From the IMG/VR virus record IMGVR_UViG_3300033417_000010, positions 1 to 55,866 of that record: DNA of 55,866 bases. One strand, 5' to 3'. The stretch is from a virus. Its lineage: Duplodnaviria; Caudoviricetes. Positions within the stretch are counted from its first letter, which is position 1, and each line of letters opens with the position of its first letter. The notes under the pieces are model-generated. The model had not been told where the DNA came from. It ran no database searches and saw only the letters and a program-made list of their open reading frames with translations. A program made the position numbers and the translations under genes. Below, in pieces: positions 1 to 55,866 of this stretch.

Positions 1-126
1 TCGATCGCGCTGATGTACTCATCGACCTGCGGCCTCAGCTCGTCCCAGATCGCGGCCATTTCTGGTGTCAGGTGCTTGGGCTTTTTCATGGCTACGCCGT
101 CCAGCGGGCGGGCGCGGGCTCGCCCA
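1..126. repeat. Terminal direct repeat (circular assembly overlap), copy 1
   Basis: Bases 1-126 are identical to 55736-55861. Genes read continuously across the junction. Confidence 0.95.
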
Positions 127-547
127 ACAGGCCGCGGGTATCCCAGTGGACGAATGTCGAATACGTCCCGACGCCCCACAGATCCCGGTCGCGCCCCGGA
201 AACAGCCGCTCCATGGCCTCCACAGTCTCGGCCACCGACAACCCGAGCACCGTGCAGTCGAACGCATTGAACCTCATGTGAATCGAGCCGCTGGCACCGC
301 CGACCGCGTTGTTCGCCCGATAGTCCCGGTAGCCTCGCCGGCCGTGTGCGCGCGTGCAGATGACGATCGGCTTGCCGATGTAGCTCCGGAACCGCTGGAT
401 GCGCACGATCGTCGGCATGGCGTTGTCCCACAGGCCCATCGGCGGGACGCCGCCTGTCTCGGTGGCGAACTCGGACGGCACAAAGTCTGTGACGCCGTAG
501 CGTTGCAGCTCGCGGCCGAAGTCGCGCTCGTACAGGTCGTAGATCAC
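92..547 (-). CDS. Peptidase M15A-family (D-Ala-D-Ala carboxypeptidase-like) endolysin
   Basis: Motifs GYR..NxAVGGASGSIH..FNAFD and GVGTYSTFVHWDTRG provide the H, D, H zinc ligands typical of M15A. Located at the end of the late operon. Confidence 0.85.
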   Translation of the reverse strand: MIYDLYERDFGRELQRYGVTDFVPSEFATETGGVPPMGLWDNAMPTIVRIQRFRSYIGKPIVICTRAHGRRGYRDYRANNAVGGASGSIHMRFNAFDCTVLGLSVAETVEAMERLFPGRDRDLWGVGTYSTFVHWDTRGLLGEPAPARWTA

Positions 548-984
548 ACGCCCACGGCCGGCTCAGCCCCGCTCGCCACATCGTCCCACGTCGCCCAGCC
601 CTCGGCCGCGATCAGCGACGCAGGGAACGGCGGCACGTCGCCGGTCATTTCCTCGACCGCCCGCGCACAGTACAGCCACACGGTCAGAGACTGGTCCCGG
701 TCGCGACGGTAGCCGAGAGTGCCGTCCGGGCGGCGCATGATCTTGCCCTGACTGTACAGGTCCAGCCACGCCAGCCGGCCCTCGGTGGTGTCCTCCGCGA
801 ACCCGTCGCGGACCGCGTTGTGGAACGCGCGAACGTAGTGACTGCCGGCCGCGCCCTTGAAGTACTCGGTGATCCAGGTCTCCACGGTGCGCGCGTGCTG
901 GTCCGGCGCGTTGCCGGTCTGTATCGGGCCACTCGTCAGATAGACGTTGGTGGCCGCGTCGAAGATGATCTTGGTCGGTATCAT
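544..984 (-). CDS. Hypothetical protein (146 aa)
   Basis: Protein-like composition; stop/start overlaps with neighbours. Confidence 0.7.
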   Translation of the reverse strand: MIPTKIIFDAATNVYLTSGPIQTGNAPDQHARTVETWITEYFKGAAGSHYVRAFHNAVRDGFAEDTTEGRLAWLDLYSQGKIMRRPDGTLGYRRDRDQSLTVWLYCARAVEEMTGDVPPFPASLIAAEGWATWDDVASGAEPAVGV

Positions 985-1220
985 GCTGGCTCCGTTGGTG
1001 GTCTCGTGAAGTACTCGGCGTCGGCCGGATCGACAGCGCCCCAGCCGGACTCGGGGAACTCATCGGGCTTAACGAACCATCGAGTACCCGTCTCCAGCTT
1101 GGTGATCCGGATGCGGCCCTTCATGCACTTGCCCTTCGGCCCGGTGGCCTCGTTGACGATGTAGTCGTCATCGGCGGCCCAGACCGCCTCGAACGTGCCG
1201 ACCTTCTCGATGCGCGGCAT
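981..1220 (-). CDS. Hypothetical protein (79 aa)
   Basis: Coupled overlaps with flanking ORFs. Confidence 0.7.
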   Translation of the reverse strand: MPRIEKVGTFEAVWAADDDYIVNEATGPKGKCMKGRIRITKLETGTRWFVKPDEFPESGWGAVDPADAEYFTRPPTEPA

Positions 1221-1507
1221 CAGGCCGACACCCGGTTGCGGATCGCCTCGATGTCACGATTCATGTGCATGAGATCCCGCCCGATCGACGTGACCTCATT
1301 GCCGATCGTCTGGAGTCGCGACGTGGTACCGTCCTCGAATCCCTGCATCTGCGCGCTCAGTCTCGCGATCTCGGCATGCAGCCCCTCACACGGGTGCGGG
1401 GCCTTGCCCCTATCGCGGAACTGCGACGCGATCACGATGCCGAGCATGACCAGCACCACGCCGGGCGCGCCGTACTCGCCCAGCAGCGCGATGATCTCGG
1501 GGCTCAT
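1220..1507 (-). CDS. Small membrane protein with N-terminal TM and coiled coil (holin/antiholin-like)
   Basis: Hydrophobic segment GVVLVMLGIVIA followed by a heptad-like stretch; GGAGGT RBS upstream; near the endolysin. Confidence 0.6.
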   Translation of the reverse strand: MSPEIIALLGEYGAPGVVLVMLGIVIASQFRDRGKAPHPCEGLHAEIARLSAQMQGFEDGTTSRLQTIGNEVTSIGRDLMHMNRDIEAIRNRVSA

Positions 1508-2105
1508 CGGTGACTACCTCCATTCGCGTCCGGGGCTCCGCGACCACTGCGTATGCCATCAGTGTGAGCGCGATCAGTCGCACGGTCTGGTATCCGGTCC
1601 ATGTCATGATCCAGCCGGCCGTGAGACGCGGCGCCTGGAATCCGAGCGCAAGCAGGAACGGGATCGTCGCGCCACAATAGAGCACAAGCGCCGCCCGGTA
1701 CGGCGCAACCGCGGGCTGTCGGTACGCAACCAGCGCGATCCACGCGCCGGCCACGACATGCACGCCCATCTCGACGCTCTGTTGATCCGCGCCCGCCCAC
1801 GACACCGCGACCAGCAGCCCGTAGAACAGCCACACGATCCGCTGATGCTCGCGCGGCTGAACGACCGACATGATGACCGCGAACTGCACCGGGATCACGA
1901 CGTACGTCAGCCACAGCGTTTCGTGGCCGTTCGCGCGGAGCTGCCAGTCCATCCAGCCGGTGATGGCCGAGATTGCGAACGCGCAGACCAGCAGGATCGC
2001 GTCCGGGTCGGGCTTGCGACCGCGCAGGATCTCCCACACGACGGCCGCCAGCGGAACCAGCCCAATCGCGATCGCTCCAGCCTGCGCCCAGCGGAACGCA
2101 GTCAT
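1410..2105 (-). CDS. Polytopic (~7 TM) membrane protein
   Basis: About seven hydrophobic stretches; start overlaps the upstream stop (TGATG). Confidence 0.75.
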   Translation of the reverse strand: MTAFRWAQAGAIAIGLVPLAAVVWEILRGRKPDPDAILLVCAFAISAITGWMDWQLRANGHETLWLTYVVIPVQFAVIMSVVQPREHQRIVWLFYGLLVAVSWAGADQQSVEMGVHVVAGAWIALVAYRQPAVAPYRAALVLYCGATIPFLLALGFQAPRLTAGWIMTWTGYQTVRLIALTLMAYAVVAEPRTRMEVVTDEPRDHRAAGRVRRARRGAGHARHRDRVAVPR

Positions 2106-2407
2106 CAGTCGCCGTTGGGCGGCGGGTCACAGTCCGGCGGGCACGGGACCGCGATGTTGAAGCCTTCGCTTTCCTCCCCGTAGCCCGATGCCTTCGGCGC
2201 CTTCTCTGGCCGACTCGTGTAGTGCCAGAGCGTGACCACGCCTTTTTCGGTCAGCCCGAAACGCGCTCTCGGCTCTAGCGACTCATCAGCCTTCAGCGCC
2301 TCGAGAATCGCCTCCATGCCCTCCATAAACGCTTCCCGAGGCCAGCGGAAATACTGCGCCTCCAGCCCGGCCGCCCGGTACCTGCGCCTGTCCTCAGCCA
2401 TGCTCAT
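2105..2407 (-). CDS. Small protein with C-terminal PCPPxC motif (100 aa)
   Basis: ATG at 2407 with GAGGAGG RBS; ends FNIAVPCPPDCDPPPNGD. Confidence 0.75.
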   Translation of the reverse strand: MSMAEDRRRYRAAGLEAQYFRWPREAFMEGMEAILEALKADESLEPRARFGLTEKGVVTLWHYTSRPEKAPKASGYGEESEGFNIAVPCPPDCDPPPNGD

Positions 2408-2417
2408 AGTGCCCTCC

Positions 2418-2873
2418 TCAAGGTGTACGTCCTCGTACCCCACACCGCGCCAGCACGGCCGGCCCCGACTGCGCCGCGATGGCCTCGACGAAACACTCGA
2501 TCCGGTCGAGTCGCGCGGAGTCTGTCCGCTGTCGGTCGCGCAGCACGCGCAGCACATCGAGGCTGGACTCGACCGACTCCAGTCGTCGCAGCCCCTCGCC
2601 GACGATCTGGCCCTGCAGTCGGATGTGCTCGTCCAGCCGGACCGAATCGCTTTCGATGCGCTCGGCATTCACGAGGGCCGCTGCAGCCCCGCTCGCGAAT
2701 CGCTCGCGATCGAGAATGAACCTGCTGCCCGCCAGCCCCGCAGTCAGCCCGAGCCCGACCAGCCCTATCGCAGCGAGCGCGGCCTTGTGCGCACCGGACA
2801 GTTGGGTCAGCCAACCCCACGGCGTCGTGAGCAACCCAAGAGCAGCGGTTGCCGGCTGCCAGTCTACCGCCAC
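2418..2873 (-). CDS. TM plus coiled-coil protein, lysis accessory (holin/antiholin/spanin-like)
   Basis: Hydrophobic segment AALAAIGLVGLGLTAGLAG, then a coiled coil and two C-terminal Cys. Confidence 0.6.
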   Translation of the reverse strand: MAVDWQPATAALGLLTTPWGWLTQLSGAHKAALAAIGLVGLGLTAGLAGSRFILDRERFASGAAAALVNAERIESDSVRLDEHIRLQGQIVGEGLRRLESVESSLDVLRVLRDRQRTDSARLDRIECFVEAIAAQSGPAVLARCGVRGRTP

Positions 2874-4672
2874 GGCACGCCGGCAAGCAGCGCCTCTGCG
2901 CCCTGCGCCCACATATCGCCATACGTCTCATTCCACTGTTTCGGCGTGCCCAGGTACGCAGCCTGCGCACACTCGATCGCGGTCAGCGCGGCATCGGCGT
3001 ACCGCTGCTCGCCGGTCTCCTGCCACGCGACCGCGAAGATCCACGGATAGAAGCCCGCCGTGTCGCGCGACTCGCCGTTGACATCGCTCTGGCTGATCTT
3101 GTTCGAGAGGTAGGGCAGGCAGCGCACACCCTTGCGGGACACCTCGTCCGCCAGATGCGAGATGATCCTCATGGCGAGGTCGTACGCGACCCGGTCGCCG
3201 GTGTCGCGGAACCAGACGAGCAACGCGCGGGCGGCGAGCGCATTGATGAAATACGCCTCGGTCGTCCCAATCTCGCCATGCGTCGCGACCTTGCTGTGCA
3301 CGGGCGACTCGAGCGAGCCGTCACCACCGCGCCGCTGCTCCGCAGCCAGCATCCACTGCACCTGCTGTGCGCCCGCGGCGTCCCATGAACCCAGCCCGGC
3401 GTTGAACCCGCACGACGTGTTTGCCTGATTGCGCACGTACGGGATGCCCAAGCGACGCGCGATCGTGAATACCTGGAGCGAGATCGCGGGGATGCGCCAG
3501 CCGCCATTCAGGTTCGTGACCGACTGGTATCCCCACGGATCGGTCGTCGAGCACTGCGCGTTGACGTGCAGGTGCGTGAGCGCGTCCGGATCGCCCTCGA
3601 GCAGATACAGCGCCTCGATGCTGAACATGCCGGTGTTGTTGTGCGGCTGCATATTGAAGCTGTTCTTCTTGGTCCACTGGAGATACCAGCGAACTGCATC
3701 CACGCCATGCGAATAGATCGCGTTCGTGGCGTCCAGCGGCAGGCCGTGCCGGGTGCTCCACATCAGGCGGCTGACCAGCGCCCCGTAGTGCATCCCGGTC
3801 GCCGCCGTCTCGCCCGGCCGCGGCTGCGGTTGGGTCTGTCCGACAGCGACGTGGTCATATGACGCCTGCTCGGCCGCGATGTATCGCTGGTCGTAGCGCC
3901 CGAACGGAGCCGAACCCGTCGCCGTGATCGTCGGACCGAGCGTGTAGAACAGACCTGCTGGCGTGCGGTTCGTGCTGTCCGCGGGCGGCGGCGGCATCGG
4001 TGGCGGTGTCGGCGGTCCCGGCGGCGGTGCGGGAGCCGCCGAGTCCGGTGCGAGGATGCGCAACGTGTCCGCGCCCGCGGCCGTGACGGTCAGTGCATCG
4101 CCGGCACCGTAGTTCTGCCAGCCGACGACGGTCCGGCCGTTGCTCGTCGATGTGCGATTGAACACGCAGCACGTACCGTTGCCAAACTGCCCGCCGCTGA
4201 TCTCGAAGCGCACCGCGTGGCCCTGGATCGGGCTGCCCAGCGAGTCGCGAACGAAGACCTCAACGTCGCGGCCGAAGTTCGTCAGCGTCTCCGTGGCCGA
4301 CAGCGCAACAGCCGACGCGGGCGGCACCGTAGTCGTATCGGGTGGCACCGTCGTTGTGTCCGGCGGAATGGTCGTCGTGTCCACATAGACCGTATCGACC
4401 CGGACGACCGTGACCGTATCGACCCGGACCGGCGGCGCCTTGCCGGGCAGGTACGCGAACCCGTCCCAGGTCAGGCCGGTGCGCTCCTCCTGCAGCACGC
4501 AGCGCACGGCGTCCGCCTGCACGGGCACCCACTGCTGCACCCGGCTCCACACCGTCGAGTCCGAGTCCGGCCAGACGAACCAGTATCGAATCGGCTGCTG
4601 CTGACTCGGCTGCTGCGCGCTTGCCCCGCCACCAGCCGCGAGCAACGCGGCAACTATCAGTAATCGTTTCAT
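2864..4672 (-). CDS. Secreted protein: signal peptide, DTTT(I/V)PP repeats, Ig-like domain, Pro linker, helical (possible alpha/alpha-toroid) C-domain
   Basis: Start at MKRLLIVAALLAAGGGASA (signal-peptide-like) with AGGAG RBS; Ig-like motif VRDSLGSPIQGHAVRF; aromatic-rich helical C-terminus. Confidence 0.7.
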   Translation of the reverse strand: MKRLLIVAALLAAGGGASAQQPSQQQPIRYWFVWPDSDSTVWSRVQQWVPVQADAVRCVLQEERTGLTWDGFAYLPGKAPPVRVDTVTVVRVDTVYVDTTTIPPDTTTVPPDTTTVPPASAVALSATETLTNFGRDVEVFVRDSLGSPIQGHAVRFEISGGQFGNGTCCVFNRTSTSNGRTVVGWQNYGAGDALTVTAAGADTLRILAPDSAAPAPPPGPPTPPPMPPPPADSTNRTPAGLFYTLGPTITATGSAPFGRYDQRYIAAEQASYDHVAVGQTQPQPRPGETAATGMHYGALVSRLMWSTRHGLPLDATNAIYSHGVDAVRWYLQWTKKNSFNMQPHNNTGMFSIEALYLLEGDPDALTHLHVNAQCSTTDPWGYQSVTNLNGGWRIPAISLQVFTIARRLGIPYVRNQANTSCGFNAGLGSWDAAGAQQVQWMLAAEQRRGGDGSLESPVHSKVATHGEIGTTEAYFINALAARALLVWFRDTGDRVAYDLAMRIISHLADEVSRKGVRCLPYLSNKISQSDVNGESRDTAGFYPWIFAVAWQETGEQRYADAALTAIECAQAAYLGTPKQWNETYGDMWAQGAEALLAGVPWR

Positions 4673-4848
4673 GCTACAGGCTCCTTGTAAGATCGCTGAA
4701 CGTCCTGAGCGGACACCTTGCCGCCCTGGGCAGCCTTCCGCTCCATGAACAGTCGAACTCGCCGCGGCATACCGATATTCAGCCGGTCCCTCGCCCAGTC
4801 GTCGGCTTTCACCGCCAGCGCCGCGCGCTTCGAGCATCCGCATCCCAT
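4669..4848 (-). CDS. Small protein MGCGCSKR... (59 aa), not in ORF track
   Basis: Hand translation MGCGCSKRAALAVKADDWARDRLNIGMPRRVRLFMERKAAQGGKVSAQDVQRSYKEPVA; fills the gap and its stop overlaps the next ATG. Confidence 0.6.
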   Translation of the reverse strand: MGCGCSKRAALAVKADDWARDRLNIGMPRRVRLFMERKAAQGGKVSAQDVQRSYKEPVA

Positions 4849-4850
4849 AA

Positions 4851-6593
4851 TCAGATGTAGTAGCCAGTGATCGATGTCAGGTACGTGCGGCCGGCGACTC
4901 CACCGGTCTTGAGCACGACCTGATAGACGTACTGCCGGTACGGATCGACGCCCTGGACGCCGGGGCTGACCCCGACCCGGAAGCTGCCCTTGTACGCTTC
5001 GGTATTGCTGCCGCCGTACTCGAATCGCGGGTCTCGGCCGCTCGCGAGCAACGTTGGCGTGCCACCATCCTCGATCTGGTAGATGTCAACCGCGTACGGT
5101 CCGCCGGTCGCGGCCTCGATCGACTGTGTGTGATCCCAGGACAGCAGGTGGTAGTCGTGGCCGTTGGAGTCCGGATCGACCTGGAGTTCAACGGCCAGGT
5201 TCGACAGCGCGCCGCCCGTCGTGCCGGCGCCGATCTCCGGGTCGACCGGGTTCGGAATCAGCGGCCGGCTGATCGGCGCCTCGCGCCCAGTGATCCGCGT
5301 CAGGTCCTCCTGTTTGGCCGACAGTACGACGCGGCTGACGCCCGCCGTGGTCTTCCGCAGATCACGACGCAGATCCACGACGCGCGTCAGTACTGAACCG
5401 CTCAGCAATTCCGGGTCGAACACGGTCGCAGGCACGCCCTTCCGGATCTCGTCGAACTCGAACGTGGCCGGGTCGATCCGGTAGCGATCGGCGATGTCGA
5501 CCTCGTAGGACGCCTGCGGCTCGCCGAACAACGCAAGCTCATCGTTGGTCGCGTGCCAGAGCTGGTTGCTGGCGATCCGGTCGTAGAAGATCGGCGGCTT
5601 CGTGGGCGTCTGCGTGAACATCGCGGCGTCGAGGTAGAAGATCGCATCCTCGCCAATGCCGGCCCTCTTCATGACGCGCATCTTGACCTGTTTGGCGCCA
5701 ATCTCCCACAGGTCAATCCCTTCTATCGAGATATCCGTCCACACGTTCAGCCGCGTGATCTCGGCCAGTGCACCAGACGGGTCCGGGAAGACGACGCCGC
5801 CGGAGCTGTAGGCGCCGGACTGAGTGCCGATCGGGTCCGCGATGATCTCCATGCGGACGTCATCGCCCGTGATCAGCATCATGGATATCACGGCCGAGAA
5901 GTACGGGTGTTCGGCCGACGGGTACACCGGGAACCATTCCGACTCGATGCCAAAATGCGTCGTGCCGGTGCAGTCCATGTAGATCGAGTAGGGACCATAG
6001 CGGCGGTACCGCTCATCCGTGATCTGCTGATGGACGCCATCGACGTACGGCCACGAACTCGGGACCGCCGGCGTGCCGGTCCAGGTTTGCAGGAACGGGT
6101 CCGGGTTCAACACGTCGATCGGCGGGATGTCGTTCCTCTCGACTGTTGCCTCGACCATGCCGTAGGTCGAAATGGAGGCTGGCCGATCCAGCCGCGTGAG
6201 CTGGTACCAGCCGTTCGGAGCGCACGGGTCGATCACACGGATATGCACGAACTCGCCGACGACCAGCGTGTTCGGGTCGAACGTGCGAAGCGTCAGCACG
6301 CCGGCGGCCGTCGAAGCCGTGATCTCGAACAGCGTCGACGACCCGACGAGCTGGACGCCGAGCACGTTCAACTGGTCCGCGTACCGCACCGGATCGCCGG
6401 TCAGGTCCGGCCCGATCGTGATCGTCTGCGCGGTCACGTCCCGGTCGATGATCTCCCAGCGCGCATTGCCCATCGTCCAGTGGATGCCGTCGACCGCCAC
6501 GCCCTTCGGATAGACGCGGTTCCGCAGCACTCGCGCATCGAGATCGCGCGAGAGTCCGAGCAGGTTTTTGCGGTACCGCAGTCGGACGGTCAT
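4851..6593 (-). CDS. Tail tip protein; C-terminal part of Tal/prophage tail endopeptidase-like hub
   Basis: Starts RYRKNLLGLSRDLDARVLRNRVYPKG and later contains PQASYEVDIAD..FDEIRKG..V.DPEL, both typical of siphophage tail-hub proteins. Confidence 0.7.
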   Translation of the reverse strand: MTVRLRYRKNLLGLSRDLDARVLRNRVYPKGVAVDGIHWTMGNARWEIIDRDVTAQTITIGPDLTGDPVRYADQLNVLGVQLVGSSTLFEITASTAAGVLTLRTFDPNTLVVGEFVHIRVIDPCAPNGWYQLTRLDRPASISTYGMVEATVERNDIPPIDVLNPDPFLQTWTGTPAVPSSWPYVDGVHQQITDERYRRYGPYSIYMDCTGTTHFGIESEWFPVYPSAEHPYFSAVISMMLITGDDVRMEIIADPIGTQSGAYSSGGVVFPDPSGALAEITRLNVWTDISIEGIDLWEIGAKQVKMRVMKRAGIGEDAIFYLDAAMFTQTPTKPPIFYDRIASNQLWHATNDELALFGEPQASYEVDIADRYRIDPATFEFDEIRKGVPATVFDPELLSGSVLTRVVDLRRDLRKTTAGVSRVVLSAKQEDLTRITGREAPISRPLIPNPVDPEIGAGTTGGALSNLAVELQVDPDSNGHDYHLLSWDHTQSIEAATGGPYAVDIYQIEDGGTPTLLASGRDPRFEYGGSNTEAYKGSFRVGVSPGVQGVDPYRQYVYQVVLKTGGVAGRTYLTSITGYYI

Positions 6594-9500
6594 GGGCGGG
6601 CGCTCTGGTACTTGCTGAGGTAGCTGACAACAGCCGCCCGGTCATCGGTGCTCAGGACGTGATCGTAAGCCACGACCGCGAACCAGTCCGAGGGGAACAC
6701 GTTACTTCCGCCGCCATCGCCGCCGAAGAGCAGCGTCGCCGGCCAGCCGACCGTATTGGTCAATCGCTGCGCGACCTGCGTGCCGTTCATGTACTGCGTC
6801 TTGGTCCCGGCTTCCGCCGAGCTGCCGAACGTGTGAACCGCCGTCAGGTCGCCCGAACTCGCGTACGTGTAGCGCAGGCTGGTGCCGAAATTGTCATAGA
6901 TGTTACCGTCATTCCAGCAGTAGACTGAGACCGCGCCGCTGCCCAGGTGCCATGAGGCGTTATTATTCCCCGCCCCGCCCGCAGCCGGGCAATTGTCGTT
7001 TCGGAGTGCGATGAAAATTTCTGCCGCTGCGCCGAAGAAGTTCAGGACCTGTAGCCTACGAATCCCGGCGGCGGTAAACCGGACGGACGGCCAGCCAAGG
7101 CCCGCATCCGCATCGAACGTTGGCCGCAACCCGGCCGACGCCTGCACGAGATGGTTATCTTCGCCGGACTCATCATCCCACTGCGCGATGGGGTCAGTGT
7201 CGGCGTGCGTGGCCTCCAGCGATTCGACCTCGCAGAGCAGGAGCAGGCCGCCGATGTCCGACGGGTGGAACGACGGGCTGGGGCTCGGAGATGGAGAGGG
7301 CGAAGGTTCGGGGGACGGACTCGGCGACGGACTCGGCGACGGACTGGCCGAAGGCGATGCGCTCGCACTCGCGCCCACTGTGATCTGCTGCGTCGTCGTG
7401 CAGGTTGCCCCATCGTAATCCGTGACCGTCAGGCTGACCGTGTACGTCCCGTCCCCCGCATAGACGTGCGTCGGGTTCTGCTCGGTCGAGCCGGACGTTG
7501 AATCACCGAAGTCCCATTCCCATTCCAGCACTTCGGATGCCGGTGTCGAGCCGTCCGTAAACGTGACCGTCAATCCGCTCTCGTCCGCCGTGAACGAACA
7601 CACAAGGGTCGAATCCGCACCGACCGCCGTGATCAGATCGATCCGGTACAGGTCGCAGGCACGCGGGACGTCGAGTTCCATGCCTGTCGCTTCGGCCAGC
7701 TTGTAGAGCGCCGACAGCGGCGTGTCCCACGAGTATTCGATGGTCACAGGGTCCGTCGCTGCGTGGTTCCTGCCGGCCACGAAGTAACGGGGCGACTGGC
7801 CGAGAATGAAGTCGATGTGCTGCGCCGGCGTCAGAACGAGCGGGAAGTCGAAGTAGACCAGCCCGTTCGCTTCGATCCGCTTGAGCACGCGTGTTCCGAG
7901 GTCGTACCAGATCGCATCCAGCTCGAGCCGCGTCAGCAAAGCGTTCCGGTCGCCGCGCGAATCCGTAAGCCGGGCAACCCGGTACTCCGTGTAGGTCAGG
8001 TCCGCCCAGTGGATGCGCAGCACCTTCCGTGCGCGCAGGTACGTCCATACCTTGGCCGCCGTTATCGCGCCGGTCGCTCGCGGAAACAGAAGCTCCGCCC
8101 GCTCTTCGCCTTCCAGTTCCTCGTGATCGCTGACGTCGATGAACTGCGGCACGAACGCCTGACGGGAGGCGCCATTGCCTTCGACATCTGCCCAGATCTC
8201 GGCACGCCGTGCCCAGGTGACATGGATCGGATCCCTCGGGCAGGGTCCGGGGATAATCTCGATGCAGACTGTATCGAACGGACCGTACTCGCAGCCGTCG
8301 AAGGCGCGGACGTAGAGGATCAACTCGCCAGCCGGGATGCCGGCCATGCTCCACGGAGTGTCCGTGTCCGGCTGGATAGTCCCGAGCGCGAAGATCTCGA
8401 CCAGTGTCGCGCCACCATCGGCGCTGTAGTAGACCTCGTACGTCAGCGGGTCCGAGTCCGGGTCGGTCGCGGCGCTGAAGTTCAACGTGATCGACGTCGG
8501 CGCGCTGAACACCTGGCCGGCGAACGGTTTCACCCAGACCGGCGCGGTCGGCGGACTGTTTTCATCGATCGTGAAGCTGTCTTCGGCGCTCGTAGTTGGA
8601 GAACCGTCGACGGTGATCGTGGCCCGCCAGATGTAGTCGCCCGCCGGCAGCGCATAGGGCCCGAACGTCAGCAGGTCGGCGGCCTGATGGCCCGTGTCGA
8701 GCAGCGGGCTCGTGAAGTACGGATCGGACGCGGAGGCGATCTCCCAGCGCGTCGTCGAGTGGCCTGGGCCGTACGTGCCGCCCGGTGGCGTGATGTCGAG
8801 CGTGACCTCGTCGCAGACGACAGTGTCATCGGTGGGGATGATCGTCGTGAGGGGCGTACCCGCAGGGACCGGGCTGCAGGAAGGGTCGGACAAAAGAACG
8901 ATGCATGGCCGTGTGGTACCGATGGCACCCGAGCCACCAAACGTAGCCTGCAAAACTCGTCCGGTCGCAATGCCGCATCTGCCGCATGCAAACTCGTACC
9001 CCAAGTCAATGGTCTCATCCACATCCCAGTTGCCATCGTAAAACTGCGAGGTCCCTACAAAGCCACCCACACCAACGCCAACCTGCAACCGTACAACGGT
9101 CGGTTGCAGAATGCGGTCCGGCTTGGTCAGTCGAACGGTCAGCCCGACTTCCACGGAGTAGTCGCACAGCGGCGGCAGCGCTGTTTTCGTATACACCGAC
9201 CTCACGCCGCCGCCGCTGTGGGCGTTGTGCGTTGGGGCGCTGTTCGCGAACCCATACACCAGCTGCGACTGTACGCTCGATCCGTCATACGGATACCCGC
9301 CGACAGATAGCCCACTATTCGCCAAGCATGGCATAACCGCCTGGATTCGGATTCCGACGAACAGTCCAGTGGTCGTCTCATCCGCATCGTTACCCGATGC
9401 GCCGATCACAACACCAGCGGCCCACCCCTCGGCGGGATATGGAGCCCACCATGGTATTCCCGACGCCCAGGAAAACCCAACAACGGTAGAAACCTCCGCT

Positions 9501-10918
9501 TCGTCGGCATCAGGAACGACCAAGGAAGACGGGCATGCCGCTGTTAGCGGCACGGCAAACGCACCTCCGAGTGAATAATGTATGCCTCCCGAACGGAAGA
9601 AATTGCCGAAACCCCAGTATATCTCGGTGGGTTCAGGGCAACCGTACGACCTGAGCCCGCCGTTGTCGACGACTGCCTCTGTATAAGCGTTTTCCTGAAT
9701 CGCGGGTGTCTCGAGCCAGAACACCAATCTTGTGCCATCTGGATACGGGAACGTGGTGAAACCGATCAGAGATTGGGTGCCTAGATTCAACAGCTGCGTC
9801 CATGTCGCGCCCCGATCATCGCTTACGTACAGACTGGACAGATTGAAGGTCGGTTTCCACGATACAGTGTAACCCGTCCCCGAGATTGCTTCGCCAAATT
9901 CGGGCGCGATGAACCGCTGTCCAATCGATAGGTACGGATTAGCCACTGGCGTTACTGCAAGCGTCGTGAACGACTTCGCGAGCTGCGCCGGCTGCCAGCC
10001 CGCAGCCGTCCGGACGGTGATGCGGCTGAGGTAGGTCGTGCTGGCAGTCAGGCCTGACGCCGTGTGCAGGTAGCGATTCGCGCCCGCGTCCGTCTGGTCG
10101 TAGACCGGGCTCGTGAACGCTGAATCGGCCGGCGTAGTGATCTCGTAGCGGACTTCGAGGATCGCCGCATCCTGTTCGACGCTGAACGCGGCTTCCGTGT
10201 CCGATGCTGCGGCGACCGACCAGTTGTATTCCACTGGCGGCGAGCCCATTCCAGCGTCGAAGTGCGCTTCGATGCGCGCGTCGGAAAGGGCACTCTGGTA
10301 CGCGGCGAGCCGGCCGAAATACTGGCTCATTGCGTTGCCGAGGCCGCCGTACCCTCCCTGGCCGCCGAAGTGGAACGCATTGCTCGAGCCGGTCAGCGGC
10401 CCCGCATTGTTCTCCGCTACCTTTACGCCATCTAGCCAGATGCTCGATAGATCGGCGGCGTGCTGCCGGCGAAAGACGATGTGATAGTAGCCGCCTACCT
10501 CGATCAGACCGTCAGCCGTGGTGAGATCGTCGCCAGTATAGCTGAGCGAGATCGCGCCGGCCGCCGTGATGAAGCCTTGAGCGAGCCAGTGGCTGAACAG
10601 GATGGACCCGTTCATCCATAGTTCGAGCCCTGTGGCGAGTGTGTCGATCTTCAGCCAGCACTCCAGCGTGAAGTCGGCATTGTTCAGGTTCAGCGACGGG
10701 AAAAAGATGCGAGCCAGGTCGCCCTTGATCGACGTCCCGCTCGGCTCGCTCAGCAGGACTGTAGGCTGGCCGTACAGCGCGGGCGAGCCGCCCGTGAAGA
10801 AGTCGAACGTCGTGGCGTGCCGGGCATTCCCCGATGAGTCCTGCGGCAACCCCGACACATCTTCGCACTTCCAGTATCCCCAGGGGCTGTCGGCCGCCAC
10901 TTCAGCGTCGTACGCCAC
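6590..10918 (-). CDS. Large tail/adhesin protein: LamG-like, FN3-like domains, Tal N-half, PKD, Ser-Pro linker, C-terminal lectin-like domain
   Basis: LamG motifs (FTLECW, YYHIV, ALSDARIEAHF); PKD motif WEWDFGD..STEQNPTHVY..GTYTVSLTVTD; (SP)n linker; directly downstream of Dit. Confidence 0.8.
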   Translation of the reverse strand: MAYDAEVAADSPWGYWKCEDVSGLPQDSSGNARHATTFDFFTGGSPALYGQPTVLLSEPSGTSIKGDLARIFFPSLNLNNADFTLECWLKIDTLATGLELWMNGSILFSHWLAQGFITAAGAISLSYTGDDLTTADGLIEVGGYYHIVFRRQHAADLSSIWLDGVKVAENNAGPLTGSSNAFHFGGQGGYGGLGNAMSQYFGRLAAYQSALSDARIEAHFDAGMGSPPVEYNWSVAAASDTEAAFSVEQDAAILEVRYEITTPADSAFTSPVYDQTDAGANRYLHTASGLTASTTYLSRITVRTAAGWQPAQLAKSFTTLAVTPVANPYLSIGQRFIAPEFGEAISGTGYTVSWKPTFNLSSLYVSDDRGATWTQLLNLGTQSLIGFTTFPYPDGTRLVFWLETPAIQENAYTEAVVDNGGLRSYGCPEPTEIYWGFGNFFRSGGIHYSLGGAFAVPLTAACPSSLVVPDADEAEVSTVVGFSWASGIPWWAPYPAEGWAAGVVIGASGNDADETTTGLFVGIRIQAVMPCLANSGLSVGGYPYDGSSVQSQLVYGFANSAPTHNAHSGGGVRSVYTKTALPPLCDYSVEVGLTVRLTKPDRILQPTVVRLQVGVGVGGFVGTSQFYDGNWDVDETIDLGYEFACGRCGIATGRVLQATFGGSGAIGTTRPCIVLLSDPSCSPVPAGTPLTTIIPTDDTVVCDEVTLDITPPGGTYGPGHSTTRWEIASASDPYFTSPLLDTGHQAADLLTFGPYALPAGDYIWRATITVDGSPTTSAEDSFTIDENSPPTAPVWVKPFAGQVFSAPTSITLNFSAATDPDSDPLTYEVYYSADGGATLVEIFALGTIQPDTDTPWSMAGIPAGELILYVRAFDGCEYGPFDTVCIEIIPGPCPRDPIHVTWARRAEIWADVEGNGASRQAFVPQFIDVSDHEELEGEERAELLFPRATGAITAAKVWTYLRARKVLRIHWADLTYTEYRVARLTDSRGDRNALLTRLELDAIWYDLGTRVLKRIEANGLVYFDFPLVLTPAQHIDFILGQSPRYFVAGRNHAATDPVTIEYSWDTPLSALYKLAEATGMELDVPRACDLYRIDLITAVGADSTLVCSFTADESGLTVTFTDGSTPASEVLEWEWDFGDSTSGSTEQNPTHVYAGDGTYTVSLTVTDYDGATCTTTQQITVGASASASPSASPSPSPSPSPSPEPSPSPSPSPSPSFHPSDIGGLLLLCEVESLEATHADTDPIAQWDDESGEDNHLVQASAGLRPTFDADAGLGWPSVRFTAAGIRRLQVLNFFGAAAEIFIALRNDNCPAAGGAGNNNASWHLGSGAVSVYCWNDGNIYDNFGTSLRYTYASSGDLTAVHTFGSSAEAGTKTQYMNGTQVAQRLTNTVGWPATLLFGGDGGGSNVFPSDWFAVVAYDHVLSTDDRAAVVSYLSKYQSARP

Positions 10919-11727
10919 TACTCAGCCGCCCGCCTGTAGATCGCCTGCGCGCTATTCGGCGTCTTCGTGATCTCCAGCGTCGGAAACGCACCCGCCACCG
11001 TGGTGCCGTGCTGGGGGTCCAGCGTGATGAAGTCCGACGTCGTCGAGTCAATCAGCATGTCGGCCGCGTCTGCGCCATCCAGCGTGATGAGCTGGTTGTA
11101 GCTGTCGATCGCGAGCGTCTGGCCGGAAGGCACACTGCCGGTGATCTGGGTACGACCCTGCTCCGTGCCGCTCGAGTCCCGATAGATGATGTCGAAGTCA
11201 GGACCGACCGGACCGACGACATTGATCAGCGGATAGACGAGCCCCGTCCAGAGCGGGCACTGCGCGGCGGCACCCGTGAACGTGACCGTCGTCTGCGTGG
11301 CGGCGTAGGCTAACGGGTCGCCGCAGAGGAACGTCAGCGGTAGCAGAACAATGCGCTGCGTGTGAACGGGCGCGAGATGGTTGGCGTCCGGCCGCTCGAT
11401 CCGGCCAGTGTAGTAGCGAGTGTCCTGATCGCCGAAAACGATCTGCACATCCCGCCGGGCAATCCGCCACTTCAGTTCGTCCAGCTGCGTCAGCAGCGTC
11501 GTGTGGGCGGTGCTGCCGTGGGCGACGTTCAGGTCGCTGGCGAGTACGATCCTGCGTTCGCGAGCCTGACCCTGCGCGTCCGCGCCCATGTACAGCGCGC
11601 CATCACGACCAGGCATGTAGGCCAATGCGTGGTCGCGGATCAGCCCGGCTCGCGTGCCCGGCGCGTCCGCGATCCGCAGCCCGAAGCTGCTGACATCGGT
11701 CCCGTCGATCGTGTGAACCAGGCTCAT
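10918..11727 (-). CDS. Distal tail protein (Dit)
   Basis: MPGRDGA, FGDQDTRYY and LTFLCGDPLAY motifs; follows the tape measure gene. Confidence 0.8.
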   Translation of the reverse strand: MSLVHTIDGTDVSSFGLRIADAPGTRAGLIRDHALAYMPGRDGALYMGADAQGQARERRIVLASDLNVAHGSTAHTTLLTQLDELKWRIARRDVQIVFGDQDTRYYTGRIERPDANHLAPVHTQRIVLLPLTFLCGDPLAYAATQTTVTFTGAAAQCPLWTGLVYPLINVVGPVGPDFDIIYRDSSGTEQGRTQITGSVPSGQTLAIDSYNQLITLDGADAADMLIDSTTSDFITLDPQHGTTVAGAFPTLEITKTPNSAQAIYRRAAE

Positions 11728-14700
11728 CCGCGCAGCTTCCCGACAGCGCGGCGGTAGTTGACCGTCCGGTTGCCCATCTGGTGGTCGGTCTGCTCTTCAG
11801 CCAACCCGCGCCGGAACCCGATAGCAACGTTCTCTCCGAGTTCCTGCTGCGCACCGGGCGTCGTCAGCGGCGGAATCTGCGTGCCGGACACGTAGACTTC
11901 GAGCTTGCCGATGGAGATGCCGGCCGACTGCGCGCTCGTGGTGGTCGGAGCGGCCGGGACCGGCAGGTTCGTCGGGATCGTGCCGCCCGCAGCCGTGAGC
12001 AAGCCGTAGATGCCTTCGTACGTCCGGCGCGTGTTCAGCTCGATTGACGAGAGTTGCGCGACGACGATATTGGCAGATGCTTCGGTGATCACGCGCGAAA
12101 CCTGGAAGCCGGCCGTCGCGCCGCCCTCGCCTGTTTCCTCGCTGATCTCGTCGAGGGCCGCGTCGATACCGAGGATCAGCTCTCGGAGCTGCTCGCCGGT
12201 CAGGTCGCCCAGCAACGCCGGATCCAGCTCGGCGGTCAGAATCAACCGCGCGACTTCACGCGTTCGGGCTTCGAGTTCCGCCCGGCCTTCGGCGGTGGAC
12301 GGATCGATGCCGGCGAAGAACTTGCGGAACAGGTCAGGAGCGTTTTTCGCCAGCAGGTCCAGCTCATCCTGCGCGCGCTCAGCCGCAGACGCCGTCTCGT
12401 CGAAGACCTCGCGCTCGAACTCGCGCGCGGCGCGCTGCTCGTCCAACGAGTTGCCGAAGCCGACGACTGCGTCCGTCGCGATGCCCAGCGCTTCCTGGAG
12501 CGCCAGCAGACCCTCGGATGTGATCATGCCGTTCTTGTCGAACAGCTCGATGCCGAGTTCGTCGGCCAGCGCCTTCAGTTCGGCGAACGAAATGCCCTGA
12601 CGCGCGAAAGCCTGGACGACTGCCCGTCCACCGCCGCGTCCGATATCTCCGGGGCCACTCGCGAGCAATCCACCGGACCGGATCGCGTCCTCGATCGCTG
12701 CGCGCGCGCTCGTCAGCAGTCCGCCCGACAACTGGAATCCCTCGAACTCGAGCCGCAGCCGGTCGATCGCTTCGGTGTTGCGGCGGATGGCTTCCTGCCG
12801 TTCCGTGTCGGGGCCGAACAGTTCGCCGATCAAAGCCGTGGCACCGCCGATGATCAGCGGAATGCCTTCTTTTCCGCCGGTCGCCGTGGCGAGCGCAATG
12901 CCGGCTCCGAGCTCGACGATCGAGCCGAGTGCCTTGGCAGCCCCTGAGTCGATCAGCCCAATCGACTCAGCGACCTGGAGCGCGGCCCGCGCGTAATCTT
13001 CCAGCCGCCGGGCTTCCTCACGGATTAGCCGCAGGCGTTCCTGAGCGGCACGTTCGGCCTCCTGCGCCGACTGCTCCTGCTTCTTGCCCTCGTCCTCGGC
13101 GGCCTTCGCCAGATCCAGCATCGCCTTTTCGGCCATGCGGATCAGGTCGATGAACCGCTTGCGGACCTTCGAGCCCTCCTCGGTGTTCTCGGCTTCCTGC
13201 TCCAGCCCGTCGATCAGTGCGCGAAGACCGGCCAGCAACGGCACGACGTCCTCGGCGGCCTCGATGTGCGCCTCGCCGTACGCGCGGATCTGGTCCTCGA
13301 TCTCCATCGCGCGGCCCTCGGCCTCGATGGATTCGCGGATGGAGCCGAACTTCGCGGCCGTCTCCTCATCGATCCGGCCGAACGCGGCGATCCACTCGCG
13401 TTCCAGCTTGTCGAGCTGGAGCAGCGACTCATCGACGACCGAGCGGGTAAGCTGAGCGAGCTCGCGGGCGAGTTGCTCTTGCAGGCGGGCGCGCTCAGCG
13501 GCAATGCGCGCGGCTTCGCGGGCAGCCTTCTCGGGATCGCCGGACTCCTCGCCTGACGCGCGTCCGAGCCGTCCGATCGCGGCGGCAGCAGCAGCAGCAC
13601 CTTCCTTCTGCGAGTCGGCGATCTGCTGGAGCGCCGTCATTGCGGCCCGGTCACCGCGAGCGGCCAGCGTTTCGAGTTCGAGCACGAGCTTGGAAATCTC
13701 GGCACGCGATCCTGCCATGTCTTGCTCGGCCGCCCTGGCAGCCCGTCTCTGTTCCAGGAAGTCCTCGAATCCCGCGCCGGCGGCCAGGCCGCCAGTAAGT
13801 CCGAGCGCGCCGAGTGTCGCCTTGGTCTGGAACTTCGCGAAGCCGAACAAGATGCGGGCGACCGGATGCTCGGCAATCGCGTTTGCGCGATCAATCATCA
13901 GATCGACGAGCGCGCCAACATGGTCCGCAAGGTTCTGGATGTGCCCCGCACCGTTCTCGGCGCCCGTTCCGATGCGGTCCAGCAGTTCGGCCAGTTTCGG
14001 CGATTCGACAATCGCCTCGGCCATGGCGTTCTTGGCATTCTCAGTGAACGCCGCAAACTGCTGCATACGGTCGCCGGCCGTGAGCGTGTCCTCGCCGAGC
14101 CGGGCGGTCCTGGATCCCAGTCCGTCGAGCACGGCAGCCAGTCGCGCCGCGACCTTCTCGTTTTCGGTCAGTTCGCGCGTGACACCCAGCACGTTCCGCG
14201 CGTACTTCTCGTACTCCTCGTTGAAATTGATGACGATGCCGAGTTCGTCGATAAGCCTGCGCTCGCCCTTCGCGATGGAAGCGATCAGTCGTTCGAAGGA
14301 CTCGCTGGCGTCCCTGCCGAGAGCGCGGCCCAGCCGGCGGGCGCCTTCCGCGAGTTGGCCAAGCTCTTCGGACGTCGCGGGCAGACCCGACTGGAGCGCG
14401 AGGTTCGCGCTGGCCATGAGATCGAGGTCGGACGCAGTCGAGCGAGCCGCGCGCCGAAGTGCATTGAGGGTTCGGGTTGGGTCCAACCCACTGCTGATCG
14501 AAAGTTCGCCAAATGACTGGCGCGCGATCTGAACGGCGCCGCCGCGCTCCAGAGTCTGACGGATGCCTTGCGCCATGCGCGAGAACACCGCGCCGACCTT
14601 GTCTGCGATGAACGTGAACGCGCCGACAATGCCGAACGCGATGCCGCCACGAATCAGGCTCGGCAGGTTAGCCAGGTTGTCGATGAATCCGCGCTTGATG

Positions 14701-15065
14701 TCCTTGCCGGTGCGGGTGCCGGTTTCCGCGACGTTTCGCAGCGACCGCTGCAGCTTCGTGAACTCCTCGGTATTGTCCTTGCCGGCCTTCCTCATCTGTT
14801 TCAGCGCTTCGAGGATGCCGCTGTTGAATTCCTTGCTGAAGTCGCGGGAAATCTGGCGGGCCTGATTCTTGTCGATAATGCCCTTCGCGAGAGCTTCCTT
14901 GAACGCGCCCTGCCGCTTGCGCAGCTCCTCCTTCATCTCCTTCAGGATCGCGTCGGCGGTCTCGGTCGCTGCGCGGCGGCCGATATCCTTCATGTCGCGG
15001 AGGTCGCGCTGGAAAGCCTCGAGTGGGGCCCGTACCGGAATGCGGAAGCCGCGGGAGCGTGCCAT
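11724..15065 (-). CDS. Tail tape measure protein
   Basis: 1113 aa, Ala/Glu/Leu-rich and helical with hydrophobic patches; LIDELGI motif; canonical position. Confidence 0.9.
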   Translation of the reverse strand: MARSRGFRIPVRAPLEAFQRDLRDMKDIGRRAATETADAILKEMKEELRKRQGAFKEALAKGIIDKNQARQISRDFSKEFNSGILEALKQMRKAGKDNTEEFTKLQRSLRNVAETGTRTGKDIKRGFIDNLANLPSLIRGGIAFGIVGAFTFIADKVGAVFSRMAQGIRQTLERGGAVQIARQSFGELSISSGLDPTRTLNALRRAARSTASDLDLMASANLALQSGLPATSEELGQLAEGARRLGRALGRDASESFERLIASIAKGERRLIDELGIVINFNEEYEKYARNVLGVTRELTENEKVAARLAAVLDGLGSRTARLGEDTLTAGDRMQQFAAFTENAKNAMAEAIVESPKLAELLDRIGTGAENGAGHIQNLADHVGALVDLMIDRANAIAEHPVARILFGFAKFQTKATLGALGLTGGLAAGAGFEDFLEQRRAARAAEQDMAGSRAEISKLVLELETLAARGDRAAMTALQQIADSQKEGAAAAAAAIGRLGRASGEESGDPEKAAREAARIAAERARLQEQLARELAQLTRSVVDESLLQLDKLEREWIAAFGRIDEETAAKFGSIRESIEAEGRAMEIEDQIRAYGEAHIEAAEDVVPLLAGLRALIDGLEQEAENTEEGSKVRKRFIDLIRMAEKAMLDLAKAAEDEGKKQEQSAQEAERAAQERLRLIREEARRLEDYARAALQVAESIGLIDSGAAKALGSIVELGAGIALATATGGKEGIPLIIGGATALIGELFGPDTERQEAIRRNTEAIDRLRLEFEGFQLSGGLLTSARAAIEDAIRSGGLLASGPGDIGRGGGRAVVQAFARQGISFAELKALADELGIELFDKNGMITSEGLLALQEALGIATDAVVGFGNSLDEQRAAREFEREVFDETASAAERAQDELDLLAKNAPDLFRKFFAGIDPSTAEGRAELEARTREVARLILTAELDPALLGDLTGEQLRELILGIDAALDEISEETGEGGATAGFQVSRVITEASANIVVAQLSSIELNTRRTYEGIYGLLTAAGGTIPTNLPVPAAPTTTSAQSAGISIGKLEVYVSGTQIPPLTTPGAQQELGENVAIGFRRGLAEEQTDHQMGNRTVNYRRAVGKLRG

Positions 15066-15470
15066 CTACTCCCCCAGCTCGCCTTCGGTGCGCTTGATGA
15101 GCGCGTCGATGCGGCCGCGCGCAGCTTCCACGGCGGCGTCGAGATGTGGCCGGGGCGCGATATCGTCGCGGCCTTCGTCCAGCGCCAGCGCGAGCGGGAA
15201 GCCGTCGGAGTGTTCCGCGGGGCTGAACGCGTACGCGACGACGGCATCGTCATAGACGACGGCCGGAGTGTGCTGCCAGCTGCGATGGTACTTGCCGGTC
15301 GGGGAGGCCGGGAACTCGCCGGGCTCCGATGCTTCGGGCTGCAGCTGGATCCGCGCGCTGACTTCCTCGTCGACGATCGCGGCGCCAATCCCGATGATCG
15401 GGGCGAGCTGCGATGCTACGAGCCGCGTCATGCCGGCGATATCGATCTCGAACGATGCCCGCTCAGCCAT
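15066..15470 (-). CDS. HK97 gp10-like tail completion protein
   Basis: ASEPGEFPASPTGKYHRSW, LDEG..IAPRPHL motifs. Confidence 0.7.
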   Translation of the reverse strand: MAERASFEIDIAGMTRLVASQLAPIIGIGAAIVDEEVSARIQLQPEASEPGEFPASPTGKYHRSWQHTPAVVYDDAVVAYAFSPAEHSDGFPLALALDEGRDDIAPRPHLDAAVEAARGRIDALIKRTEGELGE

Positions 15471-15687
15471 CGTCCTCTCCCAGCTCGCGCTCGATCTCCT
15501 GGCGGACCGCGCCCTGACCGAGCCGACCGAAGATCCAGCGCTGCGCGCGGCCGGGCAGCCAGCGCCATGGCCACCGAATCGACCATGTCACGAACGCGAC
15601 GAGCGTGATCGCGCTCAACCGGTCCGGCTCAAGACCGAGTGCTGCGGCCTGCGCGGCGAATCGGCGCTCCTCGAGGCGGACGCTCAT
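15463..15687 (-). CDS. Hypothetical protein (74 aa)
   Basis: ATG overlaps the upstream stop. Confidence 0.55.
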   Translation of the reverse strand: MSVRLEERRFAAQAAALGLEPDRLSAITLVAFVTWSIRWPWRWLPGRAQRWIFGRLGQGAVRQEIERELGEDDG

Positions 15688-16571
15688 CCGAACGCATCCT
15701 CCAGCTCCTTCGCCTCGGCCCCCTTCACGGCACCGGCACGGATCAGCGTGAGGAACTGTGCGAGGTCGTGGTTCTGGAGCGTGGCGGGCGGGAGTCCGAG
15801 TTTCGGCTCCCACGCGGCGAGCAGCGACTCGATCCCGAACTCAGCGTGCTGGTCGCGGCCCCGCTTCTTCGGCTCCGGCTGCTTTCCGAGACGGTCGTAG
15901 CGGCCAGGGCCCGCCTCATACAGCGCGAGGAGCAAACGACCCTCGTCGGCCGCGGTTACCTCGCCCCACCACTCGGGTGCCTCTTCGGGGACCGCGGCAC
16001 GGCCGGACTCCGACAGAAAGTTCGCGAGCACGCCGCGGAACTGATATTCCCACTCCACGCCGATCGCCTCGGACAGCCGAACGAGCGCGCGGCGTCGGCG
16101 CCGCGGCATCCGGCGGGTCAACATGGCTTCGATGCGGTCGAGATCCTGGCCGAGCTGCCTCCGCCGTCGTTCGTGCCGCGCGAGCGCGATCATCGCCGCG
16201 CGGGACCGCGACGTCGCGAGAATGACGCGGCCGGCGATCCGAACGGGCACCGGCTCGCGGGAGATCAGCAGATGGGCGGTGACTTCCTTCTGCGCGTCGG
16301 CGCGGGTGAGGCCATGCTCCCAGACGTGCCACATGCCGACGAGGTGTCGCCAGCGCATGAAGCACTGATCCGGATCGTCCAGAGACAGGGAGCGCAGGAC
16401 AGAGTCGTCCGCGTCGCTGAACTGGCCATCCTCGAACTGGAGTCGAAGGATCCGCTCCCGGAGCACTGCCATGTCACGGATACGAGCGTGCGTGAGGGGG
16501 TAGGGCACCGACTCTCGCCGGCGCTCTCCCCCCGCAGCAGCGAACGCACGCTCGAACCCGATCTCCGCCAC
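15684..16571 (-). CDS. Probable tail assembly chaperone
   Basis: Lies between the tail tube and tape measure genes; function inferred from synteny only. Confidence 0.5.
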   Translation of the reverse strand: MAEIGFERAFAAAGGERRRESVPYPLTHARIRDMAVLRERILRLQFEDGQFSDADDSVLRSLSLDDPDQCFMRWRHLVGMWHVWEHGLTRADAQKEVTAHLLISREPVPVRIAGRVILATSRSRAAMIALARHERRRRQLGQDLDRIEAMLTRRMPRRRRRALVRLSEAIGVEWEYQFRGVLANFLSESGRAAVPEEAPEWWGEVTAADEGRLLLALYEAGPGRYDRLGKQPEPKKRGRDQHAEFGIESLLAAWEPKLGLPPATLQNHDLAQFLTLIRAGAVKGAEAKELEDAFG

Positions 16572-16575
16572 GGGA

Positions 16576-17109
16576 TCACGAAGACGCGAGATCGCGGATC
16601 GTCAGGACGGACACGCCGACCGTGTTCGGATTGAGGACGCGCCACGTGGCGTTCGGTACCATCCAGCCCGTCTTCGACTGCGCGAGCGGGCCGACGTCCG
16701 TCAGCTTGCACCGCGGAGCCGTGACGCGGCGGACGGACGCGAGCGCGCCGGCGCCGAGGCTGTAGATCTCGCGGATCTCCTCGCCGATGTCGTCCTGGTC
16801 GAAGCGCAGCACTTCGTCCGTGCTCGCCGACAGGTCGCCGGTGAAGGCCGTGTCGGGCATGCCGAACATGCGACCGATGTTCTGGAGGGCACCGTCGATG
16901 CCGTTGATCGCCAACGACATCGAGACCCGCGAGATCCCGGTGTCCTCCTCCATCTTCGACTGAGAGCTGAACAGGTCGACGGAGGTGACGTTCATCTGGA
17001 TCTCGACCGCCTCTTCCGCCGTCTTGCCCCACGGGACATCGACCGGACCGGACGCGACGTGACCGACCTCGGAGTGCCCGCGCGTGAAAGCGTTCGCTGC
17101 TGCCGCCAT
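16576..17109 (-). CDS. Major tail (tube) protein
   Basis: 177 aa, beta-rich (WGKTAEEAVEIQMNVT); strong RBS; follows the terminator-like gene. Confidence 0.7.
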   Translation of the reverse strand: MAAAANAFTRGHSEVGHVASGPVDVPWGKTAEEAVEIQMNVTSVDLFSSQSKMEEDTGISRVSMSLAINGIDGALQNIGRMFGMPDTAFTGDLSASTDEVLRFDQDDIGEEIREIYSLGAGALASVRRVTAPRCKLTDVGPLAQSKTGWMVPNATWRVLNPNTVGVSVLTIRDLASS

Positions 17110-17122
17110 TATCGCCTCGCTG

Positions 17123-17503
17123 TCAGACTGTGGACCTGATCACAGACCGGGCCCCTCGCGCGCCGGCCTTCCTCGCTTCCTCCTGCAACGTCGCTTCGTC
17201 CGGCAGGAACGCCGTCCGGTTCGGACCCGGCTGGAGCATCTCCTCGTGCAGCCGGGTCCACGGACCCTCCCAGTACGTCCGCCATTCCTCCCACTGGGGG
17301 CCGAGACGCTTGCGGATGCCGAGTGGCTGAACCACAACTTCCCGCCCCTCCGGTGGATCCTTCGTGACCATGATCACGACGCGGACCCGCTTCGGACGCT
17401 GCTCAATCGACTCCGCCTGCTGCACCGCGACTGCGAAGTCGCCGTCCTCGAGTTCGAGGATTCGGCGAGGCCTGCGCCGGATCACGTCACGGAGCGGTCT
17501 CAT
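17123..17503 (-). CDS. Hypothetical protein
   Basis: Coupled to the upstream stop. Confidence 0.55.
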   Translation of the reverse strand: MRPLRDVIRRRPRRILELEDGDFAVAVQQAESIEQRPKRVRVVIMVTKDPPEGREVVVQPLGIRKRLGPQWEEWRTYWEGPWTRLHEEMLQPGPNRTAFLPDEATLQEEARKAGARGARSVIRSTV

Positions 17504-17964
17504 GCGGCCGCTACCTGCCATAGCCGGCGGCGCCGGATGAGCCGGCTCGGCGGCTCCGCGCCCTCGAGACACACGCTCGAGACGTAGATTCCGCGCGGCG
17601 TGTCGAACCACGTCGCAGCGTTCTCGTCCGGGTAGAGCAGTGCCAGCATCTGGTCATCGATCGCGTTCACAGTTGCGAGTCCGCGAGCCGGGTCGGCCGC
17701 GTCCGCCGGTATGTCCCAGATGTCGCTCGCGATGATCACGTGCTCCGGGTCCGCCGAGCGTGGCACGATCGCCGTCGTCATCCACGTGACGCGCGGCAGG
17801 TCGTCCCGACCCGGCTTCACGAGCAGCTCGTCGGGCCAGCCGTGTACGAGCCGGACCGTGGCGTCGGAATCCAGCCCCACGAGGCCCTCGAACGTGGCGT
17901 CGCCAGCCAGGCGATCCACCCACGCGAGCGTGAGGTTGCCGAGCGATGCGTTGACCGGGCTCAT
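17500..17964 (-). CDS. Tail terminator-like protein
   Basis: Size, position and the pattern LAGDATFEGLV..RLVHG..LPRVT..DIW. Confidence 0.6.
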   Translation of the reverse strand: MSPVNASLGNLTLAWVDRLAGDATFEGLVGLDSDATVRLVHGWPDELLVKPGRDDLPRVTWMTTAIVPRSADPEHVIIASDIWDIPADAADPARGLATVNAIDDQMLALLYPDENAATWFDTPRGIYVSSVCLEGAEPPSRLIRRRRLWQVAAA

Positions 17965-18317
17965 CCGAACTCGTCATCGGTTTCCTCGAGCTCGCCCTGC
18001 CAGCCGCCGCGGGCTTCGGCGTTCCAGGCGTTGCGAACGAGAAAGCGCCGGCCGTCGAGCGCGGTGTTGACGTCGCTGGTCACCAGCGCGCCGTCGTCCT
18101 GCTGGAGATCGAGACCCTCGTTGCCGAAGCCGGCCCAGACCGATCCGCCCATTCGCCCGAATTGCTCGCGCGCAACCGACCCCGTCTTCAACTGCAGATC
18201 GAACGGCACGTCCGTCGCGAGCGCTGTGTAGCTCCGGCGATGCTCGCGATACGCGGTCTTCCCGCCGGCCGTCGGCCGGAAGATCGAGATGCGGAGCGGA
18301 GCGTACCGGAGCGTCAT
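17961..18317 (-). CDS. Head closure/head-tail adaptor-like protein
   Basis: 118 aa, beta-rich; synteny after capsid. Confidence 0.55.
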   Translation of the reverse strand: MTLRYAPLRISIFRPTAGGKTAYREHRRSYTALATDVPFDLQLKTGSVAREQFGRMGGSVWAGFGNEGLDLQQDDGALVTSDVNTALDGRRFLVRNAWNAEARGGWQGELEETDDEFG

Positions 18318-18320
18318 GCG

Positions 18321-18626
18321 TCACTTGTTCGTGCGTCGCCGCGTCCGGCGCGTGGTCGGCTTCGGCTCGGCCGCGGCCGGCGGCGCGGGTGGTTCGTCGA
18401 TCGGTTCGCGCACGGCCGGCAGCTCAGCCTCGACAGGCCGGCTGACGACCTCTTCGATTAGCCGCGCGCGACGACGCTGCAGCAGAGCCAGCGCATCCGC
18501 TCGACGCATCGGTACTGGTATGTCGAGGTGGTCGGGCCCGTACACCACGCCCTGCCACACGACGTTCGCCGTGAACCGGACTTGCACCTGATCGGTCGAC
18601 TTGTCCGGAACCGATGTCAGTGTCAC
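18321..18626 (-). CDS. Small capsid-adjacent protein with basic tail
   Basis: GGGAG RBS; Pro-rich linker; C-terminal KPTTRRTRRRTNK. Confidence 0.6.
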   Translation of the reverse strand: MTLTSVPDKSTDQVQVRFTANVVWQGVVYGPDHLDIPVPMRRADALALLQRRRARLIEEVVSRPVEAELPAVREPIDEPPAPPAAAEPKPTTRRTRRRTNK

Positions 18627-18657
18627 TGCAACCTCCCTGTTTCGTGATCCGCCGAGG

Positions 18658-18683
18658 CCCGGTCCCACCGAAGCGGGACCGGG
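18658..18683 (-). terminator. GC hairpin with UUCG loop after capsid gene
   Basis: Minus strand reads CCCGGTCCCGC-TTCG-GTGGGACCGGG. No U-tract follows, so it may be a stabiliser or weak terminator. Confidence 0.5.
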
Positions 18684-18698
18684 TTTCAGTCAGACGGC

Positions 18699-21287
18699 TC
18701 AGGAGAGCTGGAGATTCGTCCCGATGCAGAATGCCTCGGGGTAGCGAACGGCCGCGTCCGCGATCAGGAATACCGTGATCACGATCAGTCCCTGGCCGGC
18801 GAGCGTGTACGGGTCGACGATCAGCTCCATCGCGCCCCACTCGCCGATGAGCAGGTGCTCCCACGCGCCGAAGATGATTCCGTGCTCGGCACCGGACCCG
18901 AGCGTGCTCGAGAGCTGGTTCGACGCGAGCGCGCGGTAGCCGTTCATCTCGCCTTCGAGAACGGTGCCGGTCCAGAGCGGCATGCCGTTCGTCGTGGCGA
19001 ACACCTCGGTCTTCTTCGCGACACCACGGACACGCGGCGTGGTGACGTAGCCCATGCGACCGATATCGGCGTTGTCCGCCGCGATCTCGGTCTCCATGTC
19101 CACGACCTTCGCGTACGTGATCACGCCGTTGAACGCGACCGCATTCACGCCGGACTGGTTGTAGATGCCGGTCGGTTCGTTACCGCCCGCGCCGTGCAGC
19201 GCGGCCAGGTCGATGCCGATGCCCGAAATGGCGGCCAAGTCAGAGCGGACGAGCTGCTCGGTGTTGATGACGGACTGGGCGAGCAGCCGGCGGGAGAACG
19301 AGGTGCGGCTGGTCCCGTCGTTCGGACGGAGCTCCACCGACCCGGTGACCAGGTCGCTCAGCGCGACGTTGGATCCGGGGTTCTCCGCTCGCCACGAGAA
19401 CGTTCCCGCCGCCGTCTGCTTCGGGAAGTCGACGTTGCCCTGCAGGCCCGGCAGGAACGTCGCGCCCATGCGCGTCGTCACCATCCGGTTGCGCAGCATG
19501 TCGATGAAGCTGCCAGGCTCCGTGAAGACGAGCTCGGCGCCGGACGTCGCAACGCCAGCCGTCAGCGTCGCGCCCGGACGCCGCGGGTCCTCGTAGTCGC
19601 GGTCGAACCGACGGGCCGTGCGTGCGGCTGCTTCGTGATACGGGTCCGGCAGCGCCCGCAGTCCCGTCGGGATGATGACGCTGTTGCCGCGGAGCTTGCG
19701 GCCGCCGCGCGACTCGTAGCCGAGCGACTTCTGCGTCTCGAGCATGACCTCGCGCTCGAACTTCGCGTCGGACCAGTCGCCGTCCGCCGCAGCGTTGATC
19801 GCACGGACCACACTGAACCTCAGCTGATCTTCGGCGGTCCAGTCGAGGAGCTGCTTCGGCGGCGGTGCGCGGAACGGCTGTCCGTCCGACTGCGCCTTTG
19901 CCTTCAGGATCTCGGCGCTCACCTGATCGGCCGACAGGCCAACGTCGATCCAGCCCTCGGCCTTGTCGGCCATGCTCCATTCCTGGCAGAGGGCCATGAT
20001 GCCCTTCGCGCGCTGGCGCTCCGCGGCGGTCGCCTCGTCTGCCGTGATTTTCGTGGCCCCACCCGGGGCCGCAGTGACCTGGTCGGCCATGCTGGTCTCC
20101 TCGGCCGCGGGGGCCGTGTTGAGTTCGGGGGCAGGCTGATCGGGCACGGCCGCTGCCCCCTCATCGGCCGCGTCGTCTTCGTCCTCGTCCTCAGTCTTCG
20201 ACTCGTCATCATCGAGCGGATCCGACTCATCGTCGGACAAGTCGCCCGCGTCCGGGTCGTCCTCGTCATCGATGTAGTCGCTGGCTCCCAGCGTGACGAC
20301 CGGGACCGGCAGCACAGCGCGCTCGGCGACGATGCCGCGCGCTTCGATCTCGGCTGCGATCTCGATCGAGCGGGATTCGGGAATGGCCGCGGCGAGCTTG
20401 CGCGCCTCCTCGGTCGCGGCCTTCGCGCGGGCTTCGGCGAGTGCGTTCGGCTCGACGCCGAGCTCGGAGAGGACCTGCTCGAGCGTGGCGACGCGGTCGG
20501 CGAGGCCTGCGCCGACAGCGCGCTTCGCCGTCAGCACATCGCCCTGGCCATAGCCCTTCCGGACAGCATCCGGCGTGGTGCGGCGGTTGCGCGCGACGGC
20601 CGCGACAAACTGGTCGTAGTAGTCGTCGACCATCGTCTGCATGCGCTCGCGGGCACCGTCCGGCAGCGGCTCCATGGAGTTCGCTTCCGCCTTGTGGAGG
20701 CCGGCGCGGATGATCGTGTTCCTGATGCCCATCGCCGCGTCCATCTCGCTGAACTCGGTGTGGACCCAGAGCACGCCGATCGAACCGATCATGCCGGACG
20801 GGGTGATCACGATTTCATCGGCCGACGAGCCGATCCAGTACGCGGCGGACGCCATCAGCGAGTTCACGACGGCCACGATCTTCTTCTGGCCGCGGGCGGC
20901 GTAGATCTTCTCGGCGAGTTCCGGAACGCCGCTGACGTTGCCGCCCGGTGAGTCGACGTCGAGCACGATCGCGCGGACGTCCTGGCTGTTCAGCGCGGCG
21001 TCGATCTGGGCGCCGAGCTTTTCGGTCGACGTTCCGCCGCTGTACTCGGTCAGCATGTTCGCGCGCTGCGTGATACAGCCCGTCAGTGGGATCACGACGA
21101 CGCCGCCGCGGGACTGCACCTTCCCGTTCCGGCTGCTCGATGTGAGTGCGCGTACTTCATCGGCCGAGAGCGAGCCGCCCGCGGCGCGAAGCTCGAGGAA
21201 GGCGCAGATCTCCTCGAGCTTCGATTCCTGGATGGCCCATGCGGTCGAGCCGAAGGCGGACAGCAGCCGCCTCGGATTGTCGATCAT
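18699..21287 (-). CDS. Fused S49/ClpP-like prohead protease, scaffold and HK97-fold major capsid protein
   Basis: VDSPGG, MASAAYWIGS, GSIGV (S49 motifs); acidic linker; capsid motifs DLAALHG.G..EPTGI and IFGAWEHLLIGEWG. Confidence 0.9.
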   Translation of the reverse strand: MIDNPRRLLSAFGSTAWAIQESKLEEICAFLELRAAGGSLSADEVRALTSSSRNGKVQSRGGVVVIPLTGCITQRANMLTEYSGGTSTEKLGAQIDAALNSQDVRAIVLDVDSPGGNVSGVPELAEKIYAARGQKKIVAVVNSLMASAAYWIGSSADEIVITPSGMIGSIGVLWVHTEFSEMDAAMGIRNTIIRAGLHKAEANSMEPLPDGARERMQTMVDDYYDQFVAAVARNRRTTPDAVRKGYGQGDVLTAKRAVGAGLADRVATLEQVLSELGVEPNALAEARAKAATEEARKLAAAIPESRSIEIAAEIEARGIVAERAVLPVPVVTLGASDYIDDEDDPDAGDLSDDESDPLDDDESKTEDEDEDDAADEGAAAVPDQPAPELNTAPAAEETSMADQVTAAPGGATKITADEATAAERQRAKGIMALCQEWSMADKAEGWIDVGLSADQVSAEILKAKAQSDGQPFRAPPPKQLLDWTAEDQLRFSVVRAINAAADGDWSDAKFEREVMLETQKSLGYESRGGRKLRGNSVIIPTGLRALPDPYHEAAARTARRFDRDYEDPRRPGATLTAGVATSGAELVFTEPGSFIDMLRNRMVTTRMGATFLPGLQGNVDFPKQTAAGTFSWRAENPGSNVALSDLVTGSVELRPNDGTSRTSFSRRLLAQSVINTEQLVRSDLAAISGIGIDLAALHGAGGNEPTGIYNQSGVNAVAFNGVITYAKVVDMETEIAADNADIGRMGYVTTPRVRGVAKKTEVFATTNGMPLWTGTVLEGEMNGYRALASNQLSSTLGSGAEHGIIFGAWEHLLIGEWGAMELIVDPYTLAGQGLIVITVFLIADAAVRYPEAFCIGTNLQLS

Positions 21288-22846
21288 CCGTGCCTCCCGT
21301 TGCCGTTGGGCTGGAGGTGCGCGAAGAGGCGGCTGTCCATGAGCCGGGCGCGCAGCGATTCGGGCAGGTCGTCAAACGCCTCACTGTCGGGCCCGGCGTT
21401 CTCGTTCGAATTGCTGGTCGAGGTGTCCGTCGAGAGCGTCACGCCGATCTCCGCCGCGAGTGCCTCCTCCATCGCCAGCTCGGTCAGGATCTCCTCGAAG
21501 TCGCGGCCCTGTTCGGCGGCGAGGCGCGTTCGGCTGTTCAGGCCCATGCGGATCTGCAGCGCGTTCGCCTTCGAATCCTTCTCCGGGTCGACCCACGGGA
21601 AGCCGCGCGGCAGGAACCGGTGACGGAGCCACCGGGCGCGATTGCGGTCGGGCAGCTGCAGCGCGCCCGAGAGCTGCGCGTACGCGAACCATGTCCGGTA
21701 GACCGGCGTGCAGAAGTGGGTGATGTCGTGCTGCTGGAGCCGGCGCCACGCGTCGCGCTCGTTCAGCAGGCCGGCACGGATGGAGGAGAAGTTGACCTGC
21801 GTCAGATCGTTCGCCAACGATGCGTAGCTGACGTTCAGCCCGTTCGCGATGCCCCGGATCATCGCCTTGTGAAACTCGTTGTACGCGTCGTTCGGATGCT
21901 TGGGGTCGCGCTCCTGGTACTCCCAGCCGGGCGGCAGCGCGTGATACGACAGCGGCTCGACGTCGACCGAGTACTGCTGGTCGGCCTTCGGTGCGTTCGG
22001 GTCCTGCGCGCTCTCGGGTGAGCGTGTGAAGAAGCCGCCCTGCGCCGCGGCGCCACGCATCCCGACGACCTCGGCCTCCTCGTAGCCGTGAATCATCCGC
22101 AGCTTGAACAGCGCCGGCGCAAACCACGGGACGCCCCGTGTCTGACCGGCGCGCAACCGCTTGAAGTCGTGGATGATGAACTCGGCCGACTTGCGTTCGC
22201 GGGCGCGGCGCGTGAAGCCGCTCTCGGCCGGGTGGCGGTCATATAGCCAGTACGCGACCGGGCGGCCCCAGACGTCGATCTCGACGCCCATGCGAATCTC
22301 GTTCTGGCCGGTGCCTCGGTATTCGTTGTACTGCTCGTCGAGCTGGTCGGGATCGAGGATCTGGAGCGCGAAGCCGAACGCGCGGCCCGCCATCGGGACC
22401 ATGCGGATCAGGTACTCACCGTCCTGGGCGCGCGTCCGCGTGTTCAGTGCGAGCACTTCGGCGAACGACATGCCACCGTCGACAGTGCAGTTCGCCGGTT
22501 CAGACCATTCGTGCCACGCATCCTCGATGCGCTGATTGATGCCGCGGTCGAGCATGTTGTCCGGCCGCTTGACCGTCGCCTGCAGACGCATGCCATGCTC
22601 GCCGATCTCCTGCTCCTCGAGGAGATGGAGGTATTTCGTCGCGAGCTCGTTGTTGCGGGCGAGCTCTCGGGAGCGGGCGCGGAGCTGGCGGAGATCGGCG
22701 CGCGTCTCCTGATCGGCCGACTGGATCGAAGCGAGCACCCAGTCCATCGTGAACCGATTCGACTGGGCCCCGCGGTATGCGCTCGATCCGCCAGTGAATG
22801 CGGCGGGTCCGCCGAGCTCGGAGGCCGCGCGGAACGGATTACGCAT
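21284..22846 (-). CDS. Portal protein, lambda family
   Basis: LRARSRELARNN, GQTRGVPWFAP, NFSSIRAG, WVDPEKD motifs. Confidence 0.92.
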   Translation of the reverse strand: MRNPFRAASELGGPAAFTGGSSAYRGAQSNRFTMDWVLASIQSADQETRADLRQLRARSRELARNNELATKYLHLLEEQEIGEHGMRLQATVKRPDNMLDRGINQRIEDAWHEWSEPANCTVDGGMSFAEVLALNTRTRAQDGEYLIRMVPMAGRAFGFALQILDPDQLDEQYNEYRGTGQNEIRMGVEIDVWGRPVAYWLYDRHPAESGFTRRARERKSAEFIIHDFKRLRAGQTRGVPWFAPALFKLRMIHGYEEAEVVGMRGAAAQGGFFTRSPESAQDPNAPKADQQYSVDVEPLSYHALPPGWEYQERDPKHPNDAYNEFHKAMIRGIANGLNVSYASLANDLTQVNFSSIRAGLLNERDAWRRLQQHDITHFCTPVYRTWFAYAQLSGALQLPDRNRARWLRHRFLPRGFPWVDPEKDSKANALQIRMGLNSRTRLAAEQGRDFEEILTELAMEEALAAEIGVTLSTDTSTSNSNENAGPDSEAFDDLPESLRARLMDSRLFAHLQPNGNGRHG

Positions 22847-23126
22847 CGCGCTTCTCCGTCCGGCTCAGGCGGTCGAGGCCCTCGACGACAACAGCGCGGA
22901 TTGGCTTGAGTCCGACGAGCGCCAGCAGCACCAGGCCGGCGCTGAACCGCCACGTCACAGGGGACGTCAGGGATGCGATCGCCGACGTCGTGAGGGCCCA
23001 ACCGGCGAGCGCCAGACCAGCCGTCGACCACTCCCGGATCCATCCCTTGATCCGCCCCCCCCGAACCGGCTGGATCTGACGCTCGGCGAGCTTGCGCGCG
23101 GGGCTAGACAAACTGCCCCCTGACAC
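22839..23126 (-). CDS. Small two-TM membrane protein
   Basis: Two hydrophobic stretches; start codon uncertain. Confidence 0.5.
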   Translation of the reverse strand: MSGGSLSSPARKLAERQIQPVRGGRIKGWIREWSTAGLALAGWALTTSAIASLTSPVTWRFSAGLVLLALVGLKPIRAVVVEGLDRLSRTEKRDA

Positions 23127-23664
23127 TCTGGAACACCTTTCCGGTGCGCTGCTGGCGGATCTCGTCGCGCCATTGGCCGAGTTGCCGCATCAAAGACTCT
23201 CGGTCCGACTGGCCGAGTTCCTCTTCCCGATCACCCTGCTTCCAGCGCGATACGCCCTGCGTCGCGCTCGTCGTCGACAGCGCGAGCAGCTCGGCCTCGA
23301 TCTTCGCGACCATCTGCTCGGCGAACGTGCCAGACGGCGTGCCCTCGACGGGATCCGGCTCGACCGTGATGTAGCTGTCGTGGACGATGAACCGGTCGCC
23401 GGACGTGAGCTCGACGCGGCCGACGAGACGGTAGAGGCCGGGCGGGTAGTCCTTGGAGGAATTGCCGGTATGGCGAAGCTCGAACTGGTCGTCCGCGCCA
23501 GCGGACGTTGTGAGCCCGATCGCGGCCGCCGCGCCCTGGCGCAGGAAGTACGTGAGCTCCCACCCGTCGCTCGGGAGGTGGTCGCTCAGGTACTTGTCCC
23601 ACTGCCAGCTCTCGCCGGCTACCAGCCGGGTCGGCTCGACCGTCGGGATCGTCTCGTGCGGCAC
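23104..23664 (-). CDS. Head-tail joining (gpW-like C-terminus) protein
   Basis: N-terminal EPTRLVAGESWQW..DGWELTYFL domain plus helix-hairpin-helix C-terminus; between terminase and portal. Confidence 0.65.
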   Translation of the reverse strand: MPHETIPTVEPTRLVAGESWQWDKYLSDHLPSDGWELTYFLRQGAAAAIGLTTSAGADDQFELRHTGNSSKDYPPGLYRLVGRVELTSGDRFIVHDSYITVEPDPVEGTPSGTFAEQMVAKIEAELLALSTTSATQGVSRWKQGDREEELGQSDRESLMRQLGQWRDEIRQQRTGKVFQSVRGQFV

Positions 23665-23679
23665 GCGCTACCGCCAACG

Positions 23680-23741
23680 CAGAAGGGGGCGCCCCCATTC
23701 CCCCGACCCAAGCGGTCGAGAATCAGGGAGCGCCCCCTCTT
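23680..23741 (-). promoter_or_regulatory. Long imperfect stem-loop in the leader of the head genes
   Basis: GGGGGCGC/GCGCCCCC outer stem, inner ATTC/GAAT and CGACC/GGTCG pairs. Confidence 0.5.
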
Positions 23742-23824
23742 ACTGCGGAAGCGCAGAAGCCGCCCTCACGGCTACAACTTGCGTCTATACGTTATCCACA
23801 ACGCTCGGTGTTTCGCAAGTGCCA

Positions 23825-24094
23825 TCAGTAGGAATTGAGCCAGCGCGACGCCGAGGTGTCCAGGCGTGGCGGGCGTGCGTGCGAGGGCACTGCGTGCGCG
23901 TAGTCGGCTGCCCGGATCAATACGACATGCTTGCAGCGGACCCGGGGCCGCACCTCGTGCTGGCAGATGAAGTGCGTGACGACCTCATCCGGCGGCAGTT
24001 CCTCGGCGAACCGGCGCATCCGGGCCGTCGTGCGATGCGGCGTCTGACTATGGCAGCACTCGCACTCGACCGGCAGCGCGAACCATTTCGTCAT
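23825..24094 (-). CDS. Small Cys/His-rich (zinc-ribbon-like) protein (89 aa)
   Basis: GAGGGGG RBS; CECC..., C-x8-C motif; 3' part of a longer spurious ORF. Confidence 0.6.
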   Translation of the reverse strand: MTKWFALPVECECCHSQTPHRTTARMRRFAEELPPDEVVTHFICQHEVRPRVRCKHVVLIRAADYAHAVPSHARPPRLDTSASRWLNSY

Positions 24095-24105
24095 ACGATC
24101 CCCCC

Positions 24106-26034
24106 TCAGAATCGGTTCGCCCACGAACCGCCGCCGCCCGCCGCCGCGGCTTCGGGTTGCTCGGGCTTCGATGGCGGCTCCGGCGGCTTCGACCATTCGT
24201 CCGCGCGGTTCTTCAGCTGAGATCTCACCGTCGGGCCGAGCGTATGGAGCGCGGCAAGGCCCAGAACGTACAGGTCGATCGCCTCGTTTCGTCGCTCGAT
24301 CTGGACGAATTTCGCCCGGTAACGCCCTGCACTGCGCTTTTCTTCGCGCTTTTCGGCCCGAAACTGCTGGATGAAGTTCGCATCCGCGCCCATGGGGAAC
24401 GCGACAGGCAGATGGATGTAGCCGGGCGCCACCAGTCCCGGTTCCGGCTGCTTCATCTTGAGTCGCTCGAACAGCGAATTCTTGAATGAGTCGACCTGCA
24501 CGGTCCAGGGCATCACGCCGTACTTGTTCGGCCGCTCGGCGCGTGAGAGCACGTTCTTCGCGCGGGTGTCGTAGCCGAGCATCGCCGACACGCCCTCGGA
24601 CTCCTTGCCGCGGACGTACGGATAGACGACACCGGGGCCCTTGTGCCGGGCGTCGACGCCGACAGGCCAGATCAAGACCTCCCGCCCACTCTCGTGCAGC
24701 CATTTGCGCTGCCGGATCGCTTCGACCGTCGCGAACGTGCCGGCCGTCTCCGGGTCGCCGTAGATCCGCTCGTGATAGACGAGCCAGCATTCCTCGCCTG
24801 TGCCCCAGCCCCACACGGCCGCTTCGATCCAGTCCGCCTGAACATCCACTGACATCGACAGGATTCCGACGCCGTGCGGCACGTCGATCTCGCGGCCCCC
24901 TTCTTCGATCGGGCGCCGCCAGTTCTCCCGGCGCGACTCGAGGCGGCTCGTGGATATGTCTTCGTTCGACTCGGTGTAGACCTCGGCGAGAACCGTGTTC
25001 ACGAAGCCGCGGCGCGCGACTGGATCCGGGTACACGGTGAGCCACTCGTCGACGAGCTTCGGCCACTCGGATCCAGCGAGCGTGACGGACAGCGCGGAGA
25101 AGTGGAAGCCGTATGACCGGGCGGACCCGTCTCGCACCGGTTCGCCGTCCTCCGTCAGATACTTTCCCTGCGGAATAACCGCGTGCTTCTCCTCGTCGTA
25201 GAACACGCAGCCGTTCACCGCGCAGACGTAGTACGCCGTTTCCGGGTTGCCACGCTCCCACTTCATGCCGAACGGCGTATCGCGGTCGCCCCAGCGGAGG
25301 ACCTGGTACTCGTCGCAGTGCGGGCATGGCACGTGGAAGCGGCCGCGACGTTGGGCCTGGTCGTACAGCTTCTTGATCCGCGAGCGCTCGTGTGTCGGCG
25401 TGGAGATCCAGAGGTATTGGCGGTCGGGCGAGCGCTCCGCGCGGCGACGGGCCAGCGTGATCTGGTCGCCCTCGCTGCCAGCCGACTCGGCCCATCCGTC
25501 GACGTCGTCGCCGGCGACGATGCGGACCGTGACCATTCGGAAGCCGCGGGCCGAATTCGATCCGACGAGACCGAGCCAGCCGCCGGGGAACTGCTTCTCG
25601 AGGATCGTGTTCGCGCCATCGCGAGACCGGGGGTCGCTGACACGGCCGGCGAGCGGTGGCCGCTCGATGATCGGCGCGAGCTTCTTCTTCGACCACTTCT
25701 CCGCCTCGTCAATTGACGGCAGGATCACGAGGATCGGGCAGGGATCCTGGTCGATGTGATAGCCGAGCACAGTGAGCAGCAGACCGTCCGTCGCACCGGC
25801 CTGCGTCGGCTTCATGACAGTGACTTCCTCAGTCTCTGGGTCCTCAAGTGCGTCGATGATGTCGATCAGGTACGGCGTCCGGTCGAACCGTAGGGGAATC
25901 TTGCCCGACACGCCGACGAGACGGTTCTGCTCGCCCCATTCCCGCCGCGTGACCAACGGCTCAGGGCGGAACCGGTCTGTCGCCTGGCGTTCAGCTTCGG
26001 CGACGCGACTTTCGAGTAGTGCGGCGTCGCTCAC
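24106..26034 (-). CDS. Terminase large subunit, lambda GpA family
   Basis: TPYLIDI, KPTQAGAT (Walker A variant), GDDVD, ISTPT, VPCPHC, SVDVQ motifs. Confidence 0.95.
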   Translation of the reverse strand: MSDAALLESRVAEAERQATDRFRPEPLVTRREWGEQNRLVGVSGKIPLRFDRTPYLIDIIDALEDPETEEVTVMKPTQAGATDGLLLTVLGYHIDQDPCPILVILPSIDEAEKWSKKKLAPIIERPPLAGRVSDPRSRDGANTILEKQFPGGWLGLVGSNSARGFRMVTVRIVAGDDVDGWAESAGSEGDQITLARRRAERSPDRQYLWISTPTHERSRIKKLYDQAQRRGRFHVPCPHCDEYQVLRWGDRDTPFGMKWERGNPETAYYVCAVNGCVFYDEEKHAVIPQGKYLTEDGEPVRDGSARSYGFHFSALSVTLAGSEWPKLVDEWLTVYPDPVARRGFVNTVLAEVYTESNEDISTSRLESRRENWRRPIEEGGREIDVPHGVGILSMSVDVQADWIEAAVWGWGTGEECWLVYHERIYGDPETAGTFATVEAIRQRKWLHESGREVLIWPVGVDARHKGPGVVYPYVRGKESEGVSAMLGYDTRAKNVLSRAERPNKYGVMPWTVQVDSFKNSLFERLKMKQPEPGLVAPGYIHLPVAFPMGADANFIQQFRAEKREEKRSAGRYRAKFVQIERRNEAIDLYVLGLAALHTLGPTVRSQLKNRADEWSKPPEPPSKPEQPEAAAAGGGGSWANRF

Positions 26035-26524
26035 TCTTCCTCGGCTTCGGCTTCGTGCCGTTCGTGTGCGAGCCGGCCAACTCGTTCAGCAGCTCGTTCA
26101 CGAGCCGGCGCAGTCGTTGCTGCGCCTGCCTGGTCTTCACCTCCGGGAACTCCGGCGGCCAGCGAGAGGGCAGGCCTTTCAGTGTCGCGTTCCATGAGTC
26201 GACGAGGCGCGAAATCCGATCGCGGTGAAGCTCGATCGGCATCAACGATCCCTCGAGCGCGGCGGCCTCCATTTCGGCTTTCCGGGCCAACGCATCCATG
26301 CGCCTCGTGCGCGCCGCCTCGTGCGCTTCGCTGGCTTCGTTCCGCGGCCGGATCTGCTCGCGGAGATAGTTCACGTACCAGCGAACGCACTCGGTCTCGG
26401 GGAACCGGCCGCGCGACGACTTCGGCAGACCGTGCTCCTTCACGAGCTGGTTCACGCGCTGGGGCGTGAGGTCCAGCAGCTCCGCCAGCTCGGTCGCCGT
26501 GACGGTGCGCGGTCGCTTCGGCAT
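25991..26524 (-). CDS. Terminase small subunit, Nu1-like
   Basis: N-terminal wHTH (ELAELLDLTPQRVNQL..GLP..RGRF..CVRWY) and coiled coil; directly upstream of TerL. Confidence 0.85.
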   Translation of the reverse strand: MPKRPRTVTATELAELLDLTPQRVNQLVKEHGLPKSSRGRFPETECVRWYVNYLREQIRPRNEASEAHEAARTRRMDALARKAEMEAAALEGSLMPIELHRDRISRLVDSWNATLKGLPSRWPPEFPEVKTRQAQQRLRRLVNELLNELAGSHTNGTKPKPRKSERRRTTRKSRRRS

Positions 26525-26615
26525 TCATCGGGTACGGCGAAAGAAAGGGCCCATAAATCGATTCCCCATGGCTACAGAACTGTTTTCCGGGCTTCGCCTG
26601 CGCTACTGACCTGCG

Positions 26616-26628
26616 CCGGAAGGACCCG
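26616..26628 (-). other. cosQ-like motif (putative cos region)
   Basis: Minus strand CGGGTCCTTCCGG contains lambda cosQ GGGTCCT, in the intergenic gap just upstream of TerS. Confidence 0.6.
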
Positions 26629-26658
26629 AAACTTTTTGCGGGACCTTTTTACTGCCCT

Positions 26659-26961
26659 CTACTGAGGACGATCTGTCGTATTGGCCTTCTTCGCTGTCCG
26701 CCGGCGTCGCTTGCGCGGCTTGGGCTCCGGCTCGGGTGCGGTCTCCGCGGACGCCATCGCCTGCGCGACCTGGTGCCGCACGATGATGACCGACTCCTGC
26801 GGCTCGACGTTCTCGGGCGGCGGTGGCAGTGTCGAGCCACCCGGCTCCTGCCACTTCATGCCGCGTCGATCCTCGTGCGGACTCGTCGTCTGGTGATAAT
26901 GCCCCGCGTCCAGGACGCAGCGGATCTTTCCTTGCGCCCGGCTGGCCGTGCACGTGCTCAT
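26659..26961 (-). CDS. Small protein: C..CVL.xGH..H motif, Pro linker, basic tail
   Basis: Start MSTCTAS with GGAGG RBS; C-terminal KPRKRRRRTAKK. Confidence 0.6.
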   Translation of the reverse strand: MSTCTASRAQGKIRCVLDAGHYHQTTSPHEDRRGMKWQEPGGSTLPPPPENVEPQESVIIVRHQVAQAMASAETAPEPEPKPRKRRRRTAKKANTTDRPQ

Positions 26962-27569
26962 GTCGTCACTCCCTCCAGAAGCCATTCCCGCGTCGGCGCC
27001 CCGTGCACCTCCCGCGTCCAGCCGCTCATGCTGCGCACCCTGCCGTCGAAGTGGTGCATGACCTGCTTCCACTCCGTCTGGAACGTCGTCGCCCCGGCGA
27101 ACCCCTTGGCCGGCTCATCGAAGTGGCCGCGATCCTCCATCGGTATCCCACAGAGCACAATCCGCGGGAAGCCGACGGCCACCTTCACGGCCAGCAGTCC
27201 GGACGTGCCGCGCCAGCGTGGCGTGATCCGGTCCACGTTCCATTGCGCCCAGTGCGGCAGCCCTCGATCGGACCAGCGGACAGCGTCGAGGTTGCCGCCC
27301 CGGATGCGGCGCTGGTCCATCCAACCGGGCATGCTGTCGGGCAGGCCCAGCCACCACTCCGGATGCAACGTCACCCAGTGATCCACGTGGCCCGGGTAGT
27401 AGACGCCGGCCGCGTTCGTGGCGATGATGGTCGGTATCTGGAACGACGGCGGCGGAGCGGGGAACGGCCAGCCGTTGTTGAGCACCTTCAGTCCGGAAAG
27501 CAGGGCGAACGACTCGATATCATCCCACAGACAATCCGCTCCGCCGAGCACGAGGGCGATCCCGTTCAC
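26958..27569 (-). CDS. Maf/DUF115/sialyltransferase-like protein, paralogue 3
   Basis: ALVLGGADCLWDD, IATN, DHWVTLH, GTSGLLAV, IVLCGIPM, RVRSMSGWT motifs. Confidence 0.65.
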   Translation of the reverse strand: MNGIALVLGGADCLWDDIESFALLSGLKVLNNGWPFPAPPPSFQIPTIIATNAAGVYYPGHVDHWVTLHPEWWLGLPDSMPGWMDQRRIRGGNLDAVRWSDRGLPHWAQWNVDRITPRWRGTSGLLAVKVAVGFPRIVLCGIPMEDRGHFDEPAKGFAGATTFQTEWKQVMHHFDGRVRSMSGWTREVHGAPTREWLLEGVTT

Positions 27570-28219
27570 GCTATCGCCTCCAGTCCGAGCCACTCGGGAT
27601 CCGGCCGCCCGAGCCACTCCTCGGTCCGGCCGCTCATCGACTTCACCCTCCCGCGCATATCGCGAAGCTTCGCCTTCCAGTCCCGCCAGAACGTCGCGCA
27701 TGCATGCCACGGCTCCGCATCGTCGAAGTGCGGCTGACTGTCCATCGGCACGCCGCACAGAACGATCTTCTCCGCGCCGAGCACGAACGCGACCGATACC
27801 GCCAGCAGTCCGCTTGTTCCCTTCCAGTGCGGCGCCACGAGGTCCGCGTTCTGTGCGTACGGCTGGCCCTCGCGCGTCCAGATCAGCGGCCGCGGCAACC
27901 GGGCCGGCCACTGCGCCAGGCTCGCCGGGATCTCGTCGGCGTGCATGCACACCCAGTGGTCCGTTCGGTCCGGGTAGCGCAACGCCGCGCGGTTGACCGC
28001 GAGCGTGACGCCACGCCACGGTCCGACCATCGCTTCGAGTGCGGCGAGGTCTTCGTCGAGGCACTTTGCGCCGCCGAGGATCAGGGCGCGGCCCCCCATC
28101 AACTGCATGACTGTTTTCGCCACTTCGAACCTTTCGATCTGCGCAATGGCAGCCCGGAACAGACGGTTCGCGTGAAGGTCGTGCGTTATGGCTGAATCCT
28201 CAACGCTCCGCTGCTTCAC
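27566..28219 (-). CDS. Maf/DUF115/sialyltransferase-like protein, paralogue 2
   Basis: ALILGGAKCLDED, LAVN, DHWVCMH, GTSGLLAV, IVLCGVPM, RVKSMSGRT motifs. Confidence 0.65.
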   Translation of the reverse strand: MKQRSVEDSAITHDLHANRLFRAAIAQIERFEVAKTVMQLMGGRALILGGAKCLDEDLAALEAMVGPWRGVTLAVNRAALRYPDRTDHWVCMHADEIPASLAQWPARLPRPLIWTREGQPYAQNADLVAPHWKGTSGLLAVSVAFVLGAEKIVLCGVPMDSQPHFDDAEPWHACATFWRDWKAKLRDMRGRVKSMSGRTEEWLGRPDPEWLGLEAIA

Positions 28220-28962
28220 GCCACCCTCCGATGTTCGTGTACCCATTCCGCCGTCGGTTCCCCAAGCCGCTCCGCCGTCCAGCCCGAAAACGACCGCACC
28301 CGCCCGAGCAGCCGCGGCATCGCGCTCGTCCAGTTCTCCTGAAACCGCGTCTCGTCTCGCCAGTCGCGTCCGTTGTCGAAATGCCGACCCTCCATCGGTA
28401 CGCCGCAGAGCACGACCTTCTCGGCGCCCACCGCGAACGCCGCGGCGACGGCCATGCCGCCCGAGCTGCCGATCCAGTTCGCGACGAACCGGTCGACGTG
28501 GTGCGGCTGCTTGTCGCCGTTGCGCCTGAATGACCAGCGCACGTAGTCCGTGTTTCCGCCGTTCTCGCGACGGCGCTTCTCCCATTTCGGGAAGCTGCCG
28601 GGGTGCAGCGTCGCCCAGTGATCGATCCGGCCGCGGTACGCATAGCCGGCGTTGTTGCAGACGATCACCGGGCCGGGCCACGGATCCGCGAGCGCTCGCG
28701 CCATCTCCAGGTCGTCCCAGAGCGACCAGCCACCGCCGAGCACCAGCGCGACGACACCGGGCACGGCCGGCACCTCGATCTCCTCGGGAACGATGGGTGA
28801 TGCGAGCGGAGGCTGCTGGACGGGCCGAGCGCGGGCTGGCGGCTTCGCCCTCGAGTGCCACGTGAAACTCCCGTTGCGGCAGAGACCGCGATGGCCGGGC
28901 GCGAGAACGCAGGGTCGGCGCGGCGGGTCGATGCGGACGGTGCCGCAGCGGTAGTCACTCAT
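28216..28962 (-). CDS. Maf/DUF115/sialyltransferase-like protein, paralogue 1, with N-terminal Cys/His domain
   Basis: ALVLGGGWSLWDD, IVCN, DHWATLH, GSSGGMAV, VVLCGVPM, RVRSFSGWT motifs. Confidence 0.65.
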   Translation of the reverse strand: MSDYRCGTVRIDPPRRPCVLAPGHRGLCRNGSFTWHSRAKPPARARPVQQPPLASPIVPEEIEVPAVPGVVALVLGGGWSLWDDLEMARALADPWPGPVIVCNNAGYAYRGRIDHWATLHPGSFPKWEKRRRENGGNTDYVRWSFRRNGDKQPHHVDRFVANWIGSSGGMAVAAAFAVGAEKVVLCGVPMEGRHFDNGRDWRDETRFQENWTSAMPRLLGRVRSFSGWTAERLGEPTAEWVHEHRRVA

Positions 28963-29440
28963 GCCGCACTGCCGAGATCACCTTGATGTGGCGCTTCTCT
29001 GTCGGCGGCCAGTCACAGACGGTGCGGACGGTGTAGCCGAGCGAGCCGAAGAGCGCCCCGAACGCCTCGTACAGAGGGCCGGTATGCGTCTCCATGAGCC
29101 ACGCCCGCGGCCGACGCAACAGGTCAGCAGGCACGGAAAGCAGGAATCGTTCGCACTTCTCGCAGTCGATTTTCGCTATGTCGGGGTCGGTCAGCCGTAG
29201 TGTGTCGGCCGCATTCTCCTCAGATAGCGGCGCGATCACCGTCACGCGAGCATCCTTCAGAGCCAGGGCGCGGAGCTTCTCCACCCACTCCTCGGTACGC
29301 TCGCTGACGAAGACGTGGCGCGCGCCGCGGCCGAGAAACCACTCGGCAGTCGTGCCGTAATCCGCGCCGATGTCGAGCACCACGGCATCACTGTAGTCGA
29401 CGCTCCCGTACATCCGGGCATAGTCTCCGAATTCGCTCAT
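28955..29440 (-). CDS. SAM-dependent methyltransferase, FkbM-like
   Basis: VVLDIGADYG (motif I), KIDCE.CE and METH motifs. Confidence 0.75.
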   Translation of the reverse strand: MSEFGDYARMYGSVDYSDAVVLDIGADYGTTAEWFLGRGARHVFVSERTEEWVEKLRALALKDARVTVIAPLSEENAADTLRLTDPDIAKIDCEKCERFLLSVPADLLRRPRAWLMETHTGPLYEAFGALFGSLGYTVRTVCDWPPTEKRHIKVISAVRHE

Positions 29441-30213
29441 CCGACACCAGCCTCCCGGAGATTCCGCGCCATCGCTTCCGGCCATGTATCGCGCTTGTAG
29501 CCGTGGCGGTTCCGGACGCCACAGTAGGGATCCCAGCAGGCGCCCATGTCGATCTGGGTGACGGCTGGGAACTCGGCGGCGAGCCGCCAGATCAGTGGCT
29601 TGGCGGGGTAACCGAGCGACCATGTCACAACAGCATCGTCGGGAGCCGCAGCGAGTTCCCGCCGCACGGACTCATGAATCGGCCCGAACCACTCGAAGCC
29701 GCGCTCCAACGGCACCGACACCCATCCGGGAGCCTGAAGCACATCACGGACGAAGGACGCGGTGTTATTGGGTGCGACGACAATCAGATACCGACCACGG
29801 AGCGCCCGAATGAACGGCCCCATCTCGCCCCGTACGTTAGCCGACGAGATGATCTCCTTGTGCACCCAGCGCACGTTGCGCTCGCACTTGCCGAAGTCCG
29901 GATCAGTCAGCCGGTGCGGGTCGAGCTCCGGCACGTTGATCCCGTGATCGCGCAGCCACGCCTCAGCGGCCAGCCGCTTTTCGCTGCCGGGTCGGCCGGG
30001 GTTATATCCGTGGAACGTCAGGCGCGGTTCGAGGAGCACTTGCGCGAGGATCTTGCCGACCTCGGGGTTGAAGGCGCGACCGTCACTGTTCGTGCCGACC
30101 TTGCCGCCGATCGCCAGGAACTCGCCATCTCCGCCGACGTTGGCGTAGGTGAACGGCGTGCCGTCCTCGACCAGCTTCGTCCAGTCGCCGATGGTCTGCG
30201 GGACGGGGATCAT
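29437..30213 (-). CDS. GT-D fold (DUF1792/GT101-like) glycosyltransferase
   Basis: PFTYANVGGDGE (cf. RFGDGE), SLGYPAKPL and IDMGACWD motifs. Confidence 0.6.
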   Translation of the reverse strand: MIPVPQTIGDWTKLVEDGTPFTYANVGGDGEFLAIGGKVGTNSDGRAFNPEVGKILAQVLLEPRLTFHGYNPGRPGSEKRLAAEAWLRDHGINVPELDPHRLTDPDFGKCERNVRWVHKEIISSANVRGEMGPFIRALRGRYLIVVAPNNTASFVRDVLQAPGWVSVPLERGFEWFGPIHESVRRELAAAPDDAVVTWSLGYPAKPLIWRLAAEFPAVTQIDMGACWDPYCGVRNRHGYKRDTWPEAMARNLREAGVG

Positions 30214-30920
30214 GTGGGCCTCGTCTGGATCAGGTTCATCAATTGTCGCTTCCGATTGCTCCGCGGGCTGGTCTGCCGCCGCTGCGCGCGGTTGTCGCGA
30301 CTTGCGATCGTGTGCTCGATGATACGCGGCTCGTCGTGAGGGTATGCCCAGGCCTTGTCGAACACGTAACAGTACCGCCCGGGCAGGCTCGCGACCCGGA
30401 GATCCTTCATGCACGTCGTAAGGAACCACAGATTCTTTTGACCGCCACCCTCAACAAGTCGCCGCTCGCGGAGCGTCGCATTCAACGCGATCCAGGTATC
30501 GAGTAGGTGCCGGGCGCCATCAGTGTCGCCGAAGAACAGGGTCCCTGAGAGCAGCCGGTGCTGTCGGTTGCAACGCTGACCAGCGAGGCAGGCACATACA
30601 TCGTTCTTTCTGTGGCCACCCGCTGGGCCCGCGAACCAATGAACGCCGAAGTCCATACCCTGCGCGCCCAGATTCTCGAAGTAGGCGTCGCACTTCGCGT
30701 GGACGAACGCGTCGACGTCTACATAGAGCATCGGTCCGCTCACGGCCCGCCGGGCCTCGCGGATCGCCTCCGGCTTGATCGCGGTGTTCGCGTACCAGTC
30801 GCCCGCGTCGGCGTATCCCTTGATGCGGTGGCGCATCCCGACGCGCTCGAGACTGGCTTGCAGCAGCCGCGCCTCGTGCTCATAGGGCGTGCCGAGCGAG
30901 TAGTACGCGACGACTATCAC
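30210..30920 (-). CDS. GT-A nucleotide-diphospho-sugar transferase
   Basis: W..NTAIKP..I, LYVDVDA (DxD), SGTLFF, Y.YVFD..IIEH motifs. Confidence 0.8.
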   Translation of the reverse strand: MIVVAYYSLGTPYEHEARLLQASLERVGMRHRIKGYADAGDWYANTAIKPEAIREARRAVSGPMLYVDVDAFVHAKCDAYFENLGAQGMDFGVHWFAGPAGGHRKNDVCACLAGQRCNRQHRLLSGTLFFGDTDGARHLLDTWIALNATLRERRLVEGGGQKNLWFLTTCMKDLRVASLPGRYCYVFDKAWAYPHDEPRIIEHTIASRDNRAQRRQTSPRSNRKRQLMNLIQTRPT

Positions 30921-30926
30921 AACCGC

Positions 30927-31526
30927 TCAGGCGCCCTGAATGGTGTGCGTGAACGTATGCGTCACGTAGTCCTCGGCCTCGTAGACGCTGTCGAACTCGC
31001 GCAGCTCTTCGGCGCCCAGCGGCATCTCGACACCCACCCTGTCGGGCTCGCCCCATCGGAGCATCCGTCCGAGACACTCGAAAGAACCGTCCGTCTTGCG
31101 GTGGTAGAAGTACCGCTCTGGTCCATCGATCGAGAACCACTTCGTGTAGAAGAGCGGCTCGTGCTGTCCGGCCGCGGCGTAGACGCCTTCCGTCATCGTC
31201 CGATACGACGAGAACTGCTCGAACTCCGGCGGCTTCGGCAGCGGGAACACCGGGGCTGTGCGCTCCGGCTTCTCGCGGTTCCAGCGCGGCCGGATCTTCA
31301 GCTTCAGCGGCTCAGATTGCTCGACGTCGAAACCACTGAGGTCGATCGAGCCGCCCCGGTTGTTGATGCGAAGATCGAGGGATTCGCGACTGTGCATGAC
31401 ATCCTCGCCCATTGACTTCGGACGCTGCCACTCGATGAAGATCGTGGACACGGCCGAGTCTGACGGTCCGTTCTCGCTCGGCGCCTTGATGCTCAGGCCG
31501 TTATGACTGAATACCGATAGCTGCAT
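30927..31526 (-). CDS. Hypothetical protein within the glycan cluster
   Basis: 199 aa ORF filling the gap; no motif recognised. Confidence 0.6.
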   Translation of the reverse strand: MQLSVFSHNGLSIKAPSENGPSDSAVSTIFIEWQRPKSMGEDVMHSRESLDLRINNRGGSIDLSGFDVEQSEPLKLKIRPRWNREKPERTAPVFPLPKPPEFEQFSSYRTMTEGVYAAAGQHEPLFYTKWFSIDGPERYFYHRKTDGSFECLGRMLRWGEPDRVGVEMPLGAEELREFDSVYEAEDYVTHTFTHTIQGA

Positions 31527-32322
31527 TGAGAATCTCCATCGTTCGCGTGAACACCCTGTCCGGATCGTCCCACGCATGCTTCGCCAACTCGATCGGCGAT
31601 CCGGTGTGGTTCGCTTCGTGGTACCGGTGCATCTTCACTGGCCAGTACTGCGGCTCCATCGGCCGGCCGTGCTCGTCGTTCACGGAGCCCGGAGCGACCA
31701 GCCCGTCGGCGTGCGTGATCATGAGCAGCGGCCGGCCGCAGAGCACGGCGAGATGCGCGAGGCCGGCATCGGTCGCGACGACGAGCCTGGCGGAGTGCAT
31801 GGCCTCGATCGTCGCGTCGAGCTGGCGGTCGAGGTCCCATGCCTTCGGGCACGGTACGTCGAACGACGAATCGGCCGCGCCGCCCGCGAACACATTCAGA
31901 CCTTCGGCGTTCAGCCGCGCCGTCAGGTCCACCCAGTGCGGCCAGTTCTTCTCGGCGCCGTAGTTGCGCCAGCGCGGGCAGACGACGACGTCGCACGAGA
32001 CGCCCTGCGGCCAGTGCGGCCGCGGCACGAATCGCTTCCGCGGCCAGCGGTCTGACGGCTTCAGCAGCTCGGCGGCCGGGAATCGCCACCTGGCCACCGC
32101 CTCGAATACGGGCGTGCCATCATCCTTCGCGTAGTTGTTGCGGCGCCTGTCATCGTGCTGGCGGTCGACCTCGGTCCATTCGCGGGCCGACGGATACAGC
32201 GCCTGCTCGCCAGCCTCGATGTAGCAGACGTCCGGCTCGATTGCGTGCACGGCAGGGACGTGCCACCATAGTTTAAGCCCGAACTCGCCGCGAAACGGCA
32301 GGACGACATTCATGACCTTCAT
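31501..32322 (-). CDS. GT-B glycosyltransferase, GT9 (heptosyltransferase)-like
   Basis: GEFG near the N-terminus, EKNWPHW and VATDAGLAHLAVLCGRP motifs. Confidence 0.8.
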   Translation of the reverse strand: MKVMNVVLPFRGEFGLKLWWHVPAVHAIEPDVCYIEAGEQALYPSAREWTEVDRQHDDRRRNNYAKDDGTPVFEAVARWRFPAAELLKPSDRWPRKRFVPRPHWPQGVSCDVVVCPRWRNYGAEKNWPHWVDLTARLNAEGLNVFAGGAADSSFDVPCPKAWDLDRQLDATIEAMHSARLVVATDAGLAHLAVLCGRPLLMITHADGLVAPGSVNDEHGRPMEPQYWPVKMHRYHEANHTGSPIELAKHAWDDPDRVFTRTMEILNAAIGIQS

Positions 32323-33200
32323 GACCGCCTCCGGTGTATCTGCTCGAGCGCATCGAGCAGCTGTCGTCGCTCCGCCGCCACGGCCTCGCGCACCGCCTCG
32401 TAGTCGTCCTCGGCCATCAGCGCACGTCGCCGATATGCCTCGCGGGCGTTCCCGCAGATCTCGCAGGTGACGGCCTCGTCAACGTCGCGACAGTGCAGCG
32501 TCAGCCGCGCGCCGCAAACCGCCACCCGCTCCGGCGGGGAGATGACGTGAACGACGTTCATTTCATCCGCGAAGAAGTGCGGGGGCAGTTCCCACCAGAG
32601 CGGATACCCCTGCTCGCGGAGCCACTCGCCGTGGACGTCCTCGATCGCGAGGATCTCCGAGGGGCCGAGATCGCGCCGCCAGTCCGACGCGGTGCGGTGC
32701 CCAGCATGCAACTGCGTGAGCGGGTCCACGCCACGCGACGGCTCGCGCAGCGCGTCGACGCACCGCACGACGTAGTGCGGGTCGGCGTCACTGCCGATCG
32801 CCTCGAGGATGCTCCGTGTGGTGTCGACGGGATGTTCGACCGCCTCCTCGTAGCGCACGATCAGGTGCGCCGCGCCCTGCCAGGACAGCCATTCGCGGCG
32901 GAGCAGGTTGCTGAGCCACTCGACGATCCGGTCGCGGTCGCGCGGCACCATGCGCCTCCGGACCGCGGACGCGGCAACGGCGCGGAGGTCACGGATCGTC
33001 ATGACGATCGCGTCGGCGTTCAGGAACCAGTGCTGCCAGCCGTGCGCCTTCACGACGTGTTTCGGCCGGCGGTTCTCGCGGTCGTAGCGGTCCTCGAAGG
33101 CCGCGTAGACGTCCTCGCCGAGCCCGATCCGGATCGTGTTGTAGAGCCATGTCGAGCCGGACCGGTGCAGGCCGCCGGAGATCACAGTGATCCGGTTCAC
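32319..33200 (-). CDS. Sulfotransferase-family protein with C-terminal Zn-finger-like extension
   Basis: 5'-PSB loop GLHRSGSTWLYN, VKAH, 3'-PB RDLR..AAS, IVRYE; tail H..C..CEIC. Confidence 0.8.
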   Translation of the reverse strand: MNRITVISGGLHRSGSTWLYNTIRIGLGEDVYAAFEDRYDRENRRPKHVVKAHGWQHWFLNADAIVMTIRDLRAVAASAVRRRMVPRDRDRIVEWLSNLLRREWLSWQGAAHLIVRYEEAVEHPVDTTRSILEAIGSDADPHYVVRCVDALREPSRGVDPLTQLHAGHRTASDWRRDLGPSEILAIEDVHGEWLREQGYPLWWELPPHFFADEMNVVHVISPPERVAVCGARLTLHCRDVDEAVTCEICGNAREAYRRRALMAEDDYEAVREAVAAERRQLLDALEQIHRRRS

Positions 33201-33844
33201 GCGACCGCCTCCCATCGCTGACGCAGCCAGTGCGTCGGCTCGAGTTCCGTCATCCGCGGCCGGCCGTGCATGCAGACGACGCGAGCGTTCTCGGGCAGCC
33301 CGGTCCGGCAGTGCGCCTTGCTCGAGACGACCAGCCCGGGCCAGAGGTCCTGGATGAAGTGGCCGCGGCCCATGAACCGCTTCGTGAACTCATCCGAACG
33401 GCGCCGGAAGGTTCGCATGTGAGCCTCGGGATCCTTCGTGAACTCGCGGTAGATGTCGGCCATCTCGTCACCGATCCAGAGCATCATGCCGGAACCGATC
33501 ATGTTCTCGCGGTAGCGGAAGAAGTCACGCAGGAACGCTCGAGGCCCGGTGTAGCCCGTGAACGGCACCAGGTCACCGGTGATCACGGTGTCGAGGTCGA
33601 CGTAGATCACGAGATCGTCGAACAGGCTGGTCGTGAACAGCTCCTGCTTCGCCCACCAGCCCGGCCAGTCGTGACGAAGCGGTTCGACGCAGACTCCGCG
33701 ATCTATTCCGCGCGGGTCGTCCGTGAGACAGACAAAGTCGTGGTCGACGGGAAGGTGACGCTGCACCCCGGCATACAGCCGGTTCACCCATTCGGCGGTG
33801 TACGTCCCGCCGCCGGTCCGAAGCACCGTGACGACCGTGATCAC
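33197..33844 (-). CDS. GT-A glycosyltransferase, GT8-like
   Basis: FVCLTD, GWWAKQELF, YVDLDTVI, VCMHGRP motifs. Confidence 0.8.
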   Translation of the reverse strand: MITVVTVLRTGGGTYTAEWVNRLYAGVQRHLPVDHDFVCLTDDPRGIDRGVCVEPLRHDWPGWWAKQELFTTSLFDDLVIYVDLDTVITGDLVPFTGYTGPRAFLRDFFRYRENMIGSGMMLWIGDEMADIYREFTKDPEAHMRTFRRRSDEFTKRFMGRGHFIQDLWPGLVVSSKAHCRTGLPENARVVCMHGRPRMTELEPTHWLRQRWEAVA

Positions 33845-34098
33845 TGTCGCGCTGCCTCCGCTGCCATCCGCAGCACATCATCACCGCTCGGCCGAACGAT
33901 GCGGCTGTCGGTGCGCACGGCCGCCGCCTGGACGTCGAGTCGGAACGCCGAATCCTCAATGCGCCGGCCACGGACCAGCCGATAGACGTGCCCGTCCGCC
34001 GCCAGCCAGACCCAGCCTTGCGACGTCAGTCGTGGGCCGGGCTCGAACCGCTTCCGGTCGATCTCACCGCGCTCGCGGCGCTGCCTCGCCTCACCCAT
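33841..34098 (-). CDS. Hypothetical protein
   Basis: Coupled overlaps. Confidence 0.55.
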   Translation of the reverse strand: MGEARQRRERGEIDRKRFEPGPRLTSQGWVWLAADGHVYRLVRGRRIEDSAFRLDVQAAAVRTDSRIVRPSGDDVLRMAAEAARQ

Positions 34099-34279
34099 CG
34101 CGGGGCTCGCTCGGCTCTGCCGTCAGCGCGGCAAGTTCAGCACGGCACTCGGCGAGGCGTTCGGAGGACGCGTCGATGTGAAACTTCCCGCCGAGATCGT
34201 CCAGCAGCGCCGTCAGTGCCGGAGCCTTCACGCCTCGGGCGACCAGCTGCTGCGTCGTGAGCTTCGTCAGGTCACTCAT
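34091..34279 (-). CDS. Hypothetical protein
   Basis: Coupled overlaps. Confidence 0.55.
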   Translation of the reverse strand: MSDLTKLTTQQLVARGVKAPALTALLDDLGGKFHIDASSERLAECRAELAALTAEPSEPRDG

Positions 34280-34755
34280 GACAGAAGCCGATCGGCGGGC
34301 TGCACGTAGAACAACGGCGGCGGCTCGGTGGCTTCCGTAATCGTGATCTCGACACGTTCCGGTTCGCCCCAGCGCTTCTCCAGCCGCTCGATCACGATCT
34401 GGCTGTCATCGGCGTACAGGACGCCGGTCAGTGCGTCTTCGACGCCGCGCGCCAGCTTGAGAACGTCCGGCCGCTTCGCCGGGAACGATTCCCGTTGCCC
34501 CTTCGCCGACAGCCCGCCCCTGCTCGTGAAGTGCCCCTTCGGCCGAGCAACGTAGAACACGAAATGCACGTCGAGCGGGTCGCGAAGCAGGCCACTACCG
34601 TTGACGTGACGGCCGGCAACCTGCGCGACCTCGGCCTTCCAGGGCTTCGAGTTCTTGTTGGCGTCGGTGAGAACGACGCGGTTGCTGTTCTTGAGCCGGA
34701 ATGCGCGCTTGCTGCCGGCGGGCTTCGCCGTGCCGAACACAGTGAACTGGATCAC
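34276..34755 (-). CDS. rusA: RusA-family Holliday junction resolvase
   Basis: G..KPAGSKR, RPD..KL.R.VEDALTG..Y.DDSQIV motifs. Confidence 0.9.
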   Translation of the reverse strand: MIQFTVFGTAKPAGSKRAFRLKNSNRVVLTDANKNSKPWKAEVAQVAGRHVNGSGLLRDPLDVHFVFYVARPKGHFTSRGGLSAKGQRESFPAKRPDVLKLARGVEDALTGVLYADDSQIVIERLEKRWGEPERVEITITEATEPPPLFYVQPADRLLS

Positions 34756-34756
34756 G

Positions 34757-35110
34757 TCATTCCTCCCTTCGCTGTCGCGCGACGATGCTGCCGATCGTCC
34801 CCGTGCTCAGCGCGAACCGCTCCCCGATCTCTCGGTAGATCATCGTCTCGGCGAGCTGCGCTATGCGTCGCTTCGTGGATCGGTCGATCCGCCGCGGCGG
34901 TTCCGGCGGCTCGCGGCCCACGGCTTCGGCGACGTGCACCCAGCGCTTGTGGTGGTGGATCATGCTGATGCACTCCTCGGTGACGCCGAACGCGGCCGCG
35001 ATGTCGCCGAAGTACTGGCCGTCGTCGATCCGGTCGTAGATCTCGCAGACGTTGTCTTCGGTCAGCCGGGCGTTCGGGTGATCCTCGCCCTGCGGTTGTG
35101 GCATCTTCAT
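34757..35110 (-). CDS. Double-HTH DNA-binding protein
   Basis: GE.HPNARLTED.V.EI..IAAAFGV (HNH-associated HTH) plus a second HTH YREIGERFALS. Confidence 0.65.
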   Translation of the reverse strand: MKMPQPQGEDHPNARLTEDNVCEIYDRIDDGQYFGDIAAAFGVTEECISMIHHHKRWVHVAEAVGREPPEPPRRIDRSTKRRIAQLAETMIYREIGERFALSTGTIGSIVARQRREE

Positions 35111-35706
35111 TCCTCCCGGAATAGGTCTGCGACGCTGCAGCCGAGCGCGGCCGCCACGAGATCGATGTCGCCGAGCAGCCCGCCCTTGCCGCTCTCCATG
35201 AGCGTGATCGCCTTCATGGGCACGCCGGTCACTTCGTGGATATCGGCGCGCGAGATCTCCATGTCCGCACGGCGCGCGGCGACAGCACGAGCGAGCAGCC
35301 CCTCGGCCGACAGGCCGTCTCTCACGCGCATCGTCGGCCTCGGCCTCGGCCTCGGCTTCGGCTTCGTGTTCGGCCGCTTCGGAGCGGCGGCGGCGGCGTC
35401 CGTCGACGCGTCGCCCCGGAACAGCTGGACGATCTTGCGGACTATCGGCGTGATGCGCTGGGCCGGCCCGCCGTACTCGGTCTCGAGCTGACCGGGGCGA
35501 GCGTGTGAGCATCCGACGACCTTCGCGACGTCGGGCTGCGACATGCCGCGTTCGGCACGCTTCAGTCGGAGCCATGGACCGAACCGCACGCCGTCGACCA
35601 TCACGATACCGTCGCGGACCTCGATGCCACCCTCTGGCAGCGCCCCGCCACCGGACGGACGAGCTGCTGCACTCGTCGGACCCCATCCCACGGAGACGAC
35701 AATCAC
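35107..35706 (-). CDS. Tandem XRE-family HTH regulator
   Basis: RAERGMSQPDVAKVVG and RRADMEISRAD..MESGK..VAAALGCSVADLF, joined by a Pro/Arg linker. Confidence 0.75.
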   Translation of the reverse strand: MIVVSVGWGPTSAAARPSGGGALPEGGIEVRDGIVMVDGVRFGPWLRLKRAERGMSQPDVAKVVGCSHARPGQLETEYGGPAQRITPIVRKIVQLFRGDASTDAAAAAPKRPNTKPKPRPRPRPTMRVRDGLSAEGLLARAVAARRADMEISRADIHEVTGVPMKAITLMESGKGGLLGDIDLVAAALGCSVADLFREE

Positions 35707-35933
35707 AAGCGGCCACCCATCGAGCGCGGTCCGGTGATCGATCTGCGGAAGACCAGGCCGGCGACGAAGCCGAAGCGCAAGCCGGCGCGGCCGGCCTGAA
35801 TTGCCGGCCAGCTCGAACGGAGCCCGTCCATCCGCAGCATCCGCTCGAGCCAGGCGGTGTCGACGCGACGCAGGCTGTCGACATAGTGACTCGGCCTTTT
35901 CACGGGCCGTCGGGTTGCGTTGGGGCGGGTCAT
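35703..35933 (-). CDS. Hypothetical protein
   Basis: Coupled overlaps. Confidence 0.45.
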   Translation of the reverse strand: MTRPNATRRPVKRPSHYVDSLRRVDTAWLERMLRMDGLRSSWPAIQAGRAGLRFGFVAGLVFRRSITGPRSMGGRL

Positions 35934-36841
35934 CAGTCGAACCGCCTGTCGCGGCCGTCGACGGGGACGGTGTTGCAGTATGCCGGGCCGAGCCGGCTGA
36001 TGAAGCGCTTCAGCTCCGGTCGCTGCCGCTCGAGCTGCTCGAACGAGAGATTCGCCGTGATCAGGGTCGGAGCGAGGGCCCGCTCTGACACAATCAGCGT
36101 CAGGTGGCGGGCGACGTCCTCACTGGCGCGTTCGGTGCCGAGATCGTCGAGCACCCAGAGCCGCGCGGCGATCCGCTTCTCGAGGACGGCGAGCGTCGAG
36201 GACTCGTGGCGGCCATACGTGTCCTGGATCCGGGCGATCAGCGTGTCGGCCCGATCGAAGATCAACGCCCGCGGGTCGACGTGCGGATGCAGCGCCAGGT
36301 GGCGAAGAACGGCGACGGCGAGGTGCGTCTTCCCGGTGCCGGTGTCGCCGTGCAGGTAGAGCGCCGGCACCGGGTCGTACTTGCCCGCGGCGATCGAGGC
36401 CTCGGCGAAGCGGCGCGCCTCATCGAGCGGTTCGGACCCGGACTCTGACGCGTCGAACGAATCGAGCGTGGCGCGGCCGTGGTCACGGACGTTGACGCCG
36501 CATTTCGTCAGGATCTCGAGGATCTTCGGGCCGCGCTCCTCGGCGACCTTCCGGGCCCGCTCCTGCGCCGCTTCGATCTCTGCCTGGCGCGACCGTGCGC
36601 AGATCGAGCAGTGCGTCTGCTTCAGCGTCCGCCCGTCGATCTCGACCGGCAGATAGACGAAGTTGTTGCCGCAGCTCTCGCACTTCGCGGACTTCGCCGC
36701 CGGCGAGGTATCAACCAGCTGAGCCATGCTTGCGACGCCGTCGATGGTCCTGGCTTCCTGCGCCGGCAATCCCTGCTGCTGCCGGAGCTCCGCGCGGCGA
36801 CGGAGCAGATCCTCCGGCCGTACGTCCGTTGCTCGGTCCAT
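35933..36841 (-). CDS. DnaC/IstB-like ATPase (helicase loader)
   Basis: CxxC..CxxC, GDTGTGKTHLA, LDDLGTE, TANL motifs. Confidence 0.9.
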   Translation of the reverse strand: MDRATDVRPEDLLRRRAELRQQQGLPAQEARTIDGVASMAQLVDTSPAAKSAKCESCGNNFVYLPVEIDGRTLKQTHCSICARSRQAEIEAAQERARKVAEERGPKILEILTKCGVNVRDHGRATLDSFDASESGSEPLDEARRFAEASIAAGKYDPVPALYLHGDTGTGKTHLAVAVLRHLALHPHVDPRALIFDRADTLIARIQDTYGRHESSTLAVLEKRIAARLWVLDDLGTERASEDVARHLTLIVSERALAPTLITANLSFEQLERQRPELKRFISRLGPAYCNTVPVDGRDRRFD

Positions 36842-37673
36842 TGTGCCGTTCCTTGAGCAGAATGCTGATCGTCGTTCGCAGATTGCGGATGTCGCCCCAG
36901 GGATAACGCAGCGGTCCGTTCGGGCCCGTCTCACCGGTCTGTAGCAGTTGGTTGAAGGCGATCGCGAGGATCTGGCGCTGCTCTTCTGCCGGTGCGGTTT
37001 CGCCAGTCGGGGCGCGGAAGTACGTGATAGGATCGTCGAGCATGCAGACGACGGAATGGACGTAACTCGCCTGCCGTGGCCCGTCGTCGGGGAACCGCGC
37101 CATGTAGTAGGCCCGCAGCGGCTTGCGGCAGCCGTGCAGGATCTCCGAATGCTGCTCGAGTGCCGCGTCTCCGCTCAGCTCCGAAAGGGGGACTACAGGG
37201 GGTTCCTCCCTACCTACCTCACTACCATCCGTTAACGGCTCAAAATCCGCGCGTGAGTGCGGCGGCCCCGCGTGAGGCGGCTTTAACCCGGCAATTTTGG
37301 CCGGGTTATCGCTTAACCCGGCTCCAGTGGCAGGGTTATAATTCACATCACCGGCACTTAACCCGGCCGTGGGTGCCGGGTTATAATCCGGATCAGCGTC
37401 ACTTAACCCGGCCGATACTGCCGGGTTATATGAGTAGAAATCATGCTTGCCGCGGCCGCCCCGCCGCCGGCTCAGGTACCCGAACTCGACGCAGAGTGCG
37501 ACCTCCGAGCGGACCTTCTTCTCGCCGGGGTGGTTGAGCAGCGCGGCGAATCGTGACGTAGCGATCTCGTGTTCGCCATGGCCTCGCAGAGCCACGTCGA
37601 GTACCACCCGGACCGCTCCAGGTGTCAACCGCGTATCGCTCACGATCTCCATCAGCTCCTGCTTCCGCAGCAT
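36711..37673 (-). CDS. Replication initiator (O-like) containing the origin
   Basis: N-terminal HTH-like region, internal iteron repeats, upstream of the DnaC-like gene. Confidence 0.7.
   Translation of the reverse strand: MLRKQELMEIVSDTRLTPGAVRVVLDVALRGHGEHEIATSRFAALLNHPGEKKVRSEVALCVEFGYLSRRRGGRGKHDFYSYNPAVSAGLSDADPDYNPAPTAGLSAGDVNYNPATGAGLSDNPAKIAGLKPPHAGPPHSRADFEPLTDGSEVGREEPPVVPLSELSGDAALEQHSEILHGCRKPLRAYYMARFPDDGPRQASYVHSVVCMLDDPITYFRAPTGETAPAEEQRQILAIAFNQLLQTGETGPNGPLRYPWGDIRNLRTTISILLKERHNGPSNGRTAGGSAPSPRGAPAAAGIAGAGSQDHRRRRKHGSAG
37283..37430. repeat. Four palindromic iterons TTAACCCGGC-N7-GC(C/A)GGGTTAT (replication origin)
   Basis: Four copies read directly from the sequence, inside the initiator gene. 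Confidence 0.8.
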
Positions 37674-37728
37674 TGCCCTTCCATGGACCGTCGTCGTCCC
37701 TTCCGCCCCTGCGTGAGCTGTGTTTCCT

Positions 37729-39474
37729 TCACTCCTGAAACAGCAGATCCGCCGCTCGGATCATGGCGCCGTCGACCTCGATGATCTTCCGCGCCTTCAG
37801 CCGTTGGATGTACGTGTCCCTGCTGGATCGCTTGTAGCCGGTGATCTCGCTCAGGTAATCGCGCGCGAGCGGGTCTGGATGGTGGTCGATGAGCGCGCGC
37901 AGGATCAACGCTTCGCCCGTCGGCAGCCGGTCGAGCCAGAACGCCTGCAGGTCCTCGCCTGTCGGTAGCGGCTCGAAGTCGCCGAGCCACGCTTCCGCGC
38001 CGGCCGCCGCGACAACCATCGATCCCTGGATCTCGATCAGCCCGCGGCCCCGGAGTCGCTGGATATACGTATCGCGGCTCGAGCGCTTGTAGCCGGTGAG
38101 GATCGAGATCTGCTGTCGATCGACGCCGTCGGGGTACTGACACACGGCGGTCAGGATCGTGGCTTCGCCCTTCGGCAGCTCCTCGCTCGTCGGCTCGCGT
38201 TGCACGGACGGTGTTGCGCGGGTGTTGCGCGCAACAGGCTTCGTCCGGACAGCTCGCGAGGATGCCGGAGGATTCCGGACGTCACCGGCATCTGCCGGCG
38301 GCCGCGCGTCCTCACCCACCGGAGGGTGATCCCCATTCCGCAGCACGTCGACGAGCAGACGGACGATCTCGCGGCCCTGATCGATCCTGGCAGTCAGCGC
38401 ACCGGTGTATTCCTCGAGGCGCTGGATGCGCGCGCTCTTCCGGTCGAGCGTCGCCTCGAGCTGGGCGATTGACGATCTCAACTCGGAATCGTCAATTGCC
38501 GGAGCCGCCCGCGTTGCCAGCCGCCGCTCGAGCTCGGCGACCCGCTTCTTCAGCGCCTTCGGGTCCTCGTCCTGCGCTCGCTCGATCGTCGCCTGCATGC
38601 GATCGCGCAGCGCTCCGAGATCGATGTCGGCGAGCGTGGCCGGCGCGCGGCGTGCGGCCAGCGTCGGGGTGGCGCCGGAATCGTACGTCGACCGGCGGCG
38701 GAACTGGATCCGCTTCACCAGGTTCAGCCATGCCGACCAGACCCAGGCCTCACCATCCCGCAGCTCGGTGAGCGAGTCGAGCAACTCCTTCGCCTGGCCG
38801 TGTGTCGATACCCACTCCCCGATCGCCTTGCGGTCCTGCGGCGACGTGGTGCGCAGCACGATCAGGGTCTCGATCTGTGTCAGGAGATCCTTATTCAGCA
38901 CGGCCGAGCGCTGCGTGATCATGGTCGCGCCCAGGCCCCGGGCCCGGCCCTGCTTCACGATCCGCTGGAACGCACCCAGGCACTTCGCGACGTCACGGCC
39001 GGCGCGCTGTGGCGCGTAGTCGTCGGCCTCCTCGAGGAACAGATGCAGCGGCGCGTCCTTCCCCGGCCGGCCCTTCTGGCGGAACAATCGGTCCGCGAAC
39101 GCCGCCAGGAACTGACGCTTCGCCGCCTCGGACTCGAGAGCCGAGACGTCGAGCACGCAGGATAGTGTCTCGTCGATGATCAGGTCCGCGACGAGTTCCG
39201 CGCTGCCGCGCTCGAGTGGTACGTCGCCGTGGTGGCCACCGAGAATCGGGATCGGCAGGCCCTGCTTCTTGCCATCGACGGACGAGCGCAGGCCCCACCA
39301 CGATCCGACCGGATCGACCACCACGAACGGGACGCCGGCGGCATGCATCTCCTCGGCCATGACGGCGGCCGCTCCGGTCTTTCCGGCGCCGCGTTTCGCC
39401 AGGATCGCGAAGGTCTGCGTGGCCACCTGGGCGGCGGGGATCGAGAACCCGGGAGCGAGATGGAGTTCGCTCAC
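37729..39474 (-). CDS. HerA/FtsK-like ATPase with coiled coil and two C-terminal wHTH repeats
   Basis: AKRGAGKT, VDPVG, EEADDYAPQ, GRARGLG..ITQR motifs; duplicated TGYKRSSRDTYIQRL. Confidence 0.8.
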   Translation of the reverse strand: MSELHLAPGFSIPAAQVATQTFAILAKRGAGKTGAAAVMAEEMHAAGVPFVVVDPVGSWWGLRSSVDGKKQGLPIPILGGHHGDVPLERGSAELVADLIIDETLSCVLDVSALESEAAKRQFLAAFADRLFRQKGRPGKDAPLHLFLEEADDYAPQRAGRDVAKCLGAFQRIVKQGRARGLGATMITQRSAVLNKDLLTQIETLIVLRTTSPQDRKAIGEWVSTHGQAKELLDSLTELRDGEAWVWSAWLNLVKRIQFRRRSTYDSGATPTLAARRAPATLADIDLGALRDRMQATIERAQDEDPKALKKRVAELERRLATRAAPAIDDSELRSSIAQLEATLDRKSARIQRLEEYTGALTARIDQGREIVRLLVDVLRNGDHPPVGEDARPPADAGDVRNPPASSRAVRTKPVARNTRATPSVQREPTSEELPKGEATILTAVCQYPDGVDRQQISILTGYKRSSRDTYIQRLRGRGLIEIQGSMVVAAAGAEAWLGDFEPLPTGEDLQAFWLDRLPTGEALILRALIDHHPDPLARDYLSEITGYKRSSRDTYIQRLKARKIIEVDGAMIRAADLLFQE

Positions 39475-40133
39475 GCGGCACCTCGAACCGGCAGAGGCGT
39501 GCGCCGGTCGGCGTCTTTGCACGCAGCGCACATCTTCGCCCGCCCACGAACGACCGTGCCGCAGCCATGCAGGCAGATCCGCTCTCCTCGAGCGTTCCGC
39601 GGCTCACGCTGCGGCTGGTGCTCGCCCGCCGCGACGGCCTGCCGCCAGCGCTTGACCGAGGGCGGTGTTCCGCCTCCCCTGCGAAGCGCCGAACGCCGCT
39701 TCTGAGCGCGCACCTTGTCGCGGTTCCGCTTCCGCCATGCGCGCTTGTATTCCGCCCGTTCCGCGCGTTCACGCTGCGCGGCCGCGCGCGCTTTCCGGCG
39801 CACCTTCTCCTTGTGGCGCTCGTAGTACGCCCGCTGGTGCTTGTTGCCGACCTTCGCCCTGTGTCGAGCCTGGGCCTCCCCGTACGCCTCGCGACGGTGC
39901 TCGGCGCAGTAGAGCGCAACCTTCGGCCGGCCGACTGTCGGCTGATCGCACCGCTGGCAGATGCACGCACGCCGACGCTCGGCGTCTACCTGGGCTGTCC
40001 ACCTTCGCTTCGGCCGGAACGGGCAGCGGCACAGTACCTTGACGCTCACCAGCTCGCCGCCACGCGCAACATCGAACCGCTCGAGCTGCTTGCCGCATTG
40101 CCGGCAGCGCTTCAGTCCGCTCCGGGCGCTCAC
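39471..40133 (-). CDS. Cys-rich, basic hypothetical protein
   Basis: Several CxxC pairs; Arg-rich helix. Confidence 0.55.
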   Translation of the reverse strand: MSARSGLKRCRQCGKQLERFDVARGGELVSVKVLCRCPFRPKRRWTAQVDAERRRACICQRCDQPTVGRPKVALYCAEHRREAYGEAQARHRAKVGNKHQRAYYERHKEKVRRKARAAAQRERAERAEYKRAWRKRNRDKVRAQKRRSALRRGGGTPPSVKRWRQAVAAGEHQPQREPRNARGERICLHGCGTVVRGRAKMCAACKDADRRTPLPVRGAA

Positions 40134-40270
40134 GACACACCTCCGGCCGATGCCTGAGCGTGCCCGTCATCGTGCCTGCAACTGTGCCGGTTGAGCCGCC
40201 GGAAGACGCCCCGAGGTATCCGATTGCGTCGGCGCGCGCCGGGATGTAACCTCGAAGGACCGGCGCCCCG

Positions 40271-40316
40271 GTGGACTTTGGCTCCTCCAATGCTGGTTCG
40301 AATCCAGCCCCGGGAA
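40271..40316 (+). tRNA. 3' half of tRNA-Gln(TTG), putative attP core
   Basis: Anticodon loop CTTTGGC, T-arm GCTGG-TTCGAAT-CCAGC, acceptor 3' strand CCCGGGA. No matching 5' half upstream. Confidence 0.7.
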
Positions 40317-40391
40317 TGCACTGCGCAGTAATGAGTTACACGATTTCGGCTGCCGGTGCTTTCGGCCGATTGTGCCTGTTCGTGTGTCGGT

Positions 40392-40574
40392 TCAGCCCGT
40401 GCGAAGAGCGTCCAGCCGGGCCGCGAGCACGCGTTTCGGCTCGTCGTCGTCCTGTTCGTACGTGTGGGCCAGGGTCTCCCGCCGGGTACCGCTCTGCTTC
40501 TCAGCGGCGCGCACGTCGTCGACGACGGTCGCCCAACGACGCTTGATCGCATGGAACGCCCGACCGGGCTGCCA
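40392..40574 (-). pseudogene. Tyrosine integrase C-terminal fragment
   Basis: AFHAIKRRWAT (box II H-x-x-R-like) ... SG ... TY pattern; lies next to the tRNA half; no N-terminus or good start. Confidence 0.6.
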
Positions 40575-40624
40575 GCTCCACAAAAAAGATCGCACACCGT
40601 GACGTCGGACGCCTTACGTGGCAT
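40571..40624 (-). pseudogene. N-terminal fragment of a C5 cytosine methyltransferase
   Basis: MPRKASDVTVCDLFCGAG matches motif I (DLFxGxG); the frame then degenerates. Confidence 0.6.
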
Positions 40625-40841
40625 TCGCCATCTCCCGGATCTCGACCGCCATCGCGTCGACCTCGGCCTGCAGGTCGATCGGCTCGTGCCGGACTTGCTC
40701 GCGCGTCCACTCTCGGCGGGCCGCGTGCTTGCCATCGGGCGACACGAGCATGCATGCGACGGGATAGACCCGCCGGCCACCATAGACCGACAGGTGCAGC
40801 GAGTAGCCGGCCGGGACGGTCAGGTGGGCAAGGTCGATCAT
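40614..40841 (-). CDS. Hypothetical protein (75 aa)
   Basis: GAGGT RBS; coupled start. Confidence 0.6.
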   Translation of the reverse strand: MIDLAHLTVPAGYSLHLSVYGGRRVYPVACMLVSPDGKHAARREWTREQVRHEPIDLQAEVDAMAVEIREMANAT

Positions 40842-41068
40842 GCGGCCACCTCACTCGTCTTACCGAGGACCTGCTCGGCAATGAGTAGGTGCTCGAATAC
40901 GTAGCCATTCGTGTGTGCACGGGGGTGACCAGGAACCCGAACCGTGACGTAGGCTCTGCTTCTGCTTCGCCCCCCGCGCCACTTCGGATGAGTCACCCCC
41001 CGACTGTTGTGTCCACGTACGTACCTCTGAGCGACCCTCTGTCCGCAGCCGCACGCGCATGACGCCAT
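40838..41068 (-). pseudogene. Truncated HNH endonuclease-like ORF
   Basis: CACGCG..GH..HPKWRGG..GHP.A..GYVFEH.L.AE..LG, ending before the catalytic HH..N..N core. Confidence 0.6.
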
Positions 41069-41195
41069 CAGGCCTCCTGGGATTCCACCATCATTCCACC
41101 ATGATTCCGCGCGGAATGACACGGCGGGCCGCCCGGCACGAACACACGCGGCCCGTCCGCGTCGACGACGATCACGATGACCCGGCCGAACTCGA

Positions 41196-43685
41196 TCAAA
41201 GGATGCCCTCCTCGACCATGGATTCGACTTCCTCCGCCTGGCGGCGGAAAGCCTCCTCTTGTTCAGCATCGATCTCGGAGCGGGATCGCCGACGCGTCCC
41301 GATTGTGCTCCGCCCCTCGGCCTCGTCGTAGAAGACCTCGATTGCGTGGTCTACTGCCTCGCGCGTCTCTTCGACATGCGAGACCAGCAGGACCTGAGAG
41401 AACACCCCACGCAGCCGGCGGATCAGGCCGAGCACGTTGCCGCGCCGAGTCGCATCGAGAGAGCCAAACGGTTCGTCGAGAATCAAAAGCGAAAGCGGAT
41501 GCCCGGCACGCTCCGCGATCATCTGACTCACCGCCAACCGCAGCGCGATCGCCGCCACGTCCTCAGTGCCGCCAGACACGACTTCGACCGGCACACCGCT
41601 CTCGTGCAGCGTGACGCTGAAGTCCTCGCCGATCGTGACCGCCTCGTGCCGACCGTCGGTGAGCAGCGCGACGAACCCGGACGTCAACTCCTCGAGCTCT
41701 GGACGAATCTGTCCGGCAGCCCACACCCGGAGCGCGTTCAGTCCGTCGGCGGACGCTGTGTGTGTCGCGAGCTGGGCCTGCAGGTCAGTGAGTCGACCCG
41801 CGCGCGCGTCGTAGCGCTCGAGCGCTTCGGTGGCCGTCTCGAGCTGGCCACGCGCTGCGCGGAGCGCCTGCTCGGTGCGGATCAGGTCCTCGCGGGCTGT
41901 CTCCCACGCGGACCGTGCGGCAAGAGCGGCCTGCGACCGCTCCGCGTGCTGCGCCGGGTCGAACTGCAGCCGACTGAGATCCGACCGCGCATTGGCGGCC
42001 TTCGCCTGGGCCGCGCGCAGGCGCTCCTGCCATGCTTCGATCTGCTCGGACAGCACGGTGACCCGGCCGGCCAGGTTGCGGGCGCCGGCGAGCGACCGGT
42101 CCAGTTCCTCGAGCGCGGAGATCTCCGCGACCACGGTGGCCAGCTGGCCGTCCGGTGCGGCCGCGGGGATCGCCTCGATGTCGGTTGCTACCAGTGCGGC
42201 CGACCGCTCGAGGTCCAACCGCTCGCCGCGGTACGATTCGCGGTCGCGCGCTGCGTGGTCGGCCGCCAGCTTCCGACGCTGCGCGTCTTCGCCGCGTTCC
42301 GTCAGGTCGCTGACGGCCGCTTCGAGCATCGATTCTTCGTCGCTCGGCTCCTGCAGCTCCGCCATCGCCGCGTGCGTCCGTGTCATCTCGGCCGCCGCGT
42401 CGTCGTGATCCTGCTGCACTGTCGCGAGTACGCTCTCGTACTGGTCGCCGAGCGCACGGGTGCAGGTCGGGCAGGCTCCCTCCACGCCGGCGGCGGTGAT
42501 CGCGTCCCGCTGACGCTGAGTGGTGGCCAGACGCTGGCGCGCCGCCTTGTGCTGCGCCTGCAGCTCCGCATGCTCCTGGATCCGGGCGGTGCGCGTCTGC
42601 TCGAGCTTCGCGGCCGCGTCGCGGAAGGACGTCTTCAGCCGGTCCCATGCACCCGCATCGTGCGCGGCAATGGTCCGGTCCGCCGCGGCGATCTGGCCGT
42701 CCAGCTTCGCACACTGCCCCGCGATCTCATCGAGGCGTTTTGCCAGCGATGCACGCGACGCAGCGCGGGCCTCGGCGACGCGGAGCTCCTCACGCTCAGC
42801 TCGCCACGTGGGCAGCTGACTGAGCCGACCCTCCGCCGCGTCGATCGTGGCCCGGGCCGCGCGCGCTTCCTGGATGCCACGTTCCAGCTTCTCGATCGAG
42901 CCCTCGGCTTCGTCGACGAGGCGGCCCGATTCCTCGAGACGGCCGGTCAGCTCGGCATGCCGCTGGCGCCGAACGTCCGACAGCCGCAGCGACTCTGCAG
43001 CCGAATGGTGCGCCGCCTCGGCTTCCTTCGCTGCTCGCGCGACCGCCGGCATCTCTTCGATCTCTACCCGGTCGACCGCCTCGATCGCCTGAATGTGCTG
43101 GGCCTGTAGCGGCGCTCGATCACCGAGACCGGCCCGCACCCCTTCGACCTCGGTCGCGATCGTGTTCTTCCGCTCGCGGCACGCCTTCAGTGCCTCGTCG
43201 ATTCTGCTGACGCCGAGAACCTCGCGCATGAACTGCTGGCGCGCGGTAGGGCCGAGCGAAGCGAGCCGGGCGAGATCTCTCTGAGATGCGTAGTGCGTCG
43301 CGGCGAACTCGGCGTAGCTCATTCCGAGAATTCGCGGGATCTCCACGTCTACCACCGTCATGCCGGCCGCGATTGGAATGTCCGTTGCACAGTCGAACAG
43401 CGTGGCGTCTCGTTCGGTCCGAACGACCCGATACACTTTGCCTCCGACTTCGAAGACAACAGTCGCCTCCGCTTGCCGGCGCCCGGCCGCGCGGTTCCAG
43501 CGCAGGCCGCCCTTCGACCCGCGAATCGCCACGGTGCCGAACAGGCACCACATCAGGCATTCGATGAGCGACGACTTGCCGTGGCCGTTTTGGCCGATTA
43601 TGCCCGTAATGCCGGTGGCCGGGAAAGTGACTTGCGCTTCCTCGAAGACGCGGAAATTGGCCAGTTCGAGCGAGTGGATAATCAT
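41196..43685 (-). CDS. sbcC: SbcC/Rad50-like SMC ATPase
   Basis: GQNGHGKSS Walker A, CPTC zinc hook, SGG signature, LDEPFGSLD, VSH motifs. Confidence 0.92.
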   Translation of the reverse strand: MIIHSLELANFRVFEEAQVTFPATGITGIIGQNGHGKSSLIECLMWCLFGTVAIRGSKGGLRWNRAAGRRQAEATVVFEVGGKVYRVVRTERDATLFDCATDIPIAAGMTVVDVEIPRILGMSYAEFAATHYASQRDLARLASLGPTARQQFMREVLGVSRIDEALKACRERKNTIATEVEGVRAGLGDRAPLQAQHIQAIEAVDRVEIEEMPAVARAAKEAEAAHHSAAESLRLSDVRRQRHAELTGRLEESGRLVDEAEGSIEKLERGIQEARAARATIDAAEGRLSQLPTWRAEREELRVAEARAASRASLAKRLDEIAGQCAKLDGQIAAADRTIAAHDAGAWDRLKTSFRDAAAKLEQTRTARIQEHAELQAQHKAARQRLATTQRQRDAITAAGVEGACPTCTRALGDQYESVLATVQQDHDDAAAEMTRTHAAMAELQEPSDEESMLEAAVSDLTERGEDAQRRKLAADHAARDRESYRGERLDLERSAALVATDIEAIPAAAPDGQLATVVAEISALEELDRSLAGARNLAGRVTVLSEQIEAWQERLRAAQAKAANARSDLSRLQFDPAQHAERSQAALAARSAWETAREDLIRTEQALRAARGQLETATEALERYDARAGRLTDLQAQLATHTASADGLNALRVWAAGQIRPELEELTSGFVALLTDGRHEAVTIGEDFSVTLHESGVPVEVVSGGTEDVAAIALRLAVSQMIAERAGHPLSLLILDEPFGSLDATRRGNVLGLIRRLRGVFSQVLLVSHVEETREAVDHAIEVFYDEAEGRSTIGTRRRSRSEIDAEQEEAFRRQAEEVESMVEEGIL

Positions 43686-44395
43686 GCGCTCGCCTCCGGC
43701 AGGACCAGCACTTCCTGCGAGCAACGTCGGGCAGCAATCTCGGCGTCAGCTTCATTCATCGTTATCCCGACTGCCGGAATGCCCAGACGACGCGCGGCCA
43801 GCAGGGTGGGTCCGCTACCGACGAACGGGTCGACGACACGCCGCTTCGACCCTGTCCACTGAAGCAGTTGCAAGCATAGGTCGACGGGTTTTTCGGATGC
43901 CCCAAACTCGTGATTTCCGTAGAACCAGCGGTGGCGAATGACGGTCGACACGTTGCGCGGTATGTGTGCGCTCTTGAATCGGGGGCCGCGACAGAACGCT
44001 ATCATCTCGTACGCATTCCGGAACGGCGACCCCAGACCGATAAGCTCCCGGTCCCACACGAGTGCCTGCGTTGCATCCCACCCCCGACCGCCAAGGCGGC
44101 TGCCCGGAGTGCGGAAAGCTGCGCGAACTAATCCCACTGTGCGCCAGTCGCAGAAAACGAAACCGGCGCCATCGGGAACGGTCGCGCGCTCCAACTCTGC
44201 GGCGACGTGACGTACCCAGAACGCGAAGAACTGATCGTCTTCTTGGCTGTTCCTCCCATTGCTCGAACCGCCTGCGGATGTGTAGGGCGGATCCGCGACG
44301 AACCCGTCGAACGCGCCGTCCGCGAACGACGGCATGATCTCAAGCATGTCGCCGACGTAGATAGTTACGCCGCCCTCGTGATAGTAGGGCGTCAC
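43682..44395 (-). CDS. DNA amino-methyltransferase (N6A/N4C, beta class)
   Basis: DPPY, EKP and VVDPFVGSG motifs. Confidence 0.9.
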   Translation of the reverse strand: MTPYYHEGGVTIYVGDMLEIMPSFADGAFDGFVADPPYTSAGGSSNGRNSQEDDQFFAFWVRHVAAELERATVPDGAGFVFCDWRTVGLVRAAFRTPGSRLGGRGWDATQALVWDRELIGLGSPFRNAYEMIAFCRGPRFKSAHIPRNVSTVIRHRWFYGNHEFGASEKPVDLCLQLLQWTGSKRRVVDPFVGSGPTLLAARRLGIPAVGITMNEADAEIAARRCSQEVLVLPEASA

Positions 44396-45531
44396 GCGGC
44401 CTCCCGCGTTTCCAGATACGAGAGACAGCACGTCCGCACGTCTTCCGGATAGTCGGCGAGGAACTGCCGCGCCTGGTCGATCAGCGGCGTGGCATGCAGC
44501 CGGCGGTCGACGATGTCGATGTTGTCGGCGGACGCCAGTCGCAAAGTCAATTCGAAGTGAAGCGCCCGATGCTTCAGCTCGCGAACGAGCGACCAGTCGA
44601 TCCGGTCGCGGTCCTGGCGCGGGAAGTTTTCCGCCACGAGCCGCACGATGGCGTCCTCGGTCTCGCTCGACTCGATGAGTCCCTGCACGGCCGCGTTGAC
44701 TTCGGCGTGACCGGCCAGCTGCGTCGCATCCAGATAGGCGGGGATGCATTGCCGCGGCGTGACGTCGAGCACGCGGCGCGTCGGGATCTCGACGAACCGG
44801 TGCGCGCCGTCCTCGTACACAACCAGTCCACGCGGCTCCGGCTCGTGCCAGATATCCGAGGATGTTCTTTCGATCGATCCTGGATAGACGACGCACCGGC
44901 CGGGCGCGAGCTCTGTGTACGTGTGCCAGTCGCCGAGCGCGATCAAGTCCCAACGGTCCGCCTCACGGCCTACGTCGACGGCTGCGGCGCCCTGGTAGAA
45001 CGACGGCAGCACGCCAGGCGCCGCGCTCGACTTCACGGCGGCATGCATGAGGACAATGTTGAAATCAGCGTCGGGGTCCGGTTCGAGCGCGTACGTCTCT
45101 TCGGTGGCCAGCGCGAGGAACGGGAAGCACGCGATCGCGGCGAGCGATCCGTCGCGCAGCCGGATCCGGATTCGCTTCGGCGTCGCCGCCAGGTGGACAC
45201 GCGGCTCGCCCTGCACAACGACGACGGGAGACAGGGTTTGGGTCGACCGGCCAGCTTCGTGATTGCCGAGCACGATGACCACTTCGGCCGGTGTCTCGCG
45301 GACGATCCGCCGGACGCACTGCTGCCAGCATCGGATTGCGTGCATCGACGGCCGCACACTGTCGAACGTGTCACCGCCGATCAGTACGAGATCCGGCTGT
45401 ACGTCGACGATGACATCCACCGCCCGCGCGGCCGCCGCCTCGATGTCCATCTGGCGGCGGTTCCTGCCGCCCTCGGTGGCAGCGAACTGGTCCTTCGAAA
45501 GGTGCCAGTCGCTCGTGATGATGGCCTTCAT
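44392..45531 (-). CDS. sbcD: SbcD/Mre11-like nuclease
   Basis: SDWH, GGD.FD, GNHE, LGDWH, YPGSIE motifs. Confidence 0.9.
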   Translation of the reverse strand: MKAIITSDWHLSKDQFAATEGGRNRRQMDIEAAAARAVDVIVDVQPDLVLIGGDTFDSVRPSMHAIRCWQQCVRRIVRETPAEVVIVLGNHEAGRSTQTLSPVVVVQGEPRVHLAATPKRIRIRLRDGSLAAIACFPFLALATEETYALEPDPDADFNIVLMHAAVKSSAAPGVLPSFYQGAAAVDVGREADRWDLIALGDWHTYTELAPGRCVVYPGSIERTSSDIWHEPEPRGLVVYEDGAHRFVEIPTRRVLDVTPRQCIPAYLDATQLAGHAEVNAAVQGLIESSETEDAIVRLVAENFPRQDRDRIDWSLVRELKHRALHFELTLRLASADNIDIVDRRLHATPLIDQARQFLADYPEDVRTCCLSYLETREAA

Positions 45532-45533
45532 CG

Positions 45534-46871
45534 TCAGACCAGCCGCTTCTGACCGTCTTCGTCCGTCGCGCCGTCCAGCTGCGCACTGATGCCCGCGGCC
45601 CACTCGTTCAGCTGCTTCAGCGTCAGCTCGCGGAACGAACGGTCGTAGAGCTTGAACGCCATCTGGTCGAGCTGGCCGCCGCCCATCAGCTCGACGCCAT
45701 CGCGCACCTTCGCGCGCGCCGGCTCGAGCAGCGCGTCCATCGCCCTGCCATATTCGGCTGCGCCCCACTGCTTCGTGGACTCACCGAGGCCCTGGTCCAC
45801 CTGCCACTTCTTCCGGGCCGAGTCCTTCTCGATGCCCGCGTCACGCAACGTCGCGAAGTACGCCTTCCGGGCGTCGGACACGTCGAACGGCGGAGCTGCC
45901 GGAGTGGTCGTCGCGTCCTCTGTCGGCAGGGACTGCGCACCGTTCGAAGTCGTCGCCTTCGGCTCGCCGGACCCGGACTGCACGGCCTGGCCGTTGGCGA
46001 TCTGTCGCTGCTCGGCACGATCCTCACGAATGATGGTGAACTCGGCCTCGATCGCCTGTTCCGCCTTCGTGATCTGCTTGTCGTACTCCTGCATCCAGGC
46101 CGAGAACGACTTCACGGCGGCGCGGCGCAGCGACCGCGTGCGAGCTGTCTTCGCCGGCTCGTTGTTGCCGATCGGGTCCGAGTCGTACGTGGTGCCATCC
46201 CGCTTCTTCCCGGGCGGACGCCCGCCGGCCCAGTTGCACTCCGGCACGGCAACGATGTACCGATCGATATTCGTGATCGCACCGCTTCGGATCGCATCGA
46301 GCGGGGTCGCGTCGATGAACTTGAAGATCGTCGTCTGCACCACGACCTGAGCCCACTCGGGAGCGCTCCACTGTGCTCGGGCGAGCGCGACGTCGTCGGC
46401 CTCCTCCTCGAGGTCGAGCGCCTTCGCGAGTCGCTGCGCCTTCTCCGGACCCTCGATCGAGGCAGCGATATCGCGGTGCCGTGCCGCTCGGTCGCGTATC
46501 GCCTGCTCAACGGATGGCGACAGGTCGCGCTGTTCGAAGTGGTGGAAGTCGGGCCGCGTGTTGATCAGATCCGACCAGTAATTGCTGTTCAGATACGGCC
46601 GGTTGCCGAGAATGTCGACGTGATAGAGCGGGTTCGCCCGCGTGGTCGCGCAGAATTCCGCGAGGACTGCGCGCGTCATGGGTGAGAACGATGCGCCCTG
46701 CACCGTCTGGCTGCCCGATCCCCAGGTGAGCCCGGAGATCTGCGCGTCGAGCTTCGCGATCTCCTTGCGGTGCGCGACGAGGGCCGTTCCGCGCTTGCGG
46801 ATCTGCTCGATCTCCGCATCTGTCGGAGGCTGCTGTACGTCCTGGCGGGCCACCGCTGTGCCGTTCGTCAT
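45534..46871 (-). CDS. Putative single-strand annealing (RecT/Redbeta-like) protein
   Basis: ANPL..VDILG..PYLN, KTARTRSLRRA..KSF pattern; adjacent to SbcCD. Confidence 0.5.
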   Translation of the reverse strand: MTNGTAVARQDVQQPPTDAEIEQIRKRGTALVAHRKEIAKLDAQISGLTWGSGSQTVQGASFSPMTRAVLAEFCATTRANPLYHVDILGNRPYLNSNYWSDLINTRPDFHHFEQRDLSPSVEQAIRDRAARHRDIAASIEGPEKAQRLAKALDLEEEADDVALARAQWSAPEWAQVVVQTTIFKFIDATPLDAIRSGAITNIDRYIVAVPECNWAGGRPPGKKRDGTTYDSDPIGNNEPAKTARTRSLRRAAVKSFSAWMQEYDKQITKAEQAIEAEFTIIREDRAEQRQIANGQAVQSGSGEPKATTSNGAQSLPTEDATTTPAAPPFDVSDARKAYFATLRDAGIEKDSARKKWQVDQGLGESTKQWGAAEYGRAMDALLEPARAKVRDGVELMGGGQLDQMAFKLYDRSFRELTLKQLNEWAAGISAQLDGATDEDGQKRLV

Positions 46872-47035
46872 GTCGTCCTCCCGGCGGTGAACCCGCCCCG
46901 GATCTGCTGCGTGCGCGGGCTCCTGAATACCAGGATCCACACCCTTCTTGCCTTCCGCGTCATCGTCTGCCACCTTTCGTCTCACCTGAGTTCGTACCTG
47001 CGCCGTCATCGGTTACCGCCGGTGGCGGCGCGCTG

Positions 47036-47287
47036 TCATCCTGCACGTTCAGCGACCATCGGCCGGTCACGACGGCTCCAATCCGTATCCCACGGAGCAG
47101 CGCTCCGGACTTCCTCCACCTTCGCGTCGAATCGACGGGCGGCCTCGTTGAATCGGTTCCGCGCCGCCGTTGTCTCGCGACTGGCGTCCCTCTCCCTCTC
47201 GATCGCGTCCTCCAGTTCCGCGCGCCTCGCCTGCACATCTGCGTGCAGCTCCTCGAGCGTCGCGGCCCCCTCGTTCTTGTCCGTCAT
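47036..47287 (-). CDS. Small coiled-coil protein flanked by 18-bp direct repeats
   Basis: GGGAG RBS; MTDKNEG start. Confidence 0.6.
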   Translation of the reverse strand: MTDKNEGAATLEELHADVQARRAELEDAIERERDASRETTAARNRFNEAARRFDAKVEEVRSAAPWDTDWSRRDRPMVAERAG

Positions 47288-47582
47288 TCGTCGATCTCCC
47301 TTGATGCGCGCTGTCATCCTGCATGGCTGTCCTGGCCGCCTCGATCGCCTTCGTGAGCGTCGGGAACGGACCCTTCCAGGTCGGCCACCACTGTCCGGGT
47401 GGCACCCACCACCATCCTGCGCCGCCCTTCTCGATCTCGCCGTCCGTCGGATGCCACCAGTATCCGACTGTCACCCGGACCCACTCGCCGCGCCGTTGAC
47501 TGTCGCCCCGCGCCCGCGCCACCGGAGAACCCTCGGGCTCCGGTTGTGAACGGCGATCCACGCACGGACGCGGGACAGTCAT
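47067..47582 (-). CDS. Trp-rich hypothetical protein (3' end uncertain)
   Basis: GYWWHP..GWWW..GPFPTLTKAIEAA. Confidence 0.45.
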   Translation of the reverse strand: MTVPRPCVDRRSQPEPEGSPVARARGDSQRRGEWVRVTVGYWWHPTDGEIEKGGAGWWWVPPGQWWPTWKGPFPTLTKAIEAARTAMQDDSAHQGRSTNDGQERGGRDARGAARRCAGEARGTGGRDREGEGRQSRDNGGAEPIQRGRPSIRREGGGSPERCSVGYGLEPS

Positions 47583-47794
47583 CAGAAGTCCTCTATCGCC
47601 ACGACGGGCGTGGCATCGATGTCGGCATTCACCCACCGCATGCGCCCCCTGAACATCTCGGCCTCTACGCTATGGACGTACCGGCGCACGACACTGCGCG
47701 GCCGGATCGGGTCGCGTTCTGTCGCGATCGCGACCACGACTTCACAGTCCTTCGGGTGGTCGCTCAGATGCCGGATCAACTCGCCGACAGTCAT
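47582..47794 (-). CDS. Small phage protein (MTVGELI..L..HP.D.EV type)
   Basis: Common phage N-terminal pattern; GAAGGA RBS. Confidence 0.6.
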   Translation of the reverse strand: MTVGELIRHLSDHPKDCEVVVAIATERDPIRPRSVVRRYVHSVEAEMFRGRMRWVNADIDATPVVAIEDF

Positions 47795-47951
47795 CGGTCC
47801 TTCCGTCCTTTCCGTGCCGCTCGCCGTCCCGCCCTCGCGAGCTTCCGGCGCCGACGCGCGTGCAGGTAGCGGCGATCGTCGGTGTAGTTGTTGCCGTCGT
47901 AGCGGCCAGCCGGCCGGCCCGACTTGCGACACGACCGCCTCGCGTGCGCCA

Positions 47952-48119
47952 TCAGCTCAGCTCGTTCTGCCGGATCCGCTCCAGCCGCTCGAGCGTGATC
48001 GCTCGCGACCGTGGATCGATCGGCGTCGGCCAGAGTTCCTCCTCGTACGGCGCGCGCCGGACGATCAGCCCGAACACGAAGCCACACGCCAGCAGTCCGA
48101 TCCCGATCAGCCAGCCCAT
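47952..48119 (-). CDS. Small TM protein
   Basis: GGAGG RBS; hydrophobic N-terminus. Confidence 0.5.
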   Translation of the reverse strand: MGWLIGIGLLACGFVFGLIVRRAPYEEELWPTPIDPRSRAITLERLERIRQNELS

Positions 48120-48379
48120 CCGTCCCTCCTGGACTCGCGTTGCCATGCCTCCCGATCCTCCCGCACCCGTCGATTCACGTCTCTCGTCACCGCGTCCCAC
48201 GCCGCGTCGAGGTTCTGCTCGGCAGCTCGCTGTTCCTCGCGGTCGTACAGGCGGTAGAACGCGGCTCGCATGCGCCGCTCGAATGCCCTCCGGTTCTGCC
48301 GCGCGACGATCCGGTCGAGGACCAGCATCAGCGCGGCGGCGAGAACCGCGAACAGCGCGAGGGCGGCGAAGGTGGTCAT
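48107..48379 (-). CDS. Small TM protein
   Basis: Hydrophobic N-terminus; coupled start. Confidence 0.55.
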   Translation of the reverse strand: MTTFAALALFAVLAAALMLVLDRIVARQNRRAFERRMRAAFYRLYDREEQRAAEQNLDAAWDAVTRDVNRRVREDREAWQRESRRDGWAG

Positions 48380-49023
48380 ACGGCCACGCGGAAAGTCAGA
48401 GCCCAGACCCACGGATTGCTGTCCCACGGCGCGCGCTTGCCGTTGATGGAGTCCCACGCGAGGCTGAACGCCATGAGCGGGTCGAACACGGCGATCTCGG
48501 CAGGCTCGCCGTTTAGTGTGCCCGGGCCGTGCATTGGCAGCGCCCCCTCTGCCAGCGCGTCATCCTTGCTAATGCTCCGCAGCCGCTCGACCCGAACGTC
48601 CGTGATCTCCAGCGTCAGTCTGGACGCCCATCGCGGCATGTGGATCGGGGACCGCCAGCGGGTGAAGGCAATGCCACCGTCCGCCCTGTATGCGCGATGG
48701 TGCATCGCCAGTGACGCCGATCGGCTCATGGAGGGAACGCCTGCGCGGATGTCGAACGTCTCGCGCACCCACAGACGGTCACCCGGCTGGCCGTGAGGAT
48801 TGCGGCTCCCGAATGCGTTCGGCTCCCCGTCTATGTCCCAGACCGGCCGCACCGTCCCGTCCGGATAGTGCTGCATCCGGTCCAGCAGGACATCGGTATG
48901 ACTGACACCGTTCGGCAGCTTCACGACTCGGCGCGTCTGAGTCTTGCGACCGTCGAGGATCGCCCGGACGGACTCGGCCCGCATGATGATCGGTCGTTCG
49001 CGCACGGTCGTTGCTGTGGTCAT
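48376..49023 (-). CDS. ASCH/PUA-like phage protein
   Basis: VRAILDGRKTQTRR, GDRLWVRETF, SPIHMPRWASR..LEITDVRVERL, WDSNPWVW motifs. Confidence 0.8.
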   Translation of the reverse strand: MTTATTVRERPIIMRAESVRAILDGRKTQTRRVVKLPNGVSHTDVLLDRMQHYPDGTVRPVWDIDGEPNAFGSRNPHGQPGDRLWVRETFDIRAGVPSMSRSASLAMHHRAYRADGGIAFTRWRSPIHMPRWASRLTLEITDVRVERLRSISKDDALAEGALPMHGPGTLNGEPAEIAVFDPLMAFSLAWDSINGKRAPWDSNPWVWALTFRVAV

Positions 49024-49502
49024 CGCCCCGCCCGTGCTGCCGCGATCTCGGCCACCCGCATCCGCGCCCGCGCGAGCTGCGCCGCCGCCATCCAGGGCCG
49101 ATAGTCGCCGGTCATGTGCGCCCGGCTTTCTTCCAGATCCTCGGCCGTGTCGGCTTCCTGCTGCGCGAGCATCGCGGTCCGCAGACAGAGCGGCGTCTGT
49201 GCGCGCTCGGCCTCCAGTCGGTCGAACACGGCGTCCACCCATTCGCGCGCCTGCGTCAGCTCGTCCAGCTCGAGCGCCGCCAGCCACGCGGGCAACTGGC
49301 CAAACGGCCCGCCGCTCCCGTTCTCCGCCTTCGATAGCGCGTGCGGCTTCACGTACGGCTGATAGACGCGGGCCTTGCGAGCGAACACACGCCTCACGAG
49401 CGCGGGCGCGTCGTCCCGAATCGATACCGCAAGGTCAAACATGTCGCGGCGGAATCGCTTTACGTGGCCGCTCCGATAGGACTGATTATTCGACATGGAC
49501 AC
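49020..49502 (-). CDS. Hypothetical helical protein (possible regulator)
   Basis: 160 aa; coupled to neighbours. Confidence 0.55.
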   Translation of the reverse strand: MSMSNNQSYRSGHVKRFRRDMFDLAVSIRDDAPALVRRVFARKARVYQPYVKPHALSKAENGSGGPFGQLPAWLAALELDELTQAREWVDAVFDRLEAERAQTPLCLRTAMLAQQEADTAEDLEESRAHMTGDYRPWMAAAQLARARMRVAEIAAARAGR

Positions 49503-50543
49503 TCTCCGTCTCTGGAGTCGTGGCGTCCCTGCCGTTCTTGTCCGTCCGTGGCGTCGTCACTGTCGTGTGCTCGCCGCAGCGCGCACAGCGCATCGTGACG
49601 GCGGTTGTCTCGATCTGGCCCGGCCGACGGAACACCGGGCCGACGATGCTCGCGACGATGCGCTGGTCCGCGAGCGGGTGAGGGCACGGTCCGACACATC
49701 GCTCGTGTACAGTGTCAGCGAGGTCAGGCGGCTCGATCAGGTGCAGGCAGATCGCGCAGCGCATCTATCGGCCCTCCGCGTCATCGGATCGCACCGGCAC
49801 TCCGGGCACCAGCGCGAACTTCAGGATGTCGAACACCTGCATCGCCTTGCGCCGCGCCGCGTGGTCGGCTGCGAGCAACCTGCGCACACGGACCGGATCG
49901 ACCATGTCCGTCGTTGGGAGGTGCCCAACCCACGACACTGCGTTCTCATCCCATGCAGTCGCCGAATTACGCCGCACCGCCATCACTCCCTCCACAGCGC
50001 GAGCCGGAACGCTTCCGCGCGGCCACGTCCGAGCGTCCGCCACTGCCGGTACCCGGGCCGGTTCCAGATCCCGGCGACGACGAGCATGCCGATCAGCATC
50101 AGGGCGGTGACGGCGAGCGCGAGAGCCATGTCAGGCATCGCCTTCGCTGACGTTGTCGCGGAGCCACCGCGCGAAGAACTTCGCCCACTTCCAGCCGGCT
50201 TGCGGATCTCGTTCGGCGAACGCGTCCATTTCCGCATCGGTCAGCGTCTCGAACTCGACCGACTGCCATTTCCCCTCACGCTGGATCCGCACGTACGCGC
50301 CGGTCACGCTGCACCTCTTTCGCGGTCGCGCTGGCAGAACGTCATCTCGTCGAGCACCTGCGCCTTCACGGCCTCGGGCACGGCGCGCTCGCGGACCCAC
50401 GCGGCCCACTGCTCATCGTCGAACGTGAGCACGTCGGCCAGGCGGAACCCCTCGGCCCACAGACGGCCGAACAGGTGCGTCGCGAGGACGTCATCGGCGA
50501 TCTCGGCTCGCGAGCGGCGGCGGTCGGCGAGCACGTCAGGCAT
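49486..50543 (-). other. Run of five small coupled early ORFs (49486-49764, 49765-49983, 49983-50138, 50131-50307, 50304-50543)
   Basis: Overlapping start/stop codons and RBSs; no functions recognised. Confidence 0.5.
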
Positions 50544-51426
50544 TGCGTCCCACCGCGATCATGCGGTCCAGCAGATCCAGCGCAGATCCCTGCAACTCGG
50601 TGACGGTCGGGCGCAGCGCGGCCCCTGCGGCGTCCCCTGCGGCGGCCCGTGCGGCGGCCCGTGCGGCGGCCCCTGCGGCGGCCCCTGCGGCGGCCCCTGC
50701 GGCGGCCCATGCGGCGTCCCCTGCGGCGGCCCCTGCGGCGGCCCATGCGGCGTCCCATGCGGCGTCCCATGCGGCGTCCCCTGCGGCGGCCCCTGCGGCG
50801 GCCCATGCGGCGTCCCATGCGGCGTCCCATGCGGCGTCCCCTGCGGCGTCCCATGCGGCGGCCCCTGCGGCGGCCCCTGCGGCGGCCCCTGCGGCGGCCC
50901 CTGCGGCGTCCCGTGCGGCGTCCCGTGCGGCGTCCCCTGCGGCGGCTGCACGCCTCCGTCCGTCCTCGATCATGGGTTGCGTCGCCAGCGCGGCCTCAGC
51001 CGACAGCACGGCTGGCGCACGACTGAGGGCATCCGCGATGTCGGTCTCGCCGATCAGGCGCAGCCACGCGGGAGCATGCGCGCGCACCACCCAGTCGAGC
51101 GCCAGCCATGCGCGTCGTTCTTCGTCCTCTGTGCCGGTGGCCGTGCACAGGATGCGCGGCGCGTACGGCCGCAGCTTCTGGCGCTGGTCGTCATCCCACG
51201 CGTCGTTCAGCCCGATCACGTACGACCGGATCACGCGGGAGATCGACGGGTGGTCGTCGGCGAATGGCGCAGGCTCCAGCGGGCATTGCGGCATCAGTTC
51301 CGGCGCACAGCTCACCCGGCCGGCCGCGATCAGGTTGCTGACCTCGACAGCGCAGGCCTCGCCGGCAAAGGAGGCCCCGTGGCAGCCGTGCGCGAGCATG
51401 ATCTCGTCCAGCAGCAACGTCGTCAT
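50536..51426 (-). CDS. Ala-rich AA(G/W/R)(A/D) repeat protein
   Basis: Globular N-domain (ACAVE..FADDHP..LND..RQKL) plus 27 tetrapeptide repeats. Confidence 0.8.
   Translation of the reverse strand: MTTLLLDEIMLAHGCHGASFAGEACAVEVSNLIAAGRVSCAPELMPQCPLEPAPFADDHPSISRVIRSYVIGLNDAWDDDQRQKLRPYAPRILCTATGTEDEERRAWLALDWVVRAHAPAWLRLIGETDIADALSRAPAVLSAEAALATQPMIEDGRRRAAAAGDAARDAARDAAGAAAGAAAGAAAGAAAWDAAGDAAWDAAWDAAWAAAGAAAGDAAWDAAWDAAWAAAGAAAGDAAWAAAGAAAGAAAGAAARAAARAAAGDAAGAALRPTVTELQGSALDLLDRMIAVGRNA
50620..50943. repeat. 27 x 12-bp tandem repeat G(G/T)CCC(C/A/G)TGCGGC
   Basis: Read directly; only two positions vary per unit. Confidence 0.9.
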
Positions 51427-51460
51427 CGGCTTCCTTTCGCGCGGCGGTCGGTGAGGGTGG

Positions 51461-51898
51461 TCATGCGGCGGGCTCGCTCTCCGCGGCATCGTCGTACAGC
51501 AGCCCTTCGAGACGCGCGTCACTCGGAACGCAGTGGTACCGCTGCCGACACTCGCGAGCGAGCGCGACGGCGACATCGCGGATGGCGTCCGACTGGTCGA
51601 GCCGGCCGAGAATGTTGATCTCGTACGCGGCGACATCCCACAGGTCCCGCTCGGCCCACAGCGGCGAACCAGCGTCGTCGGACTGTCCTGTCCGCCCCAT
51701 TCGTGGCAGGCCGGCTACGTCCTGCGAGCGCGCAAGCTCACTGAGTCGCTGGCGGGCGCTGGCCAGGATCGCACCGTCGTTGTGCTCGACAGTGAAAATG
51801 CCGCGCCCCACACACTCGGCCGCCCATGCGCGGATGCTCATCGGCCCGCGTTCCGCCATGACGGCTACGGCCGCCGCTTCGTCAAACAGCTTGCTCAT
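51461..51898 (-). CDS. Hypothetical protein
   Basis: Follows the ParB-like gene. Confidence 0.6.
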   Translation of the reverse strand: MSKLFDEAAAVAVMAERGPMSIRAWAAECVGRGIFTVEHNDGAILASARQRLSELARSQDVAGLPRMGRTGQSDDAGSPLWAERDLWDVAAYEINILGRLDQSDAIRDVAVALARECRQRYHCVPSDARLEGLLYDDAAESEPAA

Positions 51899-52829
51899 TG
51901 TCGGCCTGCTTGTTGAGGACGGTGACGACGTGACGGATGTCCTCGCGGGATCGGACCACGGCCGCGTAGTGCGGCTCGCCAACGTGGCGCAGCGCCTTCG
52001 ACAGCCTGTCGATCGAGGATTCGAGCAACGCGACGGCTGGATGCGGCATGGGAGGCGTTCCGGCGAGGTCGGTCAGCGCGCGCGACCACGATTGCGGATC
52101 GCCGGTTTCCGCCAGCGTGTAGATCCGCAGCCGTTCCTCTTGCGGCATTTCGACGAGCCGCCTCGACAGCTTCGCCACGATCGACGTGGAATTGCCCGCG
52201 CCTATGAGCCGCTGTGTGATTGCGTCGGCCCGCTCATGCTCATCCTCCGGCAGCGCCGCCACGGTTTCGGCGACCACTGCGCGGCGTCCGGCCTCGGGCA
52301 GCGTGAGCGTGCCCGCCTTCACCTGACCGTAAAGCTGTTCGTTGGACTCGCGGATCTTGCGCGCCTGACGCATCGATTCGCGGTTCGTGCCGAACGCCTC
52401 CGCGACCTTCTCATCCGCGCGCCCGGAAAGACCGACAATGTCTTGTCCATCTTTCGGTGTGGCGGGCCGGCCCGGTGCCGCTCGCTTGCCTGCGTTGGCC
52501 TTCCGCTCCCGCGCCTTCGCTCGCTCGCGCTCGATCATCTCATCGGCATCGGCCGCGCACGCAGCGCGCTGGTCCGGCGTCAGGTGGCGACGGTGGAGAT
52601 TCTGCGAACGGACGAACGCGACCGGATCGTCGCCGGGAAACTCGACGACATCGAGATCAACGCCCGCTGCGCGGCAGGCCCGGTAGCGGTTGCGGCCGTC
52701 GAGGATCAGGCCGTCGAGGACCACGATCGGATCGAGCAATCCGTTGACGCGGATGTCCTCGACCAACGCATCGAACCCCGCGCCCTCAAGCAGCGGGAAC
52801 AGGTTCGCGATCGGGTGGAAGTCCATCAT
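51882..52829 (-). CDS. ParB/Srx N-terminal domain protein
   Basis: HPIANLFPLL..LVEDIRVNGLLDPI..ILDGRNRYRAC..SQNLHRRHLT. Confidence 0.85.
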   Translation of the reverse strand: MMDFHPIANLFPLLEGAGFDALVEDIRVNGLLDPIVVLDGLILDGRNRYRACRAAGVDLDVVEFPGDDPVAFVRSQNLHRRHLTPDQRAACAADADEMIERERAKARERKANAGKRAAPGRPATPKDGQDIVGLSGRADEKVAEAFGTNRESMRQARKIRESNEQLYGQVKAGTLTLPEAGRRAVVAETVAALPEDEHERADAITQRLIGAGNSTSIVAKLSRRLVEMPQEERLRIYTLAETGDPQSWSRALTDLAGTPPMPHPAVALLESSIDRLSKALRHVGEPHYAAVVRSREDIRHVVTVLNKQADNEQAV

Positions 52830-53035
52830 GCGGCGGGCTCGGCTTCGGCGCCATCCGGGAACGAAACGCGGTACTCGGCGACGATGTCCTCGACGCGCTC
52901 GTTCGCGACCAAGTCCGACTGGCTGGTTCCGCGCATGGCGGCCACGACGCGAACGGCAACCTTCTCCTCGTCGGAGAGCAGCACCTTGACGTACGGTGCG
53001 TCCTTGGGTTGCGCCCTGGGGTCTTCCATGTGCAT
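52826..53035 (-). CDS. Small ribbon-helix-helix/Cro-position regulator
   Basis: YVKVLLSDEEK..V.V.AAMRGTSQSDLV pattern; first gene after a strong promoter. Confidence 0.6.
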   Translation of the reverse strand: MHMEDPRAQPKDAPYVKVLLSDEEKVAVRVVAAMRGTSQSDLVANERVEDIVAEYRVSFPDGAEAEPAA

Positions 53036-53089
53036 CCTGTCCGGTTATCGGTATCACGTAGCCACGGTGCCTTGCTGGCACCCGTACCA

Positions 53090-53118
53090 AGTATCGGCAC
53101 CATGTCCAGTCATGTCAA
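53090..53118 (-). promoter_or_regulatory. Sigma70-type early promoter TTGACA-17-GATACT
   Basis: Strong consensus match; palindrome GGTGCC-N5-GGCACC just downstream (53066-53082). Confidence 0.75.
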
Positions 53119-53146
53119 GGGTCGTGATGATTCCGTGGTCGACGAT

Positions 53147-53257
53147 TCGCGGATCAGCGAACGGGAAAACGGCCGGTACGTTCCGGAGGGGACCAACATC
53201 CTGCGGCTCGTCGCAACGATCGAGCGCGCCGACTGGCACTACATTTTGACGGGCGAG
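53147..53257 (+). pseudogene. Remnant of XRE/CI-like repressor HTH
   Basis: SRISERENGRYVP..NILRL..DWHYILTGE resembles XRE helices 3-5; helices 1-2 and any C-domain are missing. Confidence 0.5.
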
Positions 53258-53279
53258 CGGGCACCGACCGGCGGGATGA

Positions 53280-53480
53280 CTACTCGACCAGCTCCCACAC
53301 GCCAGTCTCGAGAGCGCGTGCGATGGCCTCCTGCTCGCGCCAGCGCACGGGTCGCTCGCCCGCCTCGACCTGCGACACCGTCTGTCGCGCCCAGCCGAGC
53401 CGGCGGCCCAGCTCGGCCTGGCTGATCCCGGCCCGCTCGCGCAGGACGCGAATCCGCTCGCCAATCTCAGGATCCGTCAT
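53280..53480 (-). CDS. XRE-family HTH regulator (66 aa)
   Basis: IGERIR.LRERAGISQAELG..QTVSQVEAGER..IARAL. Confidence 0.9.
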   Translation of the reverse strand: MTDPEIGERIRVLRERAGISQAELGRRLGWARQTVSQVEAGERPVRWREQEAIARALETGVWELVE

Positions 53481-53518
53481 GCCTCCATGGTAGCACGACC
53501 GGCGGCGTCAAGCAACAC

Positions 53519-53547
53519 TTGACACCCGGACCGGCATCCGCTATATT
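53519..53547 (+). promoter_or_regulatory. Sigma70-type promoter TTGACA-17-TATATT
   Basis: Near-consensus match upstream of the plus-strand operon. Confidence 0.75.
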
Positions 53548-53608
53548 ACCTGTGTGCGGGAGAGACAGCCCGCCACCCGATTCCACTCTCTCACGAGGAT
53601 GGCCCGAA

Positions 53609-53941
53609 ATGACAATCACCATCGAAATCCTGAGTCAGCCCAGCAAGTCCAAGGGGTGGGCACGCTACCAGGTCCGTCGTGCGGACGGCTCCCCAGTAGT
53701 CGAGAGCAACACCGGCAACCCGTGGGTGTCGGCCGGCCACAGTGGCGAGACCGAGGACGGCGCCGCCATGACGCTGGTCATGGACGTGATGCTCCGCGTC
53801 GGCAAGGGCCGTTTCGCCCGCGAGGAGCGCAGCCAGTCGGAGGCCGAGCTGGTCGCCGCCGCTGGCGAGACGTGCGAAGTCGAGTATCGGCCGGGCTCGC
53901 AGGGGATCCGGCTCCGCATCACCGGCGCGCGGCGGGCGTAG
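53609..53941 (+). CDS. Hypothetical protein
   Basis: GAGGA RBS; first gene after the promoter. Confidence 0.65.
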   Translation: MTITIEILSQPSKSKGWARYQVRRADGSPVVESNTGNPWVSAGHSGETEDGAAMTLVMDVMLRVGKGRFAREERSQSEAELVAAAGETCEVEYRPGSQGIRLRITGARRA

Positions 53942-54015
53942 CGCCGAGTTTCCCGGCCGCTGGCACAGGGCCGGCCCCATTGAACGAACCGATCACCAAC
54001 CGAGAGAGGGCAACG

Positions 54016-54294
54016 ATGACCGCAACCGAATACACCGTGACTCGCGAAGAGCGCATCCGGACTCACAGCCACGGCGTAGTCACCGTGGACGCGGCCGGAC
54101 AGGCCAAGGCCCGTCCCGTACTAGCGCTCCGCTCACCGGATGGCGCTCTGGTCCGCGACTACGCCATCCGCGAGCGCTCCAAGGCCGACCGCGACGCACG
54201 AGAACTGGCGGCCCGAGATGAGCGTATCCGCCGTGACCACCTTCCGGGTTGGGTCGACTGTCGCTGCCCGGCATGCGCCCGAGAGGAGACCTGA
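54016..54294 (+). CDS. Hypothetical protein
   Basis: GAGAGGG RBS; C-terminal CRCPAC. Confidence 0.6.
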   Translation: MTATEYTVTREERIRTHSHGVVTVDAAGQAKARPVLALRSPDGALVRDYAIRERSKADRDARELAARDERIRRDHLPGWVDCRCPACAREET

Positions 54295-54297
54295 CCA

Positions 54298-54516
54298 TTG
54301 GACACCGCACACGAGATCGACCGGACGGCCACCACGCACGACGTCCATACCGTGATCTGGCAATCGCCCCGCGGCGGCCGGATCAGCACCTGCACCGCGT
54401 GCGAGCGCCGGCTGCGCGCCGCCGGCGAGTGGCCCAAGGACCGCCACGGCGAGGAGTACTGTCAGGTCCACCGGGGACGGGCTCCGGGCCACTGCGACTA
54501 CCGCGGTCGCCCATGA
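54298..54516 (+). CDS. Small Cys/His protein
   Basis: GAGGAG RBS; CxxC. Confidence 0.55.
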   Translation: MDTAHEIDRTATTHDVHTVIWQSPRGGRISTCTACERRLRAAGEWPKDRHGEEYCQVHRGRAPGHCDYRGRP

Positions 54517-54878
54517 GCCGGCGCGACGCGAAGGCGATAGCGGCCGTCCCGTGCCCCGTCTGTCCGGCGGAGGTCGGCGAGCCGTGCCGGCCGAGCAACG
54601 AGGCGGAAACCGCGACGTTCGCCGGCCGGCTCTGGGTGCACGGCAGCCGCCGCCAGGCGTGGCAGGAGCACCGTCGAGCACGCGGGGCAGACGTCTACGC
54701 CCAGCCCGACGGCGGCTCACCTGGCGGCCGTGGCGGCTGGCTGAGCGCGACGTCGCCGGCTGCGTACGAGGCGGCTATCGATCTTCCGGGCGCGAGCGTC
54801 GATCGCGACCATGTGCGGGTGAGGAACCTGCGGGCCGCGATCGACGCGCTCACGGCGGACGGCTGGGTGGTCGAATGA
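54513..54878 (+). CDS. Zn-finger protein (CPxC.A..GEPC..H..R)
   Basis: Phage zinc-finger motif; coupled start. Confidence 0.6.
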   Translation: MSRRDAKAIAAVPCPVCPAEVGEPCRPSNEAETATFAGRLWVHGSRRQAWQEHRRARGADVYAQPDGGSPGGRGGWLSATSPAAYEAAIDLPGASVDRDHVRVRNLRAAIDALTADGWVVE

Positions 54879-55564
54879 CTCGAACGGGAGCACGCGAAAT
54901 GACCAGTGCACGAACAATCCGCCGTGAAGCCGTGAAGCGGGAGATCCGCACGGCCAAGCAGGGCAACGCCCGCGATGCAATCGGGACGCTGACCCCGGGC
55001 GCCGAGCTGTTCGTGCTCACGTTCGGTCAGTTTTCGCTCATTGACGTTCTCGGCTCGCTCCTCGAACAGACGGGGCCGGCGCATGTCGTGATCTCGACCT
55101 GGACGGCGGGTATTCGTGACACCGCCAAGGCCGCGTGGTTCGTCGAACAGGCGGTCGTCCTTTCCATGCGGTTCCTCGTGGATCGCTCGTTCATCACGCG
55201 CCAGCCCGCGTATTGCAGGGCCATGCGCAAGGCGTTCGGCGACGACTGCATCCGCACGACCCGGACGCACGCGAAGTTCATGACGCTGCGCAACGACAAA
55301 TGGACGCTCGCGCTCAGAACGTCGATGAACCTCAATGAGAATGAGCAGATGGAGAATCTGGAGATCAGCGACGATCCGGCTCTCTGCGCGTTCCTCGAAT
55401 CCGTCGCCGACGACATCTATGCGGAGCAGGGAGCGGGCGACTTCAGCGGCGAGCTTCCGGTGCTGGCGTCCATCGACAACGTCGAGCGCCCCGGACGCAT
55501 CGCCATGGGACGAGCGTCAGGCAGCCGGATCCGGGTGCAGCCCCATCCGCCGTCCGAACTCTAG
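54875..55564 (+). CDS. Phospholipase D-like nuclease-fold protein
   Basis: THAKF and TSMNLNEN.QME (HxK...SxN...E) motifs. Confidence 0.7.
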   Translation: MTRTGAREMTSARTIRREAVKREIRTAKQGNARDAIGTLTPGAELFVLTFGQFSLIDVLGSLLEQTGPAHVVISTWTAGIRDTAKAAWFVEQAVVLSMRFLVDRSFITRQPAYCRAMRKAFGDDCIRTTRTHAKFMTLRNDKWTLALRTSMNLNENEQMENLEISDDPALCAFLESVADDIYAEQGAGDFSGELPVLASIDNVERPGRIAMGRASGSRIRVQPHPPSEL

Positions 55565-55824
55565 CTGGCGAAGTGCTTGAACCATGTGCGGATCTCACTC
55601 TGCGCCTGCTTCTCGACGCCGATCGCGGGGTGAGGTACCGCAAAGCCCTTCGCATCCTCCACGACCAACCCTTCCTCCGCGATGCGTTTCTGGGCGTCCC
55701 GCATCCGGTATACCTGAGTAACCAGCGACTCGAATTCGATCGCGCTGATGTACTCATCGACCTGCGGCCTCAGCTCGTCCCAGATCGCGGCCATTTCTGG
55801 TGTCAGGTGCTTGGGCTTTTTCAT
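55561..55824 (-). CDS. P27-family terminase small subunit-like protein
   Basis: PKHL..E...W..L, I.EEGL......HPAI..EKQA..EIR pattern. Confidence 0.7.
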   Translation of the reverse strand: MKKPKHLTPEMAAIWDELRPQVDEYISAIEFESLVTQVYRMRDAQKRIAEEGLVVEDAKGFAVPHPAIGVEKQAQSEIRTWFKHFAS

Positions 55825-55861
55825 GGCTACGCCGTCCAGCGGGCGGGCGCGGGCTCGCCCA
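55736..55861. repeat. Terminal direct repeat, copy 2
   Basis: Identical to 1-126. Confidence 0.95.
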
Positions 55862-55866
55862 GCAGC

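Follow-up and report, generated by a model that had tools for sequence, protein, structure and literature searches.

A small PCPPxC protein and a seven-helix membrane protein encoded near a phage endolysin have homologues beside bacterial histidine kinases

The cassette and the genes around it

The window discussed here is the whole stretch of viral DNA that was analysed (55,866 nucleotides), a contig of the lambda-like siphovirus type. All ORFs of the cassette and its neighbours within positions 1-4843 lie on the minus strand. They run from a tail protein, through an ORF of at most 164 aa, to a small PCPPxC protein, a seven-helix (7TM) membrane protein, a 95-aa protein, a 79-aa ORF, a 146-aa ORF and, finally, an endolysin. 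In the original prediction, this part was described as a 100-aa ORF coupled by TGATG to a 7TM ORF, followed by a TM/coiled-coil ORF, two small ORFs and the endolysin, and that order was confirmed by inspection of ORFs, hydropathy and Pfam matches.

The tail-associated protein (659 aa, 2864-4843) shows a weak match to Big_1 and is conserved upstream of the cassette. The next ORF (2418-2912, at most 164 aa, with an uncertain start), which lies 5′ of the small gene, encodes one hydrophobic helix with an otherwise helical remainder, and belongs to no Pfam or PHROG family. The small gene (100 aa, 2105-2407) is an ORF preceded by the ribosome-binding region GAGGAGGG, and its TGA stop codon has base 2105 in common with the ATG of the 7TM gene (231 aa, 1410-2105), the latter being recognised from hydropathy, an AlphaFold2 model and bacterial homologues. 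The gene for the 95-aa protein (1220-1507) begins inside the 7TM gene, 98 nt ahead of the stop codon of the latter and behind a GGAGG, and is identified by its ORF, its hydropathy and a homologue in a second viral contig. The 79-aa (981-1220) and 146-aa (544-984) ORFs are of no known family, having no match in Pfam, PHROG or the further family-model scan. The endolysin (92-547) is of the Peptidase_M15_3 type (Pfam 8.7e-11; PHROG 894, endolysin, 4.2e-15), and its relatives belong to phages of Gram-negative hosts. The window stops 91 bases beyond this gene.

The cassette genes have a GC3 of 0.80-0.88, resembling that of neighbouring genes, and on the basis of GC3 and their family relatives they are real genes rather than chance ORFs. 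Their placement is that of a late operon, with one coding strand, start/stop overlaps among neighbours and no shift in GC3, and no promoter- or terminator-like site was found in positions 1-5200, where the promoter scan covered the sigma-70 consensus only. Regarding the host, the TerL protein shares 37% identity with proteins of two Gemmatimonadota-titled MAGs and 36% with that of an Acetobacter, so that a Gemmatimonadota-type host is a best guess, and a weak assignment.

Conservation of the pair in phages and bacteria

The small protein ends in ...GFNIAVPCPPDCDPPPNGD, which includes the motif stretch PCPPDCDPPPNGD. The C-terminus quoted in the original prediction stopped four residues short of the true end, and the longer pattern given there (F..P.E....IL...R..(Y/F)G...L...PCPPxC) has no literal fit to the window protein. 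The protein is soluble, with no hydrophobic segment detected by hydropathy, and it matches no Pfam, NCBIfam, PHROG or PADLOC model. The phage-type family comprises 18 proteins, namely the window protein and 17 relatives in 90% clusters. It is conserved over its whole length of ~100 aa, from an N-terminal MSMxEDxxRY..AGL to the C-terminal PCPPxC, and we read it as a folded domain; the structure model has a pLDDT of 69.2, and its best fold match reaches at most Z 4.0. The motif is present in 17 of the 18 proteins, the exception having Val for the first Cys and lacking the second, and in most members the second Cys is the last residue.

The 7TM protein shows seven hydrophobic segments by hydropathy and seven helices in its AlphaFold2 model (pLDDT 88.3), followed by an Arg-rich tail that is coded where the next gene overlaps. 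Its family has 75 representatives at E≤0.001 in 50% clusters. The fold is a GPCR-like bundle, for which the best match, at Z 12.7, is to generic 7TM bundles only and falls below ~13, a level attainable by chance among helical bundles. Foldseek searches of the model against PDB and BFVD returned nothing at E≤0.001, and the protein is without a match among the models of Pfam, NCBIfam, PHROG and PADLOC. An enzyme identity was considered and dropped, because Pfam matches across 76 family members are only scattered and weak (YhhN in 2/76, MerC in 2/76).

Besides the window, one other viral contig and two metagenome contigs carry the pair. In all four phage-type loci with DNA (the window, the viral contig and the two metagenome contigs), the small gene lies directly 5′ of the 7TM gene, and a homologous tail protein precedes the cassette. 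The window tail protein matches that of the second viral contig over ~470 residues (blastp 6e-9), and the two metagenome contigs show the same tail-protein C-terminal end, followed by unrelated single-helix ORFs at the position of the window ORF of at most 164 aa. In the second viral contig, which spans 58.7 kb, the same trio of genes stands between the tail protein and a different endolysin, of the Amidase_2 type instead of Peptidase_M15_3. The 95-aa homologue is found there in the same place (blastp 6e-8 and 3e-7) and with the same 98-nt overlap, provided that its GTG start is correct. Among profile scans of viral contigs, two profiles matched nothing, while two others, one of them for the small protein, each found only the 58.7-kb contig. 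Neither the region nor the two proteins of the pair, 7TM and small, had a match among 50,697 phage records searched with blastn and tblastn. One further match from the metagenome scan lay in the wrong frame inside an unrelated gene and was excluded.

The constant tail-protein neighbour would suit a membrane accessory role apart from lysis, such as superinfection exclusion or an envelope change, with the proximity of the endolysin being incidental. Membrane proteins of unknown role often lie between tail-fibre and lysis genes, as do lambda lom and bor and HK97 gp15, and no holin-like feature ties the cassette to lysis. However, the cassette is joined to late genes by start/stop overlaps and has no promoter or terminator signal or GC3 shift of its own, and its homology to sensor modules with kinase or DNA-binding outputs points to signalling. 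We consider such an accessory role distinctly unlikely.

Bacterial PCPPxC/7TM pairs encoded ahead of a kinase and a response regulator had been put forward in the original prediction, and neighbourhood scans show that such pairs, with a LuxR-type regulator, do exist, in two phyla. In the first phylum (Gemmatimonadota by one record), the 7TM protein has 17 matches, spread over at least 14 of 401 genomes, and each match has a small protein adjacent to it. PCPPxC is found in 16 of these 17 neighbours (17 of the 18 bacterial neighbours aligned), the exception reading PCPIYC. A kinase follows directly 3′ in 8/17 loci and a kinase remnant in 1/17, and 4/17 are cut by a contig end. These kinases have one N-terminal helix and then HisKA_3, with no sensor domain of their own, and in five of the eight kinase-linked loci the reading frame of the kinase opens 67-85 nt ahead of the stop codon of the 7TM gene, by arithmetic from the coordinates. 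One genome holds four kinase-less copies, three of which are fusions of the 7TM protein to an AraC-type domain (one confirmed by Pfam HTH_18 at 1.1e-8, two judged by eye). These DNA-binding fusions imply the topology of the family, and the phage 7TM protein would be oriented N-out/C-in. In the second phylum, the small protein occurs in 38 of 301 genomes. At the 12 loci examined, it is always followed by an ORF with four to seven helices; a kinase comes next in ten, and there is a REC+GerE regulator in seven and a hybrid kinase in one.

Comparison of the phage small-protein profile with two bacterial profiles by hhalign gave probabilities of 94.3% (E 1.1e-7, 56 columns) and 96.4% (E 1.3e-9, 73 columns), scores to which the motif itself contributes part. 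Judged by their sequences, the phage and bacterial small proteins are homologous beyond the motif. The phage 7TM profile found 14 7TM ORFs at 19-82 bits in bacteria of the first phylum, and a single ORF at 13.9 bits in the second. The homology and the co-occurrence of the two genes that the original prediction presupposed are borne out by these hhalign E values and 7TM profile matches, together with the adjacency seen in 17 of 17 loci. The phage small proteins and most forms from the first phylum have no signal peptide, and a signal peptide or membrane anchor is present in nine of the 13 second-phylum small-protein ORFs that were read.

These observations bear on an Agr/ComQXPA-like scheme of precursor and processor, wherein the small protein would be a precursor, and the 7TM protein would cleave or cyclise its C-terminal Cys motif and export the product as a signal. 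The scheme gains from the invariant motif at the extreme C-terminus, after whose second Cys most members end, from the signal peptides on some bacterial small proteins, and from a gene order of small gene, membrane protein, HisKA_3 kinase and LuxR regulator that resembles ComQXPA. Yet the small protein, at ~100 aa, is a folded domain conserved throughout rather than a short leader-plus-core peptide, no protease or transferase motif is found by Pfam in the 7TM protein, and the single-helix kinase would be left without a receptor. This makes the scheme improbable.

Proposed role of the phage pair

A common feature of the bacterial loci, the histidine kinase and response regulator 3′ of the pair, is missing from the phage. 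The absence of a kinase after the phage pair, already stated in the original prediction, holds in the ORF list and in a Pfam scan, and neither the cassette ORFs nor the other window ORFs scanned yielded a kinase or receiver domain. The place of the kinase gene is occupied by the gene for the 95-aa protein, including the unusual start within the 3′ end of the 7TM gene. This protein has one N-terminal hydrophobic helix and a helical remainder, in which the original prediction saw a helix loosely like HisKA_3 but lacking the phosphoacceptor His. That likeness did not survive closer comparison: there is no Pfam match to HisKA_3 at E≤0.1, an HMM built from the N-termini of nine neighbouring kinases scores 5.2 bits, and hhalign gives a probability of 0.9%. 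These two scores lend no support to the idea of a kinase remnant, and because no kinase homology was detected the equivalence of the two genes is positional only.

Our preferred reading, held tentatively and with slightly less than even confidence, is that the phage pair is a copy, lacking the kinase, of a membrane signalling unit that is widespread in bacteria and undescribed, and that it couples sensing to a late function, probably the timing of lysis. In bacteria, the pair lies directly 5′ of a one-helix kinase without a sensor, usually followed by a LuxR-type response regulator, or alternatively the 7TM protein carries a fused AraC-type DNA-binding domain. Since the partner kinases have no sensor domain, or the 7TM protein is itself fused to a DNA-binding domain, signal input to the unit most likely comes through the 7TM protein. 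The single-helix coiled-coil protein stands where the kinase would be in the phage. The 7TM bundle might then sense a periplasmic or membrane cue through outward-facing conserved polar residues, and pass the signal to the small protein, to the 95-aa coiled-coil protein or to both. The partner so signalled would set a late function, lysis timing being the strongest candidate, and a phage with this cassette may thus sense a signal ahead of cell lysis.

The putative 'lysis module' is so called from the endolysin and proximity to it, because the window ends 91 bases further on, its last 3 kb showed no classical holin, and a simple screen of positions 1-3100 on both strands detected no o-spanin candidate (an ORF of at least 35 aa with a lipobox after a hydrophobic stretch). 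The 95-aa protein and the ORF of at most 164 aa would both fit an i-spanin in architecture, with an N-terminal helix and a helical or coiled-coil part, and neither matches a family. The lack of a classical holin could suggest that the 7TM protein is itself an unusual holin and the small protein its cytoplasmic inhibitor, T4 RIII being an example of a small cytoplasmic antiholin. At 231 aa and with seven helices, however, the 7TM protein is outside the known holin classes, and it has no PHROG or Pfam holin match. Its bacterial homologues are sensor parts of regulators, the second viral contig has a separate 72-aa ORF that appears two-helix and holin-like by eye from its sequence, and a holin of the window phage may lie beyond a window that is cut just past the endolysin. 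A holin function is therefore very improbable.

The signalling unit might instead be turned on the host, with the phage 7TM protein and its small partner engaging a one-helix HisKA_3 kinase of the host, locking it on or off and rewiring its regulon. A foreign 7TM protein should be able to capture the bacterial kinases linked to the pair, because these have one helix and no sensor domain; the phage carries the sensor half without kinase and regulator; and the bacterial systems occur in the best-guess host phylum. Against this, the phage 7TM profile scores only 19-36 bits with kinase-linked bacterial copies, compared to 55-82 bits with three of the kinase-less copies in a single genome, whose fourth such copy scores 23.8 bits. 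The late-operon position is late for reprogramming a host. Interference of this kind is unlikely, but we give it some weight.

A more speculative possibility is that the pair comprises a phage ligand and its receptor, serving protein-based communication between infected cells of a Gram-negative host. The small protein, which lacks a signal peptide, would be freed when a cell bursts, and infected cells nearby would perceive it from outside through their 7TM protein, whereupon the 95-aa coiled-coil partner would delay or advance lysis. In parallel, the bacterial small proteins that bear signal peptides may be sensed in the periplasm. We think this very improbable.

If the preferred reading, of a kinase-less signalling unit, is true, there exists a common four-gene signalling system that has no name, comprising a Cys-motif small protein, a 7TM protein, a single-helix kinase and a LuxR-type regulator, and with it a new class of sensor input, open to testing, that serves kinases lacking a sensor. 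Phages would have acquired the sensor half, leaving the kinase behind, and set it among their late genes beside the endolysin. This would offer a direct way of asking if the phages of poorly studied soil bacteria sense an envelope or external signal before lysis. No receptor-like 7TM protein with a partner of its own is known to us from any phage. In the mostly open-access literature searched, nothing relevant was found on such a protein, the motif, 7TM proteins with HisKA_3, seven-helix phage lysis proteins or Gemmatimonadota phages.

Comparison with known systems

The bacterial relatives resemble the three-component systems LiaFSR, VraTSR and BceAB-BceRS, which combine an accessory membrane protein with an intramembrane-sensing HisKA_3 kinase. 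In the relatives, a sensor-less HisKA_3 kinase and a LuxR/NarL-type regulator are coded immediately after a separate membrane protein that presumably gives the input. Here, in contrast, the partner is a 7TM bundle that falls in no known family and whose gene always follows a small PCPPxC gene, the kinases have one helix where theirs have two, and the phage locus has neither kinase nor regulator. Multi-helix input domains for kinase or DNA-binding outputs are also seen in 7TMR-DISM, 7TMR-HD and 5TMR-LYT proteins, to which the 7TM-AraC fusions and the 7TM proteins with kinase neighbours are comparable. Unlike those domains, the present family (76 members and the bacterial copies) matches no Pfam model and has an obligate small partner gene, and its phage copies stand alone.

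T4 lysis inhibition, with holin T and the antiholins RI and RIII, likewise involves small soluble and membrane proteins coded with lysis genes, and by analogy the cassette proteins could set the time of lysis on a signal; there is, however, no homology to T, RI or RIII, and the seven-helix protein belongs to no holin class. In ComQXPA, the ComP kinase is of the HisKA_3 type and the ComA regulator of the LuxR type. The order of small gene, membrane protein, kinase and regulator is shared with the quorum-sensing operons ComQXPA and Agr (compare PMC8895600). The bacterial relatives differ from both in having no modifying enzyme, in the size and nature of the small protein, a folded domain of ~100 aa, and in that receptor and kinase are separate proteins.

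Gene layout and phage relatives of the cassette

Almost all window genes are carried on the minus strand, including the whole cassette, which lies among the late genes, where stops and starts overlap. First in transcription order is a 659-aa tail-associated protein (2864-4843), followed by an ORF that could encode up to 164 aa and has a single hydrophobic helix (2418-2912), by the small protein of 100 aa (2105-2407) with GAGGAGGG in front, by the 231-aa 7TM protein with its seven helices (1410-2105), and by a 95-aa protein comprising one N-terminal helix and a helical remainder (1220-1507). Between the 95-aa gene and a Peptidase_M15_3 endolysin (92-547) stand two ORFs, of 79 and 146 aa. The small-gene TGA and the 7TM-gene ATG have one base in common, and the 95-aa gene begins within the 7TM gene, 98 nt ahead of its stop, with GGAGG in front. 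This layout was correctly described in the original prediction, which, however, quoted the small-protein C-terminus four residues short. A GC3 of 0.80-0.88 in the cassette genes, together with conserved relatives, shows the ORFs to be real genes. No promoter- or terminator-like sites were seen in window 1-5200.

The small, 7TM, 95-, 79- and 146-aa proteins gave no match in Pfam, PHROGs or PADLOC, and the first three, the only ones scanned there, gave none in NCBIfam. From a collection of 5.8 billion clusters, 17 further relatives of the small protein were recovered, all 91-104 aa in length. The family has a conserved N-terminus and a C-terminal PCPPxC (or PCPPC) in 17/18 members; the second Cys is the last residue in eight of the 18, and the chain runs one residue further in four more. 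For the 7TM protein, a profile built from five close relatives was searched against 1.84 billion proteins and gave 75 representatives at E<=0.001, mostly of about 195-260 aa. Across the 76 aligned sequences, almost no variation is seen at P18, S46, an Asp near 50, Q74, Y143 and R176. One metagenomic member of 257 aa (P0017), otherwise nearly identical to another member (P0016), has an FtsB/DivIC-like C-terminus replacing the last helix and bears the source name FtsB; either a genuine fusion or chimeric assembly accounts for it.

The same trio recurs in another viral contig, L005, belonging to a 58.7-kb record. Here a tail protein homologous to that of the window precedes a small protein ending in PCPPFC, a 7TM protein, a protein homologous to the 95-aa one (blastp 6e-8; 98-nt overlap as in the window, provided that the GTG start is correct), a further single-helix protein, a 72-aa ORF (9287-9505) that appears two-helix by eye from its sequence, a patatin-like phospholipase (9175-10377, 5.4e-11) and an Amidase_2 endolysin. 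A lipase in a lysis cluster, here between cassette and endolysin, is unusual for a presumed Gram-negative phage. The trio is conserved while the endolysin type differs (Peptidase_M15_3 in the window, Amidase_2 in L005). Two short metagenome contigs show the order tail-protein end, single-helix ORF, small protein, 7TM protein, and the small gene is immediately upstream of the 7TM gene in 4/4 phage-type loci with DNA.

The window, an entire IMG/VR virus record (55,866 bases, linear, completeness estimate 85%), has Pfam matches to a gpA-type large terminase, a lambda-family portal, an S49 protease-capsid fusion, a Dit-like tail protein and a 1,442-aa tail protein; by this set, the phage is a lambda-like siphovirus. 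Relatives of its terminase and endolysin are confined to phages of Gram-negative hosts. An 87-aa ORF at the far contig end (55561-55824, minus strand) matches the small terminase subunit family Terminase_4 (5e-7), and the large terminase (24106-26034), some 30 kb away, has its own HTH-type neighbour at 25991-26524. Two adjoining ORFs (31501-33215, minus strand) weakly match Glyco_transf_9 heptosyltransferase (4.7e-5) and sulfotransferase (9.6e-5), and may be phage genes for envelope-sugar modification. A Cro/CI-type HTH gene (7.5e-16; 53280-53480, minus strand) faces a divergent 140-aa ORF (53519-53941, plus strand) in a pair resembling a lysogeny switch, although the window ORFs scanned, from a record estimated as 85% complete, included no integrase.

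Bacterial relatives and their neighbouring genes

A terminase search of genome records placed two Gemmatimonadota-titled MAGs among the loci, at 37% identity, and the phylum for whole-genome search was chosen via these MAGs. Gene starts in bacterial loci are our own ORF calls, and genome tallies are samples and floors. The 7TM profile matches 14/401 genomes of this first phylum, a floor given the stricter filter applied, at 17 places, four of them truncated by contig ends. A small ORF adjoins the 7TM place in 17/17, ending in PCPPxC in 16 and PCPIYC in one. A histidine kinase lies immediately 3' of the 7TM gene in 8/17, and a kinase remnant in one more, where the locus holds an insertion sequence. 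These kinases have one N-terminal hydrophobic helix and then HisKA_3, and are followed by a REC+GerE regulator in 7/8, with none among the ORFs scanned at L047. At L043 (5145-9854), transposase-like ORFs separate the small and 7TM genes, and the 7TM gene is followed by a kinase remnant of 84 aa; the opposite strand carries a complete kinase and a regulator at a distance of about 4-8 kb.

One genome has four copies, all without the kinase. One carries an AraC-type HTH_18 domain as a fusion (1.1e-8), two more have a C-terminal part clearly similar, by eye, to this fusion, and the fourth, with a Cys-rich tail, is identical to family member P0070.

In a second phylum, centred on a MAG with an Ignavibacteriota title, the bacterial small-protein profile matches 38/301 genomes, often several times each. 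The small protein/7TM/kinase loci cited in the original prediction do exist here: in 12/12 loci examined the small gene is followed by an ORF of about 210-245 aa with 4-7 helices (by crude hydropathy), and in 10/12 a kinase comes next (HisKA_3, or PAS with HisKA). One of the others showed no kinase and another stops at a contig end. A REC+GerE regulator is found in 7/12 and a hybrid kinase in 1/12. Bacteroidota clusters of 92-97 aa and 122-171 aa (Atlas leads) are consistent with these loci. Three successive multi-helix ORFs (221-233 aa) lie between one small gene and the kinase at L067 (1888-4362, minus strand), where the membrane partner may have expanded in tandem. A 250-aa ORF (L066 1051-1803, the same as L078 1381-2133) holds the small-protein domain twice in tandem, with PCPPxC gone from the first copy.

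Among 13 second-phylum small-protein ORFs read (L056-L064), an N-terminal signal peptide or membrane anchor is seen in nine and is absent from four, as it is from the phage small proteins and most first-phylum ones. At L058 the 7TM gene is flanked by two small copies, a signal-less one upstream and a signal-bearing one downstream. The small protein may therefore meet its 7TM partner on either side of the membrane, and the side may differ between subfamilies.

In profile-profile comparison, 18 phage-type small proteins align with 14 kinase-linked bacterial ones (probability 94.3%, E 1.1e-7, 56 columns) and with four kinase-less ones (96.4%, E 1.3e-9, 73 columns); the motif contributes to these scores, and the preceding strands are also within the alignment. 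A first high 7TM score was partly circular, as its alignment (A3) includes P0070. A profile built from 16 phage-type 7TM sequences avoids this circularity and gives 82, 58 and 55 bits with three kinase-less copies, 23.8 bits with the fourth, and 19-36 bits with the kinase-linked proteins. Both the homology between phage and bacterial members and the conservation of gene order are solid.

Topology and possible role of the cassette

In its AlphaFold2 model (pLDDT 88.3), the 7TM protein forms seven helices. On our reading, positive charges are concentrated in the tail and in three loops (28-33, 83-89, 128-137), and therefore indicate an N-out, C-in topology; the DNA-binding domains to which bacterial copies are fused, being cytoplasmic, are consistent with it. 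Given this topology, the conserved polar residues occupy the middle-to-outer half of the bundle, which suggests a pocket open to the periplasm. Fold searches with the model returned generic GPCR-like bundles only; the VIA match superposes 186 residues at rmsd 4.2 with Z 12.7, a score lower than chance can produce between helical bundles. From gene order and fusions, namely a fixed place before sensor-less kinases and linkage to DNA-binding domains, it follows that the 7TM protein is the probable signal-input part.

The window, which ends 91 bases beyond the endolysin, showed no classical holin, and no spanin lipoprotein partner was found in the screen. The HisKA_3-like helix proposed for the 95-aa protein is not supported, since the protein has no detectable relation to the kinases (5.2 bits with an HMM made from the N-termini of nine kinases; hhalign probability 0.9%).

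We favour the reading that the phage cassette would be a sensing unit setting a late step, most likely lysis time, because it lies among overlapping late genes, with no promoter- or terminator-like site seen in 1-5200, and because it keeps its single-helix coiled-coil partner next to endolysins of two types. Rival readings are that it interferes with a host kinase, has a membrane function of another kind, is a precursor-processor pair, or is an unusual holin. In 5/8 kinase-linked bacterial loci the kinase frame starts, by our arithmetic, 67-85 nt before the 7TM stop, and this start inside the 7TM gene is the same arrangement as that of the phage 95-aa gene; the likeness of the 95-aa protein to a kinase front end is one of position, overlap and helix-plus-coiled-coil build only.
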